A DNA stretch of 64,000 bases from IMG/VR virus record IMGVR_UViG_3300029776_000155, one strand, 5' to 3'. Origin of the DNA: a virus. Both the position numbers and the translations under genes were made by a program. Under the pieces are notes generated by a model that searched no databases, was not told the origin of the DNA, and was given only the letters and a program-made list of their open reading frames with translations. Shown piece after piece: positions 1 to 64,000 of the stretch (positions within the stretch are counted from its first letter, which is position 1; every line of letters starts with the position of its first letter).

Positions 1-352
1 TCTCCTTTTTTATTATTCCCTGCTTTAGCGTTTTTCTATTCCCTTTTTATATACTTCCATTTATCGCTTTCTGCTGCCGTGCAACCTGCCGTGGATTGAA
101 TTTTTCCGCAAAGGTAATCGCCAGTCCCAGTCGTGTCAATGCCGGCATTCTGCCGCGAGTGAAGTGCAAAAATCTTCCTCTCCGCTGGTGAGCGTATTTT
201 TCCTCTTCAGCCTTGCCAGATTGTTCCTGCCACCTTTGGATGCAGAAAAAATCATCCCGGAGGTCGCAAACAGGCCGAATAGAGGGAAAATAAAAAATAT
301 TATAAACTAAGGTAACGGTAGGACTAACCACCTGCCACAAAAAGAATTTATT

Positions 353-766
353 ATGTTATACGTTCACACAATTGGTCGCATTGGCAAGGATTGCCAGGTT
401 ATTACTGGAACACACGGTTCATTCATCGCATTTGATATGGCGGTAGATGACTATTCACATGGAAACAGCGTCACTACTTGGGTAAGGGTACGGAGTAAGA
501 AAGAGAACCACATTCGACTATCCGAATACCTGACCAAAGGACGGTTACTGCTCATTGAGGGGACACTGTCGGCTTCACAGTGGAAGGATAAGGATGGAAA
601 CTGTCAGATGCAACTATCCATTACGGCAGACACATTGGAGTTCATCAATACCGGAAAGCGGGAGGAAACAACTTCAGAAGCAGGTAGTCCGACGGATGCC
701 ACAAGCGATGTATCTGTACCACCGGTAGCTATGCCACAAGAGAACAAGGAAGACTTGCCGTTCTGA
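353..766 (+). CDS. single-stranded DNA-binding protein-like (OB-fold)
   Basis: 137 aa. OB-fold SSB-like pattern (IGRIGKD...TTWVRV...GRLLLIEGTL...WKDKDGN...ADTLEF). Preceded by a partial copy of the ~245-bp upstream repeat. Position fits the leading region of a conjugative element. Confidence 0.55.
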   Translation: MLYVHTIGRIGKDCQVITGTHGSFIAFDMAVDDYSHGNSVTTWVRVRSKKENHIRLSEYLTKGRLLLIEGTLSASQWKDKDGNCQMQLSITADTLEFINTGKREETTSEAGSPTDATSDVSVPPVAMPQENKEDLPF

Positions 767-789
767 TGATGTGCATATAGTGTTGATAA

Positions 790-960
790 ACAATATATAC
801 TAAATGTAGTATTTACTAATTATAGTAAAGTAGTGAATTACCTATTAATGAAAGTAGTATTTACTACATTTAGTTTGTTAGTATTTTAGTATAGTAGTAA
901 ATACTATAATACTAAAATACTCTTTTTAGCAAAATAGTATATACTAATTATAGTATTTAC
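790..960. repeat. cluster of at least 5 near-palindromic ~12-bp iterons (TAGTATTTACTA / TAGTAAATACTA) upstream of the parA-like gene
   Basis: The motif recurs at about 804, 852, 893, 935 and 950 in both orientations within an AT-rich tract. A centromere/parS-like or oriT-associated binding array is plausible. Confidence 0.6.
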
Positions 961-1004
961 TAAGAATAGTATTATCTTTGTATTGCATATAAAGACATCA
1001 AGTT

Positions 1005-1760
1005 ATGGCAAAAATTATAGCTGTTTTGAATCACAAGGGTGGGGTTGGCAAAACGACTACCACCATCAACCTTGCCGCTGCTTTGCGGCAGAAGAAAAAG
1101 CGTGTACTGGCTATCGACATGGACGGTCAGGCAAATCTCACAGAATCATGTGGTCTCTCCATTGAGGAGGAGCAGACGGTGTATGGGGCAATGAGAGGTG
1201 AATATCCCTTACCGGTTATCGAATTGGAAAACGGACTTGCTGTTGTGCCGTCCTGTCTCGACCTGTCGGCAGCAGAATCCGAACTGATAAACGAGCCGGG
1301 ACGTGAGTTGATACTGAAAGGTTTGATTGCAAAGTTGCTTGACAGTCGGAAGTTTGACTACATCCTGATTGATTGTCCGCCCTCACTGGGTTTGCTGACA
1401 CTCAACGCCCTTACCACGGCGGACTTTCTGATTATTCCGGTACAGGCACAATTCCTCGCTATGCGCGGAATGGCGAAGATTACAAGCGTGATTGAGATTG
1501 TTAAGGAACGCCTGAACCCGAACCTGAGTATTGGCGGCATTGTTATTACTCAGTTCGACAAGCGCAAGACACTCAACAAAAGTGTAGCTGAAATTATCAA
1601 TGACTCTTTCTGTGACAAAGTGTTCAAAACGATTGTGCGGGACAATGTGGCACTGGCCGAAGCTCCTATAAAGGGAAAGAATGTCTTTGAATACAATAAG
1701 AACTGCAACGGAGCCAAAGATTATATGGCTTTGGCACAAGAGGTTTTGAAATTAAAATAA
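1005..1760 (+). CDS. traA: ParA/MinD-family ATPase (CTn TraA-like)
   Basis: 251 aa. Deviant Walker A KGGVGKTTT, D(M)DGQ motif and ParA C-terminal region. Lies directly downstream of the iteron array. Confidence 0.85.
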   Translation: MAKIIAVLNHKGGVGKTTTTINLAAALRQKKKRVLAIDMDGQANLTESCGLSIEEEQTVYGAMRGEYPLPVIELENGLAVVPSCLDLSAAESELINEPGRELILKGLIAKLLDSRKFDYILIDCPPSLGLLTLNALTTADFLIIPVQAQFLAMRGMAKITSVIEIVKERLNPNLSIGGIVITQFDKRKTLNKSVAEIINDSFCDKVFKTIVRDNVALAEAPIKGKNVFEYNKNCNGAKDYMALAQEVLKLK

Positions 1761-1766
1761 GGCAAT

Positions 1767-2021
1767 ATGGGCAAGAGTGATTTATTGAAAGACAGCATGA
1801 AAAGCGGACTGGACGGATTGCTGTCATCCACGAAGAAATCTCCGCAAAAGAAGGAAACTACACCGGTTAAGACAGAAAAAGAGCCTGCTGTACATTGCAA
1901 TTTTGTTATTGACAAGAGTGTTCATACGCGTATGAAATTCCTTGCTATTGAGAAGAATATGTCATTGAGAGATATTGTAAATGAGGCGATGAAGGAGTAT
2001 TTGGAAAAAAACGAGAAGTGA
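1767..2021 (+). CDS. DUF3408-like small protein (CTn TraB-like, RHH-like C-terminus)
   Basis: 84 aa. Lys-rich N-terminus followed by HTRMKFLAIEKNMSLRDIVNEAMKEYL. Translationally coupled 7 nt after the ParA-like gene, the partner position typical of CTnDOT traA-traB. Confidence 0.5.
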   Translation: MGKSDLLKDSMKSGLDGLLSSTKKSPQKKETTPVKTEKEPAVHCNFVIDKSVHTRMKFLAIEKNMSLRDIVNEAMKEYLEKNEK

Positions 2022-2090
2022 GGTATGTTCCTCGCTTCCCGTTCTTTTAAGTCTGTGGCCTTTGTTAGTATGTTATACTGATATGTGTTG

Positions 2091-3410
2091 CTACATATCA
2101 TTCATTGACAGCCCTTTGTATGACAGGGTATAACCTTTGAACTCTCCCGTTGCACGCATGAAAGCGGCTGCTTTCGCTTCCAGTTTTTCCATGTCGATAT
2201 TTTCGGCCTTGCGTTTGACTTCGAAAAATGTCGCTGTATCGTCCAGTTCGTTTTCGGCTACTATGTCTATTTCGTTCTCACCCTTGCGGTCCCACCAGCC
2301 ACCGATGCGCGTATAGGCTTGCTGTTCTATCAGCACACGCTTAAAGTAACGTTCAAGCATCAGACCGCTGAAAGTTTCATAATCCCGGCCTATAATCATC
2401 TTCACACTCCCATAGTTCTCTATCTCCAGCATATAGCTGTACTTGTAGATAAAGCGGAACCAGAACGTGAAGAAATTGTCCTCGATGATATACCGGACAT
2501 TCTTGGCGGAACTCTTCTCGAACAACGGTTGTTTCTTCGATATGATTTCGTATTCTTTCTCCAGCTTGGTAAGATAGCCGCCGATTTCCTTGCCTACCAC
2601 GTTCTCAATTTCCGAACGGGATGTTTTTCCTCGTGCAATGGCCGACAGTATGGAAAAATAGATTCCGTAATCCTTGCCGAACTCTTCGATAAGAATCGCT
2701 TTACCCTCCCCCAGAAATATGGAGTCGGCCTTTATTATCTGGTCAAGCATAGCCGTTTTAGTTGTTGCTCCTGCATCCACGAGTAGTTGCACGTACTTCG
2801 CCACGCCGCCCGTGAAAGCGTACAAGGCCAGCAGATCTTCCGCCGTGTAGCCGGGATTGTATTCCGAAAGAATATCTTTCAGAACAGTTGGAGTAAACGG
2901 ACGCACGGTCATAAAGCGCGACTGCCGGTTATACAACGGCTCTTTCTTATCCTTGAATATCTTTGTCATCATAGAATAAATCGAACCACAGACAATCAGA
3001 TTGATGTGGGACTTCGGGCTGTATAGGTCCCAGATGCGCTGCATATCGCTGAACACCGATTTGTTCACACGGAAAAACTCCTGGAACTCGTCGATAAAGA
3101 GCGTGATGGGACGTTCTGCCGAAAGTTTCATCAGGAACTCGAACACATCGGTGAAATGTTCGGCCCGTCCCATGGTTGGGACACCCAACTTGTTCTCTAT
3201 CTCAAGCCGGTAGTCCTCACACAAATCGCCTTCAGCTTTCCGGGCAACAAAGAAATAGAGAATCGGTTCGTCCTCGTATGCCTTCCACACGAGTGATGTC
3301 TTACCGATACGGCGACGTCCCGTTACCACTGTAAACTGAGCATTGTCTTGGGCCATTTCGCGAATCTTGCGAAGAGAGGCTATTTCTTCTGTTCTGTCAA
3401 AAAATCTCAT
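2091..3410 (-). CDS. AAA+ ATPase (archaeal-ATPase/DUF234-type ATP-binding protein)
   Basis: Walker A GRRRIGKTSL and Walker B LFIDEFQ, followed by the C-terminal DUF234-like region. The start was moved to the internal Met (MRFFDRTEEI) typical of this family. The track ORF extends to 3488. Confidence 0.7.
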   Translation of the reverse strand: MRFFDRTEEIASLRKIREMAQDNAQFTVVTGRRRIGKTSLVWKAYEDEPILYFFVARKAEGDLCEDYRLEIENKLGVPTMGRAEHFTDVFEFLMKLSAERPITLFIDEFQEFFRVNKSVFSDMQRIWDLYSPKSHINLIVCGSIYSMMTKIFKDKKEPLYNRQSRFMTVRPFTPTVLKDILSEYNPGYTAEDLLALYAFTGGVAKYVQLLVDAGATTKTAMLDQIIKADSIFLGEGKAILIEEFGKDYGIYFSILSAIARGKTSRSEIENVVGKEIGGYLTKLEKEYEIISKKQPLFEKSSAKNVRYIIEDNFFTFWFRFIYKYSYMLEIENYGSVKMIIGRDYETFSGLMLERYFKRVLIEQQAYTRIGGWWDRKGENEIDIVAENELDDTATFFEVKRKAENIDMEKLEAKAAAFMRATGEFKGYTLSYKGLSMNDM

Positions 3411-3413
3411 ATT

Positions 3414-3470
3414 CTTATCCTTTTTTATTGCCGTTTCCGAAACGGCTGTTTCCGAAATGGTTGTTTCGCT
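3414..3470. promoter_or_regulatory. palindromic/direct-repeat operator-like element (GTTTCCGAAAC x2-3) immediately upstream of the ATPase start
   Basis: The sequence ccgtttccgaaacggctgtttccgaaatggttgtttcg is read directly from the window. Confidence 0.3.
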
Positions 3471-3693
3471 ACTGCAAAAGTAATGCAAATTTCCGGTAAA
3501 ACAGGCAATTGATACAGATTTATTTAGTAAAATGGCTCAAAGGATTTTTGGCTGGTAAGCTCCATTCCTGTTTTACACCGTCTGGTCTTACGCCCTTCCG
3601 CTTGTCCCGTTGTATCGTTTATCATCCCTTTATAGTCCCATCGGTTTTACCATCCGCCTTTCGGCGTATTCTTCCTTTTCTATTTCTTTTAAT

Positions 3694-3940
3694 GTCACTC
3701 ATCCGGTCCATTCCTGCCATCGCCGGTTGGTTTTCCAGACGCAAAGGTGGACTGCCGCGCTTGATTCCGTCGCTTTGAAGTGCATTTCCTATAAAATTCT
3801 TCCTTTCTGCGAAAGAGTAATTTTCCGGAAAAAGCGTCGGAAATCGCTTATTCGTCAGTCCTTGTAAAGCATCTGTAAATCCCAAGCGGTTCAGGCAGAA
3901 AAAAGAACCGAACAAAGGGAAAATAAAAAATCAAATATTA
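3694..3940. repeat. ~245-bp non-coding repeat, copy A (upstream of the ParB-like gene)
   Basis: About 90% identical to 5957-6210. A partial third copy lies at about 190-310 upstream of the ssb-like gene. Each copy sits immediately 5' of a plus-strand gene. Confidence 0.8.
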
Positions 3941-3956
3941 AACCAATTAAATTTTT

Positions 3957-5702
3957 ATGATTATGGAAGCAACAGCAATTCAATCAGTAGAGAAAAACAT
4001 CACAATGGTAGCATTGGCAAATGTGCAACCGAGCAATTACAACCCACGCAAGAATTTTGACGAAGCGAGCCTTGTGGAACTTTCCGAAAGCATTCGTCAG
4101 CAGGGTGTGTTACAGCCAATAGGAGTACGCCCGATAGAAGACAACCGTTTTGAGATTGTTTTTGGAGAACGTCGATACCGAGCCTCCCTAATGGCAGAAT
4201 TGGAAGAAATTCCAGCTATCGTTATGGAAATTTCAGACGAGGTAGCCGAAGAAATGGCTGTCACTGAAAACCTCCAACGTAAGGATGTCACCCCGATTGA
4301 GGAAGCCAATGCCTACCAAAAGCTCATAGATAGTGGTCGCCATGATGTGCAGTCTTTGGCAGTGCAGTTCGGCAAGAACGAGAACTATATCCGCACACGC
4401 CTTAAATTCGTTTCCCTAATTCCCGAAATCGCACAGCTTTTGGAGCAGGACGAAATCACAATCAGCGTAGCGAGCGAAATCTGTCGTTACGGTGAAGATG
4501 TTCAGAAAGATGTGTACGACAAACACCTCAAAGAAGATGCACTGCATCATAGTTGGCGAGGGATGAAAGCTACCGAAGTCGCACGGAACATCGAACGGCA
4601 ATATACCACCGATTTGGAGCGGTACGCATTTGACAAGACCCTCTGTCTGTCCTGTCCTCACAATACAAATAATATGGTGCTGTTCTGCGAAGGTGGTTGT
4701 GGAAATTGCGCCAATCGTACTTGCCTTGCTGAAATGAATGCGGCATACCTCACAGAGAAAGCCGTGCGCCTTATGGAAGAACGTCCCGATGTTCCCCTCT
4801 GTCATGAAAATACTGGCTACAATGAAATCGTAGTAGAACGCCTTACTGCTATGGGGTACGAAGTGGAACGTCTTAATTGTTATGCGAAAGCATATCCCGA
4901 ACAGCCCGAAGCACCCTTAAAAGAGGATTACGATACTGCCGAAGAATACGAGCAGGCACAGAGCGAGTACGAGCAGGAGTTGAACGATTACACGGAGAAA
5001 TGCGAGGAAATCCGCACCCGATGTGAAGCAGGTGAAATCATCCTCTATTTCCGTGTTGAGAGCAAGGATATTGTACTTTGTTATATGACGAAAGTCACCT
5101 ATGCCTCTAATAGTACAAATCAAGAGCAGACACTTTCTCCAATGGAGAAATTGGAGAAACAAGACAAGCGTAACAAGGAAATTGTTCTTGAAAAGACTGT
5201 AGAGGACACAAAAAAACAGATTTTGGAAGTTGATATGTCCGAGTGCAAGTTTGGGCAAGACGAGGATAAGATGATTTATTTCTTCTTGTTATCATCCCTC
5301 CGCAAGGAGCATTTTGAAGCAGTAGGTATCGGAGAAAAAAAGCCTTATTGCCACCTTACGGATGAAGAAAAGATAAACATCATCGCCAACCTCACGAGCA
5401 AGCAGAAAGCGATTATCCGCAGGGATTTTCTAATTGCTAATTTCAAGAACGCATACGGCAGCAATGCCATTGCATCCCTCTTGCTTGACTTCGCACAAAA
5501 ACATATGCCCGACCTGTTGGCAGACATCAAGAACGGACATAATGAAGTGTATGAGAAGCGTCACCAACGTATCGAAGAGAAAAAAGCCGTTCTTTTGGTG
5601 CAGGAACAAGCAAAGCAGGAAGCGGAGCAATCTGACAAACAGCAATCCGAAGCAGGGATGCAGACCGAAGAACAGCCACAAGAGGAAGATATTGCAGCTT
5701 AA
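3957..5702 (+). CDS. ParB-like nuclease domain protein (long, Cys-rich middle, acidic C-terminus)
   Basis: 581 aa. The N-terminal ParB/Srx domain reads NPRK...LSESIRQQGVLQPIGVRP...FEIVFGERRYRA, with an HTH-like region after it. A C4-like cysteine cluster and a Glu/Gln-rich tail follow. Confidence 0.75.
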   Translation: MIMEATAIQSVEKNITMVALANVQPSNYNPRKNFDEASLVELSESIRQQGVLQPIGVRPIEDNRFEIVFGERRYRASLMAELEEIPAIVMEISDEVAEEMAVTENLQRKDVTPIEEANAYQKLIDSGRHDVQSLAVQFGKNENYIRTRLKFVSLIPEIAQLLEQDEITISVASEICRYGEDVQKDVYDKHLKEDALHHSWRGMKATEVARNIERQYTTDLERYAFDKTLCLSCPHNTNNMVLFCEGGCGNCANRTCLAEMNAAYLTEKAVRLMEERPDVPLCHENTGYNEIVVERLTAMGYEVERLNCYAKAYPEQPEAPLKEDYDTAEEYEQAQSEYEQELNDYTEKCEEIRTRCEAGEIILYFRVESKDIVLCYMTKVTYASNSTNQEQTLSPMEKLEKQDKRNKEIVLEKTVEDTKKQILEVDMSECKFGQDEDKMIYFFLLSSLRKEHFEAVGIGEKKPYCHLTDEEKINIIANLTSKQKAIIRRDFLIANFKNAYGSNAIASLLLDFAQKHMPDLLADIKNGHNEVYEKRHQRIEEKKAVLLVQEQAKQEAEQSDKQQSEAGMQTEEQPQEEDIAA

Positions 5703-5956
5703 CCATAATCACTAACTAACGAATAGGGGGTAGAGTAATCTGTCCTCTATTCGTTCCTAATTCAATGAAAGTGAAGATGTTCACGGACAACTGCTCCAAG
5801 CTGTTGTCGGGCGGCGCGTCTGTCGGGCAAACCCGCCATCCGCGCGATTATGCCTTTTCTATTCCATTTATAGCTACCTCCCGATACCCCGCCGCCACCC
5901 GTCTCCATTTATACCTATCAGTTTCCTCCTTTTTATCTTTTTTATCTTTTTTATCT

Positions 5957-6210
5957 TATTCCTTATCCGGTCCATTCCTGTCCTCGCCGGTTGGTTTTCC
6001 AGATGCGAAGGTGGACTGCCGCGCTTGATTCCATCGCTTTGAAGTGCATTTTTATAAAATTCTTCCTTTCTGCGAAAGAGTAATTTTCCAAAAAAAGCGT
6101 TGGAAGTAGCTTGTTCGTCAGTCCTGTAAAGCATCTGTAAATCCCAAGCGGTTCAGACAGAATATAGAACCGAACAGAGGGAAGAAAAATAAATCATTAA
6201 AATTTCACGA
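5957..6210. repeat. ~245-bp non-coding repeat, copy B (upstream of the 6213 ORF)
   Basis: Direct repeat of 3694-3940 at about 90% identity. The small ORFs 5765-6028(+) and 5874-6134(-) lie inside it and are probably artefacts. Confidence 0.8.
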
Positions 6211-6212
6211 CA

Positions 6213-6488
6213 ATGGACAACATCAAAGAAAGCAAAGAGTACAAACTTGCCAAAGAATGGGAAATGGCAGTGAATAGTTTTAGTTTCAATCCCAAGCGTT
6301 TTGCAGCCGCTATACCTGATATGCACCCCACACTGCAACAGAGCCTCTATAGGTTGTTTAAGGAGTGCAGCATTGTGATGGCGGACGAGACACGTCTCTA
6401 TGATGACCGCAATCGTGCATCACATGAAGAAGCAAAGTGTCTTATGGAATACCTCAAGACAAACGGAAAGCATATCCCATTAAAATAA
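6213..6488 (+). CDS. hypothetical small protein (leading-region cargo)
   Basis: 91-aa ORF directly after repeat copy B. No recognisable domain. Confidence 0.4.
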   Translation: MDNIKESKEYKLAKEWEMAVNSFSFNPKRFAAAIPDMHPTLQQSLYRLFKECSIVMADETRLYDDRNRASHEEAKCLMEYLKTNGKHIPLK

Positions 6489-6503
6489 TAAAATAACAAG
6501 CGT

Positions 6504-6776
6504 ATGAAAACACAAGAAGTACAATTTGGCGGCAATAACTATCCTTGCCGTGTGGTGGAATCCAACGAGGGTGAAGAACTCCTTATCGGCTCGACTACCT
6601 TGCTCGATGCCCTTCAGCCCGGTAGTTTCAACGATGAAAACGAAGGCTTCGCAAGCAAGGAAGCCGAAAGAATCTATAACGAGGTTTTCTTCTTTACCGA
6701 TAGGGCAAACTTACGACTTACAGACGTAGAACTGGTTGCCGAACTGAAAAAGGACAACCCGGAATGGTTCGAATAA
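6504..6776 (+). CDS. hypothetical small acidic protein
   Basis: 90-aa ORF on the same strand, in the same tight array as 6213-6488 and 6811-7185. Confidence 0.4.
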   Translation: MKTQEVQFGGNNYPCRVVESNEGEELLIGSTTLLDALQPGSFNDENEGFASKEAERIYNEVFFFTDRANLRLTDVELVAELKKDNPEWFE

Positions 6777-6810
6777 AAAAAACAATAATCATCTTAAAAA
6801 TAGCACAGTT

Positions 6811-7185
6811 ATGGAAAAAGAGTATGTAATGCAAATAGCACAGACCATTAAAGAGCAGTTAATAGGACTTACCCCTATGCCCGTCCTCATGTCATGGAGT
6901 ATCTCAGAGCTTGCAGCCACCATCTTCAAAGATCTGCCTGCACTTCGTATCAAAGTAAACGGACTGTTACACGCCGGATACGTTATTATTGCACTTAATG
7001 GGTCAGATTATTATGAGGTATATCTGTTGAAAGACAAAGATGTAGAGTGTGTCAATGAAGAAGTTTGTTTCAACGAGTTAGGGGATGTCATTGACAGGGC
7101 AATTGAATGCGGTACTGACAAAGAGAAATACGAAAAAATTTGCCATCAGCAACTCACCAAATTATTAAGCGGGCAGTTCTCCTGA
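6811..7185 (+). CDS. hypothetical protein
   Basis: 124-aa ORF. Last member of the plus-strand array before the convergent T4CP gene. Confidence 0.4.
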   Translation: MEKEYVMQIAQTIKEQLIGLTPMPVLMSWSISELAATIFKDLPALRIKVNGLLHAGYVIIALNGSDYYEVYLLKDKDVECVNEEVCFNELGDVIDRAIECGTDKEKYEKICHQQLTKLLSGQFS

Positions 7186-7277
7186 TAAACTGGGAGAAGA
7201 GATTAGTAGTAAACCGTCAGTACGATTGTACTGGCGGTTTTTGTTCTTCTTATATCTTATATCAGACAGCCGGATTT

Positions 7278-9464
7278 TTATTTCGCGTTGCGCTTGTTCT
7301 GAACGTCCTTTATCATCTCTTTCACATCTTGCCCCACTTGTACGAAGTTTTTATATAGGATGCGTTCCCGTTCCTCTCTCGACTTGAAGGTGTAGAACTT
7401 CGGCAGCGGCACATACGCCGCTTCCTCTTTCTTGATTTCTGCCATATCAAAATCTGTTTTGCAGAAGAACTTTGTAGTCTTGAACTCTTCCGATTCTTGA
7501 ATATTCATTGAGCCGCCCATACCTGTTTTCGTCTTCACAAAATCCCGTGCCGTCTGACCGCATATCCATCCGGTTGCCATATCCGAGATTTTCGAGGCAG
7601 GCACAAGGTTATCCATATTTTCATTGAGATTGATACTTGTTTTGTCCCGGTCAATGGTCACGCCTTTTTTGACCTGTACCACCTTGCCGAAGATGTCATT
7701 GGACAACCATTCCAGCGTTTCTTTAGCGCGTGCCGAGCCGCTTACCACATTGCCTACCGTCGTAATGATTTTTTGCATACCTACCTTACCATAATCGGCT
7801 TCCAGTTGCGGTAGTTCCTGAAAGCCGAGCGTTACACTCACCTTATTGCTTCGCGCCGTACCTATCAGACGGTCTATTTTGTGAAAGTAGAGTGTCGGTA
7901 ACTCGTCCACTATAATACTCACGGGAATATTTTTCCCCTGCCCGGTATTCACACGGGTAACGAGGCGGTTTAGGATAAGAGCGTTCAATGCGCCGATGAT
8001 GGACTCCATTTCCGGGTCATTTGCAATCAGCAGGTAACTCGGATTCTTCGGGTCACTCACCTTCAGGTCGAAGTCATCGCCATCCCGGTGGAATATCCAG
8101 TAGCTCTCTTTGGTTGCCAGACGCGAGGTATAAACACGTAACGTGCCAATCATACCCTCCAGTTGCTCCATTGCCTTATTTTTGAAGGCTGTCTGGAACG
8201 GACCAAGTAGCGGAGCAACCTCATTGTCAGTTTCCAATACCTCGAAAATCGTCTGATAACTTTCATTTAAGAATGACAGAATATGTGGCATGTCCGAATA
8301 CTTTCCCAGCCAGTAGGCAGGTTCCACGATATTGCCGCCTTCACGGTCACGCACGATACCTGTCGGTTTCCAGAATTTGGTCTGCGGATCTTGCTGTCTT
8401 TCCGCATATAGAGGCTTGCCGTTGGCATCGTAGGGTTCACGCTCATAATTCACGAAAAAGTAGATACAGGCGGCAAGGAAGTTTACCGCCGAGGTTTGGA
8501 AGAACTGGTCGCTTCCGCCGCCGCCCTCTTTCTTACCCTTTTGTAGGCTTTCCAATAATGTTTCCGCCGTTTCGCTGGCCGCCGCGAGGTTGTTGATGTA
8601 CTTTGCCTGAATTGGATTCACCCGACGGCTGTACTCCACATCCACAAAATTAATCATGTTGAACTTACACCCTTTGGGTACTCTGCCCAGTTTCTCGTTC
8701 CTCTTGTAATGGTAGTAGAGCTTGGTCGCCAATGTCGGAAACTTGTAGTCATACACCACCATGGCGAAACCTTTGGCCGAATGCTGTCGGATAAACGGCT
8801 CTATGATACTGAAAGTCTTGCCCGACCCCGGTGTTCCAACTACCCATGTTCCTCTGAAGCAGTTGCTTACAGAAATCCATCCCTTGCGGAATTTACCCTT
8901 ATAGTAGTACCGCATGGGGATATTTACGCTGTATTCATTCTCGACTTTTTCCTCACATTGTTCAAAACTTTCATTCTCGAAGTTGAAACGGTCTTTCATC
9001 AGTCCCTCCTTGATGAACTTTGAAATGTTGTCTAATGCAATATGTACCAGTACTACGCCAGCAATGGAGGCAATCATATAGAGAATGATATTCAAAGGTA
9101 AGGTATAAAGCCTTGTTCCCATCGTATGGCCGAACATCCATACGGAGATTACGAGCAGCAACAACCCACTCGTCAATGGATACACCACCTGCCGGCGTGC
9201 GTTGAACTCCAGATGCTTCTTGTTCCGCGTTCCGACACAAGTGATGCAGATAAGCAGTACCGTCGCAATTTTGCTGTACACAAGATTGCCGTCGTGGTAA
9301 ATCATCCATTGTTTGATGCGTCCGTGAATGTCGGTTAGTATGCCGCCCCAGTGGTCGAGCATTGCAGGGTCAATGGCATATTCAAAGAACTCCAGCAGTA
9401 CGGACACATATACCACTGTGCGGAATATTTTATAGAACCCTTGCAATTCCTTACTTTCTTCCAT
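7278..9464 (-). CDS. type IV coupling protein (VirD4/TraD/TraG-family T4CP; MobC-like in Bacteroides CTns)
   Basis: 728 aa. N-terminal transmembrane segments, Walker A GTPGSGKT, TraG/VirD4-like core and Walker B IIVDELPT. Confidence 0.85.
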   Translation of the reverse strand: MEESKELQGFYKIFRTVVYVSVLLEFFEYAIDPAMLDHWGGILTDIHGRIKQWMIYHDGNLVYSKIATVLLICITCVGTRNKKHLEFNARRQVVYPLTSGLLLLVISVWMFGHTMGTRLYTLPLNIILYMIASIAGVVLVHIALDNISKFIKEGLMKDRFNFENESFEQCEEKVENEYSVNIPMRYYYKGKFRKGWISVSNCFRGTWVVGTPGSGKTFSIIEPFIRQHSAKGFAMVVYDYKFPTLATKLYYHYKRNEKLGRVPKGCKFNMINFVDVEYSRRVNPIQAKYINNLAAASETAETLLESLQKGKKEGGGGSDQFFQTSAVNFLAACIYFFVNYEREPYDANGKPLYAERQQDPQTKFWKPTGIVRDREGGNIVEPAYWLGKYSDMPHILSFLNESYQTIFEVLETDNEVAPLLGPFQTAFKNKAMEQLEGMIGTLRVYTSRLATKESYWIFHRDGDDFDLKVSDPKNPSYLLIANDPEMESIIGALNALILNRLVTRVNTGQGKNIPVSIIVDELPTLYFHKIDRLIGTARSNKVSVTLGFQELPQLEADYGKVGMQKIITTVGNVVSGSARAKETLEWLSNDIFGKVVQVKKGVTIDRDKTSINLNENMDNLVPASKISDMATGWICGQTARDFVKTKTGMGGSMNIQESEEFKTTKFFCKTDFDMAEIKKEEAAYVPLPKFYTFKSREERERILYKNFVQVGQDVKEMIKDVQNKRNAK

Positions 9465-9467
9465 AAG

Positions 9468-10205
9468 TCAGTCTGTTATTGATCCTTGTTTTATACGATA
9501 CCAATGATTGCCTACTCTGATTACATCCATACCGAACCATGCACCATTCTCGTTCAGTTTTGTTTTTATCTTTTCGAGTGTTACCGGACCGACACCCCAT
9601 ATTTCCATGAGATATTGCTCGTTAAGATGAATCAGGTCTCCGATATATAATATTCCATGAGATTCAAGATGGCTTTTGATGGATGGGGTAATACCCAAAC
9701 TGAATATCGGTTCCGAGAGATAGTGTACTTCTTCTGCTTGAATGTTATTCAGGGCTATTTCAAGTCCCACTTTGATTCTTTTGAGAAAATCAAGGCGTTC
9801 TTGTATCTTTTGGATGGCAAGCTCGTCTTGCTGTATCTCATTGCGTAACTGGGTTGCTCTCTTTACAAGTTCGGCATTACTTCTTTTCAATTCTTCATTA
9901 ATATCCGCCATTGACAGATTGCTTATTTCAAGTTCATTTCGTGTGCGGTCCAATTGCGTGACAAGTTCCTCCAGTCTGTCGGCATGACACTTCAGTATTG
10001 AATTTTTTTCATTATCGGCAGCCATTTCGTCCAAAAGGTAGCCGAACCTTTTAATTTGAAAATTAATATTTTCTTTATCCGATGCTATGGAATCTGCGAG
10101 TTTTGCCAGTCTTTGCCGGCATGAATCACCTTTCATAGACTTATACATGAGGACAATTCCCAATATCATCAACGCTATGCTGAAAAGTATATCCGTATCT
10201 TTCAT
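9468..10205 (-). CDS. membrane-anchored coiled-coil protein with RNA polymerase alpha-CTD-like helix-hairpin-helix C-terminal domain
   Basis: One N-terminal TM segment, a long heptad-rich region, and a C-terminus IGDLIHLNEQYLMEIWGVGPVTLEKIKTKL resembling the alpha-CTD HhH. Confidence 0.5.
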   Translation of the reverse strand: MKDTDILFSIALMILGIVLMYKSMKGDSCRQRLAKLADSIASDKENINFQIKRFGYLLDEMAADNEKNSILKCHADRLEELVTQLDRTRNELEISNLSMADINEELKRSNAELVKRATQLRNEIQQDELAIQKIQERLDFLKRIKVGLEIALNNIQAEEVHYLSEPIFSLGITPSIKSHLESHGILYIGDLIHLNEQYLMEIWGVGPVTLEKIKTKLNENGAWFGMDVIRVGNHWYRIKQGSITD

Positions 10206-10218
10206 ATCTTTCTATCCT

Positions 10219-10875
10219 TTATTCGTTTATGGTAATTATAGGGCGTACTCTGTGCGCCTGTACTTTAGGTGTTTCTTGCATTGCGCCGCTCCCCATGGAG
10301 TAGAGCCACGCCTTGGCTGTCTGCTGCTTTTCGACTTCTGTGGATGTCCAGTACCAACAGTCGTTTTCATCCAGCGGTAACGGCTCGCCGCCACATTGTT
10401 CGATGACAGGGTTGACTATCTCTCTCATGGTGTAGAGCAGCCGCATCTCTGCCACGGACGGTACATAGGCACTTTGCCCGTACCGCCATAGGTCGAAAAC
10501 CGCTTCTGCCATTGGCGAAGCCGTTTCTCGTGTATCGTACAGTGCGAATGTATTCTCGTTGCCATCATAAGCCATGATGTCGGACGATGTGCCTTGTGCG
10601 ATGCCGAGGCTGTCGGCGAATGCCTGTGGAGCAATGTCCCACAGGTAAACTGCATAACCGCCCCCCTCCGTATCTCCGCGTTTTCCGGTATCGAAGACAA
10701 CCGCTATCGCTTTTTTCCCCGATTGTTCATATTGTGCATAAGGCAAGGCCGTTCCGTCCTCGCAGAGGATATGTCCTGGACGGACCGCTGTATCGGGTAC
10801 GTCTATGTGCGTATCACAGGCAGCGCACAGCACGGCAGCCGTTGCCGCTGCCACCAAATGTATCTTTCGTATCAT
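10219..10875 (-). CDS. lipoprotein with DUF1566 (Lcl C-terminal)-like domain
   Basis: Signal peptide plus lipobox LCAAC. C-terminal CWYWTSTE...AW...MG motif typical of DUF1566. Confidence 0.45.
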   Translation of the reverse strand: MIRKIHLVAAATAAVLCAACDTHIDVPDTAVRPGHILCEDGTALPYAQYEQSGKKAIAVVFDTGKRGDTEGGGYAVYLWDIAPQAFADSLGIAQGTSSDIMAYDGNENTFALYDTRETASPMAEAVFDLWRYGQSAYVPSVAEMRLLYTMREIVNPVIEQCGGEPLPLDENDCWYWTSTEVEKQQTAKAWLYSMGSGAMQETPKVQAHRVRPIITINE

Positions 10876-10897
10876 ATTGCTTTCTTTTTTTGTTTCC

Positions 10898-11410
10898 CTA
10901 TTTCATAGGTAGTTTCACACCCAGCACGACACCTGCACGCAGCACGTCCGCACCTTTTATCATCACATCGCTTTTCACTTGCCAATACAGTGTCCATCCG
11001 GCCCGTAGCACATAGTTGTGTTCATAACCGAGGTGCAGGCCGCCGAGGAATTTATTCGTGTCGCTTCCGGCTGAAGCTCCGATACGCAGACTGCCATAGT
11101 GGTTGCGTCCCCGCGTCATGCACGGCTTGTAGGCCACGCCAAAACCGTAGCTGCGGTAGTTTCGCCAAAATGATTCCGGACAGATATGACCGCACGAACC
11201 GCACTCTGCCCATTGTAGGTAGCCGTTGACGAAAAACTCCCACGCATGGCGGTAGTTCATTTCATGTTCGTAGGCGAGCGTTATATCCATGCCGTTCTTG
11301 TAGAGTAGCCCTGTGCCAAGCGAGAGGCGTCCGCTACCTTGTTGTGCATTCGCACTTGCAGCGACACACACGCAGGTAATTATCAGGATGATTGTCTTTT
11401 TCATAGTCAT
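10898..11410 (-). CDS. traO: conjugative transposon protein TraO-like (small outer-membrane beta-barrel-like)
   Basis: 170 aa. Signal peptide and Gly/Tyr-rich strands alternating with beta-like segments. Position after traN matches the CTnDOT order. Confidence 0.55.
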   Translation of the reverse strand: MTMKKTIILIITCVCVAASANAQQGSGRLSLGTGLLYKNGMDITLAYEHEMNYRHAWEFFVNGYLQWAECGSCGHICPESFWRNYRSYGFGVAYKPCMTRGRNHYGSLRIGASAGSDTNKFLGGLHLGYEHNYVLRAGWTLYWQVKSDVMIKGADVLRAGVVLGVKLPMK

Positions 11411-12273
11411 TCCTCCTCCAATAAATCTGCATGGAACGAATCTGCCGCCAGTATATCCTCATAGTCGATGTTCAGGCTGATGTTACGGCCACTAATCTGT
11501 TTCTCCGTCATTTCGATGGTCAGCAGCTTGTCATTGGGAAAGGTCATCTTTTTCACGACAATCACATTCCGATAGCCGTGTCTGAACGTCTTACCCGGTT
11601 CCAGAACCAGGGCAGGTGTCAGTTCGATAGTCTGTGCGTTGGTTGCCTTGGCGAGTTTCTTGTCTGTCAGTTTTATCCGTATCTCATCAATGTCAAAACG
11701 GATATTCGTCTTGTTCTCGATGGAAAAGTCTATGAAGAAGTAGTCACCCACCGAGTAGATATTGTTCAGACGCATCACCATACGGTGTGCTTTGGTAGCT
11801 ACGTTGCGGATTTTCGCAGGTGAGTTCCAGATGCGCCGTGCATGATGTGTCATATCGGCAGTGGACATTGAGACTGCCGGATTGTTGTACGCATTACGCT
11901 CTTGCAGCAGTATCTCCTTATCCGTTACTGCCTCTTTCATCCTTGTGGTATAAATCAGTGCGTATTGTGTGCGGTACCGTTCCGTCACAATGGTGACGAT
12001 GGCGAGTATTTCACCATCCTCGTGTCCGCTTTCCTTGGGCTTTAGACGGATGATGTTGTCAATGGGCTGATCGCCAGCCACCTTGTCAGTGGAAATATCC
12101 ACGAAACGCACCGGTTCCGATGCCGTTATGACAGTTGTTATCTGTTCGTTCACCGTCAGTTGTTCCATTTCCTCATAGGTCGTTTGCGCCTGTGCGTTCC
12201 GCGCCAGCGGCAGCCCTGCCGCCAGAAGAAATGACATTGCGATTTTCTTCCAATTCATATCCATGTTGTTCAT
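11407..12273 (-). CDS. traN: conjugative transposon protein TraN-like (VirB9-like)
   Basis: 288 aa with signal peptide. Order is traM-(114 aa)-traN-traO. 4-nt overlap with the downstream gene. Confidence 0.65.
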   Translation of the reverse strand: MNNMDMNWKKIAMSFLLAAGLPLARNAQAQTTYEEMEQLTVNEQITTVITASEPVRFVDISTDKVAGDQPIDNIIRLKPKESGHEDGEILAIVTIVTERYRTQYALIYTTRMKEAVTDKEILLQERNAYNNPAVSMSTADMTHHARRIWNSPAKIRNVATKAHRMVMRLNNIYSVGDYFFIDFSIENKTNIRFDIDEIRIKLTDKKLAKATNAQTIELTPALVLEPGKTFRHGYRNVIVVKKMTFPNDKLLTIEMTEKQISGRNISLNIDYEDILAADSFHADLLEEE

Positions 12274-12304
12274 TATATTTATTCCGTTTATTTCCTCTTT
12301 TCCC

Positions 12305-12649
12305 TTATTTCTCCTCTTTCTTTACCTGTTTGGCACGTACCCATGTACAACGCCCCGTCCGGGTCATTTGGAGTTCACACTGCCAAAGAGTGCCCTTCTC
12401 CACTGTTTTGAAATTTACATTTCCGTATCTTGGTCCGTAAAAACCGGTATGTTTTTGAAAAGCGAATAAGGCAATCCTCCGTCTGTCTTCTGTCCGGAAG
12501 TTGCATATTAGGGCAAACTGCCCTCTGTGATGCCACCACTCGGCACTCACAAGTTTTCCGATAAATGTCTCGGCTTTATTGGGGGCTATATAGTCCGCAT
12601 AATAAAGCCCATCCGTACCTTTGTGATATTCTGATAAATCTGTTTCCAT
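12305..12649 (-). CDS. hypothetical protein
   Basis: 114-aa ORF inserted between the traM-like and traN-like genes. Confidence 0.4.
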   Translation of the reverse strand: METDLSEYHKGTDGLYYADYIAPNKAETFIGKLVSAEWWHHRGQFALICNFRTEDRRRIALFAFQKHTGFYGPRYGNVNFKTVEKGTLWQCELQMTRTGRCTWVRAKQVKKEEK

Positions 12650-12661
12650 GTCATCATCATT

Positions 12662-13849
12662 TTAGTTCCTTTTTTCCTGTCCGTTCACCAAATACACGAA
12701 AGTTCCGTATTTCAGCTTGACTTTGTTTTTCTTGATAGCTTTGCTAATGGCATTGCTTGTTTTCTGGTAGGCATTGTTCACCGCCTGCATCCCCCATTGT
12801 GCAAGGCTGTTTCCTGTACTTCCCATACTCATGTTCATATTGCCCGACATTGCCCCGCTTGCTACATCCTTGCTCGTTTCCCGGAATTGGCTGTTGGGTA
12901 CATACAACCCTTCCATGCCATCTGTATCATAGAGTGACAGACTCACTTTCACCAGTTCGTCATTCACGAGGATGCTGCTGATATTACCTTTCACGCGTCC
13001 GGATGAGAATCCGCTCACTGTAGCGTACAGGTACGTTCCCCTTGCTACCACACACTCGCCAATCTCCACATCGTCAAGCAGGCGCAACCTCACGCGCGAG
13101 CCGTCCACCGCTTTGATGTTCTCGTCAATGATGGCTTGGATGAGTTTCGGTTCACGTACATTCTTCGACAGTGTGTTAAAGTAGTCCGAGGTTGTCTTCA
13201 CCTTGCGTACCACCTCGCTGGGTGGTTCGTCCGCAGATGGCGTTTTCACAGCCCGGCTCTCTTCGTTGATGGTTCCGGAGGCTGTTGCTCCTTGTGGTGG
13301 AGCAATGTTGGCCGTGTCCGTTTCTGCCGGGGGGACAGTCGCATTTTGCCCTCTCAGTCTCGCCTCTGCGAGTGCTTTTTCCAGTTCGGCAAGTGCTTCC
13401 TGTTCTCGTGTCTTGGCAGAGGCAATTTCCGCTGCCGCAGCTTTTTCCTGTTGTTCTTCAGTGAGCAGGTCGATGTCGTCCTGCGTGTATTTCGATTCAT
13501 ACTCTTCCTTGTTTTTATCGGGTTCTTCCCGGTCTATGTTATCTACTGCGGAGTAGTCCTGTATCTTACCCCATGATTTCGCCATATTCTCGTATTTGCT
13601 GCCTATGCCATCGTCCTTGATCTGTGCCCCCGGCAATTCGGGGTTCAGGAACTCCGTCGTCTGCAACGCCTTGTCTTGTATTTCTATCGTTTCTGTCTGA
13701 AACAGGTCGAAGATGAAATAAGACGCGCCGAGCAGGGGGAAATAAAGGATGGCGGGAAGCATATATTTCGGCTGGCGAAAATTGATTTTCTCCAATATCT
13801 TCATTATACATCTTTTAATTGAGTTGTACATACTTGCCTTCAATGGCAC
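12662..13849 (-). CDS. traM: conjugative transposon protein TraM-like
   Basis: 395 aa. N-terminal TM segment, central Ala/Glu-rich coiled-coil linker and conserved C-terminal domain. Position follows traK-traL as in CTnDOT. Confidence 0.65.
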   Translation of the reverse strand: MPLKASMYNSIKRCIMKILEKINFRQPKYMLPAILYFPLLGASYFIFDLFQTETIEIQDKALQTTEFLNPELPGAQIKDDGIGSKYENMAKSWGKIQDYSAVDNIDREEPDKNKEEYESKYTQDDIDLLTEEQQEKAAAAEIASAKTREQEALAELEKALAEARLRGQNATVPPAETDTANIAPPQGATASGTINEESRAVKTPSADEPPSEVVRKVKTTSDYFNTLSKNVREPKLIQAIIDENIKAVDGSRVRLRLLDDVEIGECVVARGTYLYATVSGFSSGRVKGNISSILVNDELVKVSLSLYDTDGMEGLYVPNSQFRETSKDVASGAMSGNMNMSMGSTGNSLAQWGMQAVNNAYQKTSNAISKAIKKNKVKLKYGTFVYLVNGQEKRN

Positions 13850-14303
13850 AATTTCTCAGTATCTCTGCGTTGTCTTTTCCGAAAGCTAACAGGAGGCTAC
13901 CGCAACCGGGAGAGTCACCTCGCGTTCCGTCTGGTCGGTAGAATCGGATGCGGTGGCGTAGGAATTTCATTCCTGTTGCTTTTGGGAAGATGACGTCCTG
14001 AAACATTTTGGAATCACAACGGTTGAATAATAATGCAATGCCGTTGCCATGTTCTGCCAGTTTCCGGACGAATAGCTCGATAAGAGGACGCGAATAGGGA
14101 GGATTGAGCCACACACGTCCTTCCCATATCTGGGACAACCCGTCTATGTTCTGATCATACATGACCTCGGCAGTCGGCCACAACGGACGGATAGGAGCGC
14201 AAGGGTCAAGGTCGAATTTGCCCAATGCGTCCAGTATCTCCTTTGGCGTGTACCATTCGTCTGACGAACGGACTGATTTTTCAAACCGTGTATTCATAAG
14301 CAT
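13815..14303 (-). CDS. DNA N6-adenine methyltransferase, phage Dam-type (PF05869-like), orphan
   Basis: 162 aa with WYTP...VWLNPPYS catalytic motif. No restriction-endonuclease partner nearby. Embedded in the tra operon. Confidence 0.75.
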   Translation of the reverse strand: MLMNTRFEKSVRSSDEWYTPKEILDALGKFDLDPCAPIRPLWPTAEVMYDQNIDGLSQIWEGRVWLNPPYSRPLIELFVRKLAEHGNGIALLFNRCDSKMFQDVIFPKATGMKFLRHRIRFYRPDGTRGDSPGCGSLLLAFGKDNAEILRNCAIEGKYVQLN

Positions 14304-14307
14304 TCTT

Positions 14308-14682
14308 TTACTGTGGTTTGTCCCCTCTGTTTTTATGTTCCCTTATTTCGACTTCCTGCAACAGCTTGTGCCGTTCCCGAAGTACAGAATCCTGCATTTC
14401 CGTTGCCGTGCGACTTGTCGGACTGTGCCTGTACACAGTTACCAAGCGGTAGACGTTCCATGCGAAAGCTCCGATGACGAATGTAAAGACGATGACCAGA
14501 AACAGCGTCCGGTGCGCGTTGGCAAAGCCCTGCACCTTGGCCGCCGCTTGGTCGATACGTGTCGCCTTGGCGAATTTGTGCCCGGCCTGCACCTCTCGCT
14601 CGTAGCGTTCCTTGTACTGCGGGTCATCTTTGTCCGGCATCTTCTCGCCGAACAACATCCGTTTGAATCCTTTGATATTCAT
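14308..14682 (-). CDS. small membrane protein (TraL-like position)
   Basis: 124 aa with one central TM segment. Lies between the traK-like gene and the Dam MTase. Confidence 0.45.
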   Translation of the reverse strand: MNIKGFKRMLFGEKMPDKDDPQYKERYEREVQAGHKFAKATRIDQAAAKVQGFANAHRTLFLVIVFTFVIGAFAWNVYRLVTVYRHSPTSRTATEMQDSVLRERHKLLQEVEIREHKNRGDKPQ

Positions 14683-14694
14683 ATCTTTGGTGAT

Positions 14695-15309
14695 TTAATA
14701 GTTACTCTTTGTTTTTTGCTCGATATCTTTGTTCAGCAATGTGCGCCAGTTTACTATGAGCAGTCCATGCGGATTGTTGTCCGTTCTCGGCACACGTTTA
14801 AGTTGCCCTGCCGTAACCAGTTCGCGCATCAGGATATTACTCCGACGTTCGATTCGCTGCCGGCCATAGTAGGTGAACTCCATATTCTTTTTGTCAAAGG
14901 AGATACTGTCACAGAAAATCGAGAACACCGCGCTCGTACCCAATATGTTGGAGTAAAATCCCTTTTCCTTGAGGGTATTGTATTGTGCCAGTCCCGTCTC
15001 ATCGACCAGGTACATCGCTTTTTCCATCGTATAGCGGATGTATTTGTCGTCCGGTGCGAGAGTAAAAAAGTAATGGTGGAACATTTCTACGTGGCTCTTG
15101 GCTTCCACGTCCAGCGTTTCGTCCATCGTCGTGCGGGTTACGAGTATAGGTACATTTCCGTCCAGCACATACACCTTTTTCTGTGCGTCCGTCACCATTG
15201 TCCGGGCAGTCCAGATACTTGACACACTGATGATGATACACCCTACAAGAAAAGCAGTGCAGATGATGCCCACCAGTCGGATTTTATTCTCCAAATGCTT
15301 GATGACCAT
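14695..15309 (-). CDS. traK: conjugative transposon protein TraK-like
   Basis: 204 aa with N-terminal TM/signal segment. Size and position after traJ match the CTnDOT order. Confidence 0.65.
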   Translation of the reverse strand: MVIKHLENKIRLVGIICTAFLVGCIIISVSSIWTARTMVTDAQKKVYVLDGNVPILVTRTTMDETLDVEAKSHVEMFHHYFFTLAPDDKYIRYTMEKAMYLVDETGLAQYNTLKEKGFYSNILGTSAVFSIFCDSISFDKKNMEFTYYGRQRIERRSNILMRELVTAGQLKRVPRTDNNPHGLLIVNWRTLLNKDIEQKTKSNY

Positions 15310-15315
15310 ATACCT

Positions 15316-15735
15316 TTATTTTTTCTTGTTAGACAATCGTGTGTATTCGTCATGTAACATTGTCATGACTGTATCCTGTAACTCCGTCAGAAATTTTTCG
15401 AACTTCCCGTCAAAGAGCTGTGTGTAATCTTCCCGCATGATTACATGCACGAATATCCACCAGATACGGCGGTTTCGATTCTTGGCATTTTTCTGCAATT
15501 TGACCAGTTGCAGACGATAGGTAAGGTAAGTCATCATAGGGACGATATATCGGTTGTCCCATGTAATGGCTTCGTCCAGTTCTTCATATTCCGGATCAAT
15601 TCGGTGGTTAGGTGCATAAACGAGTTCTTCGCTTATGCGTTCATTTGCATAGCGCACGAAACGCTCGTTCCTGCACCATTTTTCAATTTTCTGTTGTACA
15701 TTCATCTTTTGGATATTTAATATTAGGTTTATCAT
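15316..15735 (-). CDS. hypothetical protein
   Basis: 139-aa ORF between the traJ-like and traK-like genes. Stop overlaps the traJ start. Confidence 0.4.
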   Translation of the reverse strand: MINLILNIQKMNVQQKIEKWCRNERFVRYANERISEELVYAPNHRIDPEYEELDEAITWDNRYIVPMMTYLTYRLQLVKLQKNAKNRNRRIWWIFVHVIMREDYTQLFDGKFEKFLTELQDTVMTMLHDEYTRLSNKKK

Positions 15736-16868
15736 TATCTCATCATCGAGCCGATACCGCCCGTAGCCGTCATTTTTGCCTGCTGCGCCACACCTTCTCC
15801 AAAGTTCCGTGTAGAGAAGGCCGTGTCACCTTCAGGTATCATCCATGCTGCCAAGTCCGGCACGAGGTTTAGGCATTTCAGTGCCACGATACTTGCCGCC
15901 ATCAAGTAGCCGGCGGAGAAGAAGCTGTTTTGCAAGTAGGCCGCCATCGTCTGTTCGCTTGCTGTGATTGCCGTCAGGTTTTCTACCTGTATGCACAATA
16001 CAATGTCAAATAGCAGTAGCACATAGAAGCCGACGAAGTAGAGCATCGCACCATAGAAATGTACTGTCAGATACCTTATAAGCCACTTCGCCCATGCACC
16101 TTCCCATTTGGGCAACAGCGAGAACGCCCATTGTATAGGTCCGAATATTGTTAACATGCCCAGTAGGATTTGCTGGCAGTAGATGGTGGCCCACCATCCG
16201 ATACGATACACAATCAGAGCGATAAGCATGATGATTTTGTCGATACCTACGATGACTCCTGCCGTCAGTGAGGTAAACCACAGTTCGGCTGCGTCTTTCT
16301 CCATCTTCGTCACTTCGTCCACTCCGGTTTGTTCCATGGTCGCTTCTACCAGATTCGGGTCTGAGGTACCCGTGTGAGCGACATCTGCCTGTGCTTGCAA
16401 ACTTTGGTACATCGTGTCACGTACATGGATAAGTTGCTGCACTTCCTCGAATTTGTCCGCTATTTGGGTGGCTTCTGCCTCGTACAGGTCATGCGTGTAC
16501 GAGCCGATGCAGTTCGGGATGTAAGACAGGAAGTCAAGAAAACACCAACTGCTCCCACTGCCAGCCATACCCGTGTCTGCTGGCGGATACCACCAACAGA
16601 GGATGATTGAAACAGCCAAAGGACGGAACAGCTTCAGTACATCCAGTGGCTCATGTTTCACCATCATCTTGTACGCCATTCCCGCTGCCATCACAATAGC
16701 GAACAGGGCAGCCAGTGCCATGCACATTTGTAGTATCCACCAGAACGGTCCCTGCGAGCCGGTAAAAGTCGCATCAGTCAGGAATTCGTTCGTTTGAAAA
16801 ATCACATCGTCTATCTCTTCTTCAAGGATATTGATACCGAAATCCGAGAGTATATTTCCGTCTGCCAT
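15735..16868 (-). CDS. traJ: conjugative transposon protein TraJ-like (VirB6-like polytopic membrane protein)
   Basis: 377 aa with multiple TM segments, for example WWILQMCMALAALFAIVMAA and the Trp-rich C-terminal half. Size and position fit CTnDOT TraJ. Confidence 0.75.
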   Translation of the reverse strand: MADGNILSDFGINILEEEIDDVIFQTNEFLTDATFTGSQGPFWWILQMCMALAALFAIVMAAGMAYKMMVKHEPLDVLKLFRPLAVSIILCWWYPPADTGMAGSGSSWCFLDFLSYIPNCIGSYTHDLYEAEATQIADKFEEVQQLIHVRDTMYQSLQAQADVAHTGTSDPNLVEATMEQTGVDEVTKMEKDAAELWFTSLTAGVIVGIDKIIMLIALIVYRIGWWATIYCQQILLGMLTIFGPIQWAFSLLPKWEGAWAKWLIRYLTVHFYGAMLYFVGFYVLLLFDIVLCIQVENLTAITASEQTMAAYLQNSFFSAGYLMAASIVALKCLNLVPDLAAWMIPEGDTAFSTRNFGEGVAQQAKMTATGGIGSMMR

Positions 16869-16882
16869 ACGTTTTTGTTTTT

Positions 16883-17653
16883 TCAGTTCCCTTTGTTTAC
16901 TGTTTCATCTCCGTCACCGCTGCCGCCCGTGTTATTGCCCGATTGCGGGCCGCGCACGGCAAAGCGCGATTCGTGCCACCGGCTCACCGCATCGCGGACA
17001 ATACTCTTTTTATCCAGAGTACGGTCAGCGGTAGCGTTCAGTAGCGTACTTGTTACCGTAGTATTCTGCCGTTTGGCAAGGTAGCCGACAAGGATTTCGT
17101 TCTGTCGGGTTATATCCTCGTAGATGCGCAGATACTCTTTTTTCCGCTGTGCGTTGGGCATATAGGCATCTTTCGTTGCATCAATGGCGCACTGGTAGAT
17201 ATGGTAATATTCCGTCCATCTGTCTTTATCCTCCGGTGTCCCCCCGACAGGCAAGATGCGGTCTATGTTTCGTTTGAACCGTACCATCTGTCCGTTGACC
17301 TTATCGCCTTCGGCGAGCCATGCGATGTCCGCTTGACGGTCAGCCACATTCAAGGCTTCTATCTTTGCCCGGCTCACCAATGCCGAGTCGATGGTTTCAG
17401 CTTCGTCCGTTTGGTTGTACAGGTTGACGCCCGCCAGTGTGCGGAACGACAGTTTGTTCTTGGCTGCTGCCGACTTTTTGTACTTGTTGTGCAGTATGGA
17501 ATAGTAGAGGTCGGGCGAGAGTGCTCCCGTACCGGTTTCCATTACTGTTACTTGGTTTTGTTTCGGCGAATCGTGGTTATAGGTCACGGATTGTGCCTTT
17601 GCCGCCGTGGTTGCAATTATTGTAACCGTCACGAGTAAGAGTATTCTGTCCAT
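16883..17653 (-). CDS. secreted hypothetical protein (signal peptide)
   Basis: 256 aa. N-terminal signal peptide and Gly/Asn-rich C-terminal tail. Confidence 0.4.
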   Translation of the reverse strand: MDRILLLVTVTIIATTAAKAQSVTYNHDSPKQNQVTVMETGTGALSPDLYYSILHNKYKKSAAAKNKLSFRTLAGVNLYNQTDEAETIDSALVSRAKIEALNVADRQADIAWLAEGDKVNGQMVRFKRNIDRILPVGGTPEDKDRWTEYYHIYQCAIDATKDAYMPNAQRKKEYLRIYEDITRQNEILVGYLAKRQNTTVTSTLLNATADRTLDKKSIVRDAVSRWHESRFAVRGPQSGNNTGGSGDGDETVNKGN

Positions 17654-17721
17654 ATTTACTTTCGGTTATTTGTTACTAATCTTTCAATACTCAATGTGCT
17701 TCAATCAGTTAATCACCGAGA

Positions 17722-18492
17722 TTATTCCACATTTCTTTTTATATTATATTCATTTCTAATCCTTTCCTCTCCCCGCGAGAAGTGCATGTCATCCTTTTCA
17801 ATACAAATACATTTTCTATTCGTATGAATACAGGCGATTGCAGTGCTCATGCTTCCAGAGGCAAAATCAAGGACTGTGTCACCCTCTTTCGTGTATGTTC
17901 TTATCAGATATTTCAATAATGCGACTGGCTTTTGATTAACATGAATCGTTTTGCCCTCTGATTCCGCAGTTTTGAAATATTTCACACTTCGTGGGTATCT
18001 CGTTCCTTTGTTTTCATTTCTGAATGTAGGATTTGGTACCTTGTTTACTCCTGTCCAGTTACTCCCTCTCTTTGTACGATTTTCATAAGGCTCACCTTCT
18101 TCCATGATTGGATAATAAGGAGTTCTGCCGTTACAAAAGATACTGATTAGCTCATGCGCTTTTAGAGGTTGCTTTTTAGCAAGAAGGAAATTGCTTGCTT
18201 TTGACTTTTCCCATACCCAGTCATATTTAAATTCGGCTAAATTGCCACAGCGTAAAAGGCTGCTGAACGGTTCGCTGCCAAATAAAGCCGTAGGCGCATT
18301 ATCCTTTCTCACCCTTCTAATCTCCTCCCACATTTTCGAGAATGGTATTATCTTATCCCATTGCGAAGCTGTAATTCCAAAAGGTGGGTCGCATAGAACT
18401 AAATCAATACTTGATTCTGGGAGAAGAGGCATTACTTCAAGGCAATCGGCTTTATATAGCGTAATGTCTTTTGCAAAAACGATCTTTTTCAT
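17722..18492 (-). CDS. DNA methyltransferase (N6-adenine/N4-cytosine, DPPF motif), orphan
   Basis: 256 aa. Motif IV LVLCDPPFGI near the N-terminus and SAM-binding FASGSMSTA near the C-terminus (beta-class order). No adjacent endonuclease. Confidence 0.8.
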   Translation of the reverse strand: MKKIVFAKDITLYKADCLEVMPLLPESSIDLVLCDPPFGITASQWDKIIPFSKMWEEIRRVRKDNAPTALFGSEPFSSLLRCGNLAEFKYDWVWEKSKASNFLLAKKQPLKAHELISIFCNGRTPYYPIMEEGEPYENRTKRGSNWTGVNKVPNPTFRNENKGTRYPRSVKYFKTAESEGKTIHVNQKPVALLKYLIRTYTKEGDTVLDFASGSMSTAIACIHTNRKCICIEKDDMHFSRGEERIRNEYNIKRNVE

Positions 18493-18702
18493 TACATCTT
18501 TTATTAATCCAAATGTCCATTTGCCTCTTGGTTATAGGCCGGATAGACTTGTTTGTACTTAAAGTTTCTTTCTCTGTTTGTACTTCTCCGAACATCCAGG
18601 ACGAAACGCTTTTCCTGCGTTTTAAGATATTCCTTAGCAATTTCGGTGCATAGAAGTCATAATCTAACTTGTGGCATTATTTACCTCCTTCCTCTTTTAC
18701 CG

Positions 18703-19428
18703 TCAATAATCCAGTCGTCCCGCATTGCGCCACCGTCCGAAAGCACCGTCAATAATTTCCCGTTTGGTACGTTCCCGGTAAATCTTCGATTTCCAGTAGC
18801 CGATACGTACCTGTATGTATCTCCATGTCTCGATGTATGCCCGGTTCAAGTGTTGCTCAATACTGTCCAGCGACTTGTTCACGGACTCCAGTACCATCAG
18901 CAGGTCGCTGGTCGAGCAGGCCGCTGCGCCCGTGGCATACAGCACGAGGTCGCTCACCGACTTATAGAGGTGTTCTCCCTCGTTGGCGATGTCCCGTATT
19001 GCCTTTTCATTGATAGTCAGTATCAGTGCGTCTGACGGCTCGATGTTCCCATGTTTCAGGATTTTCTCATGGAAAGCCTCCAGCATGGTCTTATAGTCAC
19101 CGATACGGTCACTTACCGAACTGTAGGTATCCTTCACGTTCAGCACCGTCCGTAGGGACTGGTACATCACGTCGATGACGTCAAAGGCACGGGTATAGCG
19201 GTCAAGGTCGATATTCACTTCCTTGTATTTGCCTGTCTCCTCACGGCTGTACTCGTGCAGCAGTTGGTTGCTGTATTCCAGCGTGCTTCGGGCCAGCAAC
19301 AGGCTGCGTTGTTTCTTGTGGTCGTTGATGTACGCTTCCACCGACATGATATCGAATGTCCATTGGCCCTTGGCGACATCGGGTAGTAGCGCAAGCAACG
19401 TGATGGCTATCAGCATAGTGCGTTTCAT
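18703..19428 (-). CDS. secreted hypothetical protein
   Basis: 241 aa with signal peptide. 4-nt overlap with the upstream 843-aa gene. Confidence 0.4.
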   Translation of the reverse strand: MKRTMLIAITLLALLPDVAKGQWTFDIMSVEAYINDHKKQRSLLLARSTLEYSNQLLHEYSREETGKYKEVNIDLDRYTRAFDVIDVMYQSLRTVLNVKDTYSSVSDRIGDYKTMLEAFHEKILKHGNIEPSDALILTINEKAIRDIANEGEHLYKSVSDLVLYATGAAACSTSDLLMVLESVNKSLDSIEQHLNRAYIETWRYIQVRIGYWKSKIYRERTKREIIDGAFGRWRNAGRLDY

Positions 19429-21956
19429 GGCCGTACCTCCTTTCTGCCACTTCGGGATGTCCGTGCGTTTTCTACCCAGCGGTCATGGCACTCTTCCACG
19501 AGTGTCAGCCTACGACCCTCGTCCGTATCGAGTTCCGGTAGCACATCCTTCAGTACGTCGATGATGTTCCGCTTGTAGTGCATCATCTTCTCCAAGGATA
19601 CGAGGTCGGCGTATATTTTCGTGATACGTGAATCCACTTCTCGTGCGATTTCAAGGCGGTCACTTGACCAAAGCAGGTGGTACACGTCGCTGTTCGGTAC
19701 TTCTTCCATAGGTTCTGTACGGGCATACTCGGTAGTGATTTTACAGTTGGGATATTCTCGTGCGATTTTCGATATGCGATTATTCACGATTTTAGTCTTT
19801 TCCTCGTTCGGCAGGTTCGGATCGAGTGTCAGTACATCGGCAACGTGCGTGTCTGTGTATGCCGAAGTCAATTCCCAACTGATTTGGATGATGGCACGAT
19901 GGATTTTGATACCCAGAAAGTATTTCGGCTTCCGTGCGATAGAAATAGTCGCACGGAACGTAATGATACCATTGATGTTCGGCATCGTCGCCTTACGGAC
20001 GAACGTATAGCCGCTCCATGTACCTCCGTCCTGCCAAGTGAGGCTGTAGGCTGTCTTGCAATCCTGCATGATGGCCGGTAGGCGGTAGTAATCATCTGTC
20101 GGCACATCGTTCTCAGCTTCCGCTTCCTGCTTCGCATCTGCGTACTCCTTCTGCTTTTGTTGCCACTCGGCAAGTTCGCTTTTCAGTTCCTCGATACGTG
20201 TCCGGTTGGAGTTATATTGTTGCCGGTAAGCTGCTGCGTCTTCCACGCTCGCCTCGGCAATTTTTTTCAGAAGGTCGGCGTTTTCCTTTTCCAAGGCACT
20301 AATCTGAGATTGAAGAACGGCAACCTGATTGTCCGCTTCCCGTATCAGTGCGTCCAGTTCTGAAAGGTCCAGTTCGTTCTCCGTTACCGAGGTCTGCATG
20401 ACGCACTCTTTGGAGTGGGCATCCAGTGAGCCGCCACACTTACGGCACTTGTATTGTGTCGAGCCTTGTCCCAGCGTCGCCCCGTCTGAACAGGTTACAC
20501 TGATGGTCACGCTTTCACATCCCTGCAATTTTGCGGCGTCCGTCGCCTGATAATAGTTCCGTGCATCGGATGCTATGTAATAGACATAGCCTTCCTCGTT
20601 GTCATTGAACTCCGAGAGGCGGGCATTGAGCTGCGCTTTGAACGTGTTCAGATCCATCGAATAGGAATCGAAGACATCCTCATAGACTACCTCCGTCCGG
20701 TTCCAGCTCTGTGTCACATGTATCTCGTAGGCGTATGCCTTCTTGGTCTGCTTGTTGCCTTTGCTGATGATGTAGGCCTGTTGTCGGGTATTGATAGTAT
20801 AGGTGTAACCGTCGTTGCTGTTGTTGAGCTGTTGTACTCGGCTTCTTGACCATCCGGCATACTGTTCTGAGTTGGCAAGGGCCTGCTCCCGTTGCAAAGC
20901 GTTCGGGTAAAATCCCGGATCGCTCGTATTAAAGCGTGTCCATGCGCCCCCGTTCAATATGCTGTTGTCGTCTGTCGGTGGGTAGTAGTCGCATAGAGAA
21001 ATGCTTCCTTGCTCACGCCGTGCGATATACCACCGTTGCGTGTAATAGTTCCCGACTGCATTGTCCATGTAGTCGGTCATCCACGATGTGAGGTCGTAGT
21101 TGCTGAAATTGAACAATGCGGCCACGCTATCCTGACCGCCCACCATGTCGATTAGCAGACTACCGATGTCATGTTCCGCCTGCTCGAAGAGAGTACCGTA
21201 GTGTTCATACAGGTTGCCGATTTCATTGGCTTTGCCGCCCAACAGGTCATGGAACGCACTGCTTTGCAGTAGAGCGTCACCGAGGTTCTCCATACCAGAT
21301 GTTGCCAGCCCTACGCCCATGTTATAAAGGTTGTCGATATCGCCTTTCAAGTTCTCGATGGTGAAATTGCCCGGCACTTTGGCCAAGTTGTCCAACATCC
21401 GTTGCCAATCGGTACCGCCCAGTTCTGCGAGGTTCAGCAAACTGGCGATGTCGCGGTCAATCTCCAGAAAAGCGATGTCCGAGAACGTCAGTGTGCTGTT
21501 GGTCACAACGCTTTCGAACTGCATACACAGGCTCTTCGTATCATCGCAGACTTTCATCAGGTAACTGCCCCAGTGGATGGCTGTTTGTGGTGAGCGTAGC
21601 ATCAGTTTCGCTACCACCCATATTTTCGGCATGATTTTCTCCGCCACCATATGATAAATTCGACGATAGTAGTAATTTTCCGTGCTGCTGCACCAGATGC
21701 CAAGGTCGGACAGAGCCTTGTGTTCCAAAAATTTGGAAGAAAATATCCCTGCTGCTGCCACCTCTGCCGCCGTATAGTGTTTCAGAATATCATCCACCTG
21801 CTCGCGGTAGTAGCTTTCAGCCACTACCTCCGTGCCGAATGCGGCGGCCATGGCCGCCACGGTACGTGCGTCATAGTTCACGCTGTAATATTGTGCGTGA
21901 ACGTGCTGTGTCAGGGCAGGCAATAGGATAACCCAAAAGATAAACAGCCGTTTCAT
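19425..21956 (-). CDS. large secreted protein with C-proximal coiled coil (unknown function)
   Basis: 843 aa. Signal peptide MKRLFIFWVILLPALTQHVHA. Heptad-rich stretch around LQSQISALEKENADLLKKI...ELKSELAEWQQKQKEYADAKQEAEAE. Not a recognised CTnDOT Tra protein. Confidence 0.5.
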   Translation of the reverse strand: MKRLFIFWVILLPALTQHVHAQYYSVNYDARTVAAMAAAFGTEVVAESYYREQVDDILKHYTAAEVAAAGIFSSKFLEHKALSDLGIWCSSTENYYYRRIYHMVAEKIMPKIWVVAKLMLRSPQTAIHWGSYLMKVCDDTKSLCMQFESVVTNSTLTFSDIAFLEIDRDIASLLNLAELGGTDWQRMLDNLAKVPGNFTIENLKGDIDNLYNMGVGLATSGMENLGDALLQSSAFHDLLGGKANEIGNLYEHYGTLFEQAEHDIGSLLIDMVGGQDSVAALFNFSNYDLTSWMTDYMDNAVGNYYTQRWYIARREQGSISLCDYYPPTDDNSILNGGAWTRFNTSDPGFYPNALQREQALANSEQYAGWSRSRVQQLNNSNDGYTYTINTRQQAYIISKGNKQTKKAYAYEIHVTQSWNRTEVVYEDVFDSYSMDLNTFKAQLNARLSEFNDNEEGYVYYIASDARNYYQATDAAKLQGCESVTISVTCSDGATLGQGSTQYKCRKCGGSLDAHSKECVMQTSVTENELDLSELDALIREADNQVAVLQSQISALEKENADLLKKIAEASVEDAAAYRQQYNSNRTRIEELKSELAEWQQKQKEYADAKQEAEAENDVPTDDYYRLPAIMQDCKTAYSLTWQDGGTWSGYTFVRKATMPNINGIITFRATISIARKPKYFLGIKIHRAIIQISWELTSAYTDTHVADVLTLDPNLPNEEKTKIVNNRISKIAREYPNCKITTEYARTEPMEEVPNSDVYHLLWSSDRLEIAREVDSRITKIYADLVSLEKMMHYKRNIIDVLKDVLPELDTDEGRRLTLVEECHDRWVENARTSRSGRKEVRP

Positions 21957-21960
21957 CGTT

Positions 21961-22599
21961 TCAGACCTCTTTTATGTATTCCGGTTCCTTGTGATTGAAA
22001 TACCACCGCTCAGATTCGATACAATTCTCCGTGACAAGTCGGCAGAACATATCATGTATGATGGTAGTATCCTTGATGGCCCTTTTGATCCGGGCTTCTT
22101 GGGAGCCGAACCATCTCAAGAAGAAAGGCTGGTTTAGATAAGTTTCGCGCACGGTCTGATAGCGTAGCCATCCTAAGTCACTCAGTCTTTTTTCACTCAT
22201 CGGACTGCTGTTCAGTTCCCGGAATAGTTCTTCACGAAATCTGTTTTCATCGAAGGCAGGTTTGCTGCTACACAGCCTGTCGCACATATCGTAAAACTCC
22301 TTTTCTTTGGGGTTTTCTTCATAATATCGGTTCAAGTACGTTTCCAGTTCTACATCGGACATACCCAACCGAAGGGAATACTCCGCCAATAGCCGTTCGA
22401 TGGCAGCTACCTTGTCCGGTGTCATGTCATCCATACGGAGCAGGTTCTCCTTGGATAGCATACAAAACTCCCGGAGGGACAAAACAGTGAGTTCCGGATT
22501 ATTGACAGAAATTTGTTCGCGCGTCAAGCTGCTTTCAAACCCCATCATATTTATTCCGTAGTCCAGTGACAGGGTGATTAAAATCCTTTTCGTTTTCAT
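21961..22599 (-). CDS. hypothetical protein (immediately downstream of traG)
   Basis: 212-aa ORF. Its stop coincides with the traG stop region. No domain recognised. Confidence 0.4.
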   Translation of the reverse strand: MKTKRILITLSLDYGINMMGFESSLTREQISVNNPELTVLSLREFCMLSKENLLRMDDMTPDKVAAIERLLAEYSLRLGMSDVELETYLNRYYEENPKEKEFYDMCDRLCSSKPAFDENRFREELFRELNSSPMSEKRLSDLGWLRYQTVRETYLNQPFFLRWFGSQEARIKRAIKDTTIIHDMFCRLVTENCIESERWYFNHKEPEYIKEV

Positions 22600-25310
22600 T
22601 ATGATGTTATTTTAGTGGTTAAGTTCAGTACACGTCCCGCTTCATTAACTTTCTGTGCAAACGGCAATGCCTTGCCGATACCGCTGGCATCCCAGTCACG
22701 GCAATATGCCTCGATAGCCTTTTGGTGGCTGCATTGTAGCTCGCGCTTGTAAAGTTTCAGAGCCTCTTTCTCTGCCCGTTCAGTCGTGTAGGTCATGTAG
22801 CACTCGTGCGGTTCCTCCACGCCATAAACACCGCTGGTCGTGCCCCGACGGATAAATACCTCGCGGAAGAAGCTGCGTCCTTCCTTGTTTTCGAGGCGGT
22901 TGATGGTGAAAATTTTCTTACAGTCCACATCCGTTAGGCCAAGAATCGCCTTGATGGTGTCGAAACGTTCCTTGAATTTGCTTTGGTCAAGCAGCATCAC
23001 CACATCCGAGTTGTTGATGATGGCCTCTTTCACGATTTCGCTGCCGATGATGTCCTGTATCTCCTGTGTCACCACACCTACACTGGCCCAGAATTTACGT
23101 GCCGTTTTGTACATAAATTTGATGTATTCCGCCATCAGCGGGCTGGCGATGGCTTTCCATGCTTCCTCGATGACAAGGACTTTACGGTTCTTCTTGATGC
23201 GCATTTTCTGCAAGAAAACATCCATGATAATCAGCGTGACCAAAGGAAAAAGCAGCGGGTCATCTTTTATACTGTCGATTTCGAAGACCACGAACGTCTC
23301 GTCGAACAGCGAGCTGTCCATGTTTTCGTTCAGCGTTTTTTCGTGGTTGCCGCCCAAATAAAAGTCCTTCATCATATAGCGGTATGTCGAGAGGTCGATG
23401 CCCGTGATACGGTTCTCCTCACAGATATCCGGGATGCGCTGCACGGAATATTCATAGAAAGAGTTGAATGACAGTTCCTCCACTTTCAGTTCCTTGCGCC
23501 GGCCCTCTATCTCGTCAATGATACCCTCGATGCGGGCCGCGCGTTCCCGTTCGCTTTCGTTCCGCTTCTCACTGCTGTTGCGGTCATCAATAACGAGGCT
23601 CTTACGCAAGTCCTCACGCTGTTGGGGGGTGAAGCTCTCGAAACCGTTGAAGTAGGCGTCGTAATATTCCGTGATGACGTGCTCTATCAGACGGTCTTCC
23701 GTCTTTGTGACTGTTCCCTGCGTACCTTTCCAGATAAGCAAGACGAGGTTTTTCAGGAATCCCGTTTTTTCTACGTTCATCTCTTCCCGATTGATGCGGA
23801 ACGGATTCATCGTGATGGGCCGTTCCTCGGTATAGCTGATATACTTGCCGCCGAAATACTCGCATAGCCCCTCGTATGAGTTACCCGTATCGACCATTAC
23901 CACGTCCGTCCCCTGTTCATGCAACTGGCGCACGACGGAGTTCATGTGGAAACTCTTTCCGCTGCCCGAAGGCCCCAGGCAGAAAAAATTCGAGTTGTCG
24001 GTCAGCTTGTTCTTTCCCTCTTTTCCCGTGATGTCGATAGCTACCGGAACGCCTTGACGGTCAGTGTAATAAACTTTTAGTGGTGTTTCCTCACTATGCT
24101 GCACCCGTTCCTTGTACATCAGGCATACCGCAGCGTCGGAGAGGGTCAGAAAACGGTCATATTCCTCGTTCAGGCTGTAACAGTTGCCCGGAAACGAACT
24201 GACGAACAGTTCCAGTTGGTTGTATGCACGCTTACTGATGTGTATGCCCATGCGCCCAAAAGCGTTTTCCAAGTGATTCGTGCATTTTTGCAGGTCGGTG
24301 TCCGCAGGCACGCCCACCACCATGTTGAAGTGCGTGTACACGAGCAGTTTGCTTTCACGGGCTATTACGTCCTGTACCTGTTTGATGTCCTCTACGGCCA
24401 TTTGGTTACTCGGATTGGGGATGCTTGCGTGCCGGTTCTTCTTTTTGTCGAGTAATGCCAGTTCCCGCTTCTGGCTGGGCAGGAAAATAATTTGGTTGTA
24501 CACCACCGTTTCTGCGTTCGGAATATTATCCACCACCGAGACAAGATCCACTGGCATCTCGGTATTATTCACCTCGATATTGGTATAGGGACGTATCAGC
24601 GAGGGGAGTGCGGCGCAATCCACGTCCACGAGGCTGTACACTTTACAGCGTTTGTCACCCATAGATACCGTTTCGTCGTCAGCCTTGACATTCGTCATCG
24701 AGACCATACGGTCTTTGAAGTTCATCGCAAAGTAACGGTCCACATATTCGCTTGCCTCGGCTTTGTTCAGGAATTTCACTTGTACACCGCTGTCGCGTAG
24801 TAGGTCTCGAACCTTATAAATTTTCACGAGGAAATCGCGCCATTTCTTGCTATCGTAAGAGAAAAGACGGCTCTTCTTGGCTTCCTGTGTGATAGTCAGA
24901 TAGCAAAGGCTGTCCGTGTACGGACGCCCATTAAAATAACGGAAGTACGATGCCGAGAGAAATTCTTGATTATGCTCCGGCTCGTTCGCGAACTGTTTCC
25001 TTACGAAGATGTCTTGTTTGTGCAAGGCATACCCTTCGCCCAGCGTCTGCGCAAGGGCAGAGAATAGATGCGTGAAGTCGTAATAGCTGTCAATGTCCGC
25101 TGAATACTTCTGTACCGGATTTTCGATTTTCAAGACGGCGGAATATTCGCCCGTCTTGGTGTACAGCACACCCACACCGTCTGTATCTTCCACAGAGAAA
25201 TAGATATTCTGAAAGATATGCTTGCGCTTGCCGCCCGTACCGAACGTATAGACTGACAAGGCCATACCCGTACATAGGGCGATGAAAAATAAAATGATAT
25301 ATAGGGTCAT
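22599..25310 (-). CDS. traG: conjugative transposon ATPase TraG (VirB4/TrbE-family)
   Basis: 903 aa with N-terminal TM. Walker A GPSGSGKS, a VirB4-like CagE/TrbE core and Walker B-like VLVIEEAW. Confidence 0.9.
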   Translation of the reverse strand: MTLYIILFFIALCTGMALSVYTFGTGGKRKHIFQNIYFSVEDTDGVGVLYTKTGEYSAVLKIENPVQKYSADIDSYYDFTHLFSALAQTLGEGYALHKQDIFVRKQFANEPEHNQEFLSASYFRYFNGRPYTDSLCYLTITQEAKKSRLFSYDSKKWRDFLVKIYKVRDLLRDSGVQVKFLNKAEASEYVDRYFAMNFKDRMVSMTNVKADDETVSMGDKRCKVYSLVDVDCAALPSLIRPYTNIEVNNTEMPVDLVSVVDNIPNAETVVYNQIIFLPSQKRELALLDKKKNRHASIPNPSNQMAVEDIKQVQDVIARESKLLVYTHFNMVVGVPADTDLQKCTNHLENAFGRMGIHISKRAYNQLELFVSSFPGNCYSLNEEYDRFLTLSDAAVCLMYKERVQHSEETPLKVYYTDRQGVPVAIDITGKEGKNKLTDNSNFFCLGPSGSGKSFHMNSVVRQLHEQGTDVVMVDTGNSYEGLCEYFGGKYISYTEERPITMNPFRINREEMNVEKTGFLKNLVLLIWKGTQGTVTKTEDRLIEHVITEYYDAYFNGFESFTPQQREDLRKSLVIDDRNSSEKRNESERERAARIEGIIDEIEGRRKELKVEELSFNSFYEYSVQRIPDICEENRITGIDLSTYRYMMKDFYLGGNHEKTLNENMDSSLFDETFVVFEIDSIKDDPLLFPLVTLIIMDVFLQKMRIKKNRKVLVIEEAWKAIASPLMAEYIKFMYKTARKFWASVGVVTQEIQDIIGSEIVKEAIINNSDVVMLLDQSKFKERFDTIKAILGLTDVDCKKIFTINRLENKEGRSFFREVFIRRGTTSGVYGVEEPHECYMTYTTERAEKEALKLYKRELQCSHQKAIEAYCRDWDASGIGKALPFAQKVNEAGRVLNLTTKITS

Positions 25311-25420
25311 TCCGATATTCGTTCATTAAATAGGGGCAGGTCTGCCTCGGCTGGAGACGGACCCGCCCGCGTTCAACAATCAATCAGCCACACACATTGC
25401 CGTGATGGTTTTTCTTATAG

Positions 25421-25774
25421 TCATACTTTGTGCGAATAGGCATACACATACACTCCACGTTTTACATTTTTACTGTGCAGCCCCTTTCGCTGTTTGAGGA
25501 TGATAAGCACGATTCCCGCAGATAAGACAGTTGCCAATACGACCAGTCCGGCCACAAAGCCCATAAGACAGTAAGCGGCGATGAAGCCCACAATGGCCCC
25601 ACCAGCTACGCCTGCCGCCCAATAGATGTAGCGACCTTGTAATCCCATCAGTTCCAAAGGCCGTTGCAGTCCTTTGAACAGCGGGTAATCCGGATAACGT
25701 CCGTTATTAGTCATTCCTCCTGGCAGTTTATGCGTTAATTCCGAAGAATAGAGGTAATGCTTGGGCTGCCGCAA
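25421..25774 (-). CDS. traF: conjugative transposon protein TraF-like (DUF4133)
   Basis: 117 aa. FKGL...GRYIYW motif followed by two TM helices, as in DUF4133. Confidence 0.6.
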   Translation of the reverse strand: MRQPKHYLYSSELTHKLPGGMTNNGRYPDYPLFKGLQRPLELMGLQGRYIYWAAGVAGGAIVGFIAAYCLMGFVAGLVVLATVLSAGIVLIILKQRKGLHSKNVKRGVYVYAYSHKV

Positions 25775-28590
25775 TTAGGAAAAGGCACGCCCCAACCACC
25801 ATCATAATCTTCTTCTTGACATCCTGTTCCTCGTTGTGTGGGCTAAGCACCCAGCGCCATACCCACCTTGCGGTGGGCGGTTTCCGAGTACTCGCCCCCA
25901 AACCGTACTTACATGTCTCCATGTATACGGCTTTCCATTAGTAATATTACTCTTTACCATAGTTCTGAATCATTGAGTTGCAATCCTCGCAGACAACAAG
26001 TGTCTTGCGATGTCTTTTGAGCATCAGTTTCTCCCACTCATTACAGCCTTTCAGCTTGGTGAGATTTCTCACATGGTGCATGACTACTTTTCCTTCCTTG
26101 CCACATAGTTCGCATCTGCCATCCTTCAACCTTTCTACAAGGCTTGGATATGGCACATACATGGTCTGTGGCAGTTTGTCATAGTCAACATCGAACTGCG
26201 CATTTCTCTTTTTGAAACCTTCATTATAGAAGACTCTGTACTTCTGTTTACCCTTAGCGTCATTGTACGGAATGACAAAATCCTTGTCCTTCTGATACTT
26301 TTGGCGAACCTTCCTTGCGGAAGTGTTCAGCTTCCAGCCAAGTGTCTTGAACATACTCATCTTCATGATGAAGGCAAAAGATGCACATTCTTTGGACACG
26401 TTTGTAGCAAGTGAATAGTAGTTGTAAAGTCCTCTGATTTCCGCATTGTATTGTGCAAGAATATCCTCGGGCTTCATTGGAGTCATATATCTGCGAGGCT
26501 TAGACCACCAAATGTCTTTGCCGTCAATGTTTCTGACCTCCAAAGCGTTGTATTCAGTGAGCTTCTTTTGTATCACAGCCGAGTTAAGGGTTAACACCAC
26601 TGCGCCGTTGAAGTCTCTTTTGAGTACTCCGTCCTTGTTCCTTTTCACTGCGTCTGACTTTCTGATGAAGATTTCATATCCAAGGAATTTTGCCTTGTCT
26701 TGTGCATGTGTTATCAAAGTTTTCTCGTCAGACAATTCAAGTTTGAGTTGTTCTCTCATGAATTGGGTGATGTCCGCTTTGATGGTCTCGCATTCAGACT
26801 TGCTTCCGATAACCGATATGAGGAAATCGTCCGCATACCTTACATACTGCAATCTTCTGAAGTCTGCATCCATTGCATCCTTGTGAGGAATGGACAGCAT
26901 CTGTTTGCTCAGTTGGGCAATTTCATACAGATAGCTTTTCCGCATCTGCTCATCAGACGTTTTCTGCAACTTCTGTTTCAGTCTGTTCTTCTTATTGTTC
27001 AAACGCCAGTAGTCGGGATTGATGCTGCGTCTGTCACCTTTGCGGAATTTGGCTGCGTACTCCTTGATGTACTTGTCGAACTTGTCAAGATAGATGTTAG
27101 CCAATATAGGGCTTACAATTCCACCTTGCGGAGTTCCTGAATACGTCTTGTTGTACTTCCAATCCTCCACATACCCTGCATTGAGGAATTTACGGATAAG
27201 CCTGAGGAAGCGTTCGTCTGATATGCGCTCACGAAGTATGCTTATCAGTACATTGTGGTCGATGTTGTCAAAGAAGCCTTTGATGTCTCCCTCGATAAAC
27301 CACTTTGCTCCCGCAAAAGACTTCTGTATCATACCCAATGCCGTGTGGCAGCTTCGGTGCGGTCTGAAACCATGTGAAGTGCCTTCAAAATGACCTTCAT
27401 AAATGGCTTCAAGCAGCAGTCTAACTACCTCCTGCACCAATTTGTCCTCGAATGAGGGAATACCGAGCGGACGTTTCTTGCCGTTCTTCTTCGGTATGTA
27501 CACTCTGCGTGCAGGGTGGGGTTGGTAACTTTCGTCCTTTAAGGACACAATCAATCTTTCAATCCTTTCAAGACTCATCTCGTCGATGGTCTTGCCGTCA
27601 GTGCCGGGTGTCATGTTGCCTTGTTTCGCATAAATGCGTTGGTAGGCAACAGCGAACATCTCTTCACTGAACAGATACCGATACAGCCGTTCGTACTTAT
27701 AATCCGAACTTTGACTGTGGTCACTTAGAGCTTTCAATACTCTTTCTGATTTTTCCATACGTCTTACACGTTTTCAAAATTTGTATTAAAACATTACTAA
27801 CTGTTCCCCTTCGCCATGTACAAGGCGTTACCTTGCTCGGACTACTATGGGAACTCCGTTACCATATTGGATATTCAGAGCCAAAACTCATAGCCACTTG
27901 CATGGCTTTCCAACTTAGGTAATCTCCGTTTAGCTGCATGATAACTATTAGCACGACAGATTGTCGGATACGACTTCCGCCCTTTTCTCCGCTTATTGCG
28001 GTTGCGTTGTGGCAGGTTCTTTGCTATAACACCAATGACGTTGTCTAAGTGCCACAATGCGACGTTTGTAAAAGCCTTCCGTCGCAGCTACATCTTTTGC
28101 CGCTGGGCTATCGTTCAATCAGTATGGACTTTATCCTCATATCTGTCTTTCTCCCTCGCAATTCAGTCGCAGTCTGGCTATTGACTGACTTATTGCTTTC
28201 CCAAAGTGCTATTTTCACCTTTAGGTTTCCCCTCGGGCTTATTTGGGTGGAAGTAGGTCACTTGAACCCTGACCTAACCTCTTGCAAAAGAGGTATTTAT
28301 CATGCAACCACTACGGACGCACTCATGGCGATATATACCGAGATTGCACCCACGATGGCCACAACGCCGGCAATGGCGTAGCACAATTTCACCATAATAG
28401 GCACATACTTGGCAATCTCCTCCGCGACAGTGGATAATGCGCTCGTACCGGCGGAATAGTCGCCTGCGGAGTTCTGCGCTTTCGCCACCATGCCGGACAG
28501 CAGCATGAAGGAGAACATCATTACTTTGGTAGGGATTCCGTTGACGAATCCGAATGCCTTGCGGCACAGTTGTTTGGTTTTCTGAAACAT
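25728..28590 (-). CDS. traE: traE-like (DUF4134) pilin gene interrupted by a group II intron. Exon 1 about 28324-28590, exon 2 about 25728-25835
   Basis: Exon 1 encodes signal peptide ...AKYVPIMVKLCYAIAGVVAIVGAISVYIAM. Exon 2 encodes NEEQDVKKKIMMVVGACLFLIAAAQALPLFFGINA. Joined, they align over the full length with the intact paralog at 28645-28971 (...IYIKMNTGEDGITKSIMTLVGACLFLIGA...FFGYRI). Confidence 0.7.
25836..28322 (-). mobile_element. bacterial group II intron (about 2.49 kb) with intron-encoded protein
   Basis: 5' end GTGCG at 28322 on the minus strand. Domain V AGCCGUAUACAUG-GAGA-CAUGUAAGUACGGUU at about 25901-25933, with a short hairpin and the CCCACAC 3' end after it. The RT-maturase-HNH ORF lies in domain IV. 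Boundaries are accurate to about 1 nt. Confidence 0.85.
25947..27758 (-). CDS. group II intron reverse transcriptase/maturase with C-terminal HNH endonuclease
   Basis: 603 aa. RT blocks PKKNGKKRPLGIPSFEDKLVQ, FRPHRSCHTA, FIEGDIKGFFDNIDH, QGGIVSPILANIYL and YVRYADDFLI. Maturase X region is present. C-terminal CELCG...HHVRNLTKL...CEDCN HNH/zinc motif. Confidence 0.9.
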   Translation of the reverse strand: MEKSERVLKALSDHSQSSDYKYERLYRYLFSEEMFAVAYQRIYAKQGNMTPGTDGKTIDEMSLERIERLIVSLKDESYQPHPARRVYIPKKNGKKRPLGIPSFEDKLVQEVVRLLLEAIYEGHFEGTSHGFRPHRSCHTALGMIQKSFAGAKWFIEGDIKGFFDNIDHNVLISILRERISDERFLRLIRKFLNAGYVEDWKYNKTYSGTPQGGIVSPILANIYLDKFDKYIKEYAAKFRKGDRRSINPDYWRLNNKKNRLKQKLQKTSDEQMRKSYLYEIAQLSKQMLSIPHKDAMDADFRRLQYVRYADDFLISVIGSKSECETIKADITQFMREQLKLELSDEKTLITHAQDKAKFLGYEIFIRKSDAVKRNKDGVLKRDFNGAVVLTLNSAVIQKKLTEYNALEVRNIDGKDIWWSKPRRYMTPMKPEDILAQYNAEIRGLYNYYSLATNVSKECASFAFIMKMSMFKTLGWKLNTSARKVRQKYQKDKDFVIPYNDAKGKQKYRVFYNEGFKKRNAQFDVDYDKLPQTMYVPYPSLVERLKDGRCELCGKEGKVVMHHVRNLTKLKGCNEWEKLMLKRHRKTLVVCEDCNSMIQNYGKE

Positions 28591-28644
28591 ACGTTTACTT
28601 TTTTAGTGAATACTTTATTTGTCTGCGACCTGATACAAGTAAGG

Positions 28645-28971
28645 TTATATGCGGTAGCCGAAGAAAACCGGGAAAACATAGAATGCCCCGATCAGGAACA
28701 GGCACGCACCTACAAGCGTCATTATCGACTTGGTGATGCCGTCCTCGCCCGTGTTCATCTTGATGTATATCTGACAGACGGACACGATGACGTAAACTCC
28801 GGCGATAGCGCAACAGATATACTGGACATAGAGCATCATCGTCACCACGAAGTCGTGCATCGTGGCCAACGCGTCCGCTCCCCAGCTATAGTTCACGCTG
28901 CCGCTTTTGGCAAAAGTCGTGTAGGGGAACGGGAGGCACAGCGCACATAGAATCTTTTTAGCTTTCGACAT
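28645..28971 (-). CDS. traE-like pilin paralog (DUF4134), intact
   Basis: 108 aa with signal peptide and C-terminal TM. Shares conserved blocks with the split gene at 25728-28590. Confidence 0.6.
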   Translation of the reverse strand: MSKAKKILCALCLPFPYTTFAKSGSVNYSWGADALATMHDFVVTMMLYVQYICCAIAGVYVIVSVCQIYIKMNTGEDGITKSIMTLVGACLFLIGAFYVFPVFFGYRI

Positions 28972-28972
28972 C

Positions 28973-29464
28973 TCACAACCGGTCTTGAATTGGGTTCCAC
29001 TTTATTTCCGGTCGGTTGTCTAACCGTCCCTTGGAAATCATAGCCTTGTACATCTCCTCCGACGTGCGTGCGTCCGACAGGTAAGGCGTGGTCTCTTCCA
29101 TCTGTTCCTCCGCCTCGGCCTTCAGCCGTTCCAGTTTCTCCTGCGCCGTTCCCTGTTTGTCCTTGACGTCCTCCTCAGGGGATGTTTCGGAAGAGGTAGC
29201 CGTACTTTCCGTCTCGTAGTTCTCGCTACCGATACTGAAGCCGGTCTCGCTTTCCGTGACAGCCACACTCTCTTCCTCTTCCGGTGCGCCGAGGTCGAAA
29301 ACTTCCTCGTTCGGTTTGTCCGTCCCCTTTTTCCCGTAGATGTCATGCGCTATGATGACGGCGTAGTAAATGATGTAGGCAACCGTCAGGACGATGGCAA
29401 AAATGAAATATGAGTTCATGTATTTAGTATGAATATTAAAATTTGTATTAGTATGATTTTGCAA
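28973..29464 (-). CDS. membrane protein, first gene of the tra operon (TraD-like position)
   Basis: 163 aa. N-terminal TM segment YFIFAIVLTVAYIIYYAVIIA, acidic middle and conserved C-terminus. Confidence 0.4.
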   Translation of the reverse strand: MQNHTNTNFNIHTKYMNSYFIFAIVLTVAYIIYYAVIIAHDIYGKKGTDKPNEEVFDLGAPEEEESVAVTESETGFSIGSENYETESTATSSETSPEEDVKDKQGTAQEKLERLKAEAEEQMEETTPYLSDARTSEEMYKAMISKGRLDNRPEIKWNPIQDRL

Positions 29465-29606
29465 AGAAACGCACGAAATATAAAACCATAAAATAATTGA
29501 GCATTAAACATCTATTTCGTTAATGAGATTTATGTAATTTCCAAAAATCGAACTATTAAATCGTACTATATTGCAGTCTCTATGGAGGGAAATGGAGAAA
29601 TCGGGG

Positions 29607-29636
29607 CATAAAAAAAGCTCTCGTGGTGGAGAGCTT
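29607..29636 (-). terminator. rho-independent terminator after the primase gene (bidirectional hairpin)
   Basis: Minus strand reads AAAGCTCTCCACCACGAGAGC followed by TTTTTTT. Confidence 0.6.
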
Positions 29637-29662
29637 TAGGTGGCAAAGGAGAACACTGAATA

Positions 29663-30550
29663 TCAGCGTTTCTTTCCGCGCAGGTAATCGTTCAGGTCTT
29701 TGTATTCCGCATAGTGGCAGGATTCATCGCTGACACGTCCATCATACATCCCGGCAATGGTCTCTGTGGTTCTCTGCCCGGCAAGGTCATTGTCGAGATA
29801 ACAGTGGATGACCGAATATTCCTGTAAACGTGCCAGCGTCTTTTTCAAGTTGTTTACCGAGTTCATCACGAGGTAGTCGCATGGCATGGCAAGACAGACC
29901 GTTCGGTCGCCTGCCAGTTTCAGTGTCATATAGGAAAGGAAATCCATGAAGCCCTCGAAAACACAGACATTTTCCTGTGTCTCTTCTGTCAGATGTCTTA
30001 TCAATGAGATGTCCTTGTTGTTCAGGCATCCCTTGTAATAGGCGTTGCGCACCTCGTAACCACCGGAGGTATTGCCGAATGCGAGAGCGAAATAATGACG
30101 GCCTCGCAGTTCATAATGCACCTCCTTGCAATACATACGGCCGATGTCCGCGTCGATAAGCCGGGATTGGAGGTAAGAGAACAGGGCGTGATGGCGGAGT
30201 GGAATCACGATCACGTCTTTCATTTCAGCCTCCACCGGTCGGGGTGGAGCGGTCGGCATACGGGTTCTCGGTAGTGATGCGCCATTCACAAGCCTCTCGA
30301 TATACGCCAGTGCCTCGCTCACGCAGTCCGTCCGGCAAATGTATTTTGCCAGTTCCACCAGGTCGCCGCCGGTCGCCTCGCCGAAATCGTACCATTCATT
30401 GATTCGGTCATTCACCTTGAACGACGGGGTACGCTCGTTCCGTAACGGTGAGAAGTACCAGTATTGTTCCGATTTTATATGCTGTGCATGGTGGCCGAGC
30501 TGTGCCAGAAAATCCACGATGCGTACTTGTTTTGCTTCTGCTATGGTCAT
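29663..30550 (-). CDS. DNA primase (CHC2 zinc-finger + Toprim domain)
   Basis: 295 aa. N-terminal zinc-binding region. Toprim block VCVFEGFMDFLS...HCYLDNDLAGQ. Confidence 0.8.
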   Translation of the reverse strand: MTIAEAKQVRIVDFLAQLGHHAQHIKSEQYWYFSPLRNERTPSFKVNDRINEWYDFGEATGGDLVELAKYICRTDCVSEALAYIERLVNGASLPRTRMPTAPPRPVEAEMKDVIVIPLRHHALFSYLQSRLIDADIGRMYCKEVHYELRGRHYFALAFGNTSGGYEVRNAYYKGCLNNKDISLIRHLTEETQENVCVFEGFMDFLSYMTLKLAGDRTVCLAMPCDYLVMNSVNNLKKTLARLQEYSVIHCYLDNDLAGQRTTETIAGMYDGRVSDESCHYAEYKDLNDYLRGKKR

Positions 30551-30652
30551 CTATTTTTCTTTCACTTGATTTCAAAAAAAGGTTTAGTTTAGTTTTTCCC
30601 CTATATATATAAATACTAAAGTAAACTAAATGATATAAGCCCGCGCACGACT

Positions 30653-31753
30653 TCATTCTTCATCAAAAAGCATGGCCTCGGTAGGCGTCATGTCGTAATA
30701 GAACAACTTGTCCCGTTTGATGATGAGCTTGAGGTTGTCTATCAGGTATTGCATCAGTTTTATCATGACACTCCGGCCGCGTTTGAATCCGATTGCCTCG
30801 TAGGAGACCATCAGGCTCTGCAGCAGGTTGTCGAATCCCCGGATGGGCTTTTCCCCGAATGCGGCAGAGAGAGCTTCGCGGTGCTGTTCGATGCTCAGTT
30901 CCGTAAACCCCGTTCTTGCCTTGGGCTTCGGGGGCTCGCCAAACGAGTGTACTTCCGCAATGACGGGCAGTCCTGTTTCATTGATGGTAAATGCAAACGG
31001 CTTGAACTCTTTTTCCCGGATATGGAGCGCATGGACTTCGCTGATGCCGGGATTCTCGTTGCTCTTGCTGATGACCAGCACGGTCTCCGCCTTGTTGCTC
31101 ATCTCCGTTCCGATATGTCCGCGCACGTTGTTGTCCCCTTTGTTCAAATGAAGCACACAGTGGATGTGCAGGTCGTATCTCGAAGACCATTCCATCATCC
31201 GGTTGATGACTTCCACCGATTCACCGGCATTATTGATGTCGAGCATCAGGTCGCGAATGCCGTCGATGATGACCAGTCCGTAGCCTTTCTGTTGGCGCAG
31301 CGCATAGTCGATGACCTCGATACGCACCGACGGCGAATATTCACGCAGGCAGAAAAAATCGAGATTCTCCGGATCGGTCGTCGTGGGCAACCCGGCCAGC
31401 CGCAATATACGCTCCAATACCGAGCGGCAATGGAAACGGCTCTGTTCCGTATCGACGTACAGAATACGCTGTTTGCCTTCGGGCAGATGTGCACGGTAGT
31501 TCAATACTTGTTTCCCCGCCAATGATGCGGCGACAAGCGCAGAGACGTTGAACGTCTTTTTCGATTTCGCCTTGCCAGTCGATGCACTGAAATTGCCGAG
31601 CGTGGCAATCGTTGAGTTATCTATCCAGATGATTTGCGGAGGGGTCTCATAAATGTCCGTCGCCTTGATTTGCGAGGCATGGAGGATGTCCGACAGGCGG
31701 TGTTCATCCATCCCCATGCTGGTTGTGCGGTCAATCCTTCTTTCGTTTTCCAT
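30653..31753 (-). CDS. AAA_25/RecA-like ATPase (RepA/DnaB-loader-like) of mobile elements
   Basis: 366 aa. Walker B/RecA-like core GLVIIDGIRDL...HIHCVLHLNKG. Confidence 0.65.
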   Translation of the reverse strand: MENERRIDRTTSMGMDEHRLSDILHASQIKATDIYETPPQIIWIDNSTIATLGNFSASTGKAKSKKTFNVSALVAASLAGKQVLNYRAHLPEGKQRILYVDTEQSRFHCRSVLERILRLAGLPTTTDPENLDFFCLREYSPSVRIEVIDYALRQQKGYGLVIIDGIRDLMLDINNAGESVEVINRMMEWSSRYDLHIHCVLHLNKGDNNVRGHIGTEMSNKAETVLVISKSNENPGISEVHALHIREKEFKPFAFTINETGLPVIAEVHSFGEPPKPKARTGFTELSIEQHREALSAAFGEKPIRGFDNLLQSLMVSYEAIGFKRGRSVMIKLMQYLIDNLKLIIKRDKLFYYDMTPTEAMLFDEE

Positions 31754-32126
31754 AGCGTCTCTTGTTAAGGAACGGTTCTGTGGCGGCGGCTTCCGTCACC
31801 CTGCGCACTGCCTCGTTCATGGTAGGTTCATAATTCTGCAACAGCCATTCGTCCAATTCCTCCTTGGCGAAATAAACCATTTTACCGCGCGGTTTGTAGT
31901 GCGGTATCTCCTTGCTCGATGTGAGCTTGTACAGCATACTTTCAGAAACCCCGATATACATGCAGGCTTCCTGAAATGTGAAAACTCTCTTGGTCGTGAA
32001 GATGGTATTTTCCAGCAGCGTAATACGCTCCAAGAGACTTTCGACCGGTTCCAATTTCTTCAGTACCGATTCGATGGCGGCGAGCCGTCCGCTCATCCGC
32101 TCCATGAATGTCATTCTATTCGGCAT
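31731..32126 (-). CDS. helix-turn-helix DNA-binding protein (excisionase/AlpA-like)
   Basis: 131 aa. HTH TFQEACMYIGVSESMLYKLTSSKEIPHYKPRGKMVYF. Overlaps the downstream ATPase gene. Confidence 0.55.
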   Translation of the reverse strand: MPNRMTFMERMSGRLAAIESVLKKLEPVESLLERITLLENTIFTTKRVFTFQEACMYIGVSESMLYKLTSSKEIPHYKPRGKMVYFAKEELDEWLLQNYEPTMNEAVRRVTEAAATEPFLNKRRYGKRKKD

Positions 32127-32305
32127 AATAACACAGTTTGATTTTTGACAATGGAGATGAAACCTCCGTTATGCAGCGCGCTAACGGAGGTCAAAGGTAT
32201 GTCCTGTAAACGAAGATGCCGTGATTTGGGGAATGATACTATGCACGTGTCATTGTAACTCTCATGCTTTTACCTTTCACATACTTCGCTTCTTGTCACT
32301 TTCTG

Positions 32306-33010
32306 TCATTCTTTCAGCCGATCAATGACCTTTCGGATGCTGTATGCGACCGATGTCATGTTGTTCTTGATGGATGACAGCGCGGAAGACAGGGTTGACA
32401 CCGAAACGGAGCGTGTCCCGTCCTTGGACTGCAGGAATGCACCCTTGCCGAGAACATTCTGCCACCGAGATTGGATGAACGAGTTTTCAAGAAGCGCATC
32501 GAACAGGATTACCACACGGCGGATATTGTTCACGCGGATGGAAAAGCCCTTCTTGCAGGCGAAGAGAGCCTCCATGTCTTCAATGCGTACAGAAACACAG
32601 AACAGATGATAAGTATTGGCGCAAGCCACTATACTTTTCATCTGTTCCGGGGTAAAATTACAACCAAAAGAAAGAGAGAGAGCCGCAGGTCGGTTGATAC
32701 GGGGCGGACCAAGCGGAGACAACGATTCCGAGGTGTCATACATCCGTTTCAACTTCATGCACTCATTAAACGTGAAATCCGGTGCGGCAAAGCAGGGCTG
32801 GACGGAACTGGCGCACTCGGTCAGCAGCCCCTTGACAATGTGGATGTTCATTTCGTGGCAGTTCCGGCAGGCCGCATGGTCACAGTCTATGTACCGGTGT
32901 CCGTTTACGAAATCGTCCACATAGCGGTGGTACTGTTTACCACCCAACACAACATCGTGGAGATAAACTGTTTTTGCTTCGGTAAGCAGGGCGAAAAGTT
33001 CATTCGCCAC
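32306..33010 (-). CDS. hypothetical Cys/His-rich protein
   Basis: 234-aa ORF between the Xis-like and integrase genes. CDHAACRNCHEMN motif. Confidence 0.4.
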   Translation of the reverse strand: MANELFALLTEAKTVYLHDVVLGGKQYHRYVDDFVNGHRYIDCDHAACRNCHEMNIHIVKGLLTECASSVQPCFAAPDFTFNECMKLKRMYDTSESLSPLGPPRINRPAALSLSFGCNFTPEQMKSIVACANTYHLFCVSVRIEDMEALFACKKGFSIRVNNIRRVVILFDALLENSFIQSRWQNVLGKGAFLQSKDGTRSVSVSTLSSALSSIKNNMTSVAYSIRKVIDRLKE

Positions 33011-33209
33011 ATCCTTGTCCGCAGCGAAGTGCTGCAGGTGTTGGCTCCCTCCAAAAAGAGAGAAGGCCGTCTTCAGGTCTTTTCATGTCGATTTACCTTT
33101 TTGAGTTTATAATATGTGATGGAAGCATTAACTTCGGTTGCATTTACAACCGGAGAAATGCCGTAAATATATGTTTGTAAATTAGACATGGACCACAGAA
33201 TGCCTTCAA

Positions 33210-34355
33210 TTAGTGAAACAAACCGTTTACAAGATTCACAGCCTCGTCCTTTTTCTTATTGATAATCTTGGCATACACCTGTGTCATTTTCACATCGGCA
33301 TGGCCGAGCAGCTTCGAGACAGTATATAAGTCCGCTCCGAGCGTCAGCATCATGGTGGCAAACGTATGGCGACTGGTGTGGTAGGAGAACCGCTTGGAGA
33401 TTCCGGCTGCTTTCGCCCAAGGTTTGAGCTGCATTCTGATTGTATTGGCGGACGGCAGGTCGAACACATTATCTTCTGATGATTTGCCCCCACGTTCCGG
33501 CATCCACTTCAACGCTTCAGGAGAGAGGGGCAGGTAAATAGGCTCTTTGGTCTTTTTCATGGACACGGCCAAACGGTACTGTCCCCTGTCAACGAACACG
33601 TCATTCCATTTCAGCTTGATTATATCGCTGATGCGTAATCCGCAAAAGCAGGAGAACAGATATGCGCATTTTACAATCTCGTATTCCTCGTGGGGCATAG
33701 GAGTGTCAATCAACGCCTGTACCTCTTCGATGGTCATGTACGACCGCATACTCTCCGGCTTGCGGATTTTCTCCGACTTCTCAAGTTCGTTGAAAGGGTT
33801 GGCCTTCATCTTTTTCTTCCTGACGGCAGAGTTCAACGCACCGTTCAACGCACGGTAATAATTGTGAAGCGTGTAGTTCGATATGTCCTTGCCTTTCGGA
33901 TGATATTCCGTCAGCAGATAAGTGATGTAGCCACGACAAAAGTCCCCGTCAATCTGATCCAGTGTGACCATTTCTCCGGCATAGTCTTTCAGTATGCGCA
34001 TGGCAATCTTGATTTGACTGCCATCTTTCTTACCGGCACTCTCTTGAGCCTCCATATAAACCTGCATCCAATCCAGCAGGAAAGTCTTGTCCTTACGGAA
34101 TACAATCCCGGCCTCATTACTGGTCAGTTCGATAATACGCTTCGACTTGATGGCATTGGCGGCGTCCATTGTCGTCTGATTCTGCCTGCGGGAGTTGCTA
34201 TCCGTTTCCGGGATAATATACATCTTGAGGTATTCATATGTCCGCTTTCCGTCGCGGTATATATCCAGATACAGGCTCTTGCTGCCATTGCTCAGCGACT
34301 TCATCCGAAGACGAATTGGCTCTTTGACTTTTGTATGATTCTTAACTCGTGCCAT
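33210..34355 (-). CDS. tyrosine site-specific integrase
   Basis: C-terminal catalytic residues R...HxxR...Y: FSYHTSRHTFATMM...LLGHADVKMTQVYAKI. N-terminal Arm/SAM-like domain. Start taken at the internal Met MARVKNHTKV. The track ORF extends to 34451. Confidence 0.85.
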   Translation of the reverse strand: MARVKNHTKVKEPIRLRMKSLSNGSKSLYLDIYRDGKRTYEYLKMYIIPETDSNSRRQNQTTMDAANAIKSKRIIELTSNEAGIVFRKDKTFLLDWMQVYMEAQESAGKKDGSQIKIAMRILKDYAGEMVTLDQIDGDFCRGYITYLLTEYHPKGKDISNYTLHNYYRALNGALNSAVRKKKMKANPFNELEKSEKIRKPESMRSYMTIEEVQALIDTPMPHEEYEIVKCAYLFSCFCGLRISDIIKLKWNDVFVDRGQYRLAVSMKKTKEPIYLPLSPEALKWMPERGGKSSEDNVFDLPSANTIRMQLKPWAKAAGISKRFSYHTSRHTFATMMLTLGADLYTVSKLLGHADVKMTQVYAKIINKKKDEAVNLVNGLFH

Positions 34356-35057
34356 AGGGATTCCTTTCTCATTTTTTCTACTGCAAATATACGAATAAGT
34401 ATCGAATTTGAGAAACAAATGAGAAACAAAATTGCACCAAACAAGAGCCAATCTACTGAAAGTACTGAAAACAACCGAAAATAAAAATAAGATTATAAAA
34501 CTTTGATTTACAGGATATTTGTTATCAATTTATTGGATGTTGTTTTCATTCTATACATATAATGCGTAAATCTGGTAAGTCATAACATATATAGCACGTC
34601 TGGAGGTGAATACAGGCGTGCTATTTTATGGGTAAAACGAACGTGGAAGCGTAGCGTGCAATAAGTGCGAGTCTTTATTACCCACCATTAACATGGCATG
34701 TGCTGGAGTAAATAACGGTGCGTGCCATTTTTGTATCTGATTATAAACCCTTAAAAACAATAAGATATGAAACGAGTAAGAATACCAAGAACAAGCGCAA
34801 AAATTATTTCAACCTCTGGTGTAAATATGACATTCTATTTGCCTAAATCACAAAATGTTACTGTAAGAAGAAAGAATATATATGACTTATTTAAAGCGTA
34901 GTTGCATGAAAAGGCATATTGTGGTATACAAGCGAAAAAAGTACATAAAGGTGGCTACTGCAATCGGTAGCCAATTTTATAGAATTGCGGTAGCAGGTTG
35001 CCTTCTGATTTCTTGTGTTTCAATGATATTTTTAAACATACATTAAGCGTAAAGACG

Positions 35058-35306
35058 ATGGAAAAGAATGATGTAGCCAGCTTTTTCTACTATATGTGGA
35101 ACTGTTGGTGCGAACAGGAATGTGAAACGGCTTTTGCCCGTTCCGGTTGCGGGTGGCGGCATCTTTGGAACAAATGGTGCCAGTACAGTTCAAAGCACCA
35201 GGGGTTTGGTACTGCCGAAGAATTTTTCGCAAATCTGAGTGAAGATAATCAGGACTTGCTGGTGAAGCGTGCATTGGAATTGTATGACCGGAGAAAGACA
35301 AGATAA
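35058..35306 (+). CDS. hypothetical protein
   Basis: First gene of the unidirectional plus-strand array. Start set at MEKNDVASFF. Confidence 0.35.
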   Translation: MEKNDVASFFYYMWNCWCEQECETAFARSGCGWRHLWNKWCQYSSKHQGFGTAEEFFANLSEDNQDLLVKRALELYDRRKTR

Positions 35307-35560
35307 TGGTACGGTATTTAAAGATAGCATTCGGACTGGTGGTGGTGTGCCTGGTATTCCGGGCATGTAGGCTTGAATATGTCTGCAATATAGTTGACTC
35401 TATCCCAGTTGAAATCAGAGAAAGAATAATAGAGGAGCGTCCGGAATGTACGGATATTGGCGTACTTGCTGATTTCTGGGTTAGCAAGGGGGACTCTGTA
35501 GTAGAGGAAGTGGCGGAAGAACAGGCGTATGAACGCGAATTGGAACAATATATCAAATAA
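35306..35560 (+). CDS. hypothetical small membrane protein
   Basis: 84 aa with N-terminal TM. Start overlaps the upstream stop. Confidence 0.35.
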   Translation: MVRYLKIAFGLVVVCLVFRACRLEYVCNIVDSIPVEIRERIIEERPECTDIGVLADFWVSKGDSVVEEVAEEQAYERELEQYIK

Positions 35561-35569
35561 TTCAAGAGC

Positions 35570-35833
35570 ATGGAAACAAAGAAATGTAAGGCTTGCGGAA
35601 AAGAACTTCCGCTATCGGAATTTGGCAAAAACAAATCCATTAAAGATGGGCATGACAACAAGTGTAAATCATGCCGCAAAAAATTGCGGGAGAACTCTTC
35701 CGGTGGTGTCACCCAGCAAGGTGTAAAGGCTACGTTAAAGATGTCCGATTTTGAAGACAATATGCTGTTTGCTGAGTTGCGCAGACGTGGATATACCGGA
35801 GAACTGCGCTATTCCAAAGTTATAAATGTATAG
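35570..35833 (+). CDS. zinc-ribbon small protein
   Basis: 87 aa with CKACGKE...CKSCRKKL. C-terminal RRGYTGELRY motif is shared with the next ORF (YRGYTGKLVQ). Confidence 0.4.
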   Translation: METKKCKACGKELPLSEFGKNKSIKDGHDNKCKSCRKKLRENSSGGVTQQGVKATLKMSDFEDNMLFAELRRRGYTGELRYSKVINV

Positions 35834-35835
35834 TT

Positions 35836-36018
35836 ATGTACACAAGTCATGGCTGGGAGCTGGACAATTTATTGCAGGGGCAAAACGAAGAATATCTTCT
35901 TGAAATATTAACGGAAAATTATAAGCGCCTGAGAGATGTCCCGGACAATCTGATTATGACGTTGCTTGAATATCGCGGATATACCGGAAAGTTGGTGCAG
36001 GTAGAAAACAAAATGTGA
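35836..36018 (+). CDS. hypothetical small protein
   Basis: 60 aa. Shares the RGYTG motif with the upstream gene. Confidence 0.3.
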   Translation: MYTSHGWELDNLLQGQNEEYLLEILTENYKRLRDVPDNLIMTLLEYRGYTGKLVQVENKM

Positions 36019-36039
36019 ATCCTTATAAATAAATGCAAC

Positions 36040-36357
36040 ATGAACTACTCGATTAATCCCAAGCTCAATGCTGTTATGAAGACTATTGAGCTTCAACTAT
36101 TGTCTAAAGGGACGGACAAGCAAGAGGCCCTTCAGATTATTAGGCAATATATAAAAGCATTTCCCAAAGAACCGGATTATAACCTGGCGCAATATGGCGG
36201 CATGCTTGTTTCTCCTTATGACGTGCGAGAGTTGAATATCCAATGCGGCTACAGTGTCGCTTCTCAGAATAATATTTCTGATGAAAGAATCTGGTACGAA
36301 TACTTGCTTCGAGTGGGACTGGTTGCAAGGAAACTTATAAAAACAAATGGCTTATGA
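36040..36357 (+). CDS. hypothetical protein
   Basis: 105-aa ORF. Confidence 0.35.
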   Translation: MNYSINPKLNAVMKTIELQLLSKGTDKQEALQIIRQYIKAFPKEPDYNLAQYGGMLVSPYDVRELNIQCGYSVASQNNISDERIWYEYLLRVGLVARKLIKTNGL

Positions 36358-36806
36358 CTATAATATCAGAAATACCACTTCGGAACTTTCAATTTTGGAG
36401 CGGTGGTAAGGACCGGGCTGAAAAATGTACGGATGAACAACTGGATGAAATTGAATCCATGATGGAGGATATTACCCCCGGAAATGGGTGGACTGAAACT
36501 GAAGTGAATGATTTTTTCTGGTTTGAATTTGATACTATTGCGAATTGGCTTGGTTACAAGAGCGAAGAATACTTTGATGCTGGAGTTACTGAATCTGATG
36601 TACAAGATGCAGAAGATTGGTTCAACTGTATTTTAAATGCAAATGAAATGATTGACATTGCAAATTTAGACAGGAATGATTATATCTATCGGGATGAGGA
36701 CGGGGAATATGTATTGGATGAAGATTTGGTATACGATGATTTCTCGGACTGGTGGAGTAATATGAACGATATTGAAAAAGTAAAAGAGTATCGTAAGTAT
36801 GAGTAA
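36354..36806 (+). CDS. highly acidic small protein (DNA-mimic candidate)
   Basis: 150 aa, very rich in Asp/Glu and aromatics. Overlaps the upstream stop. Confidence 0.4.
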   Translation: MTIISEIPLRNFQFWSGGKDRAEKCTDEQLDEIESMMEDITPGNGWTETEVNDFFWFEFDTIANWLGYKSEEYFDAGVTESDVQDAEDWFNCILNANEMIDIANLDRNDYIYRDEDGEYVLDEDLVYDDFSDWWSNMNDIEKVKEYRKYE

Positions 36807-36811
36807 AGCGT

Positions 36812-36849
36812 TATGGTGAAAACCCGGGTTCGATTCCCGGAGCGCTGCA
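36812..36849 (+). other. 3' fragment of a tRNA gene (variable region, T-arm and acceptor strand): att-site-like scar
   Basis: aaCCGGGTTCGATTCCCGGagcgctg-c-a reads as T-stem CCGGG/CCCGG with a TTCGATT loop and a 7-nt acceptor 3' strand. No D-arm or anticodon arm lies upstream, so it is not a full tRNA. Confidence 0.55.
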
Positions 36850-36900
36850 TTTAATTAGTTGTTTCCATGTGTGTTATTCGACACGTTTTATGTTTGAAGG

Positions 36901-36945
36901 GTGGCGCGATCAGAATAGGTTGATTCTGGTTGCGCCTTTTCTTTA
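36901..36945 (+). terminator. rho-independent terminator-like hairpin
   Basis: GGCGCGATCAGA...TCTGGTTGCGCC followed by TTTTCTTT. Confidence 0.5.
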
Positions 36946-36964
36946 AAGTTAAAGCGAGTTAATC

Positions 36965-37015
36965 TTTAAAAAGTGGACAACTATGGACACCGTCAAAAAC
37001 TATTCATAAACAAAA
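36965..37015 (+). promoter_or_regulatory. conserved upstream element (TAAAGTGGACAACTAT...ACACC...AAACAAAAT), copy 1
   Basis: About 45 nt. A similar block lies at 43622-43665, also directly upstream of a plus-strand gene start. Confidence 0.4.
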
Positions 37016-37028
37016 ATAAAAAGGGAAT

Positions 37029-37406
37029 ATGCAAAAAGAGCTGTTAACAATTGAATTTCGTTACAACGACAGGCCATCTGGCATTTGTCCAACAACATCA
37101 TGTAAAAAGATAATCACTATAGGCATATTTGATAGTTTGGAAGAAGCTGTTAGGGCTGGCAACGAAACATTAAAAACATTGTCAAAGCATTTTCAAGTAA
37201 GAGACGATGACCGTTTCAAGGTTCATGGCTTATTTGGCAACCCGGACAGGATAGTGACAAATACCTGCTACCCTACCAATGGGATTGTATATTTTGCCAG
37301 AATAACACCTTTGAAGTTCACCTGCCTTTCTGAAACCATTGCAGAAGCATTTAGAGCACATGAAAGATATAAGCAATATTATCAAGAAATAGATGAGGAA
37401 TCATGA
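37029..37406 (+). CDS. hypothetical protein
   Basis: 125-aa ORF. Confidence 0.35.
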   Translation: MQKELLTIEFRYNDRPSGICPTTSCKKIITIGIFDSLEEAVRAGNETLKTLSKHFQVRDDDRFKVHGLFGNPDRIVTNTCYPTNGIVYFARITPLKFTCLSETIAEAFRAHERYKQYYQEIDEES

Positions 37407-37633
37407 ATGTTATAGTTTCAAATAACAAGCGCACACTCTCTTTGCAAGTACATCATGTAGATGTCAGCAATTCCATTGAATTACATTTTCCAAACGAAAA
37501 CCAGTCTTTTGATGCCTTTCAAAAACTTCGTGAAATAGGTGTGAAATGTTTTCATACTGGTAAAAACGCTCCTTGTGGGGCTTCTGTAATGATGTATTCT
37601 TATGGTAATAATATCCAACTTCAAATAAAGTAG
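37403..37633 (+). CDS. hypothetical protein
   Basis: 76-aa ORF, 4-nt overlap with the upstream gene. Confidence 0.3.
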   Translation: MNVIVSNNKRTLSLQVHHVDVSNSIELHFPNENQSFDAFQKLREIGVKCFHTGKNAPCGASVMMYSYGNNIQLQIK

Positions 37634-37637
37634 TAAA

Positions 37638-38096
37638 ATGGAAGAAAAGAGGTATATAAATATTGATAACATGGCAGCACGCCTTTACCAAGTTCTTAAA
37701 GATGCGCGTGAAAGCATGATTGATGATGAAAATAAAGTTTTTATCATGGAGAGCTTTTCAGATGAGCTTCTGGAAGAAGAGAGCTACGAAATGGCTTGGC
37801 GGTTTAATTCAAATATGAAGGAATATCTGCACAAGCCGGACCATAGATTATGTGGTAATTTCAATAATATTGATTATGACTATCCTTATCATATCTATGG
37901 AAAGGTTACATACGATGCACCTCTTGTAAATGCCATGATTGCCAGACTGGATGACAATGAAGACAGCAAACTGGCTAACGAGGACCGTAACTTTCTTGTT
38001 GATTGGTTATTTGAAACTTTTGGAACATGGGGAATCTCTTATAACTTTCAGGATGAAATATCCGAAACTTTGTATGTTGAATTTGAAAATCAATGA
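37638..38096 (+). CDS. hypothetical protein
   Basis: 152-aa ORF. Confidence 0.35.
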   Translation: MEEKRYINIDNMAARLYQVLKDARESMIDDENKVFIMESFSDELLEEESYEMAWRFNSNMKEYLHKPDHRLCGNFNNIDYDYPYHIYGKVTYDAPLVNAMIARLDDNEDSKLANEDRNFLVDWLFETFGTWGISYNFQDEISETLYVEFENQ

Positions 38097-38114
38097 CCTT
38101 AGAAGTAATCAAAT

Positions 38115-38390
38115 ATGATGCACGAAGAATACCAAGAAAAAGGAGTAACCTATATCCGGATCAACAAAACCAAAGCACGTGTCAAATATAATGAAGGCAA
38201 AACTATATACCTGATTCAGGACATGATGCGCCTACCGAATGTGTGGAAAAAGCCTTGTCCAATCCATAAAGATGGGCTATCGTCCATTGGTCGTGAGTTT
38301 GATGACCATGTGAAAGACTTCCAGTACTATAACTGTGATTCTCAACGTGGGCATGGTATAAAATATTTCATTAAGCAAGAAGAATTGTAA
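38115..38390 (+). CDS. hypothetical protein
   Basis: 91-aa ORF. Confidence 0.3.
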   Translation: MMHEEYQEKGVTYIRINKTKARVKYNEGKTIYLIQDMMRLPNVWKKPCPIHKDGLSSIGREFDDHVKDFQYYNCDSQRGHGIKYFIKQEEL

Positions 38391-38400
38391 TACATCTAAT

Positions 38401-39090
38401 ATGAAAATAATAGCATTACAACTATATACTTTTGATGAATTGTCGGAAGAGGTACAAAAAGAAATTGTTGAGCGTGAACGCTGGAATATAATGGATCAGT
38501 GTATGGAGGCTTGCGGTTCAGATTATGTAAAGTCTTTAGATGCTTTCACGAAATTGACAGATACCATGCTTTGTGGTTGGGAGGTTGGTTATTGTGGATA
38601 TAACTTTAATTTAAAATATAGTGACAGTTTAATGTTTGAATGTCCTGTTGATTGTGATAAGGATATTTATGCAGAGAATTTGTGTGGTAAGTTGCTGTTC
38701 CGATATGTCAATAATAATATTATACCATATATTGCACAAGGCAAATATTATTCATCTTTAGGTAAATATATAAATGAAAAATACACTTACAAATACAGAC
38801 GAAGCCGTATTATCAAATCTGTAGGTGATGATTGTCCACTAACAGGCATGTGTTACGATTTCTACTTGCTTGAACCTATCATTAAATATTATAAAACTTG
38901 GTGTAGTTATCCAAATAATTTCTCGCTTATAGACTTAATAGAACAATGTTATGATAGTTTTTTCAAATGCTGGCATGAAGAATATAAGTATTGGGCCAAT
39001 GATGAAAATGCAATCCGGGAAGAATTGCATAATAACCAATATGAAGACAGACTGTATTATGAAGACGGAAAGGTGTACGATGCAGTTTAG
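38401..39090 (+). CDS. hypothetical Cys-rich protein
   Basis: 229-aa ORF with many Cys, Tyr and Trp residues. Confidence 0.4.
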   Translation: MKIIALQLYTFDELSEEVQKEIVERERWNIMDQCMEACGSDYVKSLDAFTKLTDTMLCGWEVGYCGYNFNLKYSDSLMFECPVDCDKDIYAENLCGKLLFRYVNNNIIPYIAQGKYYSSLGKYINEKYTYKYRRSRIIKSVGDDCPLTGMCYDFYLLEPIIKYYKTWCSYPNNFSLIDLIEQCYDSFFKCWHEEYKYWANDENAIREELHNNQYEDRLYYEDGKVYDAV

Positions 39091-39116
39091 TTCAAATATA
39101 AATACAAGATATAATT

Positions 39117-39362
39117 ATGCCACGTTTAAAGGGAACATATAATATTCCTGACTGGGCCTTGTGTCCGTTGGAATATGGGATAAATTCGGATGAATATGGC
39201 TTGACAGATGAAGACATTGCCCAAATCAAAGACTTCCAGGAGAATGTAATTGGTGGAGGGTACTATATGGATATTCATTGGGAAGACTGCAACGAATTTA
39301 ATACACATCCTCAGTTTGGATTGCCTGCAAAGACATATGAGGTTGATTTTTATATTGATTAG
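39117..39362 (+). CDS. hypothetical protein
   Basis: 81-aa ORF. Confidence 0.3.
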   Translation: MPRLKGTYNIPDWALCPLEYGINSDEYGLTDEDIAQIKDFQENVIGGGYYMDIHWEDCNEFNTHPQFGLPAKTYEVDFYID

Positions 39363-39393
39363 CTATGATGAAACCAATTAAAACAATATAAAT

Positions 39394-48639: not shown

Positions 48640-49210
48640 ACTGCGCGACCGCGCCTATAAAACCGCTTGCGACCACGGTTTCCATGATGAAGAATTGAGT
48701 AATGAACATTGTCTTTGCCTTGTAATATCCGAGCTTATGGAAGCTGTGGAAGCAGATAGAAAGGGAAGATTAGGAAAGAAATGTAAATCACGTTTTGAAA
48801 TGGATTATAATCGCTATCCTGCATTAGTGGAAGAAGAAAAGCGATTTAAGTGTTCCTTTGAAAAGAATGTAAAAGATACACTTCCCGATGAACTTGCCGA
48901 TGCAGCTATACGCCTGCTTGATTTGTGCGGATTGCGTAAGATAGACATTGAGGACTTTACGGAAGAAATGCTGTACGAGGCAGAGGAAAGTTGCAATGAT
49001 GAGACCTTTACAGAAAGTGTATACGCTATATCCACAATTCCCATCAGATATGAGTATGAATACGACTATCCATTAGGAGGGCAATTAAACAGCATGCTAT
49101 TGGCTATTTTCGGGCTTGCTAAACATTTGGACATAGACCTTATATGGCATATCAATCAGAAGATGAGATACAATGAATTGAGAGAAAACAAACATGGAAA
49201 AAAGTATTAA
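48626..49210 (+). CDS. MazG-like nucleotide pyrophosphohydrolase (tentative)
   Basis: 194 aa. Helical EE/EExxD pattern (LVISELMEAVEADRKG ... DELADAAIRLLDL) resembles the all-alpha NTP-PPase fold. Confidence 0.4.
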   Translation: MNLNELRDRAYKTACDHGFHDEELSNEHCLCLVISELMEAVEADRKGRLGKKCKSRFEMDYNRYPALVEEEKRFKCSFEKNVKDTLPDELADAAIRLLDLCGLRKIDIEDFTEEMLYEAEESCNDETFTESVYAISTIPIRYEYEYDYPLGGQLNSMLLAIFGLAKHLDIDLIWHINQKMRYNELRENKHGKKY

Positions 49211-49703
49211 ACGGGCGCCCTTTACTCTTATGGATGACCCGCATTACTACCCGTTCTGTAAGTTTCCTGAAAAATATTACTGGAAGATGTCTTTATGGAA
49301 AGATAGAGACAAAGTTAAATCACGCACATTCTTAGGATGGTGTATGCGAGTAATAGAAAAGGTGTACTTAGCAATGCAAACAGAGCCAACCATTCTACAA
49401 ACTCCTTCTTCCTTGACAAGCCGGTATGTACCTCCGACACCAGACGATCTGTATTCAATGCAGATAATAATTCCCTCTCAACCTCTTGCCTGTGACGTTC
49501 AAGAAGAATTGAGTAGTTGTATAAAGTTATACCAGATGTACTCACACCAATGGTCAACACGACTATCAGACAAAGAAATACCACGCGGATACATAGCGGT
49601 TCTTGAACGTTATCATGGAGGGAAACTAATATCCCGCATAGGCTTGAAGACACAATGGTTATGTCACGCCAGAATTCAGATCGTTTCTGAAAGGATTGGA
49701 TAG
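49194..49703 (+). CDS. hypothetical protein
   Basis: 169-aa ORF. Confidence 0.35.
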   Translation: MEKSIKRAPFTLMDDPHYYPFCKFPEKYYWKMSLWKDRDKVKSRTFLGWCMRVIEKVYLAMQTEPTILQTPSSLTSRYVPPTPDDLYSMQIIIPSQPLACDVQEELSSCIKLYQMYSHQWSTRLSDKEIPRGYIAVLERYHGGKLISRIGLKTQWLCHARIQIVSERIG

Positions 49704-49853
49704 ATAAATTGCTGATTTCATTATGAATATCTTCATAATATTTCGTAGGTATTTTGTACATGCTTAGAAATATATATAACAAATAATAGCAGTAAATATG
49801 GTATTTATTATTACAGTTGGATGCAAATTTAATAATAATTTTAGTATAATATA

Positions 49854-50363
49854 TTGAACATGAAAATCATATTTCTTGATATAGACGGAGTAATTTCCAC
49901 GGAAAAGTCGCATTATACACTTGATAAGGATGCGTGTGATTTACTTGGTAAGATTATAGATGCTACAGATGCCAATATTGTCATTTCTTCGTCTTGGAGA
50001 AGAAACACGGTAGAAGATACAAAAAGGGAATTAACAACCATAAGACATTCAGTCCCGTTTCCATTTCCATACGCTGATAGAATTGTAGGAGTAACTATAA
50101 GAGCGTATGCCTACATTATGCAAGGTATTCATCTTAGCATTCCTCGTGGAGTTGAGATAAAACAATGGATCGACACCCATATCCACTCTGAAAATGGAAA
50201 AAATTGGAACTATAAAGAGATTGGGGTTGATTTTAATTACGTGATACTGGATGATGATAGCGATATGCTTCTTGAACAAGCTGAACACCTTGTAAAGACT
50301 GATACCCTATTGGGATTGTCGAAAGATGATGTTGAGCAAGCTATTAAAATATTGAACCAATGA
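49854..50363 (+). CDS. HAD-superfamily phosphatase-like protein
   Basis: 169 aa. N-terminal motif I FLDIDGV. Asp-rich C-terminal motif ILDDDSD. Confidence 0.55.
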   Translation: MNMKIIFLDIDGVISTEKSHYTLDKDACDLLGKIIDATDANIVISSSWRRNTVEDTKRELTTIRHSVPFPFPYADRIVGVTIRAYAYIMQGIHLSIPRGVEIKQWIDTHIHSENGKNWNYKEIGVDFNYVILDDDSDMLLEQAEHLVKTDTLLGLSKDDVEQAIKILNQ

Positions 50364-50408
50364 GAAAGGTAGTTATTTCATAATAATGTATATAAACGAA
50401 TATAATCA

Positions 50409-50648
50409 ATGAACAAAGAAAGAAAAGGTAGATTCAACGATGTCATAAATTTACTGGAAGATGCCAAAGGGGAGCTGGAGGACATCTTAAACGAGGAACA
50501 GGATGCCTATGACTCCTTATCGGATGGGCTTCAAATGTCTTCCAGAGGAGAAAAAATGCAGGAGTATATTGACTTGACCGATGACTGCATAGGGAAGATA
50601 AATGTGGTGATTGATTTTGTGGAAAGGGAGATTGTGAAGAAAAATTAG
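50409..50648 (+). CDS. hypothetical small acidic protein
   Basis: 79-aa ORF. Confidence 0.3.
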   Translation: MNKERKGRFNDVINLLEDAKGELEDILNEEQDAYDSLSDGLQMSSRGEKMQEYIDLTDDCIGKINVVIDFVEREIVKKN

Positions 50649-50711
50649 ATGCTTTATTTGTGTATATCCAATAGGTTTCTTATTTTTGCTGTAACATTAA
50701 TTTATAAATAC

Positions 50712-51155
50712 ATGAATAGAGAAGAATTCTGCAAAATCATTACAGATATACGGAAGAGATCTTCCATTAAGATGAAAGATATTTGTTTTCAAATGGGAGT
50801 CATGCCTACTGCTGTGTATCGTTTAGAAAAAGGAAGTTCCAACTTTGAAATGGGGAATATGATGTCATATATAAAAGCCCTACACCATACTCTTGTAATC
50901 AGAAACGAACAGCATTCATATCATACAAATGACGCGCAAGAATTAGGATGTATATTGGCATTAATTCGTAAAGAAAAAAAAATATCGCAGAGAGCTTTGG
51001 CAAAAGAAGCGGGATATGCACACCTTACAATTGCTAATATTGAAAGAAAAGCTACAATTATAAGCATAGACACTTTGCTTAAAATTGTGGATGTTTTAGG
51101 TTATGATATTAAAATAGAAAATAATGAGCATTCTGGCATTTCATTAAAACTTTAA
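50712..51155 (+). CDS. XRE-family transcriptional regulator with two HTH domains
   Basis: Two HTH blocks: ...SSIKMKDICFQMGVMPTAVYRLEKG... and ...KKISQRALAKEAGYAHLTIANIERK. Start set at MNREEF. Confidence 0.55.
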   Translation: MNREEFCKIITDIRKRSSIKMKDICFQMGVMPTAVYRLEKGSSNFEMGNMMSYIKALHHTLVIRNEQHSYHTNDAQELGCILALIRKEKKISQRALAKEAGYAHLTIANIERKATIISIDTLLKIVDVLGYDIKIENNEHSGISLKL

Positions 51156-51168
51156 AAAAGGAGAACTG

Positions 51169-51432
51169 ATGGTTACGTTTATTTGTATTATCATATGGAT
51201 GGTGGCAGAATTTTGTATTGCTGTTATGTGTGAGTTTTCTTTAGAAAAAGAAAAAGACCAACATGTTTCATGGAAAAGATATTGTATTGGTATATTGTTA
51301 TCCTGTCTACTTACTTATTTTCTTTTATATATGCACAACGAACACTATGAATTATTATCTGATTTTTTCTTGGCTGTAGGGCTAATTTGTGTTATTATTT
51401 ACGCCATTTCTATGGCCTTTGCTAAGCGATAA
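51169..51432 (+). CDS. small membrane protein
   Basis: 87 aa, three TM segments. Confidence 0.3.
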   Translation: MVTFICIIIWMVAEFCIAVMCEFSLEKEKDQHVSWKRYCIGILLSCLLTYFLLYMHNEHYELLSDFFLAVGLICVIIYAISMAFAKR

Positions 51433-51467
51433 AATACCAGACCTATCAATACCTGAAAAAAGAAGAC

Positions 51468-52121
51468 ATGTATCCACACGATAATATTTTCAATATTTAT
51501 TACAATATAGGAAAACGAACTCCATTTTTAGTTAAACGATGTGAGGTGGGATTGGTACGCTCCGCCAGCGAAGAAAGACGTATTGACCCAAACAAAGATC
51601 GGACTTTCTTAGTTGAAATAGTAAAGCCACACGGCAAATATGGTAAGGCTTATGGCAAATGTTTTGTGAACGGTAAGCCTGATGACACATATAGGCAAGA
51701 ATGTTATCCAAATATCAAAGATGAAGAAATACCTTGTGCTGGGTGTGGGGAATGGGTTCTGATTGATGTTCCAGGTGTATCGCTTGATGAAATATTCCCT
51801 ATTCACAAAGCGAGTGATATACTTATGTTTGGTAAATATAAGGGTAAATCTTTTGGTGACATCTACAAAGTAGATTGCCAATATCTTCATTGGTTAGAAG
51901 CAACGGACAGGCTTTTTAAAATTGACTTTGAAGAGCTTAAACAATTATATCCAGGTGTTGAAAAACAAGAAGATATACCTATTGCAGACAAAATAATTGA
52001 TTTTGGAAAATATAAAGGGAAAAAATTTCGTGATATTAAAGATGACATTTCTTATCTTGAATGGCTTGTCTCAATCAACAGAATATCTGCTGAAGACTTC
52101 AAGTTGCTGACTACGGTATAA
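51468..52121 (+). CDS. protein with two FGKYKGK...YL(H/E)WL repeats (DUF3820/QSregVF-like)
   Basis: Tandem motifs FGKYKGKSFGDIYKVDCQYLHWL and FGKYKGKKFRDIKDDISYLEWL. Confidence 0.45.
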   Translation: MYPHDNIFNIYYNIGKRTPFLVKRCEVGLVRSASEERRIDPNKDRTFLVEIVKPHGKYGKAYGKCFVNGKPDDTYRQECYPNIKDEEIPCAGCGEWVLIDVPGVSLDEIFPIHKASDILMFGKYKGKSFGDIYKVDCQYLHWLEATDRLFKIDFEELKQLYPGVEKQEDIPIADKIIDFGKYKGKKFRDIKDDISYLEWLVSINRISAEDFKLLTTV

Positions 52122-52312
52122 CGGATAAATATATTTCGTTTTAATACCATAGAACAAAATAAAAAACGTTCGTTTATTTGAATTCTTTTGGGGTATCACA
52201 TTTGTGTTAAATATTAACCCATAGGTTTATTTATTGTCTAATATATTTGGATAATACGATTGCCAACACTATTTTTGTAAAAAGTATCGTTTAATTCAAG
52301 CATAGAAATATC

Positions 52313-52861
52313 GTGGAAATAGAAAAAATATACCCTCCATATATTTATAGTATTAAATATGATGACGAAGATGTCAATGAATTTGAACGGCTGTTTGAAA
52401 ATTGGAGAGATTTGGATGTAGTCGTAGATTTCTTTGAAAAAAACAAAGAACATCTGAAATCAAAAGTTTGGTCTGCCGTTTGCGAACCAGAAGCCGCTGC
52501 TTATCAGGTATCCGAAGAAGCAGATGATTTGGAAATCTTGTTTCGCAAGTTATATTTCAACGCAAAAGAAAAAAACAAACCGGATTTTGATTCTCACTTT
52601 AAATTTTTGGATGGGAAATATAAATTTGAATTTGAATATGCACCAATGAAGTCTTACGGTACCGAATCCCCCTCTTTCATCCGGCTATATGCTATAAAAA
52701 TGGGAGCAAATAGATATATTATTGTAGGAGGGGGTATTAAACTGTGTAAAACGATACAAGAATCGCCGTATCTAAAAGACCATATTATCCAAAATATAGA
52801 CAAGGTTAGGGCATGGTTAAAGTGTAACGGCATATATGAAGAAGATGAATTTACTAATTAA
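52313..52861 (+). CDS. hypothetical protein
   Basis: 182-aa ORF. Confidence 0.35.
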   Translation: MEIEKIYPPYIYSIKYDDEDVNEFERLFENWRDLDVVVDFFEKNKEHLKSKVWSAVCEPEAAAYQVSEEADDLEILFRKLYFNAKEKNKPDFDSHFKFLDGKYKFEFEYAPMKSYGTESPSFIRLYAIKMGANRYIIVGGGIKLCKTIQESPYLKDHIIQNIDKVRAWLKCNGIYEEDEFTN

Positions 52862-52871
52862 AAAAATAACT

Positions 52872-53294
52872 ATGGCATTTAATTTTGAAAAACTGAATGA
52901 GTTGGCAAAGGACCGTTCACAAGAAGTCATAAGGAAATCCGAGGAACTGGAAAAAAGCAGGGATTGGTTACGGATGTCTCGAATGATAGCGCTTGCAATC
53001 CGATACCATCTACGCAAAGAGGGGATTACACAAAGAGCATTTGCTGATATGCTTGATGTGTCCCCTGCTTATATCGGAAAATTACTGAAGGGCAATGAGA
53101 ACCTCACACTTGAAACGATTTGCCGTGTGCAATCAGCTATAGGCGAAAACCTAATTTCTATTCATCGCCCGTATGAGTGTAAAGTCTCTATTTTATCTTA
53201 TGATATAAACAGCTTTAGTTTTGGTGGAGAAAAAGATAAATATGAGTCTGTCACTACGGTTACAGAATATTCCTCCATTAAAAATGCCGCATAA
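52872..53294 (+). CDS. XRE-family HTH transcriptional regulator
   Basis: HTH ITQRAFADMLDVSPAYIGKLLKGNENLTLETI. Start set at MAFNFEKL. Confidence 0.5.
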   Translation: MAFNFEKLNELAKDRSQEVIRKSEELEKSRDWLRMSRMIALAIRYHLRKEGITQRAFADMLDVSPAYIGKLLKGNENLTLETICRVQSAIGENLISIHRPYECKVSILSYDINSFSFGGEKDKYESVTTVTEYSSIKNAA

Positions 53295-53299
53295 AACAT

Positions 53300-53731
53300 T
53301 TGAATATTATGAAAGATGTGATGTACAGATACGCTAAAATGGAATTGGAACAGTTTGCCATGTTTGAAGAAAACATGAAGGATGAACATGGTGAAATTCA
53401 AGTACAAACAGAGGCGCAGTTTAAGTATGATAAACCCCAACATGTGCTTTGTAGTAAAATTACAGTGACATTTTCCAATGTGGACTCTCCACTGATGAGG
53501 GCTGTCATTGACAGTTATTTCTTGATACACCCAGATTCTATAAGTGGAATTACTGACAGCGAAGGGCATATAATATTCCCGACTAATATTTTAGTACAAT
53601 TTGCTTCTTTGAATTATGGCTCACTTAGAGGGATAATACATTTAAAAACATTAGGCACAAAGTTGTCTGGTTATATCTTACCACCTATATTTTTTAATGA
53701 TATTATTACAAAAGACTATATAGCTGAATAA
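53300..53731 (+). CDS. hypothetical protein
   Basis: 143-aa ORF. Confidence 0.35.
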   Translation: MNIMKDVMYRYAKMELEQFAMFEENMKDEHGEIQVQTEAQFKYDKPQHVLCSKITVTFSNVDSPLMRAVIDSYFLIHPDSISGITDSEGHIIFPTNILVQFASLNYGSLRGIIHLKTLGTKLSGYILPPIFFNDIITKDYIAE

Positions 53732-53774
53732 TCATTGATAAAGCAAAGGTGATAATTTCAAATAATAAATCATT

Positions 53775-54017
53775 ATGGCGGAAGAAAGTAAATACGCATA
53801 TGACGAGGAATCCGTCAAAGCAATCATGCACTGGGCGGAAACAGCACAGTTACCGAAAGAAGTAATATTATCAGAATCCGAACATATCTACGACACATCT
53901 CTATATGTCCGGGCGAACATAAACGACATCAAACAGCATTATCCAGATGCGTTTTATAACCCGGCTATTGACCGGTTGTATCGGTTAAAGGAATTTGTAG
54001 AAGGGGCGGCTGAATAG
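53775..54017 (+). CDS. hypothetical small protein
   Basis: 80-aa ORF. Confidence 0.3.
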   Translation: MAEESKYAYDEESVKAIMHWAETAQLPKEVILSESEHIYDTSLYVRANINDIKQHYPDAFYNPAIDRLYRLKEFVEGAAE

Positions 54018-54106
54018 CCGCTCTTTTTTATGTCTAAATATATTTTTACATAAAAACATAACCCTCCCCTCTTCCATTTTCCTATTCTATAGAAAACGAT
54101 AGGAAA

Positions 54107-54361
54107 ATGGAATACCAAAGTGTAGCAATAATAAAAGATGAAAATGATTCATCTCAAATGTTTATTCTCAATATCGAAAAATTAGCAGAAACGATTGTCA
54201 TTAAAGGAAATGGAACAGAAGACTGCAAAATTAAAGATTTTCTTAAATCAACAATAAAAGAAACTCTTAGCGATATTCTTATAGATTTGTTCCATACAGA
54301 CAACTCCAAACCAGTAATTGTCTACATTAATACTTTGGTATCTGGAATTGTATCTATTTAA
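54107..54361 (+). CDS. hypothetical small protein
   Basis: 84-aa ORF. Confidence 0.3.
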   Translation: MEYQSVAIIKDENDSSQMFILNIEKLAETIVIKGNGTEDCKIKDFLKSTIKETLSDILIDLFHTDNSKPVIVYINTLVSGIVSI

Positions 54362-54546
54362 TGGTTAGACGATTTTAAGAAGTTCCTTCCGTAGTTAGTG
54401 AACGTTATTTATTATAGACTAAAATTTTATTATATGAAAGCTATTATTGAAGCAAAAAAATATAGGGACAGCAATTCTTCGTATATTGTTGTAGAGATAC
54501 GCTTCTTTTGTGTTCCTATATTTTATTATAAAAAGCAATGGGCCTG

Positions 54547-54720
54547 TTAATCTATTTTCACGAAAGCATTTATATTTCCTGTTATTGTTAGATATGCTCC
54601 TTGGGTATTACTCCAGTACACTGCGGTTAAATACTCGTTGTCCTTTTTGTCTATAACAACCATCTTGATTGGATCAATTGTATTAACAATTTGTACGATG
54701 TCTCCAATTTCTATATTCAT
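54547..54720 (-). CDS. small minus-strand ORF (57 aa, MNIEIGDIVQIVNTIDPIKMVVIDKKDNEYLTAVYWSN...)
   Basis: Found by manual translation. Below the 60-aa track cutoff. The only antisense candidate in the array, inside a 750-bp AT-rich gap. Confidence 0.3.
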   Translation of the reverse strand: MNIEIGDIVQIVNTIDPIKMVVIDKKDNEYLTAVYWSNTQGAYLTITGNINAFVKID

Positions 54721-55116
54721 AATGATAAATGTTTATTAATTGAGAAAGTAAAGGTACTGCTATTTATTGACAATTGAATATAATTGTGTATAATTATTTT
54801 TCAAAAAATTACTTGGTTTTCTCAACTACCCCTACCCTATCCCAACTATTACTTAAAAAGGCCGAAGATATGTTCTCCGGTAATGCAGATAAAATTCGTC
54901 AATTTACAAAGTCTTTTTGACTTCTTTTTGATTAGTTCTGTAAACCTTGCGATGGCAATTGAAATAATATCATAAATCAAAATAGCATAATTAATCCATG
55001 ATATTTCAAATGCGTCGACAAGGTTTGCTACTAAAAGGGAACCTGCATGACTAATCTTACCATGTTAGTTGAAAATTACATAAATTGCTGAAAATCGCGT
55101 ATAATTATTTATAAAT

Positions 55117-55440
55117 ATGCCAAAAAACAAATTATCCATTACACCTCCAGACAAGAAGAAGACTTTGGAGGCATTTTTTCGTTATTATGAATTAAGTAGT
55201 TTATTATTCGATCAAAAACAAAGCGAAATATATAATGTCACAGATATTCCAAAAACAAATAAGTTTTATAAACCGGCCAAAGACATAGCCAAACAATTGC
55301 AAATTAACTGGAAGACTATGACGCATGAGGAGAGCAACCGTATCATGTTGGCTTTATTAGAAGATTCCTTTAATCTTATACGTGAAATAGAAGATTCTAA
55401 AGCTATAACACTTCAAACTAAAATAATAATAGAAAAATGA
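55117..55440 (+). CDS. hypothetical protein
   Basis: 107-aa ORF. Confidence 0.35.
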   Translation: MPKNKLSITPPDKKKTLEAFFRYYELSSLLFDQKQSEIYNVTDIPKTNKFYKPAKDIAKQLQINWKTMTHEESNRIMLALLEDSFNLIREIEDSKAITLQTKIIIEK

Positions 55441-55799
55441 GTACTGTACAGATTTACGACTTGTATGCTCAAAAGATTGCCGATATAACTAATGTCCCCT
55501 ACCCTTACATTGTTATATTGAGAGACAAGAATTTATTGAATTTAAAGGAAGCAAGAGACAAACTAATCCGGCACGATTATTGGAAATTGGTAAAAACAAA
55601 CAAGTTTACACATAATCAGATCCTTGAAAATCTTGCCGGCATATATGATGTAAACAAACGTCAAATTTTATATGCAATTAAATTTAAACCCAAGCGTACA
55701 TATTATTGTCAGCAATGTGGCTCCCAATTATCTAAAATAAAATTTATCCGGAATAACGGTATATGTGACAGGTGCATTTCTAATCAAATTAAATTATAA
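55437..55799 (+). CDS. hypothetical protein with C-terminal zinc ribbon
   Basis: 120 aa with CQQCGSQL...CDRC. Confidence 0.35.
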   Translation: MSTVQIYDLYAQKIADITNVPYPYIVILRDKNLLNLKEARDKLIRHDYWKLVKTNKFTHNQILENLAGIYDVNKRQILYAIKFKPKRTYYCQQCGSQLSKIKFIRNNGICDRCISNQIKL

Positions 55800-55803
55800 T
55801 TTT

Positions 55804-56121
55804 ATGGACAATCTGTACATTGAAGCGTATAAATTCTATAAAGAAGAATGCGCAAATAGTTTGGTATTATTTCATAACCAATCTTGTTTTGAAGCCTATG
55901 AAGAGGATGCTATTCGATTAAGCAATCCCCTTAACCTTCCTGTAAGCTATAGAGCGGGCATAAAATATTGCGCTTTTCCAGAGGATGCTCTTGAAAACTC
56001 TCTGCCGCTTCTTGTACACATTGGTATTCCAGTTAAAATTGTAGAATACCGTAATGAAAAAGGAGAATTTTCAATCCCAAAAGTGAAACGTATTTTAGAA
56101 GATGAAATCATGGATTATTGA
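55804..56121 (+). CDS. hypothetical protein
   Basis: Start set at MDNLYIE. The track ORF starts at 55765. Confidence 0.3.
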   Translation: MDNLYIEAYKFYKEECANSLVLFHNQSCFEAYEEDAIRLSNPLNLPVSYRAGIKYCAFPEDALENSLPLLVHIGIPVKIVEYRNEKGEFSIPKVKRILEDEIMDY

Positions 56122-56342
56122 GATTTTCGATATACTAATAAAGATTTTTCCAATTCTCTGAAATATAGTTATTTATATTGATTAAATTATTTAGTTTTCG
56201 TTTAATTTAAATATCTGTATTACAATATTTTAAATATAAAATACATTCTAAATTGATTATATTTTCAAAAACAAAATATTACCTTTGCCTCGTCGTCTTA
56301 TAGTTGGCGAGGCTTTTATATGCAAACTAATATCATAGCAAT

Positions 56343-56879
56343 ATGGACAGAATAAAAACAAAGTTGAAATTTACTAAATCAACCGTTTCTGGGTCTTGGG
56401 TGGGATTTATCTCTATCAATACTAAGACCGGTAAAATAAAAGGTGTGAGAGAAGATTCCGAAGAACCCAAATGTGTATGTATTGCATCACGTGAACTGGA
56501 GGCAGTAATCGAACCAGATGTATTATATGATGTGCAAATGATTCCAATGACAAATAATAGACGCGGATTCATTGTTGTTGCAGCAGAGCCACATGCTTTT
56601 GAAGCTAAGATAACTTCTACGGTTGTTAAAAACGCCATATATAAAGTAGAAGTAAAATTTGGGAACAAAACCATAATATATGACCCTATGGACGGTGAAA
56701 GGTTTTCTATTCGTACCATTAGCGGTGTTATAAAGCAACTGGCAAAGCGGAAAGACATTAAAAACCTTTTGCTGGTTATTGAAGATTTTCGTAAAGCAGC
56801 CAATATTGTGTTAACTGTGTTTCAAAATGACGGTCACTATGTCCCCACAAATAAAGCTTATAAAACAACAAAAGCCTAA
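56343..56879 (+). CDS. hypothetical protein
   Basis: 178-aa ORF. A terminator-like hairpin (cctcgtcgtcttatagttggcgagg) lies just upstream. Confidence 0.4.
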   Translation: MDRIKTKLKFTKSTVSGSWVGFISINTKTGKIKGVREDSEEPKCVCIASRELEAVIEPDVLYDVQMIPMTNNRRGFIVVAAEPHAFEAKITSTVVKNAIYKVEVKFGNKTIIYDPMDGERFSIRTISGVIKQLAKRKDIKNLLLVIEDFRKAANIVLTVFQNDGHYVPTNKAYKTTKA

Positions 56880-57069
56880 ATTACCACGAAAGCGGAAAAA
56901 AGCATGTATAAAGGCACAGGGACGTAAATCGTATTACAGTACAGTTAATCTTGCTAAAGTGGATGGCGAATACCCTTGCAAATTTTGGATTAATTCGACA
57001 GTGGAGATGAGACCAACAATGATAAATGGTACTGTAGCTCTTATTCCCACTCCGTCTCAATATTGGTAG
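56827..57069 (+). CDS. hypothetical small basic protein
   Basis: 80-aa ORF. The true start may be internal. Confidence 0.25.
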   Translation: MTVTMSPQIKLIKQQKPKLPRKRKKACIKAQGRKSYYSTVNLAKVDGEYPCKFWINSTVEMRPTMINGTVALIPTPSQYW

Positions 57070-57072
57070 GAT

Positions 57073-57471
57073 ATGATAAGAATCCCAATAGAAGGAATAG
57101 CTACAGATGCAGCTCATTCTGTAAAAAATAAGACAACAGAGTATCAAGGAATAGATTTGCGAACCGGACAACGGATCTTTTATCAGAACCTGGGAAACAA
57201 AACGGTGAATATTGGAGAGTTCTTAGGCGTTGTTGAAGCGGCGAAATACATTATTGAAAACGATTATTCCCCCAGAATTATCTATACAGATAGTATAACA
57301 GCAATAACTTGGTTCCAAAACAAGAAAACGGCATCCAAGAAGAAATGTAAAGAACTTCAGAAAGCCGAGATATTTCTTAAAATTCTTGCATGGGATGTTG
57401 ATACAATTGAGGTCCGGCACTGGAATAACAAAGAATGGGGAGAAACCCCAGCTGATTTTGGGAATAAATAA
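57073..57471 (+). CDS. RNase H-like (ribonuclease HI-type) domain protein
   Basis: 132 aa. The ATDAA...NIGEFLGVVEAAKYI...IYTDSITAITW pattern matches the RNase HI D...E...D core. Confidence 0.5.
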   Translation: MIRIPIEGIATDAAHSVKNKTTEYQGIDLRTGQRIFYQNLGNKTVNIGEFLGVVEAAKYIIENDYSPRIIYTDSITAITWFQNKKTASKKKCKELQKAEIFLKILAWDVDTIEVRHWNNKEWGETPADFGNK

Positions 57472-57517
57472 AACTGTGTTGCCAATCATAAGCAGCTAAT
57501 AATTAAATTATTATACA

Positions 57518-57697
57518 ATGAAAGAACAGCTTATAGACGAAAGGGCAAGTATTATTGCCAATTTAAGACAATTGGTTGAGTCCTTGGTAGAATTAAATGC
57601 GAGAACCAAAGCACACGTGTCTTCCAATAAGACAGACATTAAGAAATTGAAAAAAGATAGTGCAGGTTCAACTCCTGTTTGCGGCACAATGACATAA
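57518..57697 (+). CDS. hypothetical small protein (59 aa)
   Basis: Manual translation: MKEQLIDERASIIANLRQLVESLVELNARTKAH... The 71-aa minus-strand track ORF at 57511-57726 is probably spurious. Confidence 0.3.
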   Translation: MKEQLIDERASIIANLRQLVESLVELNARTKAHVSSNKTDIKKLKKDSAGSTPVCGTMT

Positions 57698-57737
57698 GTC
57701 AATAAGAGTTCTTTGAAATATATCAAATTAATATACG

Positions 57738-57908
57738 ATGAAAAAGTATGTAGAACAATTCTTTTTTATGATAGCTATCTTATTCGTTGGCAATAGGGTA
57801 TTCAACCATATTAACGCTTGGTTGGGAATTGCTATATGTTTTGGGGTTTGCTATCCAGTTATTAACATCATTAAATTAATTATCAAAAAACATGAAGACA
57901 AAGATTAA
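57738..57908 (+). CDS. small membrane protein (56 aa, two TM)
   Basis: Manual translation: MKKYVEQFFFMIAILFVGNRVFNHINAWLGIAICFGVCYPVINIIKLIIKKHEDKD. Confidence 0.3.
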   Translation: MKKYVEQFFFMIAILFVGNRVFNHINAWLGIAICFGVCYPVINIIKLIIKKHEDKD

Positions 57909-58683
57909 GTGTATGTTGGTTGCTTTTATGGCAGCTGTAATTTTTTCATCCTGTGAACGTGTCGCTCCTAACTATGCCGGAGTTCTAATGGAGAACTATG
58001 GTAAAGATGGTAAGGAGGATTTTAAGATTGTGTCTGGGAAGGTATCTACATGGGAATGGGGAACCGAATTGTTTCAGGTGCCGTTGTTTGAACAACGTGG
58101 CGGATTTCAGAAATCAGTAACGTTAAAAGCGGCCGATAACACAGAGTTCAACGCTACCCCTCTATATTCATATAGAGTTATTAAAGACAAAGCGATTGAT
58201 GTTGTATTTGATAATAAGCATATCGGAAACGGGGATGGATTTATGAGATCTTTAGAGGATAACATTCTTGAACCGCGCATTTATGACCTTATTAAAGAAG
58301 AAAGCCGAAAATATAAAACCGATACGCTTATGGCTGATGGCGGCTCTTTAGCTTTTGAAAAGAAACTGGAGGATATTGTTAGAACAGAATTTAGAGACCG
58401 TGGCTTGGACTTAAAATCATTTTCAGCTCAATTAGAATTTAGCGATCGAGTAAGAGAAAAAATTGATAATAGAAACGAGGTTAATACTAATATCTCTGTC
58501 ATAGATCAAAAAATCGAAGAGCAGAAAAAGCAAAACGAATTGGAAAGGTTAAAGACAGAGCAGGCTCTTATTGCCTCAAAGGGGTTGACAAAGGAAATTC
58601 TATACAAACAGTTTATTGATAAATGGGATGGGAAAACACCTTTATACGGGGTGACTCCAGAATTTCTTAAAATAACCAATTAA
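57892..58683 (+). CDS. lipoprotein, SPFH/band-7-like (tentative)
   Basis: 263 aa. Signal peptide plus SSC lipobox. Prohibitin-like central region with coiled-coil tail. A terminator hairpin (atccgcttcctt...aaggaagcggat) follows. Confidence 0.4.
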   Translation: MKTKIKCMLVAFMAAVIFSSCERVAPNYAGVLMENYGKDGKEDFKIVSGKVSTWEWGTELFQVPLFEQRGGFQKSVTLKAADNTEFNATPLYSYRVIKDKAIDVVFDNKHIGNGDGFMRSLEDNILEPRIYDLIKEESRKYKTDTLMADGGSLAFEKKLEDIVRTEFRDRGLDLKSFSAQLEFSDRVREKIDNRNEVNTNISVIDQKIEEQKKQNELERLKTEQALIASKGLTKEILYKQFIDKWDGKTPLYGVTPEFLKITN

Positions 58684-58730
58684 CAATATCCGCTTCCTTA
58701 AATAACAAATACCAAGGAAGCGGATTTAAA

Positions 58731-58804
58731 GGACCGGTAGCTCAGTTGGTCAGAGCAGCAAACTCATAATTTGAAGGTCAAGAGTTCAATTCTCTTCCGG
58801 TCCA
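58731..58804 (+). tRNA. tRNA-Met/Ile2 (anticodon CAT)
   Basis: Cloverleaf folded by hand. Acceptor GGACCGG/CCGGTCC, D-arm GCTC..GAGC, anticodon loop CTCATAA, T-arm AAGAG-TTCAATT-CTCTT. Confidence 0.75.
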
Positions 58805-58872
58805 CACCACATAGGTTATTTAGTAGTAGTAGTATTCTTCCCCCAATTCGTTGTGAAATGCGTTGGGGTGTT

Positions 58873-58946
58873 GTTCTGGTAATTCAGCAGGTTAGAATGC
58901 GACACTGACACTGTCGAAGTCGGTGGTTCAAGTCCATCCCAGAACA
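58873..58946 (+). tRNA. tRNA-Val (GAC)
   Basis: Acceptor GTTCTGG/CCAGAAC, anticodon stem CGACA/TGTCG with loop CTGACAC, T-arm GGTGG-TTCAAGT-CCATC. Confidence 0.7.
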
Positions 58947-59334
58947 CACGGTTTACAACGTTCTTTGACATTTTGAAAAAAAGAGGAAGCAATGTGCTAT
59001 GAAGTTTTCATATAACTTCATGGAAACAACTGTAAACGAACCGGTCACCGTTGCACATTGCCTTTATTCCTCAAATCAAATGTTTCGTTCTTGCAGATTT
59101 TCGCTACCCACAATGGTACCAAGTTGTGTGACCGGCCACGAAGGTGATGCTGCAAGATACGACCGTTATTTTTGACTGGGTTTAACGGCGACCCTTAACC
59201 TCGGCTATAAGGAGCCTTATCTCCTTTATAAGCCACGCCAATGCGCAGATTGGCAAGGTTATATTCAACAACGTTTCCATTGCGGTTGCAAAGTTAAGAC
59301 TTTTAGTCAAAAGCCGGTGAAAATCCGGCAATTT

Positions 59335-64000: not shown

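What the first reader, a model, noticed from the sequence alone, without database searches (positions are those of the whole stretch)
190..6210. Three copies of a ~245-bp non-coding element, each immediately upstream of a plus-strand gene next to an SSB gene: candidate leading-region ssDNA promoters
The segments 3694-3940 and 5957-6210 are about 90% identical, and a partial third copy lies at about 190-310. Each ends 15-40 nt before a plus-strand start: the ParB-like gene, the 6213 ORF and the ssb-like gene. In conjugative plasmids the first-transferred leading region carries ssb, ParB-like and anti-restriction genes behind repeated ssDNA promoters that form hairpins (Frpo/ssi). The arrangement here is strikingly similar and has not to my knowledge been described for Bacteroidales CTns. 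Overlapping ORFs at 3622-3915(-), 5765-6028(+) and 5874-6134(-) encode near-identical peptides only because the DNA is repeated. The downstream small ORFs at 6213-7185 would then be candidate anti-defence or establishment genes.
Basis: partly seen in the sequence, partly recalled or inferred. Interest (0 to 1): 0.65.

Follow-up and report, generated by a model that had tools for sequence, protein, structure and literature searches.

The report
Hairpin single-strand promoters in Bacteroidales ICE
The three repeats belong to a large family of about 300-base elements in Bacteroidales conjugative elements, and they look like promoters that work only while the transferred DNA strand is still single-stranded, a mechanism known from E. 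coli plasmids but apparently not described for this phylum.

Summary
Copies B (3670-3979) and C (5933-6230) are 87% identical. Copy A (36-330) is a full-length, diverged third copy. Each abuts a plus-strand ATG.

They belong to a family of 177 elements found in the fetched loci. Of the 107 genome loci, 51 held elements, nearly all from Bacteroidales. Elements in a locus always point the same way, each directly 5' of a gene (SSB, ParB-like, N6-methylase, LPD11, DUF4313, unknowns), and all share the orientation of a MobV relaxase gene.

In every diverged subfamily the minus strand (template for the downstream gene) folds into a 180-250 nt imperfect hairpin. The fold is supported by covariation and is more stable than the plus-strand fold. 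Near the base of its 3' arm sits the Bacteroides primary-sigma promoter consensus, TTG-N17-22-TAnnTTTG. The -7 box tends to be mismatched, and the promoter points out of the hairpin into the gene. The plus strand has no such promoter.

My best reading (about 0.6) is a Bacteroides-type analogue of Frpo/ssi single-stranded DNA promoters, followed by a 5'-UTR stem-loop and an A-rich start region.

The "leading region" claim is not supported for this window. The relaxase lies 30-70 kb away, and the elements are spread over the whole ICE. Copies B and C have degenerate boxes (CAccTTTG, CAccTTCG) and no -33. Nothing is experimentally tested.

The parts
36..330 (+). Element copy A (diverged subfamily), whole element as matched by the family HMM
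   Evidence: nhmmer 143.5 bits. An 81%-identical relative lies in B. finegoldii NZ_OY725888 at 104965-105220.
78..263 (-). Copy A long imperfect hairpin, formed by the minus strand
   Evidence: DNA-parameter MFE is -36.9 (minus) vs -24.9 (plus) kcal/mol, z = -5.2.
109..139 (-). Copy A promoter consensus on the minus strand: aTTG (136-139), 20-nt spacer, TACCTTTG (-7 box, 109-116)
   Evidence: Regex for TTG-N17-23-TAnnTTTG hits at 139. Aligned view. Pairing profile.
242..250 (+). Copy A predicted start of plus-sense transcript (GCAGAAAAA, opposite TTTG-CGG-AAAAA of the other arm). Inferred, not measured.
   Evidence: Geometry of the hairpin. The motif GCAGAAAAAT is conserved on the right arm in most non-B subfamilies.
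284..298 (+). Copy A 3' box GGGAAAATAAAAAAT, preceded by a small stem-loop (about 261-275); ATG at 353
353..766 (+). SSB gene driven by copy A
   Evidence: Pfam SSB, 1.4e-12
3670..3979 (+). Element copy B (B-type subfamily)
   Evidence: nhmmer 202.5 bits. 99.3% identical copies occur in B. finegoldii, P. distasonis and P. massiliensis records.
3712..3894 (-). Copy B long hairpin on the minus strand, apex about 3806-3810
   Evidence: strand folding gives -43.6 (minus) vs -38.0 (plus), z -3.9. Covariance model hit 192.8 bits on the minus strand vs 23.2 on the plus strand. Covariation on alignment A2.
3742..3749 (-). Copy B degenerate -7 box CACCTTTG, lying in a 6x7 internal loop; no -33 TTG
3869..3878 (+). 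Copy B predicted plus-sense transcript start region (GCATCTGTAA). Inferred.
   Evidence: Pairing partner of TTTG-CGTCTG in the minus-strand fold
3887..3931 (+). Copy B 5'-UTR stem-loop CGGTTC...GAACCG (3887-3910) and box AGGGAAAATAAAAAAT (3916-3931)
3957..5702 (+). ParB-like gene (581 aa) driven by copy B
   Evidence: Pfam ParB_N 7e-31, HTH_ParB. NCBIfam PRTRC ParB-like 5.8e-50, below cutoff.
5933..6230 (+). Element copy C (B-type subfamily)
   Evidence: nhmmer 176.5 bits
5976..6156 (-). Copy C long hairpin on the minus strand
   Evidence: strand folding gives -41.5 (minus) vs -38.0 (plus), z -4.25. Covariance model 189.6 bits on the minus strand vs 35.7 on the plus strand.
6006..6013 (-). Copy C degenerate -7 box CACCTTCG (two mismatches to TAnnTTTG)
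6213..7185 (+). Three small ORFs (91, 90, 124 aa) downstream of copy C, with a terminator hairpin at 7211-7240. The 91-aa family follows the ParB-like gene in 13 fetched loci.

Best explanation
Each element is a single-stranded-DNA promoter cassette adapted to the Bacteroides primary sigma factor. During conjugation the ICE strand that is antisense to these genes (window minus strand) enters the recipient as ssDNA, and a 180-250 nt stretch snaps back into an imperfect hairpin. The 3' arm of that hairpin carries TTG-N17-22-TAnnTTTG, the sigma-ABfr -33/-7 consensus. It acts as the non-template strand, and the 5' arm acts as the template. The -7 box tends to be mismatched, like a pre-opened bubble, and the 4-5 bp after it are always paired. 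RNA polymerase would start a few bases after the box, run through the roughly 25-30 bp basal stem and out along the transferred strand. That yields a plus-sense mRNA with a short stem-loop (often a GAAA loop), an A-rich box GGGAAAATAAAA, and then the ORF. Once the complementary strand is made the hairpin is gone. The same boxes then face the opposite way, so sense expression stops. The RNA may also prime complementary-strand synthesis, as shown for Frpo. What is shown here: sequence family, hairpin, covariation, strand asymmetry, motif position, orientation rules and gene content. What is inferred: which strand is transferred, RNA polymerase use, the start site and the timing.
For: (1) All 27 subfamilies that are less than 85% identical fold into a long minus-strand hairpin, with z from -2.1 to -8.2. 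The minus strand is more stable than the plus strand in 21/27 (DNA parameters) and 26/27 (RNA parameters).

(2) On 33 B-type copies the 58-pair hairpin has 89.5% of cells paired, against 38-52% when partners are slid. Twenty-two pairs show changes on both sides, against 14.3+-1.7 in shuffles (0/500). G:T cells number 101 against 34 A:C cells, although the structure was derived from the minus strand.

(3) The conserved box TGCAAAGGTA is the reverse complement of TAnnTTTG. It matches exactly in 46/96 unique copies, and the rest are one or two changes away. Among non-B subfamilies, 15/16 also have TTG 17-22 nt upstream on the same strand. The consensus is cited from PMC7366714.

(4) In 17 intergenic regions of one ICE, the full consensus occurs 11 times on the minus strand and 0 times on the gene's own strand. 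Only 7 scattered plus-strand TAnnTTTG occur in 96 copies.

(5) Mean pairing probability is 0.30-0.62 across box positions 1-7, then 0.99-1.0 for the G and the next bases.

(6) I found 177 elements. They are always co-oriented within a locus, and an ATG ORF starts at the 3' end in about 165.

(7) In 16 loci a MobV relaxase gene lies 5-7 kb downstream on the same strand. This is the same layout as the F leading genes relative to traM/traI.

(8) Downstream genes are SSB, ParB-like, N6-methylase, LPD11, DUF4313, DUF1281_C and DUF2958. The F leading region holds a methylase, an antirestriction gene, ssb and a ParB-like gene.

(9) The 3' stem-loop covaries between subfamilies and has GAAA/UAAA loops on the plus strand, which fits a plus-sense RNA that starts upstream of it.
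Against: There is no experimental datum: no transcript ends, no oriT or nick site, no proof of which strand is transferred. Copies B and C and the whole B-type subfamily lack the -33 TTG and mostly have GA/CA instead of TA in the -7 box, so they may be weak promoters or work differently. The window copies are far from the relaxase, so they are not a classical leading region. The box was part of the pattern used to collect genomes and of my anchor regex, which inflates its apparent conservation, although position 1 and the -33 were not selected for. As double-stranded DNA the same boxes form an ordinary promoter pointing leftward, and that alone could explain their conservation. The subfamilies are homologous, so the counts are not independent events. 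I could not establish the geometry of the promoter in the real Frpo for comparison.
Confidence: 0.6

Rival explanations
1. The hairpins are single-strand origins or priming sites (sso/ssi-like). RNA polymerase or the ICE primase makes only a short primer on the folded transferred strand, so that the 100+ kb ICE is converted to duplex discontinuously. Proximity to genes would be secondary.
For: The elements are spread over the whole ICE at intervals, not only near the relaxase. The ICE encodes Toprim/DnaG-like primases. Frpo transcripts prime complementary-strand synthesis, and conversion of the incoming strand is discontinuous.
Against: Every element abuts an ATG and carries a conserved UTR stem-loop and A-rich start box. 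Arrays have an element every 0.7-1 kb, much denser than priming would need. The ssoA hallmark CS-6 (TAGCGT/A) is present on the minus strand in only 2/28 subfamilies. This is not exclusive of the main explanation: Frpo does both.
Confidence: 0.12
2. The conserved -33/-7 boxes are ordinary double-stranded promoters firing leftward on the minus strand. They would make antisense or non-coding RNAs against the upstream gene, or drive minus-strand neighbours. The palindrome would serve something else, for example a minus-sense RNA hairpin at the end of the next antisense transcript.
For: The full consensus lies on the minus strand. In a few places a minus-strand gene lies to the left: DUF234 ATPase 2091-3488 in the window, and the histone H1 and a hypothetical gene in L146. 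Minus-strand wobble pairs would equally fit a minus-sense RNA.
Against: In most arrays the left neighbour is the 3' end and terminator of a plus-strand gene. This reading gives no reason for the promoter to sit inside the hairpin's 3' arm at a fixed distance from the base, with the -7 box mismatched. It also does not explain why the element always abuts a plus-strand ATG, or why all copies share the relaxase orientation.
Confidence: 0.12
3. The hairpin is an RNA structure in a long plus-sense 5' leader (attenuator, processing or stability element), transcribed from a promoter further upstream.
For: The 3' small stem-loop does look like an RNA feature. Long 5' UTRs exist in Bacteroides.
Against: The plus strand folds less well than the minus strand in 26/27 subfamilies even with RNA parameters. 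There is no plus-strand TAnnTTTG upstream. Terminator hairpins separate each element from the preceding gene. No Rfam family matches.
Confidence: 0.05
4. The elements are mobile or recombination sequences: a MITE or IS remnant, or attC-like cassette sites folded as ssDNA for a recombinase.
For: They are imperfect palindromes in co-oriented arrays between small ORFs. A serine recombinase gene sits next to the array in L001. B and C are more alike than their genes, which suggests gene conversion or duplication.
Against: Copies are highly diverged, not near-identical. They are found only upstream of the same gene families in ICE contexts. The 56 pattern hits outside Bacteroidales contained no element. 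I saw no target duplications, transposase or IntI-type integrase. The elements lie 5' of genes, after the terminators, whereas attC lies 3' of cassettes.
Confidence: 0.04

Closest known systems
Frpo / ssi / ssp single-stranded DNA promoters of enterobacterial conjugative plasmids (F, ColIb-P9; Masai & Arai 1997, as cited in PMC9849209; bioRxiv 10.64898/2026.01.09.698686)
   Same: Both are non-coding stretches of about 300-480 nt upstream of ssb and other establishment genes. Both are repeated within the element. The transferred strand folds into a long imperfect hairpin that rebuilds the host's promoter boxes. Genes are templated by that strand and share the orientation of the transfer genes. 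Neighbouring genes include ssb, a ParB-like gene and a methylase. My fold of the F Frpo2 region gives a roughly 310-nt hairpin, with the minus strand also the more stable.
   Different: There is no sequence similarity. The boxes are the Bacteroides sigma-ABfr TTG/TAnnTTTG, not sigma-70 -35/-10. There is one element per gene, at least 16-17 per ICE, spread over 100+ kb including downstream of the relaxase gene, rather than 2-3 in the leading region. A conserved UTR stem-loop and A-rich box are attached. The host element is an ICE of Bacteroidales with a MobV-type relaxase. Function is untested.
ssoA/ssoU single-strand origins of rolling-circle plasmids, and sso1 of ICEBs1 (from my own knowledge)
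   Same: Both are orientation-specific, long imperfect hairpins that are active only as ssDNA and are recognised by host RNA polymerase through promoter-like boxes in the stem.
   Different: An sso makes only a short primer, is usually single-copy, is not attached to a gene start, and carries the RSB/CS-6 motifs. CS-6 is absent here.
Single-stranded promoter / establishment-gene control in pLS20-family plasmids (PMC6294495, PMC8708921; listed, not read)
   Same: Early expression of establishment genes of a conjugative element in a non-proteobacterial host.
   Different: Different phylum, sequence and regulatory details. I did not compare them in detail.

Membership tests
Frpo/ssi-type ssDNA promoter | The non-coding stretch folds as ssDNA into a long imperfect hairpin | tested here: met
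   All 27 subfamilies fold, with z from -2.1 to -8.2. Covariation is 22/58 pairs, 0/500 shuffles.
Frpo/ssi-type ssDNA promoter | The hairpin stem rebuilds the host primary-sigma promoter boxes | tested here: met
   TTG-N17-22-TAnnTTTG lies on the 3' arm of the minus-strand hairpin in copy A and in 15/16 non-B subfamilies. In B-type copies, including window B and C, it is only partial: CA/GAccTT(T/C)G with no -33.
Frpo/ssi-type ssDNA promoter | The folded strand is the transferred strand and templates the downstream genes | tested here: inconclusive
   The elements and genes share the orientation of mobV in 16 loci and across the ICE. That matches the F layout. The nick site and transferred strand are not mapped.
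Frpo/ssi-type ssDNA promoter | Location in the leading region next to oriT | tested here: not met
   This holds for the window copies. The relaxase is 30-70 kb away and no relaxase is in the window. A sister array (L001 1861-8272) does lie 5.5 kb upstream of mobV. oriT itself is unmapped.
Frpo/ssi-type ssDNA promoter | Sequence homology to F/ColIb Frpo | tested here: not met
   blastn (word 11) against 5,426 complete E. coli genomes and their plasmids gave no match.
Frpo/ssi-type ssDNA promoter | RNA polymerase transcribes from the ssDNA form but not the dsDNA form; zygotic induction | not testable with these tools
   Needs in vitro transcription or transconjugant RNA mapping.
ssoA-type single-strand origin | Conserved CS-6 (TAGCGT/A) and RSB motifs; one copy near the double-strand origin | tested here: not met
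   CS-6 is on the minus strand in 2/28 subfamilies. There are many copies per ICE. RSB was not searched for.
Any Rfam RNA family | Covariance-model match | tested here: not met
   No match in 1-7300 at gathering score, nor any relevant match at E<=10.
MITE / IS remnant | Near-identical copies scattered in unrelated chromosomal contexts, terminal inverted repeats with target duplications | tested here: not met
   Copies are diverged, always 5' of the same ICE gene families and co-oriented. Non-Bacteroidales pattern hits hold no element.

The most novel reading that the evidence does not exclude
Bacteroidales ICEs carry an ICE-wide regulon of 16 or more one-gene cassettes, each under a hairpin promoter that works as a topological switch. 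In the incoming single strand, the -33/-7 strand pairs with its hairpin partner and drives sense transcription of SSB, ParB-like, methylase and unknown establishment or anti-defence genes, wherever they lie on the element. After second-strand synthesis the very same boxes pair with their true complement and fire the other way, giving antisense transcription into the upstream cassette. The whole regulon would thus be pulsed once per transfer and then actively silenced.
Probability: 0.25. Interest if true: 0.85.

Novelty: new variant of a known kind. Interest (0 to 1): 0.72.

Why it matters
Single-stranded DNA promoters explain how plasmids express SSB, anti-restriction and anti-SOS genes before the recipient can attack them. 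They have been characterised in E. coli-type plasmids and searched for with sigma-70 boxes and Frpo homology (PMC11541004). Bacteroidales are the main gene-exchange community of the human gut and use a different primary sigma factor. My full-text searches found no description of such promoters for them.

If these elements work as proposed, they do three things. They give a sequence signature that marks the early-expressed establishment and anti-defence genes of Bacteroidales ICEs, including the widespread T6SS-carrying ICEs, and most of those genes have no known function. They show that the mechanism has arisen with a different promoter grammar. They also suggest that early genes need not be confined to the leading region. 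The prediction is directly testable with ssDNA templates and Bacteroides RNA polymerase.

Tried and rejected
- Rfam at gathering score and at E<=10 found nothing relevant.
- The repeat finder on L001 missed the diverged copies. Iterated nhmmer found them.
- About 7 of 20 viral hits and 56 of 107 genome hits to the two-box pattern were chance matches in other phyla, with no element by HMM.
- The covariance model R1, built from B-type copies, recovered other subfamilies only weakly (21-32 bits). It also matched the reverse strand of the palindrome, so alignment A3 was not used for pair counts.
- I searched the window for a relaxase with Pfam, NCBIfam and tblastn using MobV and found none. One tblastn call failed for a missing file.
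- The 7185-7278 gap is a terminator hairpin, not an obvious oriT.
- PHROGs gave nothing useful for the unknown downstream proteins.
- I folded the F Frpo2 region to compare promoter geometry. The hairpin is clear, but I could not place the -35/-10 boxes with confidence, so I make no claim about identical geometry.
- The sigma-70 consensus scan is at background level and is not relevant to Bacteroides.
- The ssoA CS-6 motif is absent.
- I considered attC-like, MITE and coding readings and rejected them (see rivals).
- I ran no further search on ORFs 6213-7185. Their role stays open.

Full report
OBSERVATION. The repeat is real. Segments 3676-3935 and 5940-6197 align with 228 of 261 columns identical (87%), in three gap-free blocks. 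A third copy lies at the start of the window. It is a complete but diverged copy at 36-330, not a partial one. A three-sequence HMM detects it at E=7e-6, and the family HMM gives it 143.5 bits. Each copy ends just before a plus-strand ATG: SSB at 353, a 581-aa ParB_N/HTH_ParB protein at 3957, and a 91-aa ORF at 6213. The ORFs that overlap the repeats are artefacts of the repeat, because related copies differ by 1-2 nt indels.

CONTEXT. The window holds the right-hand third of a Bacteroidales ICE.
- SSB, then 16-bp-periodic repeats, ParA and an RHH protein.
- A DUF234 ATPase on the minus strand, then the ParB-like gene and three small ORFs.
- On the minus strand, a coupling protein and a Bacteroidetes-type T4SS (TraN, TraM, TraK, TraJ-like, TraG), interrupted by a group II intron.
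- A primase, a helicase-like ATPase and a tyrosine integrase at 33.2-34.4 kb.
- To the left of the window lies a T6SS locus, so this is one of the T6SS-carrying ICEs of gut Bacteroidales.

Copies that are 99.3% identical occur in B. finegoldii, P. distasonis and P. massiliensis records from one strain collection.

THE FAMILY. A 73%-identical copy in B. finegoldii (L001) sits in a row of small plus-strand genes separated by gaps of about 450 nt. Two pattern scans, one scan of species-representative genomes and iterated nhmmer gave these results:
- 177 elements, 101 unique sequences, and about 28 subfamilies below 85% identity.
- Of the 107 genome loci, 51 contain elements. All are Bacteroidales (Bacteroides, Phocaeicola, Prevotella, Segatella, Xylanibacter, Leyella, Mediterranea, Parabacteroides, Duncaniella, Rikenellaceae), apart from two contigs of MAGs labelled otherwise and two unclassified.
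- The other 56 loci are chance pattern matches with no element.
- Within every locus all elements point the same way, and about 165 of 177 are followed at once by an ATG ORF on the same strand.

The downstream proteins fall into 17 families: SSB, ParB-like, DUF1281_C/Api92-like, LPD11, DUF4313, DUF2958-like, a large N6-methylase, and many with no family. Most genes in the arrays are followed by a terminator hairpin, so each gene plus its element is a separate unit.

STRUCTURE. Both window copies B and C fold as ssDNA into a roughly 185-nt imperfect hairpin, and so does every subfamily.
- The minus strand, antisense to the downstream gene, has z-scores of -2.1 to -8.2.
- It is more stable than the plus strand in 21/27 subfamilies with DNA parameters (mean -4.3 kcal/mol) and in 26/27 with RNA parameters. 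The wobble pairs therefore sit on the minus strand.
- On 33 B-type copies, a 58-pair hairpin has 89.5% of cells paired, against 38-52% when partners are slid.
- Twenty-two pairs changed on both sides, against 14.3+-1.7 in shuffles (0/500), and 115 cells are compensatory against 38.5.
- The covariance model built from that alignment scores the minus strand at about 190 bits and the plus strand at 23-39 bits.

These results argue against a plus-sense RNA leader structure and against a protein-binding palindrome.

PROMOTER BOXES. The most conserved stretch of the family, TGCAAAGGT(A) on the plus strand, is the reverse complement of TAnnTTTG, the -7 consensus of the Bacteroides primary sigma factor. 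The -33 element of that consensus is TTTG (PMC7366714).
- 46 of 96 unique copies match exactly, and the rest are near variants.
- In 15 of 16 non-B subfamilies a TTG, mostly cTTG, lies 17-22 nt upstream on the same minus strand.
- In 17 gene-upstream regions of one ICE, the full TTG-N17-23-TAnnTTTG occurs 11 times on the minus strand and never on the plus strand. The plus strand shows only background TAnnTTTG.
- The box always lies near the base of the 3' arm of the minus-strand hairpin.
- Mean pairing probability is 0.30-0.62 over box positions 1-7 and 0.99-1.0 for the final G and the next three bases.

Read as the non-template strand of the hairpin duplex, the box sends RNA polymerase along the 5' arm, out through the basal stem, and on along the minus strand. 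That gives plus-sense RNA entering the adjacent gene. The sequence opposite the predicted start (GCAGAAAAAT in most non-B subfamilies, GCATCTGTAAA in the B type) is conserved.

Downstream of the hairpin there is a small stem-loop. Its stem differs between subfamilies, and its loop is often GAAA or UAAA on the plus strand. It is followed by GGGAAAATAAAA and, 20-55 nt later, the ATG. This looks like an RNA-level 5' UTR and fits a start upstream of it.

CAVEAT FOR THIS WINDOW. Copy A has the full consensus (aTTG-N20-TACCTTTG, at 109-139). Copies B and C have CACCTTTG and CACCTTCG and no -33. In B the box lies in a 6x7 internal loop.

ORIENTATION AND POSITION IN THE ICE. In 16 loci a MobV-family relaxase gene lies 5-7 kb downstream of the array on the same strand, including relaxases only 55-85% identical.

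The B. finegoldii record shows the layout. Chromosomal genes run up to about 61 kb. Then come array 1 with SSB (64-71 kb), a recombinase, five packed genes and mobV at 76 kb. After that there are more elements directly after mobV/ompA, and others in front of two hypothetical genes and the 1,345-aa N6-methylase. The T6SS genes then lead towards the window.

In Xylanibacter muris both arrays lie on one contig on the same strand. Array 1 is at 141.6-142.7 kb, the relaxase starts at 136.2 kb, and the SSB/ParB array (the window's equivalent) is at 98-103 kb.

So the ICE has at least 16-17 elements, all in the orientation of the relaxase gene, spread over 100+ kb. The minus-strand operons (T4SS, T6SS) have none.

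This layout matches F, where the methylase, antirestriction, ssb, ParB-like and psiB genes point towards oriT and share the orientation of traM/traJ. If, as in most systems, oriT lies just upstream of the relaxase gene and that gene enters last (my knowledge, not tested here), then the minus strand is the transferred strand and templates all these genes. In that case array 1 is the true leading region and the window copies enter mid-transfer. They would not be leading in the strict sense, but they would still be single-stranded on entry.

COMPARISON WITH KNOWN SYSTEMS. The closest known systems are the Frpo/ssi/ssp single-stranded promoters of F-like and I-type plasmids. They are hairpins that rebuild -35/-10 boxes, drive ssb, psiB and related genes early, are shut off by second-strand synthesis, and also prime that synthesis.

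My fold of the 479-nt gap upstream of F ssb gives a roughly 310-nt hairpin whose minus strand is again the more stable. There is no sequence similarity between the two, and the boxes belong to a different sigma factor. The large survey of leading regions searched for Frpo homologues and sigma-70-like boxes and does not mention Bacteroidetes. Full-text searches for such promoters in Bacteroides or Bacteroidales returned nothing.

I therefore class this as a new variant of a known kind, not a member by homology. ssoA-type origins are the second analogue, but their CS-6 motif is absent.

RIVALS.
- A priming-only role is compatible with the ICE-wide spread. It does not explain the strict attachment to gene starts.
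- A plain leftward dsDNA promoter explains the boxes. It does not explain the hairpin, its strand asymmetry, or the fixed geometry. It could coexist with the main model as the off state.
- A plus-sense RNA leader is contradicted by the strand asymmetry.
- MITE and attC-like readings are contradicted by the distribution and position of the copies.

VERDICT. The ssDNA-promoter idea is well supported by sequence evidence, at about 0.6, and is untested experimentally. The leading-region claim for this window is not supported.

UNEXPLAINED. Three features have no explanation yet: the conserved apex motif AAAATCTTCC...GTATTTT, the right-arm CCTTGCC of the non-B types, and the 5' box CCYTTTTATAG, which lies 60-80 nt left of the -7 box.

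Noticed in passing
window 788-987: A run of 16-bp-periodic direct and inverted repeats (TAGTATTTACTA core) lies between ssb and parA. ParA (1005-1760) and a ParG/RHH-like protein (1767-2021) follow. It looks like the centromere or operator of the partition module.
   Followed up: no
window 9468-10205 (-): An ICE gene next to the coupling protein encodes a 245-aa protein with an RNA polymerase alpha C-terminal-domain-like region (Pfam RNA_pol_A_CTD, 6.5e-07). That is curious for an element which seems to depend on unusual promoter use.
   Followed up: partly
window 25838-27758 (-): A group II intron sits inside the T4SS gene block: Rfam Intron_gpII at 57 bits, and a 603-aa reverse transcriptase/maturase/HNH ORF. 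The B. finegoldii half of the ICE carries another ltrA next to the N6-methylase.
   Followed up: no
window 35000-64000, tRNAs at 58731-60278: Beyond the ICE integrase lies a long one-directional run of small plus-strand ORFs with six clustered tRNA genes, a DUF7666/collagen-repeat protein and an ExoX-like protein. This is probably a separate prophage-like element. It contains no hairpin elements.
   Followed up: no
elements in all loci, e.g. window 166-200, 3791-3823, 6054-6086, and 5' boxes near 42-55 and 3668-3690: Three conserved motifs have no assigned role: the apex AAAATCTTCC...G(A/T)GTA(A/T)TTT, the right-arm CCTTGCC in non-B subfamilies, and a 5' box CCYTTTTATAG 60-80 nt upstream of the -7 box.
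   Followed up: partly
L029, L030, L034, L037, L052, L056, L064, L070, L076, L079, L081, L089, L102, L114, L121, L125, L134: One subfamily, upstream of a 97-aa protein and about 7.3 kb from an 85%-identical MobV, scores the same or nearly the same against the family model (105.2-105.4 bits) in about 20 species. That points to a very recently spread element.
   Followed up: no
L055 (Oscillibacter-labelled) and L078 (Mailhella-labelled): Two contigs of MAGs assigned to non-Bacteroidales genera carry elements of this family. Mis-binning is more likely than cross-phylum transfer.
   Followed up: no
window 3694-3940 vs 5957-6210, compared with orthologous copies in L043, L053 and L080: B and C precede unrelated genes yet are 87% identical. 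SSB genes carry an A-type element in this ICE but a B-like one in others. This suggests gene conversion or swapping of elements between cassettes.
   Followed up: partly
window 13815-14303 (-) and 17722-18492 (-): Two DNA methyltransferase genes are embedded in the minus-strand T4SS operon. One has Pfam N6_N4_Mtase. The other is annotated as an N6-adenine methyltransferase in the P. distasonis copy.
   Followed up: no
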